From assembly GCA_030390025.1 (NCBI GenBank), contig CM059432.1, positions 27,406,001 to 27,470,000 of the forward strand: a stretch of 64,000 nucleotides of DNA, written 5' to 3'. Position numbers and translations under genes: made by a program. Shown here one piece after another: positions 1-64,000 of the stretch (its first letter is position 1; each line of letters begins with the position of its first letter). Under the pieces are notes generated by a model. That model searched no databases and was not told the DNA's origin. It saw only the letters and a program-made list of their open reading frames with translations. The stretch is from Squalus acanthias (taxonomy: Eukaryota).

Positions 1-45
1 TGATAGTGTAATAGAAGATATCTGATCAGACGCCTGTTATACATT
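1..45. mobile_element. Left arm of a small palindromic MITE, split by the CR1+minisatellite insertion (continues at 13741)
   Basis: 1-42 (tgatagtgtaatagaagatatctgatcagacgcctgttata) is an imperfect reverse complement of ~13797-13839 (tataacaggcatctgttccgatatcggccattttacactatca). Intact relatives at ~16932-17120 and 25490-25671. Confidence 0.7.
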
Positions 46-716
46 GAGTCATAGAGTCATAACGGCTCAGAAAGAGGCCATTCGGCCCATCGAGTCCGTG
101 CCGGCTCTCTGTAGAGCAATCCAGTCAGTCCCATTCCCCCGCTCTATCCCCGTAGCCCTGCAAGTTTATTTCCCTCAAGTACCTATCCAGTCTCCCCTTG
201 AAAACATTGAGTATCTCCGCTTCCACCACTTCCGTTGGCAGCGAATTCCAGGTCATCACCACTTGCTGCGTAAAAAAGTTTTTCCTCACGTCCCCCCTGT
301 ATCTCTTGCCCAAAACCTTAAATCTGTGTCCCCTAGTCCTTGTACCATCAACTACTGGGAACAGCCTTTCCCCGTCTCGCCTATCCAAACCCGTCATAAT
401 CTTGTACACCTCTATCAAGTCGCCCCTCAACCTCCTTTGCTCTAATGAAAATAAATCCAGCTTCTCCAACCTGTCCTTGTAGCTAAGATCCCCCATCCCC
501 GGAACCATTCAGGTAAATCTCCTCTGCACCCTCTCAAGGGCCTTCACATCCTTCTTAAAGTGTGGTGACCAGAACTGGATGCAATACTCCAGTTGTGGCC
601 TAACCAGCGCTTTATAAAGGTTCAGCATAACTTCTCTACTTTTGTACTCAATACCTCTATTTATGAATGAGAAGTCACACAACACCAGGTTATAGTCCAA
701 CAGATTTATTTAAAAT

Positions 717-752
717 TACAAGCTTTCGGAGCTGTCGCTCCTTCTTCAGGTA
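717..752 (-). ncRNA. Mirror copy of the minimal hammerhead motif
   Basis: Exact reverse complement of 787-822 in the left palindrome arm. Confidence 0.7.
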
Positions 753-786
753 GGGTAGCTGTGAGAGAATTCTCTCACAGCTACCC

Positions 787-822
787 TACCTGAAGAAGGA
801 GCGACAGCTCCGAAAGCTTGTA
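787..822 (+). ncRNA. Minimal type I hammerhead ribozyme motif (Penelope-type)
   Basis: TAC-CTGAAGA-A-GGAGC-GACA-GCTCC-GAAA-GC-TT-GTA: CUGANGA and GAAA cores, 5-bp stem II, palindromic mini stem III (AGCT), 3-bp stem I (TAC/GTA). Confidence 0.7.
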
Positions 823-2066
823 ATTTTAAATAAATCTGTTGGACTATAACCTGGTGTTGTGCGACTTCTCATTTTTGTCCACCCCAGTCCAACGCCGGCA
901 TCTCCACATCATGACCTCTATTTATGAAGCCTAAGATCCCATATGCTTTGTTAACCACTCTTTCAATATGTCCTGCCACCTTCAGGGACCTATGCACAAT
1001 AACTCCCAGGTCCCTCTGTCCCTGCACACTCTTTAAAACTGTGCCATTAAGTGTATATTGCCTCTCCCTGTTCCTTCTGCCAAAATGCATCACCTCACAC
1101 TTCTCTGTATTAAATTCCATCTGCCACTTGTCTGCCCATTTTACTAGTCTTTCTATGTCCTGTTGCAGTCGATTGGTATCATCATCACTGTTTGCCACAC
1201 CCCCAAGTTTGGTGTCATCGACAAATTTAGAAATTCTACTCTGCATTCCAATATCCAGGTCATTTATATATATCAAAAAAAGCAGTGGCCCCAGCACTGA
1301 CCCTTGGGGAACACCACTGACTACCATCCTCCAGTCTGAAAAACAGCCATTTACCACAACTCACTGTTTTCTGTCCTTAAGCCAATTCCATATCCAATCT
1401 GCCACTGACCCACCTATTCCGTGAGCCTCAATTTTGTTAACCAGCCTTCTATGTTGTACTTTGTCAAACGCCTTCTGAAAATCCATGTAGACAACATCCA
1501 TTGCATTCCCTTCATCAATCCTCTCTGTTACTTCATCAAAAAATTCAATTAGATTAGTCAAACACGATCTGCCTTTTACAAATCCGTGTTGGCGCTCCTT
1601 AATTAGCTTAAACCTCTCCAAGTGCCCGTTAATTTTTTCCTTGATTATAGTTTCTAAAACTTTACCCACCACTGATGTTAAACTGACCGGCCTGTAGTTA
1701 CTAGGATTGTCCTTACACCCTATTTTGAACAATGGTGTCACATTTGCCACTTTCCAATCCATAGGCACCTCCCCCGCATCTAGGGAAGTTTAGAAAATTA
1801 TGGCAAGCCCTTTCGCTATCTCCTCCCCCAGTTCCCTTAGCAACCTGGGATGCAAGCCACCTGGACCAGGCGACTTGTCCACTCTAAGCATAGCCAGCCT
1901 TTCTAGTACATCCTGTCTATCAATTTTCACCCCTTCCATTGCTTCTAGCTTTTCCACTTCTACCGATATTTTGTCAGCATCCACCTCCTTAGTAAACACC
2001 GATACAAAGTACTCATTGAGTATTCTAGCATTGCCCTGCACCTCTAAGCATATATCACCTTCTTTG

Positions 2067-2431
2067 GACTAGACAGGACTAGACAGACTAGATGCAGGAA
2101 GGATGTTCCCGATGGCGGGGGAGTCCAGAACCAGGGGTCACAGTCTAAGGATAAGGGGTAAGCCATTTAGGACTGAGATGAGGAGGAATTTCTTCACCCA
2201 GAGAGTGGTGAACCTGTGGAATTCTCTACCACAGAAGGTAGTTGAGGCCAACTCATTAAATATATTCAAGAACGAGTTAGATATATTTCTTAAGGCTAAA
2301 GGGATCAAGTGATATGGGGGGAAAGCAGGGACAGGGTACTGAATTTGGATGATCAGCCATGATCTCATTAAATGGCGGAACAGGCTCGAGGGGCCGAATG
2401 GCCTACTGCTCCTATCTTCTATGTTTCTATG
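2067..2431 (+). mobile_element. 5'-truncated CR1 3' end inserted antisense into the host CR1
   Basis: MFPMAGESRTRGHSLRIRG...FFTQRVVNLWNSLP, 3' stem-loop region, (ttctatgt)n tail. Short tttg duplication at 2063-2066 and 2432-2435. Confidence 0.9.
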
Positions 2432-3640
2432 TTTGTCTCTAATAGGCCCCACCCCGCCTCTTACTACCCACTCACTGTTTACATGCTGGGAGAAGATTTT
2501 TGGGTTCCCTTTTATGTTAACCACCATTCTACTCTCATATTCTCTCTTTGCCAATCTTATTTTCATCTTCACATCTCCTCTCAATTTATTGTATTTGTCT
2601 GGTTCTCCCTTGAAGAATTCACCTGACATGCATCATACACCCTCTTTTTTTGTTTCACAACTTCTCTATCTCCCTCGTCATCCAAAGAGTCCTAGCTTTG
2701 GCTCCCTTACCCTTCCCGCTTGTTGGAATGTACCTAGCCTGTACTTGGAACATCTCCTCCTTAAAGATCACCCATTGTTCTGTTACAGTTTTTCCTGTCA
2801 GTCTTTGTTTCCATTTTACTCTGGCTAGATCCTTTCGCATCCCATTGAAGTTAGCCCTACTCCAGTTTAGAAGTTCCACTCTAGATTGTTCCTTGCTCCT
2901 CTCCATTGCTAATCTAAATCTTATGATCCGATGATCACTCGTACCCAAGTGTTCTCCCACAGACACTTGGTCGACCTGGCCCACCTCATTCCCCAGCACC
3001 AGATCCAGCAATGCCTCCTTCCTAGTTGGGCCAAGAACATATTGGTCAAGGAAATTCTCCTGAAGACATTTCAGAAATTCCTCCCCCTCCTTTCCCTTTA
3101 CCCTAGCATTGTCCCAATCGATATTTGGGTAATTAAAGTCCCCCAATATCTATAGCTCTTGTATATCTCTGCGATTTCCCTGCAGATTTGCTCCTCTACC
3201 TCCCTCTCACTATTTGGAGGCCTATAGAATACCCCCAATAGCGTGATCATACCCTTTTTGCTCCTCAACTCTAACCAAATGGATTCTGTCCTTGTCCCCT
3301 CAAGAACATCCTCCCTTTCGAACACTACAATGTCTTCCTTAATCAGCACTGCCACCCCACCTAGCTTTTTTCCTTCCCTATCTTTTCTGAACACCTTGTC
3401 CCCTTGAATATTAAGTGCCCAGTCCTCACCGTTTTTAAGCCATATTTCCGTTATTGCCACAACATCATATTGCCACATGTGCGTTTACGTACATGCATTC
3501 TAAACCCATTTTTGAATTTTTCGTAGTCTTTCTTAAACTGCTCCTATCTAATATGGTACTACTACTGCCTCTAGTACTATCTTCTCTAGTACTATCCAAC
3601 ACAATCACTCTCTTATGCACCTTATTCCTCTTTTCTACTC

Positions 3641-4566
3641 CTATATGCTGGTGCCCATCCCCCTGCCAAGCTGGTTTAAACCCTCCCCAACAGCACTAAC
3701 AAACCTCCCAGCGAGAATATTGGTCCCGGCTCTGTTGAGATGTAACCCGTCCGGCTTGTACAGGTCCCACCTTCCCCAGAAACGGTCCCAATGCCTCAGG
3801 AATCTAAAGCCCTCCCTCCTGCACCATCTCTCCAGCCACACATTCATCTGTTCTATCCTCCTATTCCTGTACTCACTAGCACGTGGCACCGGGAGTAATC
3901 CGGAGATTACTACCTTTGAGGTCCTGCTTTTTAATCTCTCTCATAGCTCCCTAAACTCTGCCTGCAGGACCTCATCTCTCTTTCTCCCTATGTCATTGGT
4001 ACCAATATGGAAACGACCTCTGGCTGTTCACCCTCCCCCCTCAGAGTGTCCTGCAGCCGCTCAGTGACATCCTTGACCCTGGCCGCAGAAACGTCTGTCT
4101 GCTCCCCTAACTATTGAATCCCCTACCACTATTGCACTTCCACTCTTTTTACTCCCCCCCTGTGCAGCAGAGCCACCCGTGGTGCAGTGGACTTGACTCT
4201 GGCTGCACTCCCCAGAGGAACCATCGTCCTCACCAGTACTTAGAACAGAATACTGGTTGGAGAGCGCGATGCACTCCGAGGACTCCTGCACTACCTGCCT
4301 GGTTCTCCTCTTCTGTCTGGCGGTCACCCATTCCCTCTCTGCCTGCATACTCTTAAGCTGCAGGGGTGACCACCTCTAGAAACGTGCTATCCACGTAACT
4401 CTCAGTCTCGTGGATGCACCGCAGTGACTCCAGCCGCCGCTCAAGCTCCGAGTTGCTGTAGTTGGCAACTCTTCCTGCACATGTGGTTGTCCAGGCTACG
4501 CAAAGCATCCAGGACTTCCCACATGGCACAGGATGTGCACTCCACAGGACTGAGCTGCCCTGCCAT
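3641..4566 (-). pseudogene. CR1 ORF1 (Cys-rich zinc finger plus SGNH/GDSL esterase), disrupted
   Basis: MAGQLSPVECTSCAMWEV...CRKSC, AIVVGDSIVRG, RHWDRFWGRWDLYKPDGLHLN. Stops, frameshifts and an apparent internal deletion near 4081. Confidence 0.85.
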
Positions 4567-4567
4567 G

Positions 4568-4752
4568 CCTCTATTTAATAGACTAAAAACTAACCCAGCA
4601 GAAATAAACTTAAACCTTAACAAAAAACACTCCCCAGCTACTCACCAATCAGCTCTTTCCCTCTATTTAATAGGCTATTAACTAACTTAGCAGAAATAAA
4701 TTTATAAACTTAAAAAAAATACACTCAGCAGCTATTCACCAATCAGCTCCTT
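4568..4752. repeat. Two diverged ~90-bp tandem copies in the CR1 5' UTR
   Basis: cctctatttaatag...cagaaataaa...cagcta(c/t)tcaccaatcagctc occurs twice. Confidence 0.7.
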
Positions 4753-4885
4753 CCCTTGTGCCAACGACACTTTTTTTACTCTGACGTCACTTTTTCACAA
4801 ACTGCCTCTGTTGAGTTGCTGCCACTCGGGACTGCTCCTTTTAACTGCTCCGCTCTCACTGTGCTCACACCAAGTCCGCTCCTTC

Positions 4886-7800
4886 CGGTGCTGCTCCCAC
4901 TCTCGGCGCTCTTTGTACCGCTGCCCCCACTCTCGGCGCTCTTTATTCCGCTGCTCCCGCTCTCGGCGCTCTTTATACCGCTGCCCCCACTCTCGGCACT
5001 CTTTATACCGTTGCTCCCGCTCTTGGCGCTCTTTGTGCCGCTGCTCCCGCTCTCGGCACTCTTTATTCCACTGCCCCCGCTCTCGGCGTTCTTTATACCA
5101 CTGCCCCCGCTCTCGGCGCTCTTTATACCGCTGCTCCCGCTCTCGGCGCTCTTTGTTCCACTGCTCCCGCACTCGGCGCTCTTTGTTCCGCTGCTTCCGC
5201 TCTCGGCGCTCTTTGTGCCGCTGACCCGCTCTCGGCGCTCTTTGTGCCGCTGCTTCCGCTCTCGGCGCTCTTTGTGCCGCTGACCCGCTCTCGGCGCTCT
5301 TTGTGCCGCTGCTTCCGCTCTCGGCGCTCTTTGTGCCGCTGACCCGCTCTCGGCGCTCTTTGTGCCGCTGCTTCCGCTCTCGGCGCTCTTTGTGCCGCTG
5401 ACCCGCTCTCGGCGCTCTTTATACTGCAACTCCCGCTCTCGGCGCTCTTTGTTCCACTGCTCCTGCTCTCGGCGCTCTTTATACCGCTGCTCCCACTCTC
5501 GGCGCTCTTTATACCGCTGCTTCCGCTCTCGGCGCTCTTTGTGCCGCTGACCCGCTCTCGGCGCTCTTTGTGCCGCTGCTTCCGCTCTCGGCGCTCTTTG
5601 TGCCGCTGACCCGCTCTCGGCGCTCTTTGTGCCGCTGCTTCCGCTCTCGGCGCTCTTTGTGCCGCTGACCCGCTCTCGGCGCTCTTTGTGCCGCTGCTTC
5701 CGCTCTCGGCGCTCTTTATACTGCAACTCCCGCTCTCGGCGCTCTTTGTTCCACTGCTCCTGCTCTCGGCGCTCTTTATACCGCTGCTTCCGCTCTCGGC
5801 GCTCTTTGTGCCGCTGACCCGCTCTCGGCGCTCTTTGTGCCGCTGCTTCCGCTCTCGGCGCTCTTTGTGCCGCTGACCCGCTCTCGGCGCTCTTTGTGCC
5901 GCTGCTTCCGCTCTCGGCGCTCTTTGTGCCGCTGACCCGCTCTCGGCGCTCTTTGTGCCGCTGCTTCCGCTCTCGGCGCTCTTTGTGCCGCTGACCCGCT
6001 CTCGGCGCTCTTTGTGCCGCTGCTTCCGCTCTCGGCGCTCTTTGTGCCGCTGACCCGCTCTCGGCGCTCTTTATACTGCAACTCCCGCTCTCGGCGCTCT
6101 TTATACCGCTGCTCCCACTCTCGGCGCTCTTTATACCGCTGCTTCCGCTCTCGGCGCTCTTTGTTCCGCTGCTCCCGCTCTCGGAGCTCTTTGTTCCGCT
6201 GCCCCCGCTCTCGGCGCTCTTTGTTCCGCTGCTCCCGCTCTCGGAGCTCTTTATACCGCTGCTCCCACTCTCGGCGCTCTTTGTGTCGCTGCTCCCGCTC
6301 TCGGCACACTTTGTTCTGCTGCTCCCGCTCTCGGCGCTCTTTGTTCCGCTGCTCCCGCTCTTGGCGCTCTTTATATCGCTGCTCCCGCTCTCGGCGCTCT
6401 TTATACCGCTGCTCCCGCTCTTGGCGCTCTTTATATCGCTGCTCCCGCTCTCGGCGCTCTTTATACCGCTGCTCCCGCTCTCGGCACTCTTTATACCGCT
6501 GCTCCCGCTCTCGGCGCTCTTTATACCGCTGCTCCCGCTCTCGGCGCTCTTTATACCGCTGCTCCCGCTCTCGGCGCTCTTTGTTCCGCTGCCCCCGCTC
6601 TCGGCGCTCTTTGTTCCGCTGCTCCCGCTCTCGGAGCTCTTTGTTCCGCTGCCCCCGCTCTCGGCGCTCTTTATACCGCTGCTCCCGCTCTCGGCGCTCT
6701 TTGTTCCACTGCTCCTGCTCTCGGCGCACTTTATACCGCTGCTCCCACTCTCGGCGCTCTTTATACCGCTGCTTCCGCTCTCGGCGCTCTTTGTGCCGCT
6801 GACCCGCTCTCGGCGCTCTTTGTTCCGCTGCCCCCGCTCTCGGCGCTCTTTATTCCGCTGCTTCCGCTCTCGGCGCTCTTTATTCCGCTGCTTCCGCTCT
6901 CGGCGCTCTTTGTTCCACTGCTCCCGCTCTCGGCGCTCTTTGTTCCACTGCTCCCGCTCTCGGCGCTCTTTATTCCGCTGCTTCCACTCTCAGCGCTCTT
7001 TGTTCCGCTGCTCCTGCTCTCGGCGCTCTTTATACCGCTGCTCCCGCTCTCGGCGCTCTTTGTGCCGCTGACCCGCTCTCGGCGCTCTTTGTGCCGCTGC
7101 TTCCGCTCTCGGCGCTCTTTGTGCCGCTGACCCGCTCTCGGCGCTCTTTGTGCCGCTGCTCCCGCTCTCGGCGCTCTTTATTCCGCTGCTTCCACTCTCG
7201 GCGCTCTTTGTGTCGCTGCTCCCGCTCTCGGCGCTCTTTGTTCCGCTGCTCCCGCTCTCGGCGCTCTTTATTCCGCTGCTTCCGCTCTCGGAGCTCTTTG
7301 TTCCACTGCTCCCGCTCTCGGCGCTCTTTGTGTCGCTGCTCCCACTCTCGGTGCTCTTTGTGCCGCTGCTCCCGCTCTCGGCGCTCTTTGTTCCACTGCT
7401 CCCGCTCTCGGCGCTCTTTGTGTCGCTGCTCCCGCTCTCGGCGCTCTTTATTCCGCTGCTTCCACTCTCGGCGCTCTTTGTGTCGCTGCTCCCGCTCTCG
7501 GTGCTCTTTGTGCCGCTGCTCCCGCTCTCGGCGCTCTTTATACCGCTGCTCCCGCTCTCGGCGCTCTTTGTGCCGCTGCTCCCGCTCTCGGCGCTCTTTG
7601 TTCCACTGCTCCCGCTCTCGGTGCTCTTTGTGCCGCTGCTCCCGCTCTCGGCGCTCTTTGTTCCACTGCTCCCACTCTCGGCGCGCTTTATACCGCTGCT
7701 CCCGCTCTTGTCGCTCTTTATACCGCTGCTCCCACTCTCGGCGCTCTTTATACCGCTGCTCCCGCTCTCGGCGCTCTTTGTGCCGCTGCTCCCACTCTCG

Positions 7801-10800
7801 GCGCTCTTTATACCGCTGCTCCCGCTCTCGGCGCTCTTTATACCGCTGCTCCCGCTCTCGGCGCTCTTTGTGCCGCTGCTCCCGCTCTCGGCGCTCTTTG
7901 TTCCACTGCTCCTGCTCTCGGCGCTCTTTATACCGCTGCTTCCGCTCTCGGCGCTCTTTATACCGCTGCTCCCGCTCTCGGCGCTCTTTGTTCCGCTGCT
8001 CCCGCTCTCGGAGCTCTTTGTTCCGCTGCCCCCGCTCTCGGCGCTCTTTATACCGCTGCTCCCGCTCTCGGCGCTCTTTGTTCCGCTGCTCCCGCTCTCG
8101 GCGCGCTTTGTTCCACTGCTCCCGCTCTCGGCGCGCTTTGTTCCGCTGCTCCCGCTCTCGGCGCTCTTTGTTCCACTGCTCCTGCTCTCGGCACTCTTTA
8201 TACCGCTGCTCCCACTCTCGGCGCTCTTTATACCGCTGCTTCCGCTCTCGGCGCTCTTTGTGCCGCTCACCCGCTCTCGGCGCTCTTTGTTCCGCTGCTC
8301 CTGCTCTCGGCGCTCTTTGTTCCGCTGCCCCCGCTCTCGGCGCTCTTTGTGCCGCTGACCCGCTCTCGGCGCTCTTTGTTCCACTGCTCCCACTCTCGGC
8401 GCTCTTTATTCCGCTGCTTCCACTCTCGGTGCTCTTTGTGTCGCTGCTCCCGCTCTCGGCGCTCTTTGTGTCGCTGCTCCCGCTCTCGGCGCTCTTTGTG
8501 TCGCTGCTCCCGCTCTCGGCGCTCTTTGTTCCACTGCTCCTGCTCTCGGCGCTCTTTATACCGCTGCTTCCGCTCTCGGCGCTCTTTATACCGCTGCTTC
8601 CGCTCTCGGCGCTCTTTATACCGCTGCTCCCGCTCTCGGCGCTCTTTATACCGCTGCTCCCGCTCTCGGCGCTCTTTGTTCCGCTGCTCCTGCTCTCGGC
8701 GCTCTTTATACCGCTGCTTCCGCTCTCGGCGCTCTTTATACCGCTGCTTCCGCTCTCGGCGCTCTTTATACCGCTGCTCCCGCTCTCGGCGCTCTTTATA
8801 CCGCTGACCCACTCTCTGCGCTCTTTATACTGCTGCTCCCGCTCTCGGCGCTATTTATACCACTGCTCCCGCTCTCAGCGCTCTTTATATCGCTGACCCG
8901 CTCTCGGCGCTATTTATACCACTGCTCCCGCTCTCGGCGCTCTTTGTGCCGCTGCTCCCGCTCTCGGCGCTCTTTGTTCCGCTGCTCCCGCTCTCGGCGC
9001 TCTTTGTGCCGCTGCTCCCGCTCTCGGCGCTCTTTGTTCCACTGCTCCCGCTCTCGGCGCTCTTTGTTCCGCTGACCCGCTCTCGGCGCTCTTTATACCG
9101 CTGCTCCCGCTCTCGGCGCTCTTTGTTCCACTGCTCCCGCTCTCGGCGCTCTTTGTTCTGCTGCTCCCGCTCTCGGCACTCTTTGTGCCGCTGCTCCCGC
9201 TCTCGGCGCTCTTTGTGCCGCTGCTCCCGCTCTCGGCACTCTTTGTGCCGCTGCTCCCGCTCTCGGCGCTCTTTGTTCTGCTGCTCCCGCTCTCGGCACT
9301 CTTTGTGCCGCTGCTCCCGCTCTCGGCTCTCTTTGTGCCGCTGCTCCCGCTCTCGGCGCTCTTTGTGCCGCTGCTCCCGCTCTCGGCTCTCTTTGTGCCG
9401 CTGCTCCCGCTCTCGGCGCTCTTTGTGCCGCTGCTCCCGCTCTCGGCGCTCTTTGTTCTGCTGCTCCCGCTCTCGGCACTCTTTGTGCCGCTGCTCCCGC
9501 TCTCGGCACTCTTTGTTCTGCTGCTCCCACTCTCGGCGCTCTTTGTTCTGCTGCTCCCGCTCTCGGCACTCTTTGTGCCGCTGCTCCCGCTCTCGGCGCT
9601 CTTTGTTCTGCTGCTCCCGCTCTCGGCGCTCTTTGTGCCGCTGCTCCCGCTCTCGGCTCTCTTTGTGCCGCTGCTCCTGCTCTCGGCGCTCTTTGTTCCG
9701 CTGCTCCCGCTCTCAGCGCTCTTTGTTCCGCTGCTCCCGCTCTCGGCGCTCTTTATACCGCTGCTCCCGCTCTCGGCGCTCTTTGTTCCGCTGCTCCCGC
9801 TCTCGGCGCTCTTTATACCGCTGCTCCCGCTCTCGGCGCTCTTTGTTCCGCTGCTCCCGCTCTCGGCGCTCTTTGTTCCGCTGCTCCCGCTCTCGGCGCT
9901 CTTTGTTCCGCTGCTCCCGCTCTCGGCGCTCTTTGTGCCGCTGCTCCCGCTCTCGGCACTCTTTGTTCCGCTGCTCCCGCTCTCGGCGCTCTTTGTTCCG
10001 CTGCCCCCGCTCTTGGCGCTCTTTGTTCCGCTGCTCCCGCTCTCGGCGCTCTTTGTTCCGCTGCCCCCGCTCTTGGCGCTCTTTATTCCGCTGCTCACGC
10101 TCTCGGCGCTCTTTGTTCCGCTGCTCCCGCTCTCGGCGCTCTTTGTTCTGCTGCTCCCACTCTCGGCGCTCTTTATACCGCTGCTCCCGCTCTCGGCGCT
10201 CTTTGTTCCGCTGCCCCCGCTCTTGGCGCTCTTTATACCGCTGCTCCCGCTCTCGGCGCTCTTTATACCGCTGCTCCCGCTCTCGGCGCTCTTTATACCG
10301 CTGCTCCCGCTCTCGGCGCTCTTTATACCGCTGCTCACGCTCTCGGCGCTCTTTATACCGTTGCTCCCACTCTCGGCGCTCTTTGTTCCGCTGCTCCCGC
10401 TCTCGGCGCTCTTTGTTCCACTGCTCCCGCTCTCGGCGCTCTTTATACCGCTGCTCCCGCTCTCGGCGCTCTTTATACCGCTGCTCCCGCTCTCGGCGCT
10501 CTTTATACCGCTGCTCCCACTCTCGACACTCTTTATATCGCTGACCCGCTCTCGGCGCTCTTTATACCACTGCTCACGCTCTCGGCGCTCTTTATACCGC
10601 TGCTCCCACTCTCGACACTCTTTATATCGCTGACCCGCTCTCGGCGCTCTTTGTTCCGCTGACCCGCTCTCAGCGCTCTTTATACCGCTGCTCCCGCTCT
10701 CAACACTCTTTGTTCCACTGCTCCCGCTCTCGGCGCTCTTTATTCCGCTGCTCCCGCTCTCGGCGCTCTTTATTCCGCTGCTCCCGCTCTCGGCGCTCTT

Positions 10801-13740
10801 TATACCGCTGCTCCCGCTCTCAGCACTCTTTGTTCCACTGCTCCCACTCTCGGCGCTCTTTATACCGCTGCTCCCGCTCTCGGCGCTCTTTGTGCCGCTG
10901 CTCCCGCTCTCGGCGCTCTTTATTCCGCTGCTCCCGCTCTCGGCGCTCTTTATACCGTTGCTCCCGCTCTCAGCGCTCTTTATTCCGCTGCTCCCGCTCT
11001 CGGCGCTCTTTATTCCGCTGCTCCCGCTCTCGGCGCTCTTTATACCGTTGCTCCCACTCTCGGCGCTCTTTGTTCCACTGCTCCCGCTCTCGGCGCTCTT
11101 TATACCGTTGCTCCCACTCTCGGCGCTCTTTGTTCCGCTGCTCCCGCTCTCGGCGCTCTTTGTTCTGCTGCTCACGCTCTCGGCGCTCTTTGTTCTGCTG
11201 CTCACGCTCTCGGCGCTCTTTGTTCTGCTGCTCACGCTCTCGCCGCTCTTTGTTCTGCTGCTCACGCTCTCGGCGCTCTTTATACCGCTGCTTCCGTTCT
11301 CGGCGCTCTTTATATCGCTGACCCGCTCTCGGCGCTCTTTATCCCGCTGCCCCCGCTCTCGGCGCTCTTTGTTCCACTGCTCCCGCTCTCGGCGCGCTTT
11401 ATTCCACTGCTCCCGCTCTCGGCGCTCTTTGTTCCGCTGCCCCCGCTCTTGGCGCTCTTTATACCGCTGCTCCCGCTCTCGGCGCTCTTTGTTCCGCTGC
11501 TCCCGCTCTCGGCGCTCTTTATACCGCTGCTCCCGCTCTCGGCGCTCTTTGTTCCGCTGCTCCCGCTCTCGGCGCTCTTTGTTCCGCTGCTCCCGCTCTC
11601 GGCGCTCTTTGTTCCGCTGCTCCCGCTCTCGGCGCTCTTTATACCGCTGCTCCCGCTCTCGGCGCTCTTTGTTCCGCTGCTCCCGCTCTCGGCGCTCTTT
11701 ATACCGCTGCTCCCGCTCTCAGTGCTCTTTGTTCTGCTGCTCACGCTCTCGGCGCTCTTTATACCGCTGCTCCCGCTCTCGGCGCTCTTTGTGCCGCTGC
11801 TCCCGCTCTTGGCGCTCTTTATAGCGCTTCTCCCGCTCTCAGCGCTCTTTGTTCCGCTGCTCCCGCTCTCGGCGCTCTTTATACCGCTGCTCCCACTCTT
11901 GGCGCTCTTTATACCGCTGCTCCCGCTCTCGGCACTCTTTGTTCTGCTGCTCCCGCTCTCGGCACTCTTTGTGCCGCTGCTCCCGCTCTCGGCTCTCTTT
12001 GTGCCGCTGCTCCTGCTCTCGGCGCTCTTTGTTCCGCTGACCCGCTCTCGGCGCTCTTTGTTCCGCTGACCCGCTCTCGGCGCTCTTTGTTCCACTGCTC
12101 CCGCTCTCGGCGCTCTTTATACCGCTGCTCCCGCTCTCGGCGCTCTTTGTTCCGCTGCTCCCGCTCTCGGTGCTCTTTGTGCCGCTGCTCCCGCTCTCGG
12201 CGCTCTTTATTCCGCTGCTCCTGGTCTCGGCGCTCTTTGTGCCGCTGCTCCCGCTCTAGGCGCTCTTTATACCGTTGCTCCCGCTCTCGGCGCTCTTTAT
12301 ACCGCTGCTCCCGCTCTCGGCGCTCTTTATACCGCTGCTCCCGCTCTCGGCGCTCTTTATACCACTGCTCCCGCTCTCGGCGCTCTTTGTTCTGCTGCTC
12401 CCGCTCTCGGCGCTCTTTGTGCCGCTGCTCCCGCTCTCGGCGCTCTTTATACCGCTGCTCCCGCTCTCGGCGCTCTTTATACCGCTGCTCCTGCTCTCGG
12501 CGCTCTTTGTTCTGCTGCTCCCGCTCTCGGCGCTCTTTGTTCTGCTGCTCCCGCTCTCGGCGCTCTTTATATCGCTGACCCGCTCTCGGCGCTCTTTATA
12601 CCACTGCTCCCGCTCTCGGCGCTCTTTATACCGCTGCTCCCGCTCTCGGCGCTCTTTATACCGCTGCCCCCCGCTGTCGGCGCTCTTTGTTCTGCTGCTC
12701 CCGCTCTCGGCGCTCTTTATACCGCTGCTCCCGCTCTCGGCGCTCTTTGTTCCGCTGCCCCCGCTCTTGGCGCTCTTTATACCGCTGCTCCCGCTCTCGG
12801 CGCTCTTTATACCGCTGCTCCCGCTCTCGGCGCTCTTTATACCGCTGCTCCGCTCTCGGCGCTCTTTATACCGCTGCTCACGCTCTCGGCGCTCTTTATA
12901 CCGTTGCTCCCACTCTCGGCGCTCTTTGTTCCGCTGCTCCCGCTCTCGGCGCTCTTTGTTCCACTGCTCCCGCTCTCGGCGCTCTTTATACCGCTGCTCC
13001 CGCTCTCGGCGCTCTTTATACCGCTGCCCCCCGCTGTCGGCGCTCTTTGTTCTGCTGCTCCCGCTCTCGGCGCTCTTTATACCACTGCTCCCGCTCTCGG
13101 CGCTCTTTGTTCTGCTGCTCCCGCTCTCGGCGCTCTTTATACCGCTGCCCCCCGCTGTCGGCGCTCTTTGTTCTGCTGCTCCCGCTCTCGGCGCTCTTTA
13201 TACCGCTGCCCCCCGCTGTCGGCGCTCTTTGTTCTGCTGCTCCTGCTCTCGGCGCTCTTTATACCGCTGCTCCCGCTCTCGGCGCTCTTTATACCGCTGC
13301 CCCCCGCTGTCGGCGCTCTTTGTTCTGCTGCTCCCGCTCTTGGCGCTCTTTATACCACTGCTCCCGCTCTCGGCGCTCTTTGTTCTGCTGCTCCCGCTCT
13401 CGGCGCTCTTTATACCGCTGCTCCTGCTCTCGGCGCTCTTTGTTCCGCTGCTCCCGCTCTCGGCGCTCTTTGTTCCACTGCTCCCGCTCTCAGCGCTCTT
13501 TATACCGCTGCTCCCGCTCTCGGCGCTCTTTATACCGCTGCTCCCGCTCTCGGCGCTCTTTGTTCCGCTGCTCCCGCTCTCGGCGCTCTTTGTTCCGCTG
13601 CTCCCGCTCTCGGCGCTCTTTGTTCCGCTGCTCCAGCTCTCGGCGCTCTTTGTTCCGCTGCTCCCGCTCTCGGCGCTCTTTGTTCCGCTGCTCCCGCTCT
13701 CGGCGCTCTTTGTTCCACTGCTCCCGCTCTCGGCGCTCTT
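4886..13740. repeat. ~8.9-kb 30-bp GC/CpG-rich minisatellite (about 295 units by length/30)
   Basis: Consensus CCGCTGCTCCCGCTCTCGGCGCTCTTT(GTT/ATA/GTG/ATT), with 29-bp (CTGACCCG) and 31-bp (CCCCCCGCTGTC) variants. Confidence 0.99.
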
Positions 13741-13850
13741 TCTCTATCCTGATTTTAATTTTCCTTAACTTCAATGGAAATTAAAATCGGCAGAGTTATA
13801 ACAGGCATCTGTTCCGATATCGGCCATTTTACACTATCAGAATTATCCCC
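13741..13850. mobile_element. Centre and right arm of the split palindromic MITE
   Basis: gattttaattttcc...ggaaattaaaatc internal hairpin and right arm ending aattatcccc; resembles the centre of the 16932-17120 element. Confidence 0.7.
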
Positions 13851-13874
13851 ATTGAGTCTATCATCCCCGGGAAT

Positions 13875-14620
13875 GACTCAAGAGCAGTACCTTAGCCGTC
13901 CAAGGCTAAGCAGAGAATCTGTGACAGAGTTTTGCTATCTCCTCTGGATACAATTAATTATCCATATAACTCTACTATTCACCATTGAAATAACCTTGGC
14001 CTCAGACTGTCAATGGGGACATCTGTGGTGTCATCCAGCTTGCAGAGCTCAGCTGCATAAAGGAGGTCACAGATGCATAATTCAACTGAACCAACAACTT
14101 CATCACTTTCATGGCTGACCAGCAGCAGCAGCGTGTTAAGGGAACACAATTCTACTAGCTCTCCCCGAGTCATTGATTCCATCGATGTTGGTATCCGGAC
14201 CCCTGTACATGGTTCTGAACCCTATATAAACCATCAGGAATTTGATTCTCTCAATATCTAGCTGGTATGCAACCACCAGCACAGAATAATGCAGGTGAAT
14301 ACCTGCTTCACTGGGAGTTTTCACACTGTCTTCATTTTAAGGCAGTCATCGGTGCCATCCTTACTTGTAGGGTAAGGAAGAGTGGAAGGCTCTGCAACCA
14401 TGGCTCATGACATTCTTGCACCAACCATGGACAGAGGCAGAGCACAGCTACAGTTACAATTACATTATACCAGAATGATTAGAGAACATAGCATCGGGAC
14501 CTTAAAGCAGCACTTCAGATGTCTGGACTTATCAGAGGACACCTTAAGAGTATAGTTTCTCCAGGGTGACATGAATATTTGTTGACTGCTATATGCTCCA
14601 TAAATTTATCCTGCAATAGA
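13875..14620 (+). pseudogene. Degenerate PIF/Harbinger (HARBI1-like) DDE transposase
   Basis: Collinear relics across frames: MTQEQYLSRPRLSRESVTEFC, GDICG..CIKEVTDA, PRVIDSID, YINHQEFDSLNI*LVCNHQHRIMQV..FTGSFH..FILRQSSVP, WLMT..P.TEAE, IGTLKQHFRCLD. Confidence 0.8.
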
Positions 14621-15149
14621 GTCCTCACTAAGGAGGACAAAGGACAGGATAACAAAGCCATTGGAGAGCAATTATCTATAAGGCCACCAATACACCAAGA
14701 AAGACTGGGCACCGATATTAATTCACAATGCATTCCAACCACAACTCCATTTCTTTACCCTGTAAATTAACCACTTCCACCGACACTCTCCTGCACAATT
14801 CCGCCAACAAAACCATTACCATCTTTTTTTGGGTAATCTGTTTTCTTCTAACCAGTAGCGGATTAATACTCAGCACAATGTTCAAACCATTTACTCTATT
14901 TAATGTGTGGCACCTGACTGTGGTTGTTGTGTTTTGGGAGGTGCTTCCCTTTCTGCTGTGGTAATTTTAGGACATCCAGCAGCTAATCTAGTACTCCTTC
15001 CAAGTCACTTCCTTGTGGAAGGAGTAAGTGCATTGACTGACGAAAGGGATTCACTGGCAAACTATTCTGGTAGACCTAGATCTCCTTGAGGTGTGTATTG
15101 TGATGGCCCTGCATCTCAGCCACCAAAGCATTCATCTGTCTTTTCTTTT

Positions 15150-16127
15150 CATCAGAAGCTTGGTCAAAGAGGTGGGTTTTATGAAGGGTTTTAAAAGGAG
15201 GAGAGGGAGATTCAGAGGTGGAAATATTAGGGAAGGAATTCCAGAGCGTGGGGCCTATGTGGCTGAAAGTATGCCTGCCAATAGTGAGATAAAGGTGTGG
15301 GGGCAATGCAAAAGAGCCAGAGTCAGAGGAATGGAGAGTTTCGGGGGTGGAAATGATGGGGTTATAGAGCTGGAGGAAATTACAGAGATAGGGAGGGGTG
15401 AGGGCATGCAGGGATTTAAATAGATGGATAAGAATTTTAAAATTGAGGCATTGGGGGATCATAAACCAATGTAGATCAGCAAGGACAGGGTGACGTGTGA
15501 TAGGATATGGCAGTAAAGTTTTAGAATAGAGAATCATACAGCACAGGAAGCCATTTGGCCCATCGTCCCTGTGCCAGCTCTTTGAAGGACCTATTCAATT
15601 AATCCCACTCCCCCTGCTCTTGCCCCATAGCCCTGAAAATTTTTCCTTTTTAAATATATCAGCTTCTCTAGTCTCTCCACATAACTGAAGTCTCTTATTT
15701 GGATGAACTGAAGTTGGAGGATGGGAGACTGGGCAGGAAAGCATCGGAATAGTTCGGTTTGGAGATGACAAAGACATGGATGACAGTTCCAGCAGCAGAT
15801 GGGCTGAGGTTGGGCTGAAGGCAGGTGATGTCACAGAGGTGGAAGTAGACGTTCTTTGTGATGGAGAGGATATGGGATCGGAAGCTCAGCTACTGGGCGA
15901 ATATGATGCTGAGATTAAAAAAACACCTGGTTCAGCTAAGATAATGGCTGGGAAAGGGGATGGAGTCGGTGATGAAGGCACAGAGATTGTGGTGGAAGCT
16001 GAAGATGATGGTTGAACATTGGACAAGTGGAAAGATCTGGTGGAACTGGATGTCGACAGCTTAAGCTGTAGATGATGTTTCCAAGGGGCAGCATGCAGAG
16101 GAAGGGGCCATGGTTAAATACAAAGGT
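15150..16127 (-). mobile_element. Old L2-type LINE RT C-terminal fragments, with a short CR1 tail inserted at ~15525-15660
   Basis: HPVLADLHWFMIPQCLNFKILIHLFKSLHALTPPYL and FKTLHKTHLF resemble the L2 ORF2 C-terminus. Confidence 0.7.
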
Positions 16128-16130
16128 AAT

Positions 16131-16853
16131 GGGCCAGAAATTCGGCTCTCCGGCTTCCTGCGGGTGCAAGCGTACTTACCTACCGCGCCTGCCGTTGTGC
16201 TTCGGGCCCACGAGGAATTTGGCTCCTGGGCCTCCTGCAGCTGCCGGCGCGCAGTGCTTGCGTGTCCCAGGGGCGCAGTTAGTTCGAAGCGTCCCCTGGG
16301 ATCACGTGGGCCATGGAGAGCCAATCGGAGCAGGGCATTTTCATTCATAGATTTGACAGGAAGACCCCAAAACCACACTTAAACTTCAAATACATTTTTT
16401 TTTTAAATCACATTTTTAAAATAACTATAAGTTACATAAATTAACTACTTTAAACAAAAATTAAAATTTTTGAAAAAATTAATTATACTTTTTAACGGTG
16501 CTAAAAATAAACTTACCTTTCTTTAAAGTATCTAAAAAAGATAAACCTGTTGAAAGAATGTTTAAATTGTAATTAATTAACCACTTACCTTGTTAAAAAC
16601 AGGCCTTGCGCCTCCTTTTTAAAAGTGCAGCTTCTCCGTACTTACCCTCAAGGAGAAACCTGAAAAAAAAAGTTCGCTGCGTGCGCGCAGCCTCTACCGC
16701 GCACGCGTTCGACCTCTGAACCCCTTCCTTCAGGGGAACGGAAGTTCCGGTTTCCAGCGCATGCGCAGTGCATGCGTGAAACCGGCACTTTCGTTAGGTC
16801 TACGGGTGAGTACACAGCGCGTACTCACCCGTGGAGGGCCGAATTTCTGGCCC
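16131..16853. mobile_element. Harbinger-like MITE, family A
   Basis: Perfect 16-bp TIR GGGCCAGAAATTCGGC, AAT TSD (16128-16130, 16854-16856). Closely similar to 37572-38333. Confidence 0.9.
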
Positions 16854-16931
16854 AATGCGGAGGTAACAGTGCGGATGTGGGAAGACTACAGAGGTAACAG
16901 TGCAGAATGGTTGGCATGCTGTGGGGTTAAT

Positions 16932-17120
16932 TGGGGGTAATTTTGACTTGGTAATTTTGATTTGATAAAACGGGTGATAGCGAATCGAAAGCCCCTTTTA
17001 CATCTCTCCCAATTTTTATTTCTATTGAAGTCAAAGGAAATAAAAATCGGGAGAGATGTAAAACGAGCTGCTGACTTCTATTACTTATTTTGCACTATCC
17101 AACAAAGTCCAGATCTACCG
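16932..17120. mobile_element. Old small palindromic MITE
   Basis: Central hairpin tttacatctctcccaatttttattt...aaataaaaatcgggagagatgtaaa; left end ggggtaattttg. Confidence 0.65.
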
Positions 17121-17527
17121 CTTTGAGTGCATGTACACGCTCCATTTCAGTGTCTTTCCCTGGTCAATTTTGCAAGTCTGTTTAGTCAAAAAAAAGGCCC
17201 TCCCAATTTCCCATCTTACTCCCTAACTTCCGAATATTGTCAGTAGCACTTGAACCCTGTACTTTCATTGAGAAACCTCAGAGAAGGACCAAGGAACCAT
17301 AGTGTAGTGAGTGCACCACCAAAGTTGACAAGACTAGGCGAGAAGATGAGAAAAATCAAGTAGCAGCTAGGTGACACCAAGCTCAGTCTCAAATTTGTTT
17401 AAAAGCTGATTCTATCAGGAGCAGGAAAATATTGAGCCAGTTCTGAAAATATGTACCTAATGGTAGACTTACAACTTGCCTTTCTCGTCCTGTTCTAAAT
17501 CCGATTTCCTGTTATCTATATTTTCAG

Positions 17528-17647
17528 GTATTGGTCCTTAGCCCAAATTTTTTTAAGTATGTTTATGACAACTGGAACGCGCATCATGGGAGATACTGCT
17601 CGACTGGGATGCTGGTCACAGTTTTTGCACTTCATGTCTGTGATGAG
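17528..17647 (+). CDS. ST3GAL1: Penultimate coding exon of a beta-galactoside alpha-2,3-sialyltransferase (ST3GAL1-like), sialylmotif S
   Basis: Acceptor ttttcag, donor GAG|gtaaat, 120 nt, phase 0: [40 protein letters not shown]. Confidence 0.88.
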
Positions 17648-17699
17648 GTAAATGTGATTTCCATTGTATTTTAATTATTAAAAAGAGAAGTAAATGTTA

Positions 17700-18012
17700 A
17701 AAGGAATCGACAGGGTGGATTCAGAGAAACTATTTTCTCTGATGGGGAATCAAGAACAAAGGGATATAATCTTAAAATTAGAGTCAGGCCATTTAGGAGT
17801 GAAATCAGGGAAGCACTTTTTCACACAAAGCGTAGTAGAAATCTAGAATTCTCTCCCCCAAAAGGTTGTGGCTGCTGTGGCAATTAGAGCTTTCAAGATG
17901 TTAATATGGAATATGGAGCTAAGGAGGGCAAATGTAGTTGAGGTACAGATCAGCCAATTGAATGACGGTCCAGGCCCAAGGGGCTAAAGGGCCTACTCCT
18001 GTTCCTATGTTC
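17700..18012 (+). mobile_element. Old CR1 3' fragment
   Basis: CR1 C-terminal and 3' UTR motifs ending ggcctactcctgttcctatgttcc. Confidence 0.75.
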
Positions 18013-18189
18013 CTAGACCAGGAATACTCATGCTCAATCTCAGGTCTATATACTCAAGTCTGCTCATCTCAGATGAGCAATTGGCCTCAGTGGCCCAAAG
18101 CAAGCAAGTTGAAAAATTAGCCAGGGCTCCCGCTCCAGTGACTTCTGCTGGAAAGGCCCTTTGAAGGTATGCGAGCGGAATTGAGTAGA

Positions 18190-20487
18190 GTGGATTAGGA
18201 AAATAGATTAAAGGGTAAGACGATACATGATCAGTGGTGTACATTTAAGGAGTTATTTTACAACTTCCAAAAAAAAATATTCCACTGAGAAGAAAAGGGT
18301 GTAAAAGAAAAGACAGTCATCCGTGGCTAAGTAAAGAAATTAAGGATAGTATTCAACTAAAAACAAGGGCTTATAAGGTAGCCAAATCTAGTGGGAGGAT
18401 AGAGGATTGGGAAAACTTTAAAAGACAGCAAAAAATAACAAAAAGATTGATTAAGAAAGGGAAGATAGATTATGAAAGTAAATTAGCAAAAAATATAAAA
18501 ACAGATAGTAAGAGTTTTTATAGTTATATAAAAAGAAAAAGGGTGGCTAAAGTAAATGTTGGTCGCTTAGAGGATGAGACCGGGAAATTAATGGTTGGAA
18601 ATATGGAGATGGCAAATACACTAAATGAATATTTTGTATCAGTCTTTACAGTAGAGGACACTAAGAATATCCCAATACTGGACAAACAGGGGGCTATAGG
18701 GGGGGAGGAGCTAAACACGATCAAAATCACTAAGGAAGTGGTACTCGGTAAAATAATGGGTTTCAAGGCGGATAAATCACCTGGACCTGATGGCTTACAT
18801 CCTAGGGTCTTGAGGGAAGTGGCGGTAGGGATTGTGGATGCATTGGTAATAATTTTCCAAAACTCCCTGGACTCAGCAAAGATCCCGGCAGACTGGAAAA
18901 CTGCTAATGTAACACCCTTATTTAAAAAGGGCAGTAGACATAAGGCTGGAAACTATAGCCTAACATCTGTGGTGGGTAAAATTTTGGAGTCCATTATTAA
19001 GGAGACAGTAACGGGACATTTGGATAATCATAATTTAATAGGACAAAGTCAGCATGGTTTTATGAAGGGGAAGTCATGTTTGACAAATTTGCTGGAGTTC
19101 TTTGAGGAAGTAACATACAGGGTGGATAAAGGGGAACCAGTGGATGTGGTGTATTTAGACTTCCAAAAGGCATTTGACAAGGTGCCACACAAAAGATTAT
19201 TGCTTAAGATAAAAAATCACGGGATTGGGGGTAATATTCTGGCATGGATAGAGGATTGGCTATCTAACAGAAGGCCGAGAGTTGGGTTAAATGGTTCATT
19301 CTCAGACTGGCAATCAGTAACTAATGTTGTTCCGCAGGGGTCAGTGCTGGGTCCGCAACTTTTTACAATCTATATTAACGATTTGGAGGAAGGGACCGAG
19401 TGTAACATATCAAAGTTTGCAGATGATACTAAGATGGGAGGGAAAGTAGTGAGTGAGGAGGACATAAAAAATCTGCAAGGGGACAAAGACAGGCTAAGTG
19501 GGCAGAGATTTGGCAGATGGAATACAATACTGGAAAGTGTGAGGTTATGCACTTTGGCAGGAAAAATAGTAGAGCAAGTTATTATCTTAATGGCAAGAAA
19601 TTGGAAAGTACTGAAGTACAAAGGGATCTGGGGGTCCTGGTGCACGAAACTCAAAAGGTTAGTATGCAGGTGCAGCAAGTGATTAAGAAGGCCAATGGAA
19701 TGTTGGCTTTCATTGCTAGGGGGATAGAATATAAAAATAGGGTGGTATTGCTTCAGTTGTACAAGGTATTGGTAAGACCGCACCTGGAATACTGCATACA
19801 GTTTTGGTGTCCATACTTAAGAAAAGACATACTTGCTCTCGAGTCAGTACAAAGAAGGTTCACTCGGTTAATCCCGGGGATGAGGGGATGGACATATGAG
19901 GAGAAGTTGGGTAGATTGGGACTCTACTCATTGGAGTTCAGAAGAATGAGAGGCGATCTTATTGAAACATATAAGATTGTGAAGGGGTTGGATCGGGTGG
20001 ATGCGTGGAGGATGTTCCCGATGATGGGTGAAACTAGAACTAGGGGGCATAGTCTTAGAATAAGGGGCTGCTCTTTCAAAACTGAGATGAGAAGGAACTA
20101 CTTCACTCAGAGGGTGGTAGGTCCATGGAATATGCTGCCCCAAAAAGCTGTAGAAGCTACATCATTACATAAATTTAAAACAGAAATAGACAGTTTCCTA
20201 AAAGTAAAGGGAATTAAGGGTTACGGGGAGCGGGCAGGAATTTGGACATGAGTCTAGGTTCGGATCGGTCATGGCCCTGTGGGTAGCGTAGCGGGCCCAG
20301 GGGCCGTGTAGCCTGATGTTGCTCCTATTTCATGTGTCCAATTCTGTTAGGTTCCGGAGATGGTTCTGTGATAGTAGATTGGCGGTTAGGATCAGATCAG
20401 CCATGATCTTATTGAATGGCGGAGCATGCTCGAGGGGCCAATTGGCCTACTCCTGCTCCTATTTCTTATGTTCTTATGTTCTTATGT
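18190..20487 (+). mobile_element. 5'-truncated CR1 LINE (RT) in the last ST3GAL intron
   Basis: 411-aa and 244-aa ORFs with [40 protein letters not shown]; (ttcttatg)n tail. Confidence 0.95.
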
Positions 20488-20962
20488 GTGGATATCAGAC
20501 TAGATCAGGAAGCTGTGTGACCCACCCCACCCCCTCTACACTCACTGTCCAGGTTCACTCATGAAGAATGGCCTCATGGGTGAGGTATCAAATTTCAGGC
20601 AAGGACTCTGGAACTGTCCCTAAGCATGAGTTAGCGCCTTCAGGGGGAGATGAGGAGCGAATTGGGACAGTAAAGCTTTCCTTCTGATAACTGATGACTC
20701 CTGCTGGAAGGTGCATGGGTGGATGTCAGGTGAGACCAAGAACAGGCCCGACTGCGAAGCCTTGTCCCCCCCAACTCTCATTGGCTGAAGAGCCTACAGA
20801 CTCTCACCAACAGGCCTCACACACAAACAATACCAATGTCCAGGAGGGTAGTCTCACCCATGCATGAGTCATTGCCAAATGGAGGAAAAAAGGGGGAGAA
20901 AACTGGGACTTTCTTCTCATGTGCAGCTTTACTCTAACTTCTGTGCTGCTTTTGCACTGCAG

Positions 20963-21136
20963 GTGAATGTTTACGGATTCGGTGCCAATGACTTAGGACA
21001 CTGGCATCATTACTGGGAGAAGAGTACTATCGGAGGAGCCTTTCGAGTGACAGGAGTTCATGATGGAGATTTTGAAGCCAATATCACTAAGACCCTTGCC
21101 AATGTTCATAAAATAAATTTCTTTAAAGGCACTTAA
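20963..21136 (+). CDS. ST3GAL1: Last coding exon of the ST3GAL1-like sialyltransferase (motif S end, motif III, motif VS, stop)
   Basis: Acceptor ttttgcactgcag; VNVYGFGANDLGHWHHYWEKSTIGGAFRVTGVHDGDFEANITKTLANVHKINFFKGT*. The C-terminus (GAFR..TLA..KI..FKG) resembles ST3GAL1 more than ST3GAL2. Confidence 0.9.
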   Translation: MNVYGFGANDLGHWHHYWEKSTIGGAFRVTGVHDGDFEANITKTLANVHKINFFKGT

Positions 21137-21772
21137 CCCTGAAGGTCTGTGACTGAGCTGCAGACAAATATTGTACATATTGTAAATGTCTTCATGTTAA
21201 TCGAGGTGATGGATGGCTGGACTAGGAAATGGAACACTACTTCGGAAACTCAGAAGAGCAGTCCCTGGTCATCTATAGTTGGGCAAATGAAAAGTTAAAC
21301 TGCTTCTACTCTCTTCCAACAATGTGCCTTAACTCCAACCTTAGAAAAACATTCCTTACTGTATCACTGTGAATTTTTTGTTCCTATTTTACACATTAGC
21401 TATCTTTTTGATCTGTCTGAGTGCGGTTCTCAATTCCGGGCTAATTAGTACCAAATTATGGGCAATTTCATACCGCAGACCCGTGTTGATCACGGACTCG
21501 GCTGAGACTAACCGAGACTCATTTCATCTCACCCCAGCTTTAGTCTGAAGAACATTTCCCCAGCTAGGGAGTGGGGTGGGGTGGAGAGAATTTGTCTGTC
21601 CTGCTAGGCGGAAGCATCAATCACAAATTTGAGCTGAATAGAGACTACAAACACAAAAGAGACTGACACAGCAAACACCCCATGGTAAAGACATGCCAAC
21701 ACATTAATAGTGAGAAGATTCTTGGAACATGAACAAATGAGTTTTCAGAGAGGAGGAACTGGACAATATATT

Positions 21773-22402
21773 GGCCCAAAAATTAGTGAGTGAGCCTTCG
21801 TGCGAGGGTAAGGCTTCCCCGCGATCTCTCACTGCGCGCTGGCTTTTTTATTCCCAGCTCGCACGAACTTGATGTTCTGGACAGCAGCTGTGCAGGGCTT
21901 TCGTATCCCACAGGCGCAGTTAATTCGTGCGAGCTGTGGGATCACGTGATTCAGTTAGAGCCAATGGCAGCACACCATCTTTCATAGCTTTCACTGTGAA
22001 AGCTATGAATACTATGCCCCCCCAAAAGAACAGCTAAACCTCAATTAAATTTTAAAAAAAACCATCACATTAATAAAATAAGTATAGTTAAATAAATTAA
22101 CCTGTTGAAAAAATTCAAAATAATACTTAATTAACTACTTACCTTGTTAACAGAGGGTCTTACGCCTCCTTTCTTTATGTGTAAAATGTTCCATGCTTAC
22201 CTGCGCGTTCAAAGCACTAAGTGCACTGCGTGCGCGCAGCCTGTAGCGTGCACGCAGTTCACCTAGGAACCGCCCCCTTTTGAAATCACCAAGTGCCGGT
22301 TTTCAGCGCATGCGCAGTGCATGCAGAAAACCGGCAATTGGAGACAGAATACGCGAGAGTACACAGTGCGTACTCTCGCGTAGCGGCACTAATTTTTGGG
22401 CC
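21773..22402. mobile_element. Harbinger-like MITE, family A2
   Basis: Perfect 16-bp TIR GGCCCAAAAATTAGTG, ATT TSD; internal architecture as in family A. Confidence 0.9.
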
Positions 22403-25400
22403 ATTGAATTGATCAAGGCTTTAAATGTATCATGAGGATTCAAGAATGCTGATTGACAGATGGCAATTTGTCAAATTTCTTCCAGCATTAGCATGTTGTA
22501 TTCAAACAATGAGACAATTTTTATTTTATAAAGAGGCTAAGATATTTAATCGAACGTGGTGTTGTGTCAGAACAACACTCAGTACTACACTGAAATTTAG
22601 TTAAACATATGCCTAGAAGCTCCCCAGAATGGCACAGTGCATGAAAATATCATCAGGTGTAACACTCACCCGGTTCCATCACTGAGTTAACTAATCTAAG
22701 CAGAATAATTGGCTTCAGAGTCCCGGACAACAGAAGAGAAACACCAGCCTGGGCATATCTTTCAATCGCTGTCCAGTCACCCCTACTTCAAATTGTGCAA
22801 CATTGGGTGAGGATAAGATCAGGGCTTGGCTGTGATTCCAGTACAGTGGAAAAGCCTGCTGATGTTCACTGTCTAGACTTGCACTTGGGCGAGGTTACCG
22901 AGAGTTGTCAGCATCATGGAATCATATCCCAGAGAGTCTCTATGCCATTCGGGGGAGGAGGGGAAGAAATGGGTGGGTGCGAAGAGGAAGAGACCCAGTC
23001 CTCATGTGAAACTCCTCTGTGCCAATAGCTTTAAAAAATGTCATTGTCTTCATGAAGAACTGATTGTTAAACCTTTTCTCATTTGCTTACAAACTAAACA
23101 ATGCAGTGAGGTAAATCACGTTGGAAGGCACCATCATATCACTTACACCCAATATTATGAACCACTGCCACCAAATTAAAATGTTCAGGTGTTCTACTTT
23201 TTCCCTAAAGTCCATAGACCTTTAAGTCCCATTACATTGGTGTCCTGAAAGACTCCTGATCTAATTATGGTATTTCTTCAGGTGAGGTACATTATAGGAA
23301 TTAGACTTCATTCAGAGCTATATCTATTTGGGGGTGATGGGGAGGTTATAATCGGTTGTCCTTCCCGGTCATGATCGATTATCAAGTCTGCTACGAATTG
23401 GTCATACAACCTATTTTCATTCTAATTTCCAAGGTGTTGGCTCTCTTGAGGACTCGGTGGGTAAGTGCACTGTGGAGGCACATAGCCAGGAAGACAAGAG
23501 GGTTCAATCCCCATTCAGATTTCATCTCAGGTGATACAATGGGTGCTACCGTTGGACTTGGTGCCTCCGGGTAAGAGAGTAACTCAGCCAGGATTCTTGC
23601 TCCTGTTCACTATATTGCTGAAAAGTGTGCTCTTGTGGCTGTTGGGTGAAGACAGGATCAGGTTTGGCTGAGATGCTTCCCCATGGTCAAAGTAGCTGGC
23701 CTGCACTCACTGTCAAGGCTCACACATGAAGAATGGCCGGTTGGGCATTCGAATCCTGTGGAAACCGCACTCCAGCAGAAGTTACCTCCACTCCTGAAAA
23801 ATTGTCAAGACAATTGGGTGTTCCACCAACATTTTGGCCAGCCTTTTTCTCTTGTTGATGGGCAGTAATGGTGGGAGCTGTCTAAATAGTCATGCCAAGC
23901 CTTTAGTAGACCTGAAACTGAGACAGGAGAATGTCCTACACCGACAGAATGAAAGCTGAAAAAAAACTACCTCTTAGACCGAAAACTGGACTTCTGAAAA
24001 GAAACAAATCCAAATGATCCTCATTTTAAGAGACCAAATTGCCTTAAACAGGCTGTAAGATGCACTCAATGACTGGTGTGGTGGAGCAGCAGCCAATCAG
24101 AGAGGAGAAGGGATGTCTTGTAATAATGTTTCGCAGTTTTATGAGCCATTGGGTAGGCTAAAGTCCTGGAAAAAGATGCTTGAAGATGGTTAAGTTGGAG
24201 CTGATGGGCGTCAGTAATTTGTGCTGCAATCTATATGTGTGTGTATGTGTGCACATGAAGTTTAAAAATGTTTATTTAGTTTGTGTTAGCTTATCTCAGT
24301 AATAGTAAGGGCATGACAATGGGCCTCAATTAAAATGAGCTGACCACAGATCATCGTGTGAGGTCAGCTCATTTGTGCATAGGATTATTATATACATGAT
24401 GTGTATTACTATTGTCCCCTCACTGTCACTTGGGGAGCGTGTCAGAGGGCAGATAGCACCCATGGAACTCTACCCCAGCATGGGTCAGAGCCTTGATGAT
24501 GGAAGGCGAACATTGCAGGGAGGATATAAAGGGTGATCCCTCCATCCCGCTCCTCCTTGCAGGGCTCCCACCCTCCGAGGGAGCGCAAGTCAAAGTTAGG
24601 TCTACAGCAAGGTTGGCCTTATTTTCCAACCCAAACTGCTCCACACACTGGGTGTCACGAGGAGTGTGGAGTTAGCCCTATAGACCTAGGAAGTGGGAAG
24701 TTGTTGAATGTAATTAAATTAATTATTTAAGTGGAAGGATGCTGCCTGAACCGAAGGCTTTCCAGCTTGAACTAATGCCAAGGTAGGTGAAGAGGGCCAG
24801 TGAGTTAAGGGCCCAGATTTTTGAGGAGTTGAAAAGTGGAACTGAAGGGGGAAAAAAATTCTGAATTCTCTTTTACACAGTCCCCTACTTTTGTATCTCA
24901 AAATGGCCACTTCAAAAGGAACCCGACAATAGAATTCCTTTAATATTCTGATCACAAAACTGGCCTCGTTTTTAATATAGAATCCCATCTTTTCAACTAT
25001 TTCTGTTGAATTGCAATATCTGTGGTCTAGGTGTCACCTTCGACTCCACCAGGGTCTTACCTCCTTTAGATAATAAGTCTGACCCAAGTGGATGTGGTAC
25101 TTTATCACCAATTAAATTAAGACCAAAGCAGTTCGATCTCCCAGATGGCTCAGTTCGTAAATGGACTGTGGCGCTGAGCCATTCAGACCAGGACAGTTCC
25201 AGCTTTGAATACTTGTTCTGTGCTGAATAAAGGTGAGCTCAGCAGTATGGTGGCAGCAACACTGGAAGTGACCTCACTGCCCCGGAGGTGGACGGAGGAA
25301 GAATCAGCAAGGGTTCTGATTCTGATCAATGTCCAGTTAGACCCTGCTGCAAGGTACTGAAGTCAGGCTCAGCCGTGCACTACCGCCACTGCAGTAAACG

Positions 25401-25489
25401 ACCTGCTGACTCACGCCTGAAGAATATGAGCGAGCCACCAATCAGCAAGTGGCTGCCGCCCGTGGAACTGTACCCCAGGAAGAGTCAGT

Positions 25490-25671
25490 GGGGGTCATTT
25501 TGATTTTGGGCGATAGAGTAAAAGGGGCGATATTGATCCGGCTGCCCATTGTGCATCTCTCATGATTTTCATTTCCACTGAAGACGGCTGAAATGAAACC
25601 CGGGACAGATGTAAAACGGAGGCTGAATCCATAGCGCCGTTTTACACTCACCGAAATTCAAAATTTGCCCC
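25490..25671. mobile_element. Small palindromic MITE inserted in a SINE-like repeat
   Basis: Ends gggggtcattttgatttt / aaattcaaaatttgcccc, AGT duplicated on both sides. Confidence 0.75.
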
Positions 25672-26029
25672 AGTGTCTTTAGGAAAGATGGGGAGAAGGT
25701 TGTGAAGTAGAGTTTATATTTTTGCTGTTGTGTTTTTTTTTGTGTAATAAAAATGGGGAAGAGGATGGTGATTTTAGAGAACTACTTCTGAAATCATTTG
25801 ATGTATCAAAAAAATATACAAATTTAGTTAATTCAATGCCTTTCTGTGTCACTACTGGATGCAAAATTGTGGATGTAAGTTTTTAAAATAAGAGGAGGTT
25901 GGAGAGAAAAAGCAGGAGAGACAAAGAATACAGCGTTGTAATTTTTTTAAAAACCTTTAAAGATATTTTTCGCCCCTTTCATCCTTTCCTTGGCTTTCCT
26001 CTTGCCATACACCACCAGAATTTTTTTTT

Positions 26030-26270
26030 TGTTGTAGAAACCTAACTGGTTCACTAATGTTCTTTAGGGAAGGAAACCTGTCGTTCTTACCGGTCTGGCC
26101 TATCCATGACTCCAATCCCACACCAATGTGCTTGTCTCTTAATTGCCCTTTGAAGTGGCCTAGCAAGCCACTCAGTTCAAGAAGAAGGCCCATCACCACC
26201 TTCTCAGGGCAACTAGCAATGAGCAGTAAAAGCCAGCCTTCCCAGCAAAGCTCACGTCCCAAGAATAAAC
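26030..26270 (+). repeat. Interspersed repeat segment (SINE/LINE 3' region); antisense copies at ~46110-46345 and ~57338-57573
   Basis: ctggttcactaatgt..ctttagggaagga..ctggcct..tgactcca..cccac..caatgtg..gccctt..gcctagcaagccactcagtt matches the reverse complement of 46110-46345. Confidence 0.7.
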
Positions 26271-27295
26271 ACAAAACGAGAAGCTCTCCTACTCTTTCCT
26301 CCTTCCTCTGAGTAAATCATCTCCAATACTGGTGCTTGTTGTTGGGTCGTTTAAGAAAATCTGTGTACATATTTTTTATGGATATTTTACGGGATAAAAA
26401 TACCATATTTTTAAGTTAAAAGGTGGATATGTCAATATTTTGAAATTTGTGACTCAGGACAGTTTAAGTCCACTAAATGAGTTTTATTTCTATCAATGAT
26501 GATATATTGTTAAATTACTGAAATTCTATCCAGATTTAATAATTTGTTATTAATAATGGTGGTGGGTGCAATATTTATCGGACTATAATCTGTGTGTATT
26601 TGTTTTCAGAATTCACTGTTTGACTTAAAGGGGAGGTATATTGGTTAAATTAAAGAGCAGGTATTTTGGTTAATTTAAAGTATATTATCGTTGCCACATA
26701 ACCCTGTACTATAAAGTGAGAGCACCGTATACTTGCTGTTTACTCTAAACCACTCCTTGTTAATCTTCCTTATGGTATAAAAATGCTGCTTGGAAGCAAT
26801 CCATGAGCAGCCATTTGACAAAGAGCTGCTCCTCTTCCTGTGACATTACGAGCTGTGGGCAATGCTTCACATTTTTGCTATCACCAGGGGAATAACACAG
26901 ACACAGACGAGGATACATTCCACACAGAATGTCAGCTCACAGCTGTCTGTAACAAGTGTTCAACTGAGGGAAACCGGCATGCTCGGTGTTGCACTAAACT
27001 AGGGAAGAGGAGCAAAAATTTAAATCAGCCGGGATTACTGGTCCTGGGAACTGTCCAGTGACCCTCCCCTGCTAGAAGATGAGTACAAGGAATGAGCTTA
27101 GCTTTGATCCCCACCCACACAGCAAGTAGCGCACTCACACTGACTGTTTAGGCTCACGGATTCCGTGAGGTCCTGGCAAGGTGCTGCCACCAGTGTGTAC
27201 CCCTGCAAGGAGACAGTGCCTTCAGTAAAGGAGGTTAGTTGGGGGGGGGGAAGCTCGTGAGTAACCGGGGTGGGGGGCAGGTAAGCGTAAACACT

Positions 27296-27520
27296 GGGGG
27301 TAATATTCCGAGTCCGTGCCTGCGACAGGGAATTTTGCCCACCGGCAATCTGTGTTGGAAAATCACGGGAGTGCTGCTTGTGATTTTGGTCCATAGATTT
27401 TGATGGACTCCCCAATTTCTCACCCAATGTATGAGTGTAAATGGTGATTGTTGGCAGCGTGCTAATAATTTTCTGATTTATGCCACGGCTGGGTAAGGGT
27501 GTACCCGGAAAATTAGCCCC
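27296..27520. mobile_element. Old MITE with imperfect TIRs
   Basis: gggggtaatattccg ... cggaaaattagcccc, flanked by act/agt. Confidence 0.5.
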
Positions 27521-27727
27521 AGTGTCCAAAACATTACTATTTAAAAATACTGCATGTGCCAATTACTTCCCAGTCTGTTTTTAATGCCAGATCATTTGAT
27601 TGTTATCAGATTTCAAATTCTAATCAAGCCAGGTTTCTTCCGTTCACATTACCAAATGCTGCACTAAAATTACCAATGGAAATGAATCATGTTATACATT
27701 AATTTATTATGCAAATATATATTTATG

Positions 27728-27774
27728 AATAAATCTTAGATTTCAGACTGTGGGGTACAATTAATTCCAATAAA
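27728..27774 (+). promoter_or_regulatory. Candidate polyadenylation signals for ST3GAL1-like (long 3' UTR)
   Basis: AATAAA at 27728 and 27769 followed by a GT/T-rich tract (ttgtgtgtcttgttttatg). Usage is inferred. Confidence 0.35.
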
Positions 27775-27902
27775 TACATTGTGCAAGGATTGTAAATTTG
27801 TGTGTCTTGTTTTATGCCTCTTGAACTTTTGCTTCACTCCCCTTGTTTCAGGGAGGCTCCTCTCAGAGGACATGTGTACATGACAATCAACTCAATATAT
27901 TA

Positions 27903-28102
27903 AGAACATAAGAAATAGGAGCAGGAGTAGGCCATTCGGCCCTTCGAGCCTGCTCCGCCATTCAATAAGATCATGGCTGATCTTCTACCTCAACTTTACT
28001 TTCACATCCTATCCCCATATCCCTTGATTCCCTTAGTATCCAAAAATCTATCGATCTCGGTCTTGAATATACTCAACGACTGAGCATCCACAGCCCTCTG
28101 GG
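27903..28102 (-). mobile_element. CR1 3' end fragment
   Basis: aagaacataagaaataggagcaggagtaggcc tail; SLSIFKTEIDRFLDTKGIKGYG. Confidence 0.85.
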
Positions 28103-30274
28103 AGGAGATAGAACAAAAGAGAAGGAGGAAGGGACAGAAAAAATGGGGTTGAGAGAGAGGGGGAAGAGAATGGAAGAGCGAAAAGGGAGAGGGAGGGAGA
28201 GAGAGCGAACAAGCGAGCGAGAGAAGGAAGAACATTCACTTTCTGATCTCATACATGAAGAGTGACTATTTGATCAAGGTACCAGAATACAGCTGGCACC
28301 TGTGGAAACATTGGCAGAAGATGGGATTATTATTAGGAGCTGGAAGTCCTATCACTTAGTACAATGGATATGGAGTTCTCGGTCATTGATCCACCTTATT
28401 AAAAATCATTGTGTATTAATCTTATTGTGGGAGGCTGCTGCATTATGCTTATGCTACATACTGCAATGACAAGTCAAAATAACGTGCAGTTTTTCCTACA
28501 TTTGCTTATTATTGTTCTTACTAATAATACTTTCTGTAATCAGCTTCCAATAATCAGAGAAAAATCTTGACGTGTAATAGCAATTTATTTGTAACAAGCA
28601 ACGCAAAATCAGCAGTTTTTCTTATGTTCATTTCAATTCATATAGTTCCGTAAAATCACTCCCTCTGGCAAATAGAACAAAGAACCCAATCTTAACAGCA
28701 TGCAGCAAATGTCCAGTAAACTACAGAAAAACTGCATTTAATAAAGCTGCACCTTGCTGCGCACAAGAAAGGGTTCAATATAAATTCTCCTTGCTCTGCC
28801 TTTCAGTCTGCCCACTGATCAGTTGCTAATGTTGGCTTTCTGCAGCAAAGCATGTGCTTAATTAATAGCCCAACAATTTGTTTTCTAAAATTATACTTCT
28901 GGTACGCAGCTGTGTTAACTCTTTAGAAATGTTCAGAACTTCAGAGTTCAATTTAAATTCTTCATAGACTGCAAAATGTTAGTAGTTGTAGTAATGTCAA
29001 GTACTTGTGTTTATTTACCGCATAAATCACAGCATAGTTTAGCAATCTGGATTTGAACAAATAAGGCACCAGAATATGCTTTAAGGTTTTCAGTTGGAAG
29101 ATTATTTCTTCCCCTCTCTTTCCAAAGCAGCCAAGCATTGCTAAACAGTAACCCCCCCCCCCCCACATATTGTTTTCATTTTAGAAACCGGAATACTGAT
29201 AACCCCTAAATTCTGGGCTAATCCCTGCACCACTCTTTACTGCAGGGGAAGCCGCTTTCTGGTTATCTTAATCAGAATTTTGCATACCCATCAACACAGA
29301 GCACTGGTGCAAAACCAATACTGCACCTGCAATAAGATAGTCACTTCCCCGCCAATACTTTCAAGCTCTTCACAAAATCTAACAGAAGCACACATGAAAA
29401 GGATTGTCACTATAATTTCAGTGAAGTGTAGTGGTAGGTGTGAAATTTTCTACTCGTGTCCAAGTGTACTGTGAAAATCAGCCAGCAGTACAGTTCATGA
29501 TTTTAATCACCTCCCATATCCTTCAGTCCTCCCACTCTATTTGTGAACCCTAAGCCCCACCATTAGTAGGAGAATTTTCAGCTGCCTCAGCCCACACTCC
29601 TGAACTCCATCCCTAAGCCTCTCTGCTTCATTCGTCATTTTTTTAAACTTTTCCGAATCCCATCTTTTTAACCCAACTTTCAGTCATCTCTCCAAACTCT
29701 CCCAGCATGGCTCAGCGCCAGTTCCTTCATCAGATTTATTTTCTCTCCCCCCTCAGCAAAGCAGCTTGCGACGTTTTCTATGTTAAAGATTCTATATAAA
29801 TGCGCATTGTTGCTGACTTCCAAATCTGGATGGTATTTGGAGACAGCTGTATAAGATTAAAGTGGAGTACTGGTGGTTACAGGTTTGTTACTACTGCTGG
29901 AAACAATTTGAGGCAATTCATTATTTCTGAGTTTAGTTTAACCATTTTGCCCCAGAAAAATATTAACATTGGGTTATTTTGAGTAAAGTGTATGCTTACA
30001 ATTTCTTTTTAAAGGACATAAGGATAGAGATAGAGAACAACTTGCGCCTTTAAAGGTAGTAAAACGTCCCAAGCCACGTTAACAAAATTTGACACCAAGC
30101 CACATGACGAGATATTAGGACAGATGACCAAGGAGAGCAAGAGAGAACAAGAGAGAGAGAGATGCTTTTGTTTTGTTGAAGGGAAAGTTGTATTTCACGG
30201 AGCTTTAGAGGTTAAAAATGCTGGAGGATAATTAGAAGTCAAAGAATCATAGAATAATACAGCACAGAAGGAGT

Positions 30275-30845
30275 AAAAACAGATAAATGCTGGAAATACC
30301 CAGCAGGTCAGGCAGTATCTGTGGAGAGAGAAACAGAGTTAACATTTCAGGTCGATGATCTTTTGTCAGAACTGGAAAAAGTTGGAGATGTAACAGATTT
30401 TAAGCAAGTGGAGAGGCAGGGAAAGAGGGGAGGGGAGGAAAGAACAAGCGGGAAGGTCTGTGATAGGATGGAAGGCAGGAGAGATTAAATGACAAAAGGT
30501 ATGATTGTACAAGGCAAAAGGAGATGGTACTGGGACAAGTAAAGAAACAAAAGATGAATCTGTAAGAGGGTAAATGGGAATGGTAGAATCATCAACAGCT
30601 GCCATCTGGAAAAAATAGGGGCAGAGGTTATGGTCTGAAATTGTTGAACTCGATATTGAGTCCAGAAGGCTGTAAAGTGCCTAATCGAAAGATGAGGTGC
30701 TGTTCCTCGAGCTTACGTTGAGCTTCGTTGGAACAGTGTAAGAGGCCGAGGATGGAGAGGTCAGAGTCGGAGTGAAGCGGAGAATTAAAGTGACAGGCGA
30801 CCGAAAACTTAGGGACATGCTTATGGACTGGAGAGGTGTTCCGCA
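30275..30845 (-). mobile_element. Penelope-like element 3' part (GIY-YIG C-terminus, pLTR, degenerate hammerhead at 30337-30373)
   Basis: SVACHFNS..H..SDLSILGLLHCSNEAQRKLEEQHLIFRLGTLQPSGLNIEFNNFR*; pLTR similar to 45607-46070. Confidence 0.85.
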
Positions 30846-30849
30846 AAAG

Positions 30850-31320
30850 GGTTTGGGGAGTCAGGAGGCGAGACACTCGCTGCAGAATACCCAGCCTCTG
30901 ACCTGCTCTTGTTGCCACAGTGTTTATGTGGCTGGTCCAGTTAAGTTTCTGGTCAATGGTGACCCCCAGGATGTTGATGGTGGGGGATTCAGCGATGGTA
31001 ATGCCGTTGAATGTCAAGGGGCAGTGGTTGGACTCTCGCTTGTTGGAGATAGTCATTGCCTGGTACTTGTGTGGCGCGAATGTTACCTGCCACTTATCAG
31101 TTGAGGTCGTCCAGGTCTTGCTGCATGCTGGCATGGCCTGCTTCATTATCTGAGGAGTTGTAAATGGAACTGAACACTGTGCAGTCGTCAGCGAACATCC
31201 CCATTTCTGATCTTATGTTGGAGGGAAGGTCATTGATGAAGCAGTTGAAGATGGTCGGACCTAGGACACTGTCCTGAGGAACTCCTGCAGCGAAGTCCTG
31301 GGGCTGTGATGATTGACCAT
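30850..31320 (-). mobile_element. Non-LTR RT fragment of a distinct CR1-clade-like family
   Basis: DKWQVTFAPHKYQAMTIS..ILGVTIDQKLNWTSHINTV..RAGQRLGIL; upstream PQDSVLGP and FADD on the minus strand. Confidence 0.8.
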
Positions 31321-31605
31321 CTACTAAACAAGCAATCGTCTCAGAGGTGAGCTACCTGCGGTCTAGCAAGAGAAAAAAATAACCAGGGTCAAATGCCACT
31401 AATCCCACAATAGTGCATTTAACACCTACTGAATAACAATGCTGAATCATGGAACCCAATTCCCCTCCAAGCACCTACTTGTATTCTTGGAAACCAGACC
31501 AAAGGTGAAAAGGTGCATTAAAATGTGCACATTGATCAGATTTTAGGTAAACCAAAAATGTAGCAGCTGACTATGGAATATGCAAACTTTCCAGGTTGAA
31601 TCAAT

Positions 31606-32349
31606 GGCCCAGAAATTGATCTCGCTCTGTTCCCGCATGGGTAAGCCTTCCCCGCGATGTCTCACCTCGCTTATGCTTTTTCTGATCCAGCTCGCACGAA
31701 CTTGATGTTCCAGACATCAGCTGTGCTGGGCTTGCGTATCCCAGCAGCGCAGTTAATTCGTGCGAGCTGTGGGATCACGTGACTCAGTTAGAGCCAATGG
31801 CAGCACACTATCTTCCATTCATAAGTCTCACAGCATAGCTGTGAGACTTATGAATCTTACACCCCCCCAAAATAACAGCTAAACCTCAATTAAATTTAAA
31901 AAAAAACACATCACATTAATAAAATAAGTATAGTTAATTAAATTAACCATTTTAAATAAAAAATTAAATTTTTGAAAAAATTTAAAATCTTTTAAAAAGT
32001 TATAAAAATAAACTTACCTGTCTTTAAAGTCTATAAAAAAGATATACCTGTAAAAAAAAATTCAAAAAAATACTTAATTCACTACTTACCTTCTTAAAAG
32101 CGGGTCTTACTCCTCCTTTTTACATTTCCAAAATCTTCCCTACTTACCTGCGCGTCCAAAGCATGAAGTGCACAGCGTGCGCGCAGCCTGTAGCGCGCAC
32201 GCGATGCACTCAAGCCACGCCCCCTTTTCGGAAGAGCAATTGCCGGTTTTCAGCGCATGCGCAGGGCATGCAGAAAACCGACAATTGGAGTGGGAATACG
32301 CGAGAGTACGCAGTGCGTACTCTCGCGTCGCGGGATCAATTTTCGGCCC
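31606..32349. mobile_element. Harbinger-like MITE, family A2
   Basis: Imperfect TIRs GGCCCAGAAATTGATCTCGC / GCGGGATCAATTTTCGGCCC, flanked by AAT/ATT; interior similar to 21773-22402. Confidence 0.85.
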
Positions 32350-32655
32350 ATTGCATTTGCATTTGTGGCTTTTACCATCAAGTTAATCTTGTTAGTTGCT
32401 ATCCACCATGTATTTTTGCATTGTAGACAAATATATACAATGTTCAACACACTGGAAGGGTTTTCTGGGAAGCTATGAAAGAGCTCAACTAAAGTCTCCT
32501 GACATTTAACCAAGTCAGTTCTTGAAAGTACCTCATAACTCTCCAAATGTAAAAGAACAGCACAATCAGTAAAAGGCATCATCCATAAATCATTAAATCA
32601 AAACCTATTAAAAATGATACAAGAACATGAAAAATAGCAGGAAATTTTATACATA

Positions 32656-35080
32656 CAGGAAACTCTCATTTAAACGGCACCTAAATATCCGGAATTCTCT
32701 ATTAACCGGCAAAATTCATACTCCGAAAACAACTCCTCAATAACCGGCAATGTTGCCGAGTTCGAGTCCGAGTCTCCCGCGAACGCCGAGTTAGTCAGTG
32801 GGGGTAGTTCTCCAAAGTGCCACTACTCGGCTTCCTGGCGCTGTGGGAAGTCCGAACACCGCAATAACAGGAGTCTGATTCTCCCGCGCTGCCGGTAGTC
32901 TCTTCTGATCCGCCATTTTACTGTGTGTCTCCCGCACTGCTGGTAGTCTCTTCCGATCCACCATTTTTCTGTGTGTCTCTCCATCTTTATCGTGAATTAT
33001 CTCCCCCATCTTGCATTATGGAATTCCCAAAAGTTGGTCCAAGCAAAAGGAAGAGAGTGGTGTTAACTTTAAAACAGAAAATCGAGATATGCCAACGACT
33101 AGAAAGGGGAGAGAAGCGTATCAACATTATGAATGAATTCAAAATCGGTTCGTCAACAATCTGCGACATCAAATCGCAGAAGGATAAGCTGCTCAAGTTT
33201 TATTCAAGCTCGGAGACATCTAAGAGTGTAGAGAAACCGTGTACGCTTCGTAAGCCTAAGCTTGAAGAGCTGGATACCGTGCTTTATGAGTGGTTTTCTC
33301 TTAAGCGTTCAGAGGGTGTTCCACTTTCCGGACCCATGCTAATCAAGAAAGCGAAGGATTTCTACATAAGGATGGAGCTCACTGACAAGTGTGCTTTCTC
33401 CGAGGGATGGCTAACGTGCTTCAAGTTACGGCACGGGATACGACGACTCGATATTTCCGGGGAGAAGAAATCCGCTGATCACGACGCCGCAGAAGAATAC
33501 TGCGATTATTTCAATCGGATTGTGCAGCAACATGATTTATCGCCAGCACAGATATATAATGCCGATGAAACTGGCTTATTTTGGAGGTTTTTGCCAGAAT
33601 CAACGCTTGCTGGGGCTAGTGAGGCTAATGCTTCAGGTTACAAGAAAAATAAAGATCGTGTAACCGTGCTAACATGTGCGAACGCTGCTGGATCACACCG
33701 GCTTAAACTTCTTCTTATTGGGAAGTATAAAAATCCCCGTGCATTTAAAAATGTGAGGCACTGACCTGTTGAGTACAAAGCTCAAAAAAATGCTTGGATG
33801 GATAAGGAAATCTTTTCGTATTGGTTCCATCATATTTTTGTTCCATCTGTGAGGGAACATTTCCGTAAAATAGGGAAACCTGAAGATAGCAAATGCATTT
33901 TATTGCTTGATAATTGTAGAACCCATCCGCATGAATCCGAGTTGGTTTCGGGAAATATTTTCACCATTTATTTGCCACCAAATGTAACTTCTCTCATACA
34001 ACCCATGGACCAGGGCGTTATCCAAAATCTGAAGTGTCAGTACAAGAAAGACTTCCTACGTAAACTGATAAACCAAGATGACAATATTCATCAATTTCAG
34101 AAGGAATACAATCTTAAAGATGCCATCTATAATGTTGCATGTTCCTGGAACTTGGTGAAAGGTCACACTCTGAGGCAAGCCTGGCGCAAATTGTGGCCTT
34201 CTGTAATGTTTGCTGAAGGTTCTTCTTCAGAGGAGGAATTTCATGGGTTCAATGTTCGTCCCAAGAAGAGTACAATAATGGAAATGGCTGGCATGGTGAA
34301 AAATGTAGGCCCAGCAAACCCTCTACGTCACCTCAGTGAAAGTGATATCGAGCAGTGGGTTGATGCAGATAGAGAAGTTGGTGTTGTGCATATGCTAAGT
34401 GATGATGAAATAATTGAGAATGTTTTGAATCCAAAGAAAGAAAAGGAAAGTGAGATGGAAAGTGAAGAGGATGAGATTTCTGAAGAGAAGAAGATTTCTT
34501 GGGCTAAAGCTGCAGAAGGATTTGCTTCAATCCTCCAATTTGCTGAAAGGCAGCCTTGCTACTCTGCCCAACAAGTTATGCACCTCCATATTCTGCATTC
34601 CACCTTTCTACAGAAAAGGCAAGAGTCCACTAAGCAAGCAGACATCCGGGACATGTTTAAGAAAGCTTCCAAAAGAGTTGAAGCAGCGGAAGTGCCTGAA
34701 GAATCTGTTGAAGCGCATGATCCTGATGACCCAGCTGGTATGGATATTCCTGATGAACCAGCTGACTTGGAATAAGTGTACAGTCAACTACAGTACTGTA
34801 TACAGTCGTTTATAAGTTTTGTTTTACTGTTAAGTAATTAAAGAGTTATGGATTACCCTCAACTGGCATTACTGTACTTAATCAAGCATCTTCCACCATC
34901 CATTTAACACAACATTCTGTAGGTGAGTACCCAATTACTGTATACTGCACATTTCTTGATTTTTTTTTATTTTTGCTTGTTAAAAATAGCCTCGGTAGAT
35001 ATAACTCTCTGTTATCCGGAACTTTTATTCAACCGGCACCACCCCGGTCCCGTCGCTGCCGGATACCAAAGAGTTTCCTG
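32656..35080 (+). mobile_element. Full-length Tigger/pogo (Tc1/mariner superfamily) DNA transposon
   Basis: TA|CAGGAAACTCT...AGAGTTTCCTG|TA termini; encodes a transposase. Confidence 0.95.
33018..34775 (+). pseudogene. Tigger/pogo transposase (~585 codons), one in-frame TGA at 33762-33764
   Basis: CENP-B-type HTH ([27 protein letters not shown]), DDD motifs [17 protein letters not shown], acidic tail. The two ORFs are in the same frame across the stop. Confidence 0.93.
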
Positions 35081-35187
35081 TATTAAAAACAAAGTGCACA
35101 TGTTGCATATTAATGTAATAATTTGAAAGCTTGGAGCCATTTCATTGTGAAATTATTAAAAATCTGCTGCAGCACAATGTGGATTTA

Positions 35188-36647
35188 TATAAGAACATAA
35201 GAAATAGGAGCAGGAGTAGGCCATTTGGCCCCTCGAGCCTGCTCCACCATTTAATGAGATCATGGCTGATCTGATCTTGGGCTCAGCTCCATTTCCCTGC
35301 CCGCTCCCCATAACCCATCACTCCCTTATTGTTCAAAACTCTGTCTATCTCCACCTTAAATATATTCAATGACTCAGCCTCCACAGCTCTCTGGGGCAGA
35401 GAATTCCACAGATTTACTACCCTCTGAGAGAAGAAATTCCTCCTCATCTCAGTTTTAAATGGGCGACCCCTTATTCTGAAACTATGCCCCCTAGTTCTAG
35501 ATTCCCCCATGAGGAGAAACATCTTCTCTGCACCTACCTTGTCGAGCCCCCTCAGTATCTTATATGTTTCAATAAGATCGCCTCTCATTCTTCTAAACTC
35601 CAATGAGCATAGGCCCAACCTGCTCAACCTTTCTTCATAAGTCAACCCCTTCATTTCAGGAATCAACCTCGTGAACCTTCTCTGAACTGCCTCCAATGCA
35701 AGTATATCCCTCCTTAAATAAGGAGACCAAAACTGTACGCAGTACTCAAGGTGTGGTCTCACCAATACCCTGTACAGTTTTAGCAGGACTTCCCTGCTTT
35801 TATACTCCAGCCCCCTTCCAGTAAAGGCTAACATTCCATTTGCCTTCCTGATTACTTGCTGTACCTGCATGCTAACTTTTTGTGTTTCATGCACAAGGAC
35901 CCCCAGGTCCGTCTATACTGCAGCATTTTGTAATCTCTCTCCATTTAAATAATAATTTGCTTTTTTATTTTTCTTACCAAAGTGGATAACCTCACACTTT
36001 CCCAAATTATACTCCATCTGCCAAATGTTTGCCCACTCACTTAGCCTGTCTATATCCCTTTGCAGATTCTTTGTGTTCTCTTCGCAACTTGCTTTCCCAC
36101 CTATCTTTGTATCATCAGCAAATTTGGCTCTCAAATACACTCGGTCCCTTCATCCAAGTCATTAATGTAGATTGTAAATAGTTGAGGCCCCAGCACTGAT
36201 CTCTGTGGCACCCCACTAGTTACCGTTTGCCAACCGGAAAATTACCCACTTATCCCGACTCTCTGTTTTCTGTTAGTTAGCCAATCCTCTATCCATGCTA
36301 ATATATTACCCCCAACCCCATGAGCTCTTATCTTGTGCAGTAACCTTTTATGTGGCACCTTATCGAATGCCTCCTGGAAATCCAAATACACCACATCCAC
36401 TGGTTCCCCTTTATCCATCCTGCTCGTTACATCCTCAAAGAACTTTGGCAAATTTGTCAAACATGATTTCCCTTTCATAAAACCATGCTGACTCTGCTTG
36501 ACTGTATTATGATTTTCTAAATGTCCTGCTACTTCTTCCTTAATAATGGACTCCAGCATTTTCCCAATGACAGATGTTAGGCTAACTGGTTTATAGTTTC
36601 CTGCTTTCTGTCTCCCTCCCTTCTTAAATAGGGGCGTTGCATTTGCA
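35188..36647 (-). mobile_element. 5'-truncated CR1 LINE
   Basis: RT ORF fragments and (cttatgtt)n tail. Confidence 0.95.
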
Positions 36648-37571
36648 AACACATCTTGTATCCTCTATCAATAGAACATGGGATTGCTAACTAATTTCCC
36701 ACTGAATATCGAACTGTAGTAACCCAAATGGAAACTGACTCAATATCAGACCGACAAACAAAAATCTATCCAGTTCTGAAACCCCTGCATTAGATCTTGC
36801 AATAACTCTTGGTACAGAGTTTATTAACCATTTGACTGACATCTTCAGTCACCCACTTTTAATCCTTTCTTTGGATGACCATCTGGATTATAGAAATCAT
36901 TTTTTTGAAGGCGGAAGCAAGAAATATTCGATTCAGAAGTTGAAATGTTTAAACTAAAAGCTATGCACATTGACTGGCGGCAGTGAATGCATAAACACAT
37001 GAATGCTGACATTTTCAGAAATACAACAACATTTGCTTGTCATTGTGACATCTCTTTAATCCACTGAAACTTGTGCTACGACAACTCATTACTATTGATA
37101 AATTAATATATATCTCCCTTTCAGATCACTTATCAAAGATCTATTTGATACAAGAGCACTGAAGACTGAAAATATTTTTTTAATTGAGACATCTACTAAG
37201 CTGTAACCTCACAAGAAGCAAGATGTCTAAACATGCACTAAAGAAGGCCTAACAAATGAAAGTAATTTAGCATATCCATTTATAATTCCAAGTGGAAGGG
37301 GTTCTGCACTCTTTGACTCTACAAATTTATTGTAGCAATGATCTCTGCTACCTTAACACGATTCCCAGCATCAGAATTATTAGTCCTATTTACCATCCAT
37401 GTTATTCTAAAATGTTTTAGGTGTTATAATCACCCTCCAGTAACCTTTTTTTTGTCCTTTACAACTTAAATCACTTATCACAACATCCAAGCAACAGCAC
37501 TCCTTGAGGTACCAGCTGCAAATATCAGCTAGGACAAGGAAGGAAGGGAGAATATCCCAAGTAATGCTAAT

Positions 37572-38333
37572 GGGCCAGAAATTCGGCTTTCCGGCTTCCT
37601 GCGGATGCAAGCATCGCGCGCGTACTTTCCCACCGCGCCTGCCGTTGTGCTTTGGGCCCACGAGGACTTCTGGTCCTGGGCCTCCTCCAGCTGCCGGTGT
37701 GCAGTGCTCACGTATCCCAGGAGCGCAGTTAGTTCGAAGCGTCCCCTGGGATCACGTGGCCCATGGAGAGCCAATCCTAACAGGGCATTTTCATTCATAG
37801 ATTTGACAGGAAGACCTGTCAAATCTATGAATAGAGATCAGCCCCAAAACCACACGTAAACTTCAAATAATTTTTTTTTTAATCACATTTTTAAAATAAG
37901 TATAAGTTACATAAATTAACTACTTTAAACAAAAATTTAAATTTTTGAAAAAATTAATTATACTTTTTAACGGTGCTAAAAATAAACTTACCTTTCTTTA
38001 AAGTATCTAAAAAAGATAAACCTGTTGAAAAAATGTTTAAATTGTAATTAATTCACCACTTACCTTGTTAAAAACAGGCCTTGCGCCTCCTTTTTAAAAG
38101 TGCAGCTTCTCCATACTTACCTTCCCGGAGAAACCTGAAAAAAAAACAGAAGTTCGCTGCGTGCGCGCAGCCTCTCCCGCGCACGCGTTCGACCTCTGAA
38201 CCCCTCCCTTCAGGGGAACGGAAGTTCCGGTTTCCCGCGCATGCGCAGTGCATGCAGGAAACCGGCACTTCAGGTGGCCTTACGGGTGAGTACACAGCGC
38301 GTACTCACCCGACAAGAGCCGAATTTCTGGCCC
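37572..38333. mobile_element. Harbinger-like MITE, family A
   Basis: TIR GGGCCAGAAATTCGGC, AAT TSD (37569-37571, 38334-38336). Confidence 0.9.
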
Positions 38334-41300
38334 AATATTATATATCTAAATGTGTTCACTTGATCCTTTCTTTGATTGTTAGAAAGAAAAGATACAAAAA
38401 ACCAAAAGGAAACTAAACAGTGAAAAATGGAGGGGGTGAGGAAAGAGATAATAAAGCATGAAAAAGGAAGGATATAAGGTGATATCACCCCGTGGTTAAA
38501 TGGGTAAGTGCTGCACCACACAACAGAAGGTCCCAGATCTGGCTTGAGGTAAGGAGGCTACCATTGGATTCAGCACCTCTGGGATAGGAATGAAAAAAGA
38601 AACAATCAGGATTCCTGCTCCCGAAGACTATCCAGGAACACTTGTTGGATGTTCAAACCCATTAACATATGTACAGTATTGGGTTTGACAATGATGTCCA
38701 CCACAGCCTATCAACGTTCATCATCTAGGCTTACAAAGGAAAAATGGCCACTGGGACAAGGTACCAGAGAGCTATTAGCAGCTATTAAACTATATCCCAG
38801 GAAGGAGTCAGCACCTTCAAGAGAAAGAGGGTCAAGGATAAACCTAGAAGGGGGTGGAGCGGAATCATTTATGTTGGCTCAGTACTTTGGTGCACCAATG
38901 TGCTGTATTAGAGTGGTAGGGCATGAATTCTCACTCATTTCCACTTAATTTGTGTACTTGGTACCATTGAATTCTGCTCATTGCTTGTCCTCTAATTCTC
39001 TATCAGGAGCCCAGGGCAAGGCATAGAGGTAGGCAACAGTAGTTCACAAACCACAAGCCCTTAAATTCACTCAGATGTGAAAACCTGAACTACCTCAGGG
39101 TGTTTGATAGCAGGAAGACCATTTTTTTTTAAAGATAAACTGCAGCTCCTATAGGATAATCATGGGAAACTGCATCTTGAAATCTGAAACACTTTTAAAA
39201 AATCACTATTACCTATAGTAATGGCTAGGGGTGAGGAAGAGTATCCAATCCATGTTGTATTACAAAACTGTAAATGTACTTCTGAATGGTTAAATGTAGC
39301 TTCACTGCCAGGCAGTTACACACCTGTACTGTGCATCCAGTAGCTGGCAACAGTAACCCAATGGGAGATTTAAGGTAACTATACAAGAATCCTGTGGGTA
39401 AAACGGCCAAAACACAATGTGGAAGGAGTGAGGGTGGCTCAATTCTAACCCTAATTTAAAAAAATAAATCTCCAAATCAAAATACCCAAGTCAGAGGATT
39501 TTAATCAATAATGTAAAATTGTTAATTATGGGATATATCTAAAGGTTAAAATTGTCTAATTACTTTTTTAAAAAATCTCGATCTCCTGTACGGAAATATC
39601 CGGGTAGAGCCAGACCCGAGCTGGAGCAAATCATTGGGCGCCACGTGTTAATAAATAAAAGCTCCACCAGTGCACAAGGAAAGAAAGAAAATTGGGTGCA
39701 ATCAACCTCAAAGATCAATTCACCGAACTGGAGATACAAGTTATTGCATAACACATTGCAATGGCACTTTCCTGGGCATTAACATTAGTTATAAAAAGAA
39801 CACGTGTGTACATTTTCTTAAGTGCTCACATATACTGGAGACCTGCTCCATATCTGACATGGGCAATATATTCTGTTGTAAGGCCATAAATTAAAGATTA
39901 AAGGCAATCCTGAAAGGTGCATTCTTCAGCTCGAAAGAACATAACATAAGAACATAAGAAATAGGAGCAGGAGTAGGCCATTTGGCCCCTCGAGCCTGCT
40001 CTACCATTCAATAAGATCATGGTTGATCTTCTACCTCATCTCCACTTTCCTGAACTATCCCCATATCCCTTGATTCCCTTAATATTCAAAAATCTATCGA
40101 TCTCTGTTTTGAATATACTCAACGACTGAGCATCCACAACTTTCTGGAGTAGAGAATTCCAAAGATTCACCACACTCTGAGTGAAGAAATTTCTCCTCAT
40201 CTCAGTCCTAAATGGCCGACCCCTTATTCTGAGACTGTGACCCCTGGTTCTAGACTCCCCAGCCAGGGGAAACATCCTACCTGCATCTACCCTGTCAAGC
40301 CCTGTAAGAATTTTGTATGTTTCAATGAGATCACCTCTCATTCTTCTAAACTCTAGAGAATATAGGCCTAATCTACACAAGCTCTCCTCATAGGACAACC
40401 CCCCCATCCCAGGAACCAGTCTGGTGAACCTTCATTGCACTCCCTCTATGGCAAGTATATCCTTCCTTAGGTAAGGAGTCTAAAACTGTACACAATACTC
40501 CAGGTGTGGTCTCACCAGGGCCCTATATAATTGCAGTAAGACGTCTTTACTCTTATACTCAAATCCTCTCGTAATAAAGGCCAACATACCATTTGTTTTC
40601 CTAATTGCTTACTATACCTGCTTGTTAACCTTCAGTGATTCGTGTACAAGGAGTCCCAGGTCCCTCTGAACACCAACATTTCCCAATCTCTCATCAATTA
40701 AAAAATACTCTGCTTTTCTATTTTTCCTACCAAAGTGGATAACTTCACATTTCTCCACATTATATTCCATTTGCCATGTTCTTGCCCACTCACTTAGCCT
40801 GTCTATATCCCCTTTGAAGCCTCCTTGCATCCTCCTCACAACTTACATTCCCACCCAGCTTTGTATCATCAGCAAACTTGGATATATTACATTTGGTCCC
40901 CTCATCCAAATCATTGATGTAGATTGTGACTAGCTGAGGCCCAAGCACTGATCCTTGCGGTACCCCACTAGTTACAGCCTGCCAACACGAAAATGACCCG
41001 TTTATTCCTACTCTCTCTTTTCTGTCTGTTAACCAATCCTCAATCCATGCTAGTATATTACACCCAATGCCTTGAGCCCTAATTTTGTTTAATAACCTCT
41101 TGTGTGGCACCTTATCGAATACCTTCTGAAAATCCAAATACACCACATCCACTGGTTCCCCCTTATCTATTCTGCTAGTTACAACCTAAAAAAACTCTAA
41201 GAAATTCGTCAAACATGATTTCCTTTTCGTAAGTCCGTGTTGACTCTGCCCAATCTTATTATTGTTTTCTAAGTGCCCTGTTACTACATCCTTAATAATA

Positions 41301-41573
41301 GATTCTAGCATTTTCCCTACTATTGATGTCAGGCTAACTGGTCTGTAGTTCCCCATTTTCTCACTCCCGCCTTTCTTAAATAATGGGATTACATTTACTA
41401 CCTTCCAATCCACGGGAACCATTCTAGAATCTATGGAATTTTGGAAAATGACAACCAATAAATCTAATATCTCTATAGCCAACTCTTTCAAAACCCTAGG
41501 ATGTAGGCCTTTAGGGCCAGGGGATTTATCGGCTTTCAGTCCCATTAATTTCTCCAGTACTACTTTTTTACTA

Positions 41574-41989
41574 CAGGAAACTCTTTGGTATCCGGCACCG
41601 ACGGGACCGGAATGGGGCCGGTTGATTAATAACCGGATGATGGAGAAGGTTATCTACCGAGGCTATTTTTAACAAACAAAAATAAAAAAATCAAGAAATG
41701 TGCAGTATAATTGGGTACTCACCTACAGAATGTTGTGTTAAAGAGACTACCAGCAGCGTGGGAGAGTCAGACTCCTGTTATTGAGGTGTTCGGACTTCCG
41801 ACAGCGCTAAGAAGCCGAGTAGTGGCAGTTTGGAGAACTACCCCCACTGACTAACTCGGCCACCGCAGGAGACTCGGACTCGGACTCAGCAACATTTCCG
41901 GTTATTGAGGTGTTGTTTTCGGAGTATGAATTTTGCCGGTTAATAGAGAATTCCGGATATTTAGGTGCCGTTTAAACGAGAGTTTCCTG
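41574..41989 (-). mobile_element. 416-bp non-autonomous deletion derivative of the Tigger at 32656-35080
   Basis: Same TIRs and TA TSD. Consists of roughly the first 245 bp joined to the last 175 bp of the autonomous element. Confidence 0.93.
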
Positions 41990-42064
41990 TAATACTAATA
42001 TCTTTCAGTTCTTCATTCTCGCTAGACCCTTGGTTGTCCACTATTTTGTGAAGACAGACAAAAA

Positions 42065-42923
42065 GGGCTGGATTTTACCAGCCCTGAGGAGGCGGGTTTG
42101 GAGGCAGGACTGCTGGGAAAATGGGAAAATTGGGAGCGGGTCCCAACCCCGCTCCCAACCCGCCTCCGAACCATCTTCCCGGGAGGCGGATCCCCGATTC
42201 GCGCAGGGACCCGTCTCCTAGTGGCAGGAAGGGGATTAGAGCCAATTAACTGCCTGTTAACAGGTAGTTAACAGGCAGTTAACAGGCTTTTCACCATTTT
42301 CCACCTGCTGATGCGAGCTTCCCGACGGCAGGAAACCCCGCCAGGGTCAGCGAGGCGAGCTGTGGGTCTGCTGCAGTGTAAGTGTGCAAATGACAGCTGC
42401 AGAGGTAGTGTGATAGGTGCAATGGTGCACAGGTAAGTATGACAGATGAGAGAATGTAGTGAGAAATATTTTTATCCTGTTTATATGTATCTGCAGGTGA
42501 CAAGGTTTCTGTGAAGCCTCATCTGATCGGGAGAATTGACAGATGGCTTCTGCAATCTCACATGCAGCTGCCATCTGATTTCTCCTAAGGAGAGAGTCAT
42601 TAGAGAGCCTGCGTGCAAGGGCTCACCTTTAGACAGTGATTGTCAGTGTTTGACAGCACCTCAATGCTGTCAAACACTGACAATTCATCTGTCAAAAAAT
42701 GATGGTGCCTGTCACTTTAACAAAACCGGCAGATGAAGCATCATGCACTGACGTCATCTGACACCGGCTTTCCCTTGATTGGCTGGCAAGCCTGCAGGGT
42801 GGGCTTAACAAGGCCAATCAAGGGAAAATAGCGTTTGTTCGTCAGACGTCGCTGGGTGCAGGACTAGAACCCAGAAACCAGTAGTCCCGCCCCCAACACG
42901 CCTCCTCAGGTAAGATCGCGGCC
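42065..42923. mobile_element. Harbinger-like MITE, family B
   Basis: Imperfect long TIRs GGGCTGGATTTTACC..CTGAGGAGGCG / CGCCTCCTCAGGTAAGATCGCGGCC, AAA TSD inside CR1, several internal hairpins. Confidence 0.8.
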
Positions 42924-44036
42924 AAAGTATTTGTTTAATTTCTCTGCCATTTCCTTATTCCCCATTATAATTTCTCCTGTCTCAGCCTGTAAGGGACCCA
43001 CATTTACTTTTGCTAATCTTTTCCTTTTTACATACCTATAGAAGCTTTTACAGTCTGTTTTTATATTTCTTGTTATTTTACTTTCATATTCTATTTTCCC
43101 TTTCTTTATCAATTTCTTGGTCCTCCTTTGCTGAATTCTAAAATCCTCTGAATCCTCAGGCTTACTACTCTTTTTGGCTACATTATAAACCTCTTCCTTT
43201 GATCTAATACGATCTTTAACTTCTCTTGTTATCCACGGTTGGACCACTTTTCCTGTGGGGTTTTTGTGCCTTAAAGGAATGTATATTTGTTGTAAATTAT
43301 GTATTAATTCTTTAAATGCTAGCCATGCTCATCCACTGTCATACCTTTTAATGTAGTTTCCCAATCTATCTTAGCCAACTCGCCCCTCATACTTATGTAG
43401 TTTGTTTTGTTTAGATTTAAGACCCTAGTTTCAGATTTAACTTTCGGAAGAAGCCCAAACTAGACTAGAATTGCAAACACACACACACACAGCTAATAAC
43501 AGCTCCTGGGTTTCCCTTGGTGTGCCACAATTGGAACCTTTTTGCAGGAGATACAAGGACCACTTTGCCCCAAATTCTGGTACTGTGCAGCATTTCTAAA
43601 AACTCTCTGCATCTTCTCCAGCTTCGCCTACACAAAAAATAGATATTACCAGCCTACTACCGTGGCATTGCCTATGGTGAGTCAGAGGTAACACTGAAGT
43701 CTGACTTCTGAAGTGTGATGGCCAAAGTCTGACACTCACAGAAAATGCATTCTTTTTACAAAATATTTTACCTGTGGATCTCCCATGGTATTGCACATGG
43801 TAGGTAAGTCTGAGGATATGGGGGTCGAATATCCATGGGGGAGTGCAAGAGATATGTAGCAATGGCAGGTAATTGGAGTTTTGATACAGACCAGACGTCA
43901 TCTAATTGAATGGCGGAACAGGATCAAGGGGCTTAATGGCCTGCTCCTTTTTCCTATGTTCCTATCCCAGCGTAAGTGCCAGGAGTGCACCTTCCCACAG
44001 CCTGCACCACTGATCCCATCAATGGTTGCAGGGTCA

Positions 44037-44388
44037 TAGAAACATAGAAACATAGAAACTTGGAGTAGGAGTAGGCCATTCGGCCCGTCGAGCCTGCTCC
44101 ACCATTCAATACGATCATGGCTGATCATCCAAATCCAGTCCCTGCCCCCTCACACAGAATCCCCATCGAGCCTGCACCGACACATATCCCACCCTATCCC
44201 CGTAACCCCACGTATTTAATTCCCCCTAACATATCCCATCCTATCCCTGTAACCCGACATATTTAATCCCCCCCTAACACTAAGGGTCAATTTATCATAG
44301 CCAAATCACCTAACCCGCACATTTTTGGACTGTGGGAGGAAACCGGAGCACCCGGAGGAAACCCACGCAGACACGGGGAGAATGTGCA
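44037..44388 (-). mobile_element. 5'-truncated HE1-like V-SINE, present in unit 1 only
   Basis: Minus strand: V-domain-like cacattctccccgtgtctgcgtgggtttcctccgggtgctccggtttcctcccacagtcc, CR1-derived 3' end, (tttctatg)n tail. Empty site gggtca|agggc at ~55617. Confidence 0.88.
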
Positions 44389-44619
44389 AGGGCAGTGTCC
44401 CAAGAGGAACAATCCTTTGGGAGTTTAGAGGCACATCTTTCGGCATGTCCACATGTAGAAGAGGCCTGAAAGCTATACACCCTGTCCCTGTTGACCTCCT
44501 GTATCGGGGCCACTTTAAATATTTTAAAAAATTGTGTCCCTGATCCCAGCCTGGATCCCCAAATGGGTCCCAATTCTGCCAAGTGTCAGCAAGATTTCAT
44601 TGAAGTCAAGCATAGCTGT

Positions 44620-45600
44620 GCCGAAACAATAACAGGTCCCCATTCCCATTAAACTGCTGACCACCCAACTTCTTTTCCTGGCTCCCTTGCTAGCTGACAT
44701 TGTAAGTGCTTCCCTCTCCTCAGTTACTGTCTCCTTCCCTTTCAAAACTGCCACCCCTCTTCAAAAAACATACCCATGGCCCTCTCCAATCTCCCTTTCC
44801 TTGCCAAAGCCCTTGAACATGCTGTTGCTTCCTAGATCCATGCCCATCTCTCCCATCCCATTGATGGGCTCACATGTGATCCTTTGCTTGCGAATGATGT
44901 GGTGAGGTGTAGCATGTAGACAATAAATAAAAAGAGAACAAGGATGGAGATTTTGGCAGGCCACAGGTGACCGCACGGGTCCAGGAGAAGAAACCCTTTG
45001 AGGAGATGTAGTGGCTATGTTGAGAAAGGAAGCGATGGAACCACGAGAAGGCGGTGCAATGAAGATGGAAGATAAATGATGGATGCTTTGACAGCTTCAA
45101 AGGACAGAGAGAAGGAATAGCAAGCCACAGTCACACAGGATGTTGTTGGTAACTTTGACTAGAGCATTCTTGGTGCTGTGGACAGGTGAAAAGCAGGACC
45201 AAAGATAGAATGCTATAAAAGGATTTGAGAGAGTCAGAAGGTCAAGGGTAGGCTTACTTGAATGGGAGGTGATGAGGACAGTTTTGAAAGGGCTGGAAAG
45301 TGTCAGAGGTTGGGAAAAGGTTAATAATATCAGAATGCATTGGTTGAGAAGAGGGAGTTGGATTGTCAAGAGATCTGGGGTGATCGAGGAGGCATTCAGT
45401 GGGCTCCATGGAGGAAATGAGTTTGATCGGTTCAAAGAGGAGCATAGTGAAGAAACTGCAGAGTGAGAGGAAACAGAATTGAGTTCAAAGGTGAAAGGGG
45501 GTGAGTAGGGGAAGGGGAGAGATGGGAACCATAGTCTTGGTTTTGGGGACAAAGGTGTCTGTGAGCTTATTGCATTTAATGTGAAAGCTGAGGATGGGAA
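44620..45600. mobile_element. Old L2-type RT fragments in both orientations (copy at ~55850-56830)
   Basis: Plus strand PIPIKLLTTQL..LADIVSASLSS; minus strand HSTKNALVKVTNNILCDC. Confidence 0.6.
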
Positions 45601-45606
45601 TTGCAA

Positions 45607-46070
45607 TAAAAACAGAAAATGCTGGAAATACTCAGCAGGTCAGGCAGCATCTGTGGAGAGAGAAACAGAGTTAACGTTTCAGGTCGATGACCCTTCGTCA
45701 GAACTGGAAAAAGCTGGAGATGTAACAGATTTTAAGCAAGTGTAGGGGCAGGGAAAGGGGGGAGGGGAGGAAAGAACAAAAGGGAAGGTCTGTGATAGGA
45801 TGGAAGGCAGGAGAGATTAAGAGATGGTGCAAGGCAAAAGGAGATGGTAATGAGACAAGTTAAGAAACAAAAGATGGCTCTGGAGAAGTGTAAATGGCAC
45901 TGGCAGAATGAAAGACAGCTGCCATGTGGGAGAGAGAAAAAAATATATAAAATGGAAGAAAAAAAAAGGATAGGGGCAGAGGTTATGGTCTGAAATTGTT
46001 GAATTCTATGTTGAGTCCAGAAGGCTGTAAAGTGCCTAATCGAAAGACGAGGTGCTGTTCCTCGAGCTTA
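45607..46070 (-). mobile_element. Penelope-like 3' fragment/pLTR (copy at 56836-57299)
   Basis: KLEEQHLVFRLGTLQPSGLNIEFNNFR* followed by a pLTR with a hammerhead. Confidence 0.85.
45669..45705 (-). ncRNA. Minimal type I hammerhead ribozyme motif
   Basis: AGTT-CTGACGA-A-GGGTC-ATC-GACCT-GAAA-CG-TT-AACT: intact cores, stem I AGTT/AACT, palindromic stem III ACGT. Confidence 0.75.
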
Positions 46071-46986
46071 CGTGGGGAATTGCAATAGTGGGAGGTCTAA
46101 AAAAAAAATGTCTTTATTCATTCATGGGATGTGGGCATCGTTGGCAAGGCCAGCATTTATTGCCCATCCCTTATCTGCCCTTAACTGAGTGGCTTGCTAG
46201 GCTATTTCAGAGGACTGTTAAGAGTCAACCACATTGCTGTGGGTCTGGAGTCACATCTAGGCCAGACCAGGTAAGGACAGCAGATTTTCTTCCCTAAAGG
46301 ACATTAGTGAACCAGATGGGTTTTTATGACAATCTGGTAGTTACATGATGGGTGGTGGCAGAGATGATGGGTTTAGGACCATTCAAATATGTTGGGATGA
46401 TTCTGGTGGATTTGACCATGAAGAGGCAGTAGAACACTGTTTAAGTTGATTGCCACTTGCATGCACATCAGACTTGAATCTGCAGAAGTGAGTTGTCTAC
46501 CAGAGCATTGATGAAGGTGAGAGATCATCTGGGATCTGGTAGAATGAGAGCTTGAAGGTGAATGCATTGGCATTGTGGAGTAGATCAACGTGGACTTTTT
46601 TGCAATGAGTGTAAGACGAGAGACGAGGGGCAAGAAATTCATTATAGCTCAGGAATGGGCGGTATCATTAGAAAAGTTGGAGAATTAGCGCCAGGTGCTA
46701 ATGCTTTAGACTGCACACAAAATTCATGTTCACTGCTCAAAGAAATGATTGGAGCGCTAATTCAAGTCTTTAAGCCCAAGTTCATTGGCGTTACATTCAA
46801 AGGGTAGACCAATATTGCTTGTAGTCTAATCGCAAGTCATCATTGTCACAGACTTTTTCCAGTTCTTAAAGGGGACGTTCATTCATGCTGCAGCACCTCA
46901 TTCTCAGCATTGCTGGCTGTGTAGCTGCCTCAGCAAGCAGCAGCAGGTCAAGGAGAAGGAACCAGAGGACTGAAGCAGCTGTACTC

Positions 46987-47229
46987 ATGGCAGATCCACG
47001 CCCCAGGGAGAGAGCCTGCAGATTCTGCGATCAAGCATTGGAGGAGTTGGTGTTCGCTGTGGAGAGACGGAGGGCGGTGCTCTACCCGGCAAGTGGCAGG
47101 AGGCCCTCACTGCAAGTCTTCTGCACCATGTGGAGGGAGGTAGCGCAGCACATCTCGGGCAGCACTGTAGTCCCCAGGACCCACACACAGTGCAGGAAGA
47201 AATTTAGCGACCTCACTCGGGTGGTCAGG
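46987..47229 (+). CDS. Myb/SANT-like DNA-binding protein (Harbinger ORF2/MSANTD-like), exon 1
   Basis: MADPRPRERACRFCDQALEELVFAVERRRAVLY...MWREVAQHIS..VVPRTHTQCRKKFSDL; donor AGG|gtgagt. Confidence 0.8.
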
Positions 47230-47454
47230 GTGAGTCAATCCTTCAACAAATGCTACATACCACCATCTGAACCATAGTCTTCACACACTGCCCAAAGCAC
47301 CACACCCCCAGCACTCACCCACCAACAATCTCTACCCACCAACACTCACACCCACATGTCACACCTTGCACACAATGACAGCTATTCAAATATGGCAGGC
47401 ACATCACCCAAACACATTGCTCCACAATCACTCTCACTTTCCTTTCTCTTGCAG

Positions 47455-47617
47455 GCCAAGGTGGCTCACAACAGGAGGGAGCAGGAGCGCACAGGCGGGG
47501 GACAAGCCAGCACCCAACCACTTTCTAAGCTGGAGAATAGAGTGCTGCAGATTATTGGGTGCCAGGTGGTGGGTGCTGTGGCCACCGGCGACGTTGACCC
47601 CCTTGGGGACAACAATG
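47455..47617 (+). CDS. Myb/SANT-like protein, exon 2
   Basis: Acceptor ctttctcttgcag, phase 0, AKVAHNRREQERTGGG..LSKLENRVLQIIG; donor G|gtatgt. No further exon recognised. Confidence 0.72.
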
Positions 47618-48382
47618 GTATGTTCATCCCTACTCCTTCTTCTCACATTCCACTTCCCCCTCACACCACAAGCCTTTCCCACTTTCCCAGTTCAAAGGTA
47701 GTCCATTGACTGCAAAGCACTTTGGGACATCCTGAGGATGTGAAAGGTGCTATATAAATGCAAGTTCTTTTTATATATGTCTCTACTCATAAATCGAGAC
47801 CTTCCCCTCCCCTCCCCAATCTCTCTTTTCCTTAAGATACTGGGGGTGAAATTGAACTTCGGCAAAGGCGCAAAATGTGCGGTAGCAAATTGGCCGCTCG
47901 ATATACATCCCGCCCAATATTCCTTTCCATTGAACGTCCACTTCATCACTTTGGTACTTCGCCCATGTGGCCATTCTTTTTGTGTGAACCTAGTTATTTG
48001 TTCATTAGGGGCATCACTACTGAGCTCTATTCCTGATTTCCATCCTATCAGCTGGGCCAGATTCTAAAAGATGCCACTGTACCTCCCAACCCCCATAGTC
48101 ATAACTTTTTATTGCATAGTCTGTTTATCAACTGCTCAAATTGGAATTTGTACTTTACTTGAACTTTTTAGTGCAGTTGTAATAAACAGGTTTATGTTTA
48201 TTACTATTATTGCTGTAAACCATGGAAAAACCCTTTATGTTACCGGTCATAAGCGAAAATGGAAAAATTAGTACCAAGGAATAAACTAGCGGAATAAGGC
48301 AGACTGTCCTTCCACTGCTGGGTTCTGAGCTCACATCCAGCCCAGGCTGATGGCATGAAAGTGTTGCTGTCTCTCCGTCAGC

Positions 48383-49738
48383 AGTAAGAGTCCTAAATAA
48401 AGTGAATTTAAGGCAGCCCCCTGTGGAAGTGTATTTTTGTCTCGGGCACAAAATGGCTTCCTAGAGACAAAGGGGGAAAAATTCAGCTGCTTGCGCCTCC
48501 CGGTAGCGCCTTAAGAGGGCGCTAATGGGGCGTAAAGCAGCTAACGCCCGGGCGCAGCGCCGCCCACGCCTCCCGTAAAATTCAGCGGGAGGTTAGCGGC
48601 GGCGTCAGCCGGTAGCGCCCCGTGGCGCTGCGCCGCCGGCGATGACGTCATCGCCGTGCGCAGCACCCCGCTCGCGCTCCAGCCGCGATCTTCAGTCGCG
48701 CCCCCTGATTTACCGCCAGACGCTATGTCCGACGGGTTCAGGGAGGCGTACGTGCGGCCGGGGCGGCGATATTTAAAGGGGAGGTGGCAGGCGGCCATTT
48801 TTGTTGCTGGCCGCCTGCCAGCACCTGCCCCCGTTGCTGTCCCCGGCCCCCGTGAAGCACCCCCACCGTGAAGTGCCGGCTGCGCTCCAAGAGCCCGGCA
48901 CTTCTCTTGAGTGCCGGGCTCTTTTGCCGGCACTCCCGATCCCTGGGGGCCCAGCTGGGCCCCGGTTCGCGCTGCGCAGGGTCCCTCCCCTTTAAGAAGG
49001 GGAGGAAGGCCTGCAATACTGCGGCGCGACGTGCCGCAGCGCATGGCGCTGCGGCACGTAGCGCCAGGATATTCCCTCGCAGCGCCCCAAGAGGGATGCG
49101 GGGTGCTTCCAGTGGCGCCCCGCTTCCCTCTTGGGGCGCAACCACTGAAGTTCCGGCGCGGGGCCGCTAATTTTTTCGGGGCGCTAAAAGTCGCGCCCCG
49201 GCGAGGTTAGCGCCCCAAATGGGACGCGACTCAATTTTTACCCCAAAGAGTGATACAAAATGGCCGACTGACTTGTTTGGGAAAAGATAAAGATGTTTAT
49301 GACTTCTCGTGGAGATGAATTTAAACTTTGCAGACTATGCTGTCTTCATAGTCTGCTAGTACAGAGAAAAAAAGGCTTCTTCTAATCAACTTGAGATAAC
49401 CAAGGATTAGTGAAGTAAACAGCCAGTCGCTTGGCCTTGGTGGGAGAAGAAGAACAGATAGATAGACTCCATTTTGTAGAGATTAGCTAGTCTCATCGTA
49501 AGGCATCTCTTATGTTTTTTTTTACTTTTAACTTAGCTTACCTTAAACAACATGTCATGTGATATGGAAAGCTTGTATTATCAGTGTATAAGAATGTTCC
49601 ATTTTCTGTGATTTTTCAGTGTGTCATCGTAGCTATTTGACTACAGTTGCATTCTCCTTGCAAGCAAGTAAATAATAAAGCCTGCCTTGACGATACTTTA
49701 TGTTTCAAGAGTCTTACTCGGAAGTCAAAACTTCGACA
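48383..49738 (+). mobile_element. ERV 5' LTR interrupted by a GC-rich MITE (5' boundary tentative)
   Basis: Ends ...cttcgaCA 8 nt before the PBS; TATA-like gtataag ~49585; AATAAA 49674. The start is inferred from TGTAAG at 59611 in copy 2. Confidence 0.7.
48472..49244. mobile_element. Young GC-rich Harbinger-like MITE, family C
   Basis: Imperfect TIR GGGGGAAAAATTCAG / CTCAATTTTTACCCC, AAA TSD, CpGs largely intact. Confidence 0.88.
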
Positions 49739-49746
49739 GTATTTCT

Positions 49747-49764
49747 TGGAGGTCCCACCGAGAT
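49747..49764 (+). promoter_or_regulatory. Retroviral primer-binding site complementary to tRNA-Gln
   Basis: TGGAGGTCCCACCGAGAT is the reverse complement of the vertebrate tRNA-Gln 3' end (ATCTCGGTGGGACCT-CCA). A splice donor CG|gtaagt follows at 49781. Confidence 0.9.
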
Positions 49765-50487
49765 CGCTTGCTACCTTTCGGTAAGTCACGGACAAAAGAC
49801 ACCATGAATTTCTAGTGACAAATCCTGAATGGCCACAGTGATGTTTTATCACATAAAAAGGATTTCTCATTAGATACTGAATTGGTGTAGTCTGTTTCTT
49901 CCGACAGGAGTACTGCGATTGTTAAGACTCGTGTTTTAGATTTGAGTTGAATCTTGTAACTTTTGCTTCTTTTTTAACATTAAAAAAAAAGGGAGGAGGA
50001 TCATGACAGCTCAAGTTTCAAAACTATCGGGCAAAGGAGGCAAGGGAAAAGTCGACAGGGTTGTATCCCGGACTGATAAAGGTACCAGGTTATGAGAAAG
50101 CGCTAAAAGATTAAAACTGCAGTATCAAGGGTGGGTCCCTTAAGCCGTGAAAAGAAAAAAAAGAAACTTGCGGTAGAAAGGTTTAGATAAGAAACCTTCG
50201 TATAGAGTATAAGTTAACTGTTAAGGACTCAGTTTGTAGTGGAGAACAACGCAAAACTGAGAATTGACTATTTGTTTAGTTTAAAGTATAAGGTTAAATG
50301 TTTGATTAATTGATTTGTTTGCCTGTTTGGGCTTTTGCATTACTTATAATTGTCTTGATTGTTGTTAGTTCTTGTTATTGTTCATCGCTTGTAGAACTTT
50401 GGATGGTCAAATATAATCGTAAGGGGGTAAAGGGTGAAACTTGCGATTTAGAATAAGAGTGCCTAGTATAATTAAAACTTTACTAAG

Positions 50488-51264
50488 ATGGGAGCTTCAC
50501 AGAGTAAGATCCCAGAAAAAGGAACTCCAGCTTTTTACATCTTCCAGAACTGTGGTCAGACATCCACAAGGGATTTGTCTGATTGGTCTAAATGGACCAA
50601 GAATGACAAACACCCGTTCCCTATTGATGGAACCTTTAACCTAGACAGAATTACATGTCTAGAGGACTGTCTCGCAAATAGAGACCCACAAAGAAAAGGT
50701 AAAAAGTCAGTAAATTGGTCAGCCTTTTCAGACTGGAAAAAGGAAGCAGAAAGGCATAAGGACTGTAGTATACAAGCCAGTAGATCTGACATTAAAAATA
50801 AGAGAAAAGACCCCGTGAGTAAATTGGCTAAACAAGATGAAGTTAGACAAATGACTTTAAGAATAGAAGCAACTATGGGGCAGCATTCTGGAATGACCAA
50901 AGAAAATTACCAGATTCCTTTAATTAAAGAACCATTGCCTTTAGTCTGCCTAGATTGGAGACATAAAACAACTCCTGAATTGACACAAATTCTGAAAGGA
51001 ATTCAGGAGAGAAATAGGGACCAAAAGAATAAAGTTTCCCTCTTAATGAAGCAAGCAGCTTCCGCAACACCGGCGGCCCAGAATACTATTTATTCAATAC
51101 AAGCAGACAATTTCTCTGGCCAACATGCCTTTCTCCTATCAGACAATGCCCCTATGAACCTTTTAGGGAGAGATTTGCTATGCAAAATGCAAGCAACAAT
51201 AATTTGTTCAGAAAAGGGACTACAGGTGTATGTAGAAGGAAAAGATCTAATTTACCGACATTGA
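50488..51264 (+). CDS. Internally deleted ERV gag-protease fusion ORF, 258 aa
   Basis: N-terminal myristoylation motif MGASQS; matrix-like W..W..FP.DGTF; C-terminal retropepsin motif HAFLLSDNAPMNLLGRDLLCK. No DTG active site, CCHC knuckle or RT. Confidence 0.8.
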   Translation: MGASQSKIPEKGTPAFYIFQNCGQTSTRDLSDWSKWTKNDKHPFPIDGTFNLDRITCLEDCLANRDPQRKGKKSVNWSAFSDWKKEAERHKDCSIQASRSDIKNKRKDPVSKLAKQDEVRQMTLRIEATMGQHSGMTKENYQIPLIKEPLPLVCLDWRHKTTPELTQILKGIQERNRDQKNKVSLLMKQAASATPAAQNTIYSIQADNFSGQHAFLLSDNAPMNLLGRDLLCKMQATIICSEKGLQVYVEGKDLIYRH

Positions 51265-51602
51265 AATCTGAAACTCAGCAAAAAAGAAGGGATTTGGAAA
51301 GCCAGGAAAATCTGCTGAGACGCTTATGTAAAAAAAAAAGAGAGAAATTTAAAGTTTTATCGACATGGAAGTTATTAATGTCTGTGCCAAGACAAATAAA
51401 ATCCAGGATTTGCTGAGTGAAAGGAATCTTAAAAGGAATACTGAGATCTCAGTTTGTATGAAAGTGAGTGAAAATGTGCAAGTTTCCCTGACTGTGAATG
51501 TTTAAGTTTGTTAAGTTTGTAGAATTCGCAATATAATCGCGATTTTATAAATAAGGAGAAAACACATAGTTTCGTTCAAACAGCTTTATTTCAGCAGAAT
51601 GC

Positions 51603-53718
51603 TGTCAGGTTTTCAAAGTGGACACAAGCAGCCTGTAAAATGGCCGCCATGCCTCGTGGCAGAACATTCTAGACTTTTCAATAAGCAGACAAGATGGCGT
51701 TCCAATAAACATTTGTGCGAGATCGGACAAGACTCAGCACATTTGAGATAAATCACAAGACATAATGGGGGAAAAATTCAGCTGCTTGCGCCTCCCGTTA
51801 GCGCCTTAAGAGGGCGCTAATGGGGCGTAAAGCAGCTAACGCCCGGGCGCAGCGCCGCCCACGCCTCCCGAAAAATTTAGTGGGAGGTTAGCGGCGGCGG
51901 CAGCCGGTAGCGCCCTGTGGCGCTGCGCCGCCGGCGATGACGTCATCGCCGTGCGCAGCACCCCGCTCGCGCCCCGGCCGTGATCTTCAGTCGCGCCCCC
52001 TGATTTACCGCCAGACGCTATGTCCGACGGGTTCAGGGAGGCGTACGTGCGGCCGGGGCGGCGATATTTAAAGCGGAGGTGGCAGGCGGCCATTTTTGTT
52101 GCTGGCCGCCTGCCAGCACCTGCCCCCGGCCCCCGTGAAGCCCCCCCACCGTGAAGTGCCGGCTGCGCTCCAAGAGCCCGGCACTTCTCTTGAGTGCCGG
52201 GCTCTTTTGCCGGCACTCCCGATCCCTGGGGGCCCAGCTGGGCCCCGGTTCGCGCTGCGCAGGGTCCCTCCCCTTTAAGAAGGGGAGGAAGGCCTGCAAT
52301 ACCGCGGCGCGACGTGCCGCAGCGCATGGCGCTGCGGCACGTAGCGCCAGGATATTCACTCGCAGCGCCCCAAGAGGGATGCGGGCTGCTTCCAGTTGCG
52401 CCCCGCTTCCCTCTTGGGGCGCAACCACTGAAGTTCCGGCGCGGGGCCGCTAATTTTTTCGGGGCGCTAAAAGTCGCGCCCCGGCGAGGTTAGCGCCCCA
52501 AATGGGGCGCGACTCAATTTTTACCCCAATGGGTTTGCATTTTACACATAAATACTGGAATCGGTCTCCCAGGTGCGAATAAGGGCTATTGTACCAAGCG
52601 ATCAAGAACCCATCCAAAGACATTAATATGCAAAATCCCCACGTCTCTACGATGAGAGAGCCGTTTGCGGGTAGTTACAGAAAACATTTGGAAGCCCCAA
52701 AAGCCCTCCAGGGAGACTACCAGCCGGTTACACAATGGGAGAAGTATTAACGGGTACTCAGGCAGTTACAAGTATCACCGAAACCCATTAAAACGGAGAT
52801 CACCCTATACAAGAAGTTTGAGCGCCAAAACCCTAACAAAAGAAAAGACATTAAGATTGGGCGGGAAAAGAGGAATTGCAGCACTATAACTGTAAAGGTA
52901 CAACCGTCCATCTCTCTCTTTCTTGACTCTTGGATCCTGACTCCTTACTGCTCGACTTGCTAGAAGACTATTGAACTTTCTGATCCGCCAGGATCAACCT
53001 CGTGGCTTGCCGCGAAGATCTGTGTGGAACCGGGCTGTGAAGCCTTGAAACGGGCACACCATCCCGAGAAGTCGGTAAACGGTGTTGGAACCGAAGGCCC
53101 GAGATGAGATGAGATGAGATGAGATGAGATGAGAAGAAGACGACCATACGTATCGCCACGGTCAGTAAGCCCCGACCGCGCCTGTAGGTCGAATAGACAC
53201 TTTCCTTGCCCAGGAAGACTAGTTTTACAGAACTGGCATCGGAAGACCATTCTTCGAGTTTTATCGCATCGGGGCGAGGGCACAGGAAGACTATTTTTTC
53301 GAGTCGTGTCGGAACTCCGAGGACAACACAGATCTTCATGACAGCAGACGGTCCAGCCTGCTAGCCGGAGCAGAAACGAGTAAACAAGTGGGGTACAGAG
53401 ACCCCTGATCAACACGTGGGTGATCAGGTGCTGCGGTAAAAACATCCTAGCAGAGTTTTCGGAATTCTCCGAGTTATCACAAGTGGTGAGCATGAGTCTC
53501 GATCCTACAAATCTAGTTTAGAGCAGGTATTGATAGGGGAGGGTTTAGGTTTTAAGGATAACTGTAATGTGTGCCCCCATTTACGATGTGTCGTTCATTC
53601 CTCGTTTCCCTAAAATTAGTTACATAACTGCGTGTAAGATTGTACTGTCATTAATCTGTGCTTATGACATGTATTTCGTAATCTTGAATAATATGCAATA
53701 AAGATTTTCCATTTCGTA
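51603..53718 (+). mobile_element. Putative second, unrelated LTR-like element (contains MITE C; cut by the duplication junction)
   Basis: Begins TGTCAGG; YY1-like AAAATGGC/AAGATGGCG, TATA-like ctataac ~52885, (GAGAT)n at 53101, AATAAA 53697. No similarity to LTR 48383-49738. Confidence 0.4.
51767..52527. mobile_element. GC-rich MITE family C, second independent insertion
   Basis: Same TIRs, AAT TSD, different flanks; 12-bp indel relative to the 48472 copy. Confidence 0.88.
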
Positions 53719-56700
53719 CCAACCCCGCTCCCAACCCGCCTCCGAACCATCTTCCCGGGAGGCGGAACCCCGATTCGCGCAGGGACCCGTCTCCTAGCGG
53801 CAGGAAGGGGCTTAGAGCCAATTAACTGCCTGTTAACAGGTAGTTAACAGGCAGTTAACAGGCTTTTCACCATTTTCCACCTGCTGATGCGAGCTTCCCG
53901 ACGGCAGGAAACCCCGCCAGGGTCAGCGAGGCGAGCTGTGGGTCTGCTGCAGTGTAAGTGTGCAAATGACAGCTGCAGAGGTAGTGTGATAGGTGCAATG
54001 GTGCACAGGTAAGTATGACAGATGAGAGAATGTAGTGAGAAATATTTTTATCCTGTTTATATGTATCTGCAGGTGACAAGGTTTCTGTGAAGCCTCATCT
54101 GATCGGAAGAATTGACAGATGGCTTCTGCAATCTCACATGCAGCTGCCATCTGATTTCTCCTAAGGAGAGAGTCATTAGAGAGCCTGCGTGCAAGGGCTC
54201 ACCTTTAGACAGTGATTGTCAGTGTTTGACAGCACCTCAATGCTGTCAAACACTGACAATTCATCTGTCAAAAAATGATGGTGCCTGTCACTTTAACAAA
54301 ACCGGCAGATGAAGCATCATGCACTGACGTCATCTGACACCGGCTTTCCCTTGATTGGCTGGCAAGCCTGCAGGGTGGGCTTAACAAGGCCAATCAAGGG
54401 AAAATAGCGTTTGTTCGTCAGACGTCGCTGGGTGCAGGACTAGAACCCAGAAACCAGTAGTCCCGCCCCCAACGCGCCTCCTCAGGTAAGATCGCGGCCA
54501 AAGTATTTGTTTAATTTCTCTGCCATTTCCTTATTCCCCATTATAATTTCTCCTGTCTCAGCCTGTAAGGGACCCACATTTACTTTTGCTAATCTTTTCC
54601 TTTTTACATACCTATAGAAGCTTTTACAGTCTGTTTTTATATTTCTTGTTATTTTACTTTCATATTCTATTTTCCCTTTCTTTATCAATTGCTTGGTCCT
54701 CCTTTGCTGAATTCTAAAATCCTCTGAATCCTCGGGCTTACTACTCTTTTTGGCTACATTATAAACCTCTTCCTTTGATCTAATACGATCTTTAACTTCT
54801 CTTGTTATCCACGGTTGGACCACTTTTCCTGTGGGGTTTTTGTGCCTTAAAGGAATGTATATTTGTTGTAAATTATGTATTAATTCTTTAAATGCTAGCC
54901 ATGCTCATCCACTGTCATACCTTTTAATGTAGTTTCCCAATCTATCTTAGCCAACTCGCCCCTCATACTTATGTAGTTTGTTTTGTTTAGATTTAAGACC
55001 CTAGTTTCAGATTTAACTTTCGGAAGAAGCCCAAACTAGACTAGAACTGCAAACACACACACACACACACAGCTAATAACAGCTCCTGGGTTTCCCTTGG
55101 TGTGCCACAATTGGAACCTTTTTGCAGGAGATACAAGGACCACTTTGCCCCAAATTCTGGTACTGTGCAGCATTTCTAAAAACTCTCTGCATCTTCTCCC
55201 AGCTTCGCCTACACAAAAAATAGATATTACCAGCCTACTACCGTGGCATTGCCTATGGTGAGTCAGAGGTAACACTGAAGTCTGACTTCTGAAGTGTGAT
55301 GGCCAAAGTCTGACACTCACAGAAAATGCATTCTTTTTACAAAATATTTTACCTGTGGATCTCCCATGGTATTGCACATGGTAGGTAAGTCTGAGGATAT
55401 GGGGGTCGAATATCCATGGGGGAGTGCAAGAGATATGTAGCAATGGCAGGTAATTGGAGTTTTGATACAGACCAGATGTCATCTAATTGAATGGCGGAAC
55501 AGGATCAAGGGGCTTAATGGCCTGCTCCTTTTTCCTATGTTCCTATCCCAGCGTAAGTGCCAGGAGTGCACCTTCCCACAGCCTGCACCACTGATCCCAT
55601 CAATGGTTGCAGGGTCAAGGGCAGTGTCCCAAGAGGAACAATCCTTTGGGAGTTTAGAGGCACATCTTTCGGCATGTCCACATGTAGAAGAGGCCTGAAA
55701 GCTATACACCCTGTCCCTGTTGACCTCCTGTATCGGGGCCACTTTAAATATTTTAAAAAATTGTGTCCCTGATCCCAGCCTGGATCCCCAAATGGGTCCC
55801 AATTCTGCCAAGTGTCAGCAAGATTTCATTGAAGTCAAGCATAGCTGTGCCGAAACAATAACAGGTCCCCATTCCCATTAAACTGCTGACCACCCAACTT
55901 CTTTTCCTGGCTCCCTTGCTAGCTGACATTGTAAGTGCTTACCTCTCCTCAGTTACTGTCTCCCTCCCTTTCAAAACTGCCACCCCTCTTCAAAAAACAT
56001 ACCCATGGCCCTCTCCAATCTCCCTTTCCTTGCCAAAGCCCTTGAACATGCTGTTGCTTCCTAGATCCATGCCCATCTCTCCCATCCCATTGATGGGCTC
56101 ACATGTGATCCTTTGCTTGCGAATGATGTGGTGAGGTGTAGCATGTAGACAATAAATAAAAAGAGAACAAGGATGGAGATTTTGGCAGGCCACAGGTGAC
56201 CGCACGGGTCCAGGAGAAGAAACCCTTTGAGGAGATGTAGTGGCTATGTTGAGAAAGGAAGCGATGGAACCACGAGAAGGTGGTGCAATGAAGATGGAAG
56301 ATAAATGATGGATGCTTTGACAGCTTCAAAGGACAGAGAGAAGGAATAGCAAGCCACAGTCACACAGGATGTTGTTGGTAACTTTGACTAGAGCATTCTT
56401 GGTGCTGTGGACAGGTGAAAAGCAGGACCAAAGATAGAATGCTATAAAAGGATTTGAGAGAGTCAGAAGGTCAAGGGTAGGCTTACTTGAATGGGAGGTG
56501 ATGAGGACAGTTTTGAAAGGGCTGGAAAGTGTCAGAGGTTGGGAAAAGGTTAATAATATCAGAATGCATTGGTTGAGAAGAGGGAGTTGGATTGTCAAGA
56601 GATCTGGGGTGATCGAGGAGGCATTCAGTGGGCTCCATGGAGGAAATGAGTTTGATCGGTTCAAAGAGGAGCATAGTGAAGAAACTGCAGAGTGAGAGGA

Positions 56701-56897
56701 AACAGAATTGAGTTCAAAGGTGAAAGGGGGTGAGTAGGGGAAGGGGAGAGATGGGAACCATAGTCTTGGTTTTGGGGACAAAGGTGTCTGTGAGCTTATT
56801 GCATTTAATGTGAAAGCTGAGGATGGGAATTGCAATAAAAACAGAAAATGCTGGAAATACTCAGCAGGTCAGGCAGCATCTGTGGAGAGAGAAACAG

Positions 56898-56934
56898 AGT
56901 TAACGTTTCAGGTCGATGACCCTTCGTCAGAACT
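56898..56934 (-). ncRNA. Duplicate minimal hammerhead motif
   Basis: Identical to 45669-45705. Confidence 0.75.
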
Positions 56935-58214
56935 GGAAAAAGCTGGAGATGTAACAGATTTTAAGCAAGTGTAGGGGCAGGGAAAGGGGGGAGGGGAGGA
57001 AAGAACAAAAGGGAAGGTCTGTGATAGGATGGAAGGCAGGAGAGATTAAGAGATGGTGCAAGGCAAAAGGAGATGGTAATGAGACAAGTTAAGAAACAAA
57101 AGATGGCTCTGGAGAAGTGTAAATGGCACTGGCAGAATGAAAGACAGCTGCCATGTGGGAGAGAGAAAAAAATAAATAAAATGGAAGAAAAAAAAAGGAT
57201 AGGGGCAGAGGTTATGGTCTGAAATTGTTGAATTCTATGTTGAGTCCAGAAGGCTGTAAAGTGCCTAATCGAAAGACGAGGTGCTGTTCCTCGAGCTTAC
57301 GTGGGGAATTGCAATAGTGGGAGGTCTAAAAAAAAATGTCTTTATTCATTCATGGGATGTGGGCATCGTTGACAAGGCCAGCATTTATTGCCCATCCCTT
57401 ATTTGTCCTTAACTGAGTGGCTTGCTAGGCCATTTCAGAGGACTGTTAAGAGTCAACCACATTGCTGTGGGTCTGGAGTCACATCTAGGCCAGACCAGGT
57501 AAGGACAGCAGATTTTCTTCCCTAAAGGACATTAGTGAACCAGATGGGTTTTTATGACAATCTGGTAGTTACATGATGGGTGGTGGCAGAGATGATGGGT
57601 TTAGGACCATTCAAATATGTTGGGATGATTCTGGTGGATTTGACCATGAAGAGGCAGTAGAACACTGTTTAAGTTGATTGCCACTTGCATGCACATCAGA
57701 CTTGAATCTGCAGAAGTGAGTTGTCTACCAGAGCATTGATGAAGGTGAGAGATCATCTGGGATCTGGTAGAATGAGAGCTTGAAGGTGAATGCATTGGCA
57801 TTGTGGAGTAGATCAACGTGGACTTTTTTGCAATGAGTGTAAGACGAGAGACGAGGGGCAAGAAATTCATTATAGCTCAGGAATGGGCGGTATCATTAGA
57901 AAAGTTGGAGAATTAGCGCCAGGTGCTAATGCTTTAGACTGCACACAAAATTCATGTTCACTGCTCAAAGAAATGATTGGAGCGCTAATTCAAGTCTTTA
58001 AGCCCAAGTTCATTGGCGTTACATTCAAAGGGTAGACCAATATTGCTTGTAGTCTAATCGCAAGTCATCATTGTCACAGACTTTTTCCAGTTCTTAAAGG
58101 GGACGTTCATTCATGCTGCAGCACCTCATTCTCAGCATTGCTGGCTGTGTAGCTGCCTCAGCAAGCAGCAGCAGGTCAAGGAGAAGGAACCAGAGGACTG
58201 AAGCAGCTGTACTC

Positions 58215-58845
58215 ATGGCAGATCCACGCCCCAGGGAGAGAGCCTGCAGATTCTGCGATCAAGCATTGGAGGAGTTGGTGTTCGCTGTGGAGAGACGGAG
58301 GGCGGTGCTCTACCCGGCAAGTGGCAGGAGGCCCTCACTGCAAGTCTTCTGCACCATGTGGAGGGAGGTAGCGCAGCACATCTCGGGCAGCACTGTAGTC
58401 CCCAGGACCCACACACAGTGCAGGAAGAAATTTAGCGACCTCACTCGGGTGGTCAGGGTGAGTCAATCCTTCAACAAATGCTACATACCACCATCTGAAC
58501 CATAGTCTTCACACACTGCCCAAAGCACCACACCCCCAGCACTCACCCACCAACAATCTCTACCCACCAACACTCACACCCACATGTCACACCTTGCACA
58601 CAATGACAGCTATTCAAATATGGCAGGCACATCACCCAAACACATTGCTCCACAATCACTCTCACTTTCCTTTCTCTTGCAGGCCAAGGTGGCTCACAAC
58701 AGGAGGGAGCAGGAGCGCACAGGCGGGGGACAAGCCAGCACCCAACCACTTTCTAAGCTGGAGAATAGAGTGCTGCAGATTATTGGGTGCCAGGTGGTGG
58801 GTGCTGTGGCCACCGGCGACGTTGACCCCCTTGGGGACAACAATG
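58215..58845 (+). CDS. Duplicate Myb/SANT-like gene fragment (exons 58215-58457, 58683-58845)
   Basis: ORF-track proteins identical to unit 1. Confidence 0.75.
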
Positions 58846-59610
58846 GTATGTTCATCCCTACTCCTTCTTCTCACATTCCACTTCCCCCTCACACCACAAG
58901 CCTTTCCCACTTTCCCAGTTCAAAGGTAGTCCATTGACTGCAAAGCACTTTGGGACATCCTGAGGATGTGAAAGGTGCTATATAAATGCAAGTTCTTTTT
59001 ATATATGTCTCTACTCATAAATCGAGACCTTCCCCTCCCCTCCCCAATCTCTCTTTTCCTTAAGATACTGGGGGTGAAATTGAACTTCGGCAAAGGCGCA
59101 AAATGTGCGGTAGCAAATTGGCCGCTCGATATACATCCCGCCCAATATTCCTTTCCATTGAACGTCCACTTCATCACTTTGGTACTTCGCCCATGTGGCC
59201 ATTCTTTTTGTGTGAACCTAGTTATTTGTTCATTAGGGGCATCACTACTGAGCTCTATTCCTGATTTCCATCCTATCAGCTGGGCCAGATTCTAAAAGAT
59301 GCCACTGTACCTCCCAACCCCCATAGTCATAACTTTTTATTGCATAGTCTGTTTATCAACTGCTCAAATTGGAATTTGTACTTTACTTGAACTTTTTAGT
59401 GCAGTTGTAATAAACAGGTTTATGTTTATTACTATTATTGCTGTAAACCATGGAAAAACCCTTTATGTTACCGGTCATAAGCGAAAATGGAAAAATTAGT
59501 ACCAAGGAATAAACTAGCGGAATAAGGCAGACTGTCCTTCCACTGCTGGGTTCTGAGCTCACATCCAGCCCAGGCTGATGGCATGAAAGTGTTGCTGTCT
59601 CTCCGTCAAC

Positions 59611-60936
59611 TGTAAGAGTCCTAAGTAAAGTGAATTTAAGGCAGCCCCCTGTGGAAGTGTATTTTTGTCTCGGGCACAAAATGGCTTCCTAGAGACAAAG
59701 GGGGAAAAATTCAGCTGCTTGCGCCTCCCGGTAGCGCCTTAAGAGGGCGCTAATGGGGCGTAAAGCAGCTAACGCCCGGGCGCAGCGCCGCCCACGCCTC
59801 CCGTAAAATTCAGCGGGAGGTTAGCGGCGGCGCCAGCCGGTAGCGCCCCGTGGCGCTGCGCCGCCGGCGATGACGTCATCGCCGTGCGCAGCACCCCGCT
59901 CGCGCTCCAGCCGCGATCTTCAGTCGCGCCCCCTGATTTACCGCCAGACGCTATGTCCGACGGGTTCAGGGAGGCGTACGTGCGGCCGGGGCGGCGATAT
60001 TTAAAGGGGAGGTGGCAGGCGGCCATTTTTGTTGCTGGCCGCCTGCCAGCACCTGCCCCCGTTGCTGTCCCCGGCCCCCGTGAAGCACCCCCACCGTGAA
60101 GTGCCGGCTGCGCTCCAAGAGCCCGGCACTTCTCTTGAGTGCCGGGCTCTTTTGCCGGCACTCCCGATCCCTGGGGGCCCAGCTGGGCCCCGGTTCGCGC
60201 TGCGCAGGGTCCCTCCCCTTTAAGAAGGGGAGGAAGGCCTGCAATACTGCGGCACGTAGCGCCAGGATATTCCCTCGCAGCGCCCCAAGAGGGATGCGGG
60301 GTGCTTCCAGTGGCGCCCCGCTTCCCTCTTGGGGCGCAACCACTGAAGTTCCGGCGCGGGGCCGCTAATTTTTTCGGGGCGCTAAAAGTCGCGCCCCGGC
60401 GAGGTTAGCGCCCCAAATGGGACGCGACTCAATTTTTACCCCAAAGAGTGATACAAAATGGCCGACTGACTTGTTTGGGAAAAGATAAAGATGTTTATGA
60501 CTTCTCGTGGAGATGAATTTAAACTTTGCAGACTATGCTGTCTTCATAGTCTGCTAGTACAGAGAAAAAAAGGCTTCTTCTAATCAACTTGAGATAACCA
60601 AGGATTAGTGAAGTAAACAGCCAGTCGCTTGGCCTTGGTGGGAGAAGAAGAACAGATAGATAGACTCCATTTTGTAGAGATTAGCTAGTCTCATCGTAAG
60701 GCATTTCTTATGTTTTTTTTTACTTTTAACTTAGCTTACCTTAAACAACATGTCATGTGATATGGAAAGCTTGTATTATCAGTGTATAAGAATGTTCCAT
60801 TTTCTGTGATTTTTCAGTGTGTCATCGTAGCTATTTGACTACAGTTGCATTCTCCTTGCAAGCAAGTAAATAATAAAGCCTGCCTTGACGATACTTTATG
60901 TTTCAAGAGTCTTACTCGGAAGTCAAAACTTCGACA
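59611..60936 (+). mobile_element. Duplicate ERV LTR (TG...CA) with MITE C at 59700-60442
   Basis: TGTAAG...TCGACA; the MITE carries a 30-bp deletion. Confidence 0.72.
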
Positions 60937-60944
60937 GTATTTCT

Positions 60945-60962
60945 TGGAGGTCCCACCGAGAT
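60945..60962 (+). promoter_or_regulatory. Duplicate tRNA-Gln PBS
   Basis: TGGAGGTCCCACCGAGAT. Confidence 0.9.
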
Positions 60963-61685
60963 CGCTTGCTACCTTTCGGTAAGTCACGGACAAAAGACAC
61001 CATGAATTTCTAGTGACAAATCCTGAATGGCCACAGTGATGTTTTATCACATAAAAAGGATTTCTCATTAGATACTGAATTGGTGTAGTCTGTTTCTTCC
61101 GACAGGAGTACTGCGATTGTTAAGACTCGTGTTTTAGATTTGAGTTGAATCTTGTAACTTTTGCTTCTTTTTTAACATTAAAAAAAAAGGGAGGAGGATC
61201 ATGACAGCTCAAGTTTCAAAACTATCGGGCAAAGGAGGCAAGGGAAAAGTCGACAGGGTTGTATCCCGGACTGATAAAGGTACCAGGTTATGAGAAAGCG
61301 CTAAAAGATTAAAACTGCAGTATCAAGGGTGGGTCCCTTAAGCCGTGAAAAGAAAAAAAAGAAACTTGCGGCAGAAAGGTTTAGATAAGAAACCTTCGTA
61401 TAGAGTATAAGTTAACTGTTAAGGACTCAGTTTGTAGTGGAGAACAACGCAAAACTGAGAATTGACTATTTGTTTAGTTTAAAGTATAAGGTTAAATGTT
61501 TGATTAATTGATTTGTTTGCCTGTTTGGGCTTTTGCATTACTTATAATTGTCTTGATTGTTGTTAGTTCTTGTTATTGTTCATCGCTTGTAGAACTTTGG
61601 ATGGTCAAATATAATCGTAAGGGGGTAAAGGGTGAAACTTGCGATTTAGAATAAGAGTGCCTAGTATAATTAAAACTTTACTAAG

Positions 61686-62462
61686 ATGGGAGCTTCACAG
61701 AGTAAGATCCCAGAAAAAGGAACTCCAGCTTTTTACATCTTCCAGAACTGTGGTCAGACATCCACAAGGGATTTGTCTGATTGGTCTAAATGGACCAAGA
61801 ATGACAAACACCCGTTCCCTATTGATGGAACCTTTAACCTAGACAGAATTACATGTCTAGAGGACCGTCTCGCAAATAGAGACCCACAAAGAAAAGGTAA
61901 AAAGTCAGTAAATTGGTCAGCCTTTTCAGACTGGAAAAAGGAAGCAGAAAGGCATAAGGACTGTAGTATACAAGCCAGTAGATCTGACATTAAAAATAAG
62001 AGAAAAGACCCCGTGAGTAAATTGGCTAAACAAGATGAAGTTAGACAAATGACTTTAAGAATAGAAGCAATTATGGGGCAGCATTCTGGAATGACCAAAG
62101 AAAATTACCAGATTCCTTTAATTAAAGAACCATTGCCTTTAGTCTGCCTAGATTGGAGACATAAAACAACTCCTGAATTGACACAAATTCTGAAAGGAAT
62201 TCAGGAGAGAAATAGGGACCAAAAGAATAAAGTTTCCCTCTTAATGAAGCAAGCAGCTTCCGCAACACCGGCGGCCCAGAATACTATTTATTCAATACAA
62301 GCAGACAATTTCTCTGGCCAACATGCCTTTCTCCTATCAGACAATGCCCCTATGAACCTTTTAGGGAGAGATTTGCTATGCAAAATGCAAGCAACAATAA
62401 TTTGTTCAGAAAAGGGACTACAGGTGTATGTAGAAGGAAAAGATCTAATTTACCGACATTGA
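61686..62462 (+). CDS. Duplicate ERV gag-protease ORF, 258 aa
   Basis: Differs from 50488-51264 by two amino acids (DCL>DRL, EAT>EAI). Confidence 0.8.
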   Translation: MGASQSKIPEKGTPAFYIFQNCGQTSTRDLSDWSKWTKNDKHPFPIDGTFNLDRITCLEDRLANRDPQRKGKKSVNWSAFSDWKKEAERHKDCSIQASRSDIKNKRKDPVSKLAKQDEVRQMTLRIEAIMGQHSGMTKENYQIPLIKEPLPLVCLDWRHKTTPELTQILKGIQERNRDQKNKVSLLMKQAASATPAAQNTIYSIQADNFSGQHAFLLSDNAPMNLLGRDLLCKMQATIICSEKGLQVYVEGKDLIYRH

Positions 62463-62964
62463 AATCTGAAACTCAGCAAAAAAGAAGGGATTTGGAAAGC
62501 CAGGAAAATCTGCTGAGACGCTTATGTAAAAAAAAAAGAGAGAAATTTAAAGTTTTATCGACATGGAAGTTATTAATGTCTGTGCCAAGACAAATAAAAT
62601 CCAGGATTTGCTGAGTGAAAGGAATCTTAAAAGGAATACTGAGATCTCAGTTTGTGTGAAAGTGAGTGAAAATGTGCAAGTTTCCCTGACTGTGAATGTT
62701 TAAGTCTGTTAAGTTTGTAGAATTCGCAATATAATCGCGATTTTATAAATAAGGAGAAAACACATAGTTTCGTTCAAACAGCTTTATTTCAGCAGAATGC
62801 TGTCAGGTTTTCAAAGTGGACACAAGCAGCCTGTAAAATGGCCGCCATGCCTCGTGGCAGAACATTCTAGACTTTTCAATAAGCAGACAAGATGGCGTTC
62901 CAATAAACATTTGTGCGAGATCGGACAAGACTCAGCACATTTGAGATAAATCACAAGACATAAT

Positions 62965-63725
62965 GGGGGAAAAATTCAGCTGCTTGCGCCTCCCGTTAGC
63001 GCCTTAAGAGGGCGCTAATGGGGCGTAAAGCAGCTAACGCCCGGGCGCAGCGCCGCCCACGCCTCCCGAAAAATTTAGTGGGAGGTTAGCGGCGGCGGCA
63101 GCCGGTAGCGCCCTGTGGCGCTGCGCCGCCGGCGATGACGTCATCGCCGTGCGCAGCACCCCGCTCGCGCCCCGGCCGTGATCTTCAGTCACGCCCCCTG
63201 ATTTACCGCCAGACGCTATGTCCGACGGGTTCAGGGAGGCGTACGTGCGGCCGGGGCGGCGATATTTAAAGCGGAGGTGGCAGGCGGCCATTTTTGTTGC
63301 TGGCCGCCTGCCAGCACCTGCCCCCGGCCCCCGTGAAGCCCCCCCACCGTGAAGTGCCGGCTGCGCTCCAAGAGCCCGGCACTTCTCTTGAGTGCCGGGC
63401 TCTTTTGCCGGCACTCCCGATCCCTGGGGGCCCAGCTGGGCCCCGGTTCGCGCTGCGCAGGGTCCCTCCCCTTTAAGAAGGGGAGGAAGGCCTGCAATAC
63501 CGCGGCGCGACGTGCCGCAGCGCGTGGCGCTGCAGCACGTAGCGCCAGGATATTCACTCGCAGCGCCCCAAGAGGGATGCGGGCTGCTTCCAGTTGCGCC
63601 CCGCTTCCCTCTTGGGGCGCAACCACTGAAGTTCCGGCGCGGGGCCGCTAATTTTTTCGGGGCGCTAAAAGTCGCGCCCCGGCGAGGTTAGCGCCCCAAA
63701 TGGGGCGCGACTCAATTTTTACCCC
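62965..63725. mobile_element. Duplicate of MITE C (51767-52527)
   Basis: Same TIRs and AAT TSD. Confidence 0.88.
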
Positions 63726-64000
63726 AATGGGTTTGCATTTTACACATAAATACTGGAATCGGTCTCCCAGGTGCGAATAAGGGCTATTGTACCAAGCGAT
63801 CAAGAACCCATCCAAAGACATTAATATGCAAAATCCCCACGACTCTACGATGAGAGAGCCGTTTGCGGGTAGTTACAGAAAACATTTGGAAGCCCCAAAA
63901 GCCCTCCAGGGAGAATACTGACCGGTTACACAATGGGAGAAGTATTAACGGGTACTCAGGCAGTTACAAGTATCACCGAAACCCATTAAAACGGAGATCA

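What the first reader, a model, noticed from the sequence alone, without database searches (positions are those of the whole stretch)
1..13850. A 9-kb minisatellite forms the 5' end of a CR1 LINE; the whole 13.7-kb block splits one small MITE
Seen: the array abuts the CR1 5' UTR (~4885). The DNA left of the CR1 tail (1-45) and right of the array (13741-13850) rejoins into one palindromic MITE (..cctgttatacat|ctctatcctgatttt..), like the intact copy at 16932-17120. So the array lies inside the LINE insertion. Established: some LINEs, e.g. mouse L1, use tandem 5' monomers as internal promoters. Inference: this CR1 family carries 30-bp CpG-rich 5' monomers that expanded to ~295 copies, making the LINE a seeder of large VNTRs or CpG islands, here in an intron of a host gene.
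Basis: partly seen in the sequence, partly recalled or inferred. Interest (0 to 1): 0.75.

Follow-up and report, generated by a model that had tools for sequence, protein, structure and literature searches.

The report
Nine-kb minisatellite capping a shark LINE
A decayed jumping gene (CR1 LINE) in a likely shark or ray genome begins with about 296 copies of a 30-base repeat, a third of them holding a TATA word; the repeat is likely the element's own promoter-type front unit, which likely grew from a few copies to 9 kb after the element landed.

Summary
Observation confirmed. A 30-bp x 295.8 array (4890-13741) abuts the 5' UTR of a full-length, decayed, minus-strand CR1 (46-4889).

Public contigs show the UTR-to-30-mer junction in two other organisms, one with about 2 units and then unlike sequence. 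Other copies carry other 5' units (about 50 and 80 bp), so the 30-mer is one of several 5' modules.

107 of 295 unit boundaries spell TATAAA on the LINE strand. The element starts 33 nt after a TATA register, behind one extra G (cap-like).

The array is younger than the element (0.7% private changes against about 5% decay) and mutates like methylated DNA, so 'CpG island' is not supported.

Verdict: an L1Md-like 5' monomer of a CR1 subfamily, expanded in place. Promoter activity is untested and the empty site unseen. This scan has noted the same layout with other monomers (43-226 bp) on other DNA, including this genome.

The parts
1..44 (.). Left arm of the split palindromic MITE-like element (its outer end lies before the window)
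46..61 (-). CR1 3' tail, two 8-bp units; base 45 is unassigned
161..3475 (-). CR1 ORF2 (endonuclease plus RT), broken: 6 stops and frame changes against P0036
668..913 (.). Nested palindromic insertion (208-bp palindrome) with a 15-bp target duplication at 653-667 and 914-928; later than the CR1. The Penelope-like label comes from scan notes and recall
2073..2433 (+). Nested 3' fragment of another CR1-type element, opposite orientation
3550..4566 (-). CR1 ORF1 (ATG 4566; SGNH/esterase-like part at 3719-3940), frameshifted; downstream end approximate
4567..4889 (-). 5' UTR 'tether': 92-bp duplication 4568-4756 with CCAAT and splice-donor-like words, a CRE word at 4789, an ETS word at 4888; 4819-4889 is one copy of the core of an alternative ~80-bp 5' unit
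4890..13741 (-). 30-bp minisatellite, 295.8 copies, 88 unit types; 107 of 295 boundaries read TATAAA on the LINE strand; CpG observed/expected 1.27
13742..13743 (-). 5' junction: one G on the LINE strand (13742) that neither the monomer nor the MITE arms explain (candidate cap-derived G), and one base (13743) that can be a 1-bp target duplication of base 44
13744..13852 (.). Remainder of the split MITE-like element
16932..17110 (.). Intact copy of the same palindromic family (reference)
25490..25670 (.). Second intact copy of the family (reference)
17528..17647 (+). ST3GAL1-like sialyltransferase, second-last coding exon (host gene)
20963..21136 (+). ST3GAL1-like sialyltransferase, last coding exon

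Best explanation
A full-length, decayed CR1 LINE with a 30-bp tandem array at its 5' end sits inside a small palindromic element; the 30-mer is likely this CR1 subfamily's own promoter-type 5' unit, likely inserted as a few copies and then likely expanded in place to about 296 by slippage or unequal exchange. Inferred mechanism: a unit's TATA would start a capped transcript 31-33 nt downstream, at the next unit boundary, so each new copy would lose the firing TATA but keep the units behind it. The observed start at +33, behind an extra G, fits this. After the LINE died, the array would have drifted as a neutral, methylated minisatellite. Shown: anatomy, TATA count, junction, relative homogeneity. 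Inferred: promoter function, the cap origin of the G, the starting copy number and the expansion mechanism. About 0.75 for 'own 5' unit, expanded in place'; about 0.4 for the TATA relay.
For: (1) The flanks rejoin in register as one element. The left piece is closer to its own partner arm (score 45) than to the 4 intact arms (15-20). (2), table 8 shows 32 rows, with 25,421 more not shown. 2 records bridge 4889/4890 by the tool's 31-letter rule: organism H 4771-4943 with 19 other letters, then 204 unaligned letters, i.e. about 2 units ending 1 nt from the same register; and organism B 4782-4964 with 21 other letters. A third record, from organism A (4791-4916, 11 other letters), has only 27 letters on the array side. 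(3) The array and the adjoining UTR are weakly alike: score 39, reached by 0 of 1219 window tiles and 27 of 2000 dinucleotide shuffles. (4) TATAAA occurs 107 times on the LINE strand and 0 times on the other, 12.1 per kb against 0.4 per kb elsewhere. The 5' end is a pyrimidine/purine step 33 nt after the TATA register, one of 3 such steps at +26 to +36 (spacing limits from PMC1779604 passages). (5) There is an extra G at the junction; full-length L1 insertions typically show a cap-derived G (PMC11702581 passage). (6) Age: the UTR/ORF1 stretch differs from the X2 majority at 25 sites in 510 bp (4.9%) and ORF2 holds 6 stops. The array has 0.7% private changes, 83% of units have an identical twin, and an 8-unit run recurs identically. 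Ageing 295 identical units by 4.5% gave at most 60% twins and 5-unit runs in 60 of 60 simulations.
Against: The 30-mer is not universal. 21 contigs in X5 leave at 4889 into heterogeneous DNA, and joints 4889-to-4819 (+9 nt) in X2, X6 and X17 and 4887-to-4844 (+6 nt) in X6 show other units. The bridging contigs in organisms B and H could be this same locus in relatives rather than independent insertions. Only 36% of boundaries keep TATA, the 6 outermost do not, and TATA units cluster instead of alternating (53 adjacencies against 38.4 expected). A +31 pyrimidine/purine step exists in TATA-to-TATA pairs and is the preferred spacing in mouse. The extra base can also be read as a mutated 2-bp target duplication or a private indel. 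Ageing of 2% is not excluded by the simulation, and at 3% the run length is not either. The 4.9% figure compares with a mix of subfamilies and uses 40 of 195 rows. No expression data and no empty site were seen.
Confidence: 0.7

Rival explanations
1. The 30-mer is the LINE's own 5' repeat, but its TATA word is a passenger. Transcription is driven by the ETS/CRE/CCAAT tether or from outside, and the array is simply an unstable GC-rich repeat that grew.
For: 64% of boundaries lack TATA and TATA units cluster. The UTR carries ETS, CRE and CCAAT words. Scan notes list giant arrays grown from CR1 ORF2 slices in this genome (not tested here), so expansion needs no promoter role.
Against: The start register is +33 with an extra G, and a second copy ends within 1 nt of it. 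TATA-type boundaries appear in monomer loose ends of organisms A and H (table 7).
Confidence: 0.35
2. The array arose only at this locus, by duplication of a short UTR motif after insertion, and is not a family trait.
For: The monomer resembles the adjoining UTR. The bridging contigs in B and H might be orthologues. No other 30-mer-headed copy lies in the window.
Against: Summed contig depth on the monomer is 1e5-1e6 in X2, X5 and X6, against 10-90 for listed single contigs, far more than 296 units give. The tool warns that this is no copy number, so it is a hint only. One organism-A contig crosses the junction with 11 differences in 125 letters.
Confidence: 0.1
3. A free-standing satellite family was joined to the CR1 5' end, by template switch at insertion, later recombination or an assembly misjoin.
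For: The monomer is very abundant relative to the UTR: depth ratios 8.1, 16.6, 5.4 and 1.6 in X2, X5, X6 and X17 (a hint only). Many copies of the UTR lack it.
Against: The flanks rejoin in register and share private letters. The same junction occurs in other organisms. The array orientation puts TATA on the LINE strand only.
Confidence: 0.1
4. The whole 9-kb array was retrotransposed with the LINE as cargo (SVA-like VNTR carriage).
For: The 5' junction looks like a completed full-length insertion.
Against: The array is far more homogeneous than the element's age allows. Indel variants are repeated locally (one 29-mer 16 times, one 31-mer 5 times), so units were copied after mutating. A diverged copy has about 2 units.
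Confidence: 0.05

Closest known systems
Mouse L1Md monomer promoters (A, Gf, Tf plus tether); PMC5381506 and PMC6454616, passages read
   Same: Tandem CpG-rich units at the 5' end of a LINE, joined to ORF1 by a tether of about 250-320 bp; variable copy number; alternative 5' modules within one lineage; common 5' start sites within the unit.
   Different: CR1 clade, not L1; unit 30 bp, not about 200 bp; TATA word rather than YY1/AP-1 sites; 296 units against at most 10 in 99% of mouse promoters; activity untested here.
5' direct repeats in CR1-group elements: the 32-bp direct repeat of turtle and pufferfish CR1 (as cited in a PMC2734521 passage) and 1-5 subunits of 100-500 bp near the 5' UTR of ORF1-less elements (PMC13343379 legend)
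   Same: Same clade, same position, and for turtle and pufferfish a similar unit length.
   Different: Here the element has an esterase ORF1, a TATA-bearing unit and a kb-scale expansion. I did not compare sequences with the turtle or pufferfish repeat.
Drosophila HeT-A/TAHRE tandem promoters (PMC2615633 passages)
   Same: A promoter upstream of the start site drives the next unit in a tandem array.
   Different: There the promoter is the 3' UTR of a whole neighbouring element at telomeres; here it would be a 30-bp internal unit at a dispersed site.
TE-derived minisatellites and satellites (review PMC9659126, passages and table)
   Same: A TE segment grows into a tandem array inside or beside its parent.
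   Different: The listed CR1 case (chicken HinfI) comes from ORF2 and the 3' UTR; no 5'-monomer case for CR1 appears in the passages seen.

Membership tests
Canonical CR1 LINE | ORF2 with AP endonuclease and RT | tested here: met
   RVT_1 hits; tblastn of P0036 (with Exo_endo_phos domains) covers residues 56-949
Canonical CR1 LINE | Esterase-type ORF1 | tested here: met
   Lipase_GDSL_2 E 2.3e-7, 31.9 bits against cut-off 32.9, on a 74-aa piece; feature per PMC13343379
Canonical CR1 LINE | 3' end in short tandem repeats, no poly(A), little or no target duplication (recalled; poly-A limited to Zenon per PMC13343379) | tested here: met
   Two 8-bp units at 46-61; target duplication of at most 1-2 bp
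Canonical CR1 LINE | RT phylogeny inside the CR1 clade | tested here: inconclusive
   No tree built; top RT hits are bird, turtle and chondrichthyan RT proteins, none named CR1
L1Md-type 5' monomer promoter | Tandem units at the extreme 5' end, joined to ORF1 by a tether | tested here: met
L1Md-type 5' monomer promoter | Units shared by independent copies of the family | tested here: inconclusive
   2 bridging contigs in other organisms, orthology not excluded; other copies carry other units
L1Md-type 5' monomer promoter | Additive promoter activity of the units | not testable with these tools
   No reporter or start-site data
L1Md-type 5' monomer promoter | L1-clade host element | tested here: not met
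   Host has an esterase ORF1 and a microsatellite tail; it works like L1Md monomers at most and is not a member
CpG island (unmethylated) | GC above 55% and CpG observed/expected above 0.65 (thresholds recalled) | tested here: met
   GC 63.5%, o/e 1.27
CpG island (unmethylated) | Protection from germline methylation and deamination | tested here: not met
   79 deamination-type changes in 8 CpG columns against 23 in 11 other C/G columns among 79 distinct 30-mers, which are not independent
MITE | Short, non-coding, inverted arms, multi-copy | tested here: met
   3 copies in the window, about 72% alike, palindromic
MITE | Target duplication and link to a transposase family | not tested
   The outer left end lies before the window; no family library was available

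The most novel reading that the evidence does not exclude
The 30-mer is the shortest possible self-renewing TATA relay promoter. Its period equals the TATA-to-start distance, so each unit fires at the next unit's boundary, every retrotransposition spends one unit, and tandem instability regrows the stack. The by-product is a LINE that scatters seeds of multi-kilobase minisatellites through shark genomes, with lineage-specific run-away expansion.
Probability: 0.3. Interest if true: 0.72.

Novelty: new variant of a known kind. Interest (0 to 1): 0.52.

Why it matters
LINEs are thought to need internal, TATA-less promoters because copying from RNA loses upstream sequence. A TATA unit with a 30-bp period would be a different and very compact solution, and it predicts an exact, testable start register. 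It would also tie a major repeat class of sharks and rays (CR1-group elements are 22-34% of elasmobranch genomes; PMC13343379 passage) to the birth of dispersed kb-scale minisatellites. The split MITE gives both ends of one event, so insertion and later expansion can be dated separately. If the TATA is a passenger, this remains a clean but ordinary case of a TE-derived minisatellite.

Tried and rejected
No whole genome is held, so no genome-wide census of the 30-mer could be made.

The empty site in relatives was not seen, and no read or contig evidence on the 13741 junction was obtained.

No RNA holder was listed on record; this is no evidence on expression.

The monomer pattern gave 0 matches in metagenome contigs. 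An ORF1 search there gave 2 loci out of 433 candidates, and neither matched the LINE at DNA level.

Scan look-ups by sequence and by relatives found no look-alike windows.

A 60-bp TATA-plus-initiator dimer was rejected: TATA units cluster. A canonical TATA in the ~80-bp alternative unit was not found with at most 1 mismatch in 4819-4889, so none is claimed.

The 3' UTR fold was not better than shuffles (z 0.24), so it is not used as evidence. The bacterial promoter scan is irrelevant to this DNA. Long open frames in the array are taken as a by-product of a 30-bp stop-free unit; they were not tested further.

Literature searches listed no paper on TATA-bearing 5' monomers or monomer-grown arrays in shark CR1. 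The library lacks most subscription papers and Repbase reports, and no supplements were read.

Full report
Observation. The window opens with a minus-strand LINE at 46-4889 followed directly by a tandem array at 4890-13741 (period 30, 295.8 copies, 89% matches). The LINE has an ORF1 starting at 4566 with an SGNH/esterase-like part and an ORF2 with endonuclease and RT. It ends in two 8-bp tail units. It is full length but dead: 6 stops and frame changes against P0036, and two later insertions at 668-913 (15-bp target duplication) and 2073-2433. This is the anatomy of a canonical CR1 (PMC13343379 passages); I built no tree. The neighbouring gene is an ST3GAL1-like sialyltransferase, and 9 of its 10 hits are named, all from sharks and rays. 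Only its last two coding exons lie in the window, so the block is inferred to be intronic and antisense.

The split element. Bases 1-41 match the reverse complement of 13797-13839 at 81%. Of 5000 random tiles, 1 scored as well, and it lies in the intact copy at 17 kb. The left piece resembles its own partner arm (score 45) more than the four arms of two intact copies (15-20), as expected for two halves of one palindrome. This also argues against an assembly misjoin. Against 4 of 4 intact arms the left piece ends at 44 and the right piece resumes at 13744. Base 13743 can be a 1-bp target duplication. Base 13742 is a G on the LINE strand that neither the monomer nor the arms supply. Full-length L1 insertions typically carry such a cap-derived G (PMC11702581, one passage). 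A mutated 2-bp duplication or a private indel would explain it too. The empty site itself was not seen.

Does the monomer belong to the LINE family? The UTR is highly repetitive in all four. Table 8 shows 32 rows, with 25,421 more not shown. One is in organism H (4771-4943, 19 other letters); it then runs on for 204 unaligned letters, so it has about two units and ends 1 nt from the register at which the window's array ends. The other is in organism B (4782-4964, 21 other letters). A record from organism A with 11 differences crosses the junction with only 27 letters beyond it. Orthology cannot be excluded for B and H. Against universality: 21 contigs in X5 leave at 4889 into mixed sequence, and joints show alternative tandem units of about 80 bp (X2, X6, X17) and about 50 bp (X6). 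The family therefore swaps 5' modules, and the 30-mer is one of them. Monomer-to-UTR depth ratios are 8.1, 16.6, 5.4 and 1.6, a hint of lineage-specific amplification; the tool states that such depths are not copy numbers. The monomer is weakly like the adjoining UTR (0 of 1219 tiles and 27 of 2000 shuffles reach the score).

What the unit looks like. After scan notes on other shark CR1s suggested it, I tested for TATA. On the LINE strand 107 of 295 unit boundaries read TATAAA, with none on the other strand. The element starts at a pyrimidine/purine step 33 nt after the TATA register. Such steps occur at +28, +31 and +33 only. Mouse data give -30/-31 as optimal and -33/-34 as tolerated when no nearer step exists (PMC1779604 passages). 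About 3 of 30 registers would have fitted, so one locus is modest evidence; the extra G and the organism-H end add a little. Against a maintained function: 64% of boundaries and the 6 outermost lack TATA, and TATA units cluster rather than alternate.

Timing. The UTR/ORF1 stretch differs from the X2 majority at 25 sites in 510 bp (from the 40 of 195 rows shown, and a mix of subfamilies). Six ORF2 stops in about 900 codons fit roughly 5% decay (my estimate, using a recalled 4% nonsense share). In the array, 83% of units have an identical twin, private changes are 0.7% per base, an 8-unit run recurs identically, and indel variants are repeated 16 and 5 times. Starting generously from 295 identical units, ageing at 4.5% never reached these values in 60 runs. 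At 3% the twin fraction was not reached but the run length was; 2% is not excluded. Most of the array is thus likely younger than the insertion. Nearby units are only slightly more alike than distant ones (2.5-2.7 against 3.0-3.1 differences). CpG observed/expected is 1.27 against 0.39 in the LINE body, but CpG columns carry about 4.7-fold more deamination-type changes. The CpG richness is therefore likely renewed by turnover in methylated DNA, not protected as an island.

Mechanism. Most likely a capped, full-length transcript of a CR1 subfamily headed by a few 30-mers inserted into the MITE-like element. The LINE then decayed while the GC-rich units expanded by slippage or unequal exchange to 8.85 kb (0.75). 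The units probably served as a relay promoter, each TATA starting the RNA at the next boundary (0.4). The main rival keeps the first part and treats TATA as a passenger.

Comparison. It works like mouse L1Md monomers plus tether (PMC5381506, PMC6454616 passages; 99% of those promoters have at most 10 monomers) but is not a member: different clade, unit and motif. 5' repeats in CR1-group elements are already on record: a 32-bp direct repeat in turtle and pufferfish CR1 (PMC2734521 passage) and 1-5 subunits in ORF1-less elements (PMC13343379 legend). The upstream-fires-downstream logic is known from HeT-A (PMC2615633 passages). TE-derived minisatellites are common (PMC9659126 passages). Searches listed no paper on TATA monomers or monomer-grown arrays in shark CR1, within a library that lacks most subscription journals. 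This scan has noted the same layout before with 43-226-bp units, including 8.8-kb and 40-kb arrays in this genome. Those are unchecked notes and I do not count them as support.

Verdict. It is a new variant of a known kind. What is special is a unit as short as the TATA-to-start distance, a cap-like junction, and both ends fixed by a split host element. Interest 0.52.

Noticed in passing
window 42140-52802 and 53716-64000: A recent ~11.2-11.6-kb tandem duplication, 99.2-99.3% identical; a segmental duplication or an uncollapsed haplotype.
   Followed up: no
window ~49250-51750 and its duplicate ~60450-62950: An internally deleted retrovirus-like remnant: an open frame at 50476-51261 with a weak retroviral protease hit (E 7e-4, below cut-off), flanked on both sides by 784-bp GC-rich palindromic repeats (48463-49246, 51758-52529; 96% alike).
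   Followed up: partly
window 32868-34775: Tigger/pogo-type transposase (CENP-B_N, HTH_Tnp_Tc5, DDE_1) interrupted by a single stop, with ~250-bp inverted copies at 32654-32904 and 41741-41991.
   Followed up: partly
window 653-928: 208-bp perfect palindrome with a 15-bp target duplication inside CR1 ORF2; a scan note calls it a hammerhead-bearing, Penelope-like insertion.
   Followed up: partly
window 4568-4756: 92-bp duplication in the CR1 5' UTR, each copy with a CCAAT word followed by a splice-donor-like word; one search lists joints that skip 97-128 bases here in DNA contigs, possibly copies made from spliced RNA or with one unit fewer.
   Followed up: no
window 4819-4889 (joints): Other copies of this CR1 family repeat this stretch plus 9 nt as an ~80-bp unit; depth there is raised in organism B, suggesting an array of a different monomer.
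   Followed up: partly
window 16127-16856, 21806-22410, 31639-32357, 37568-38336: A second family of longer palindromic non-coding elements, 70-89% alike.
   Followed up: no
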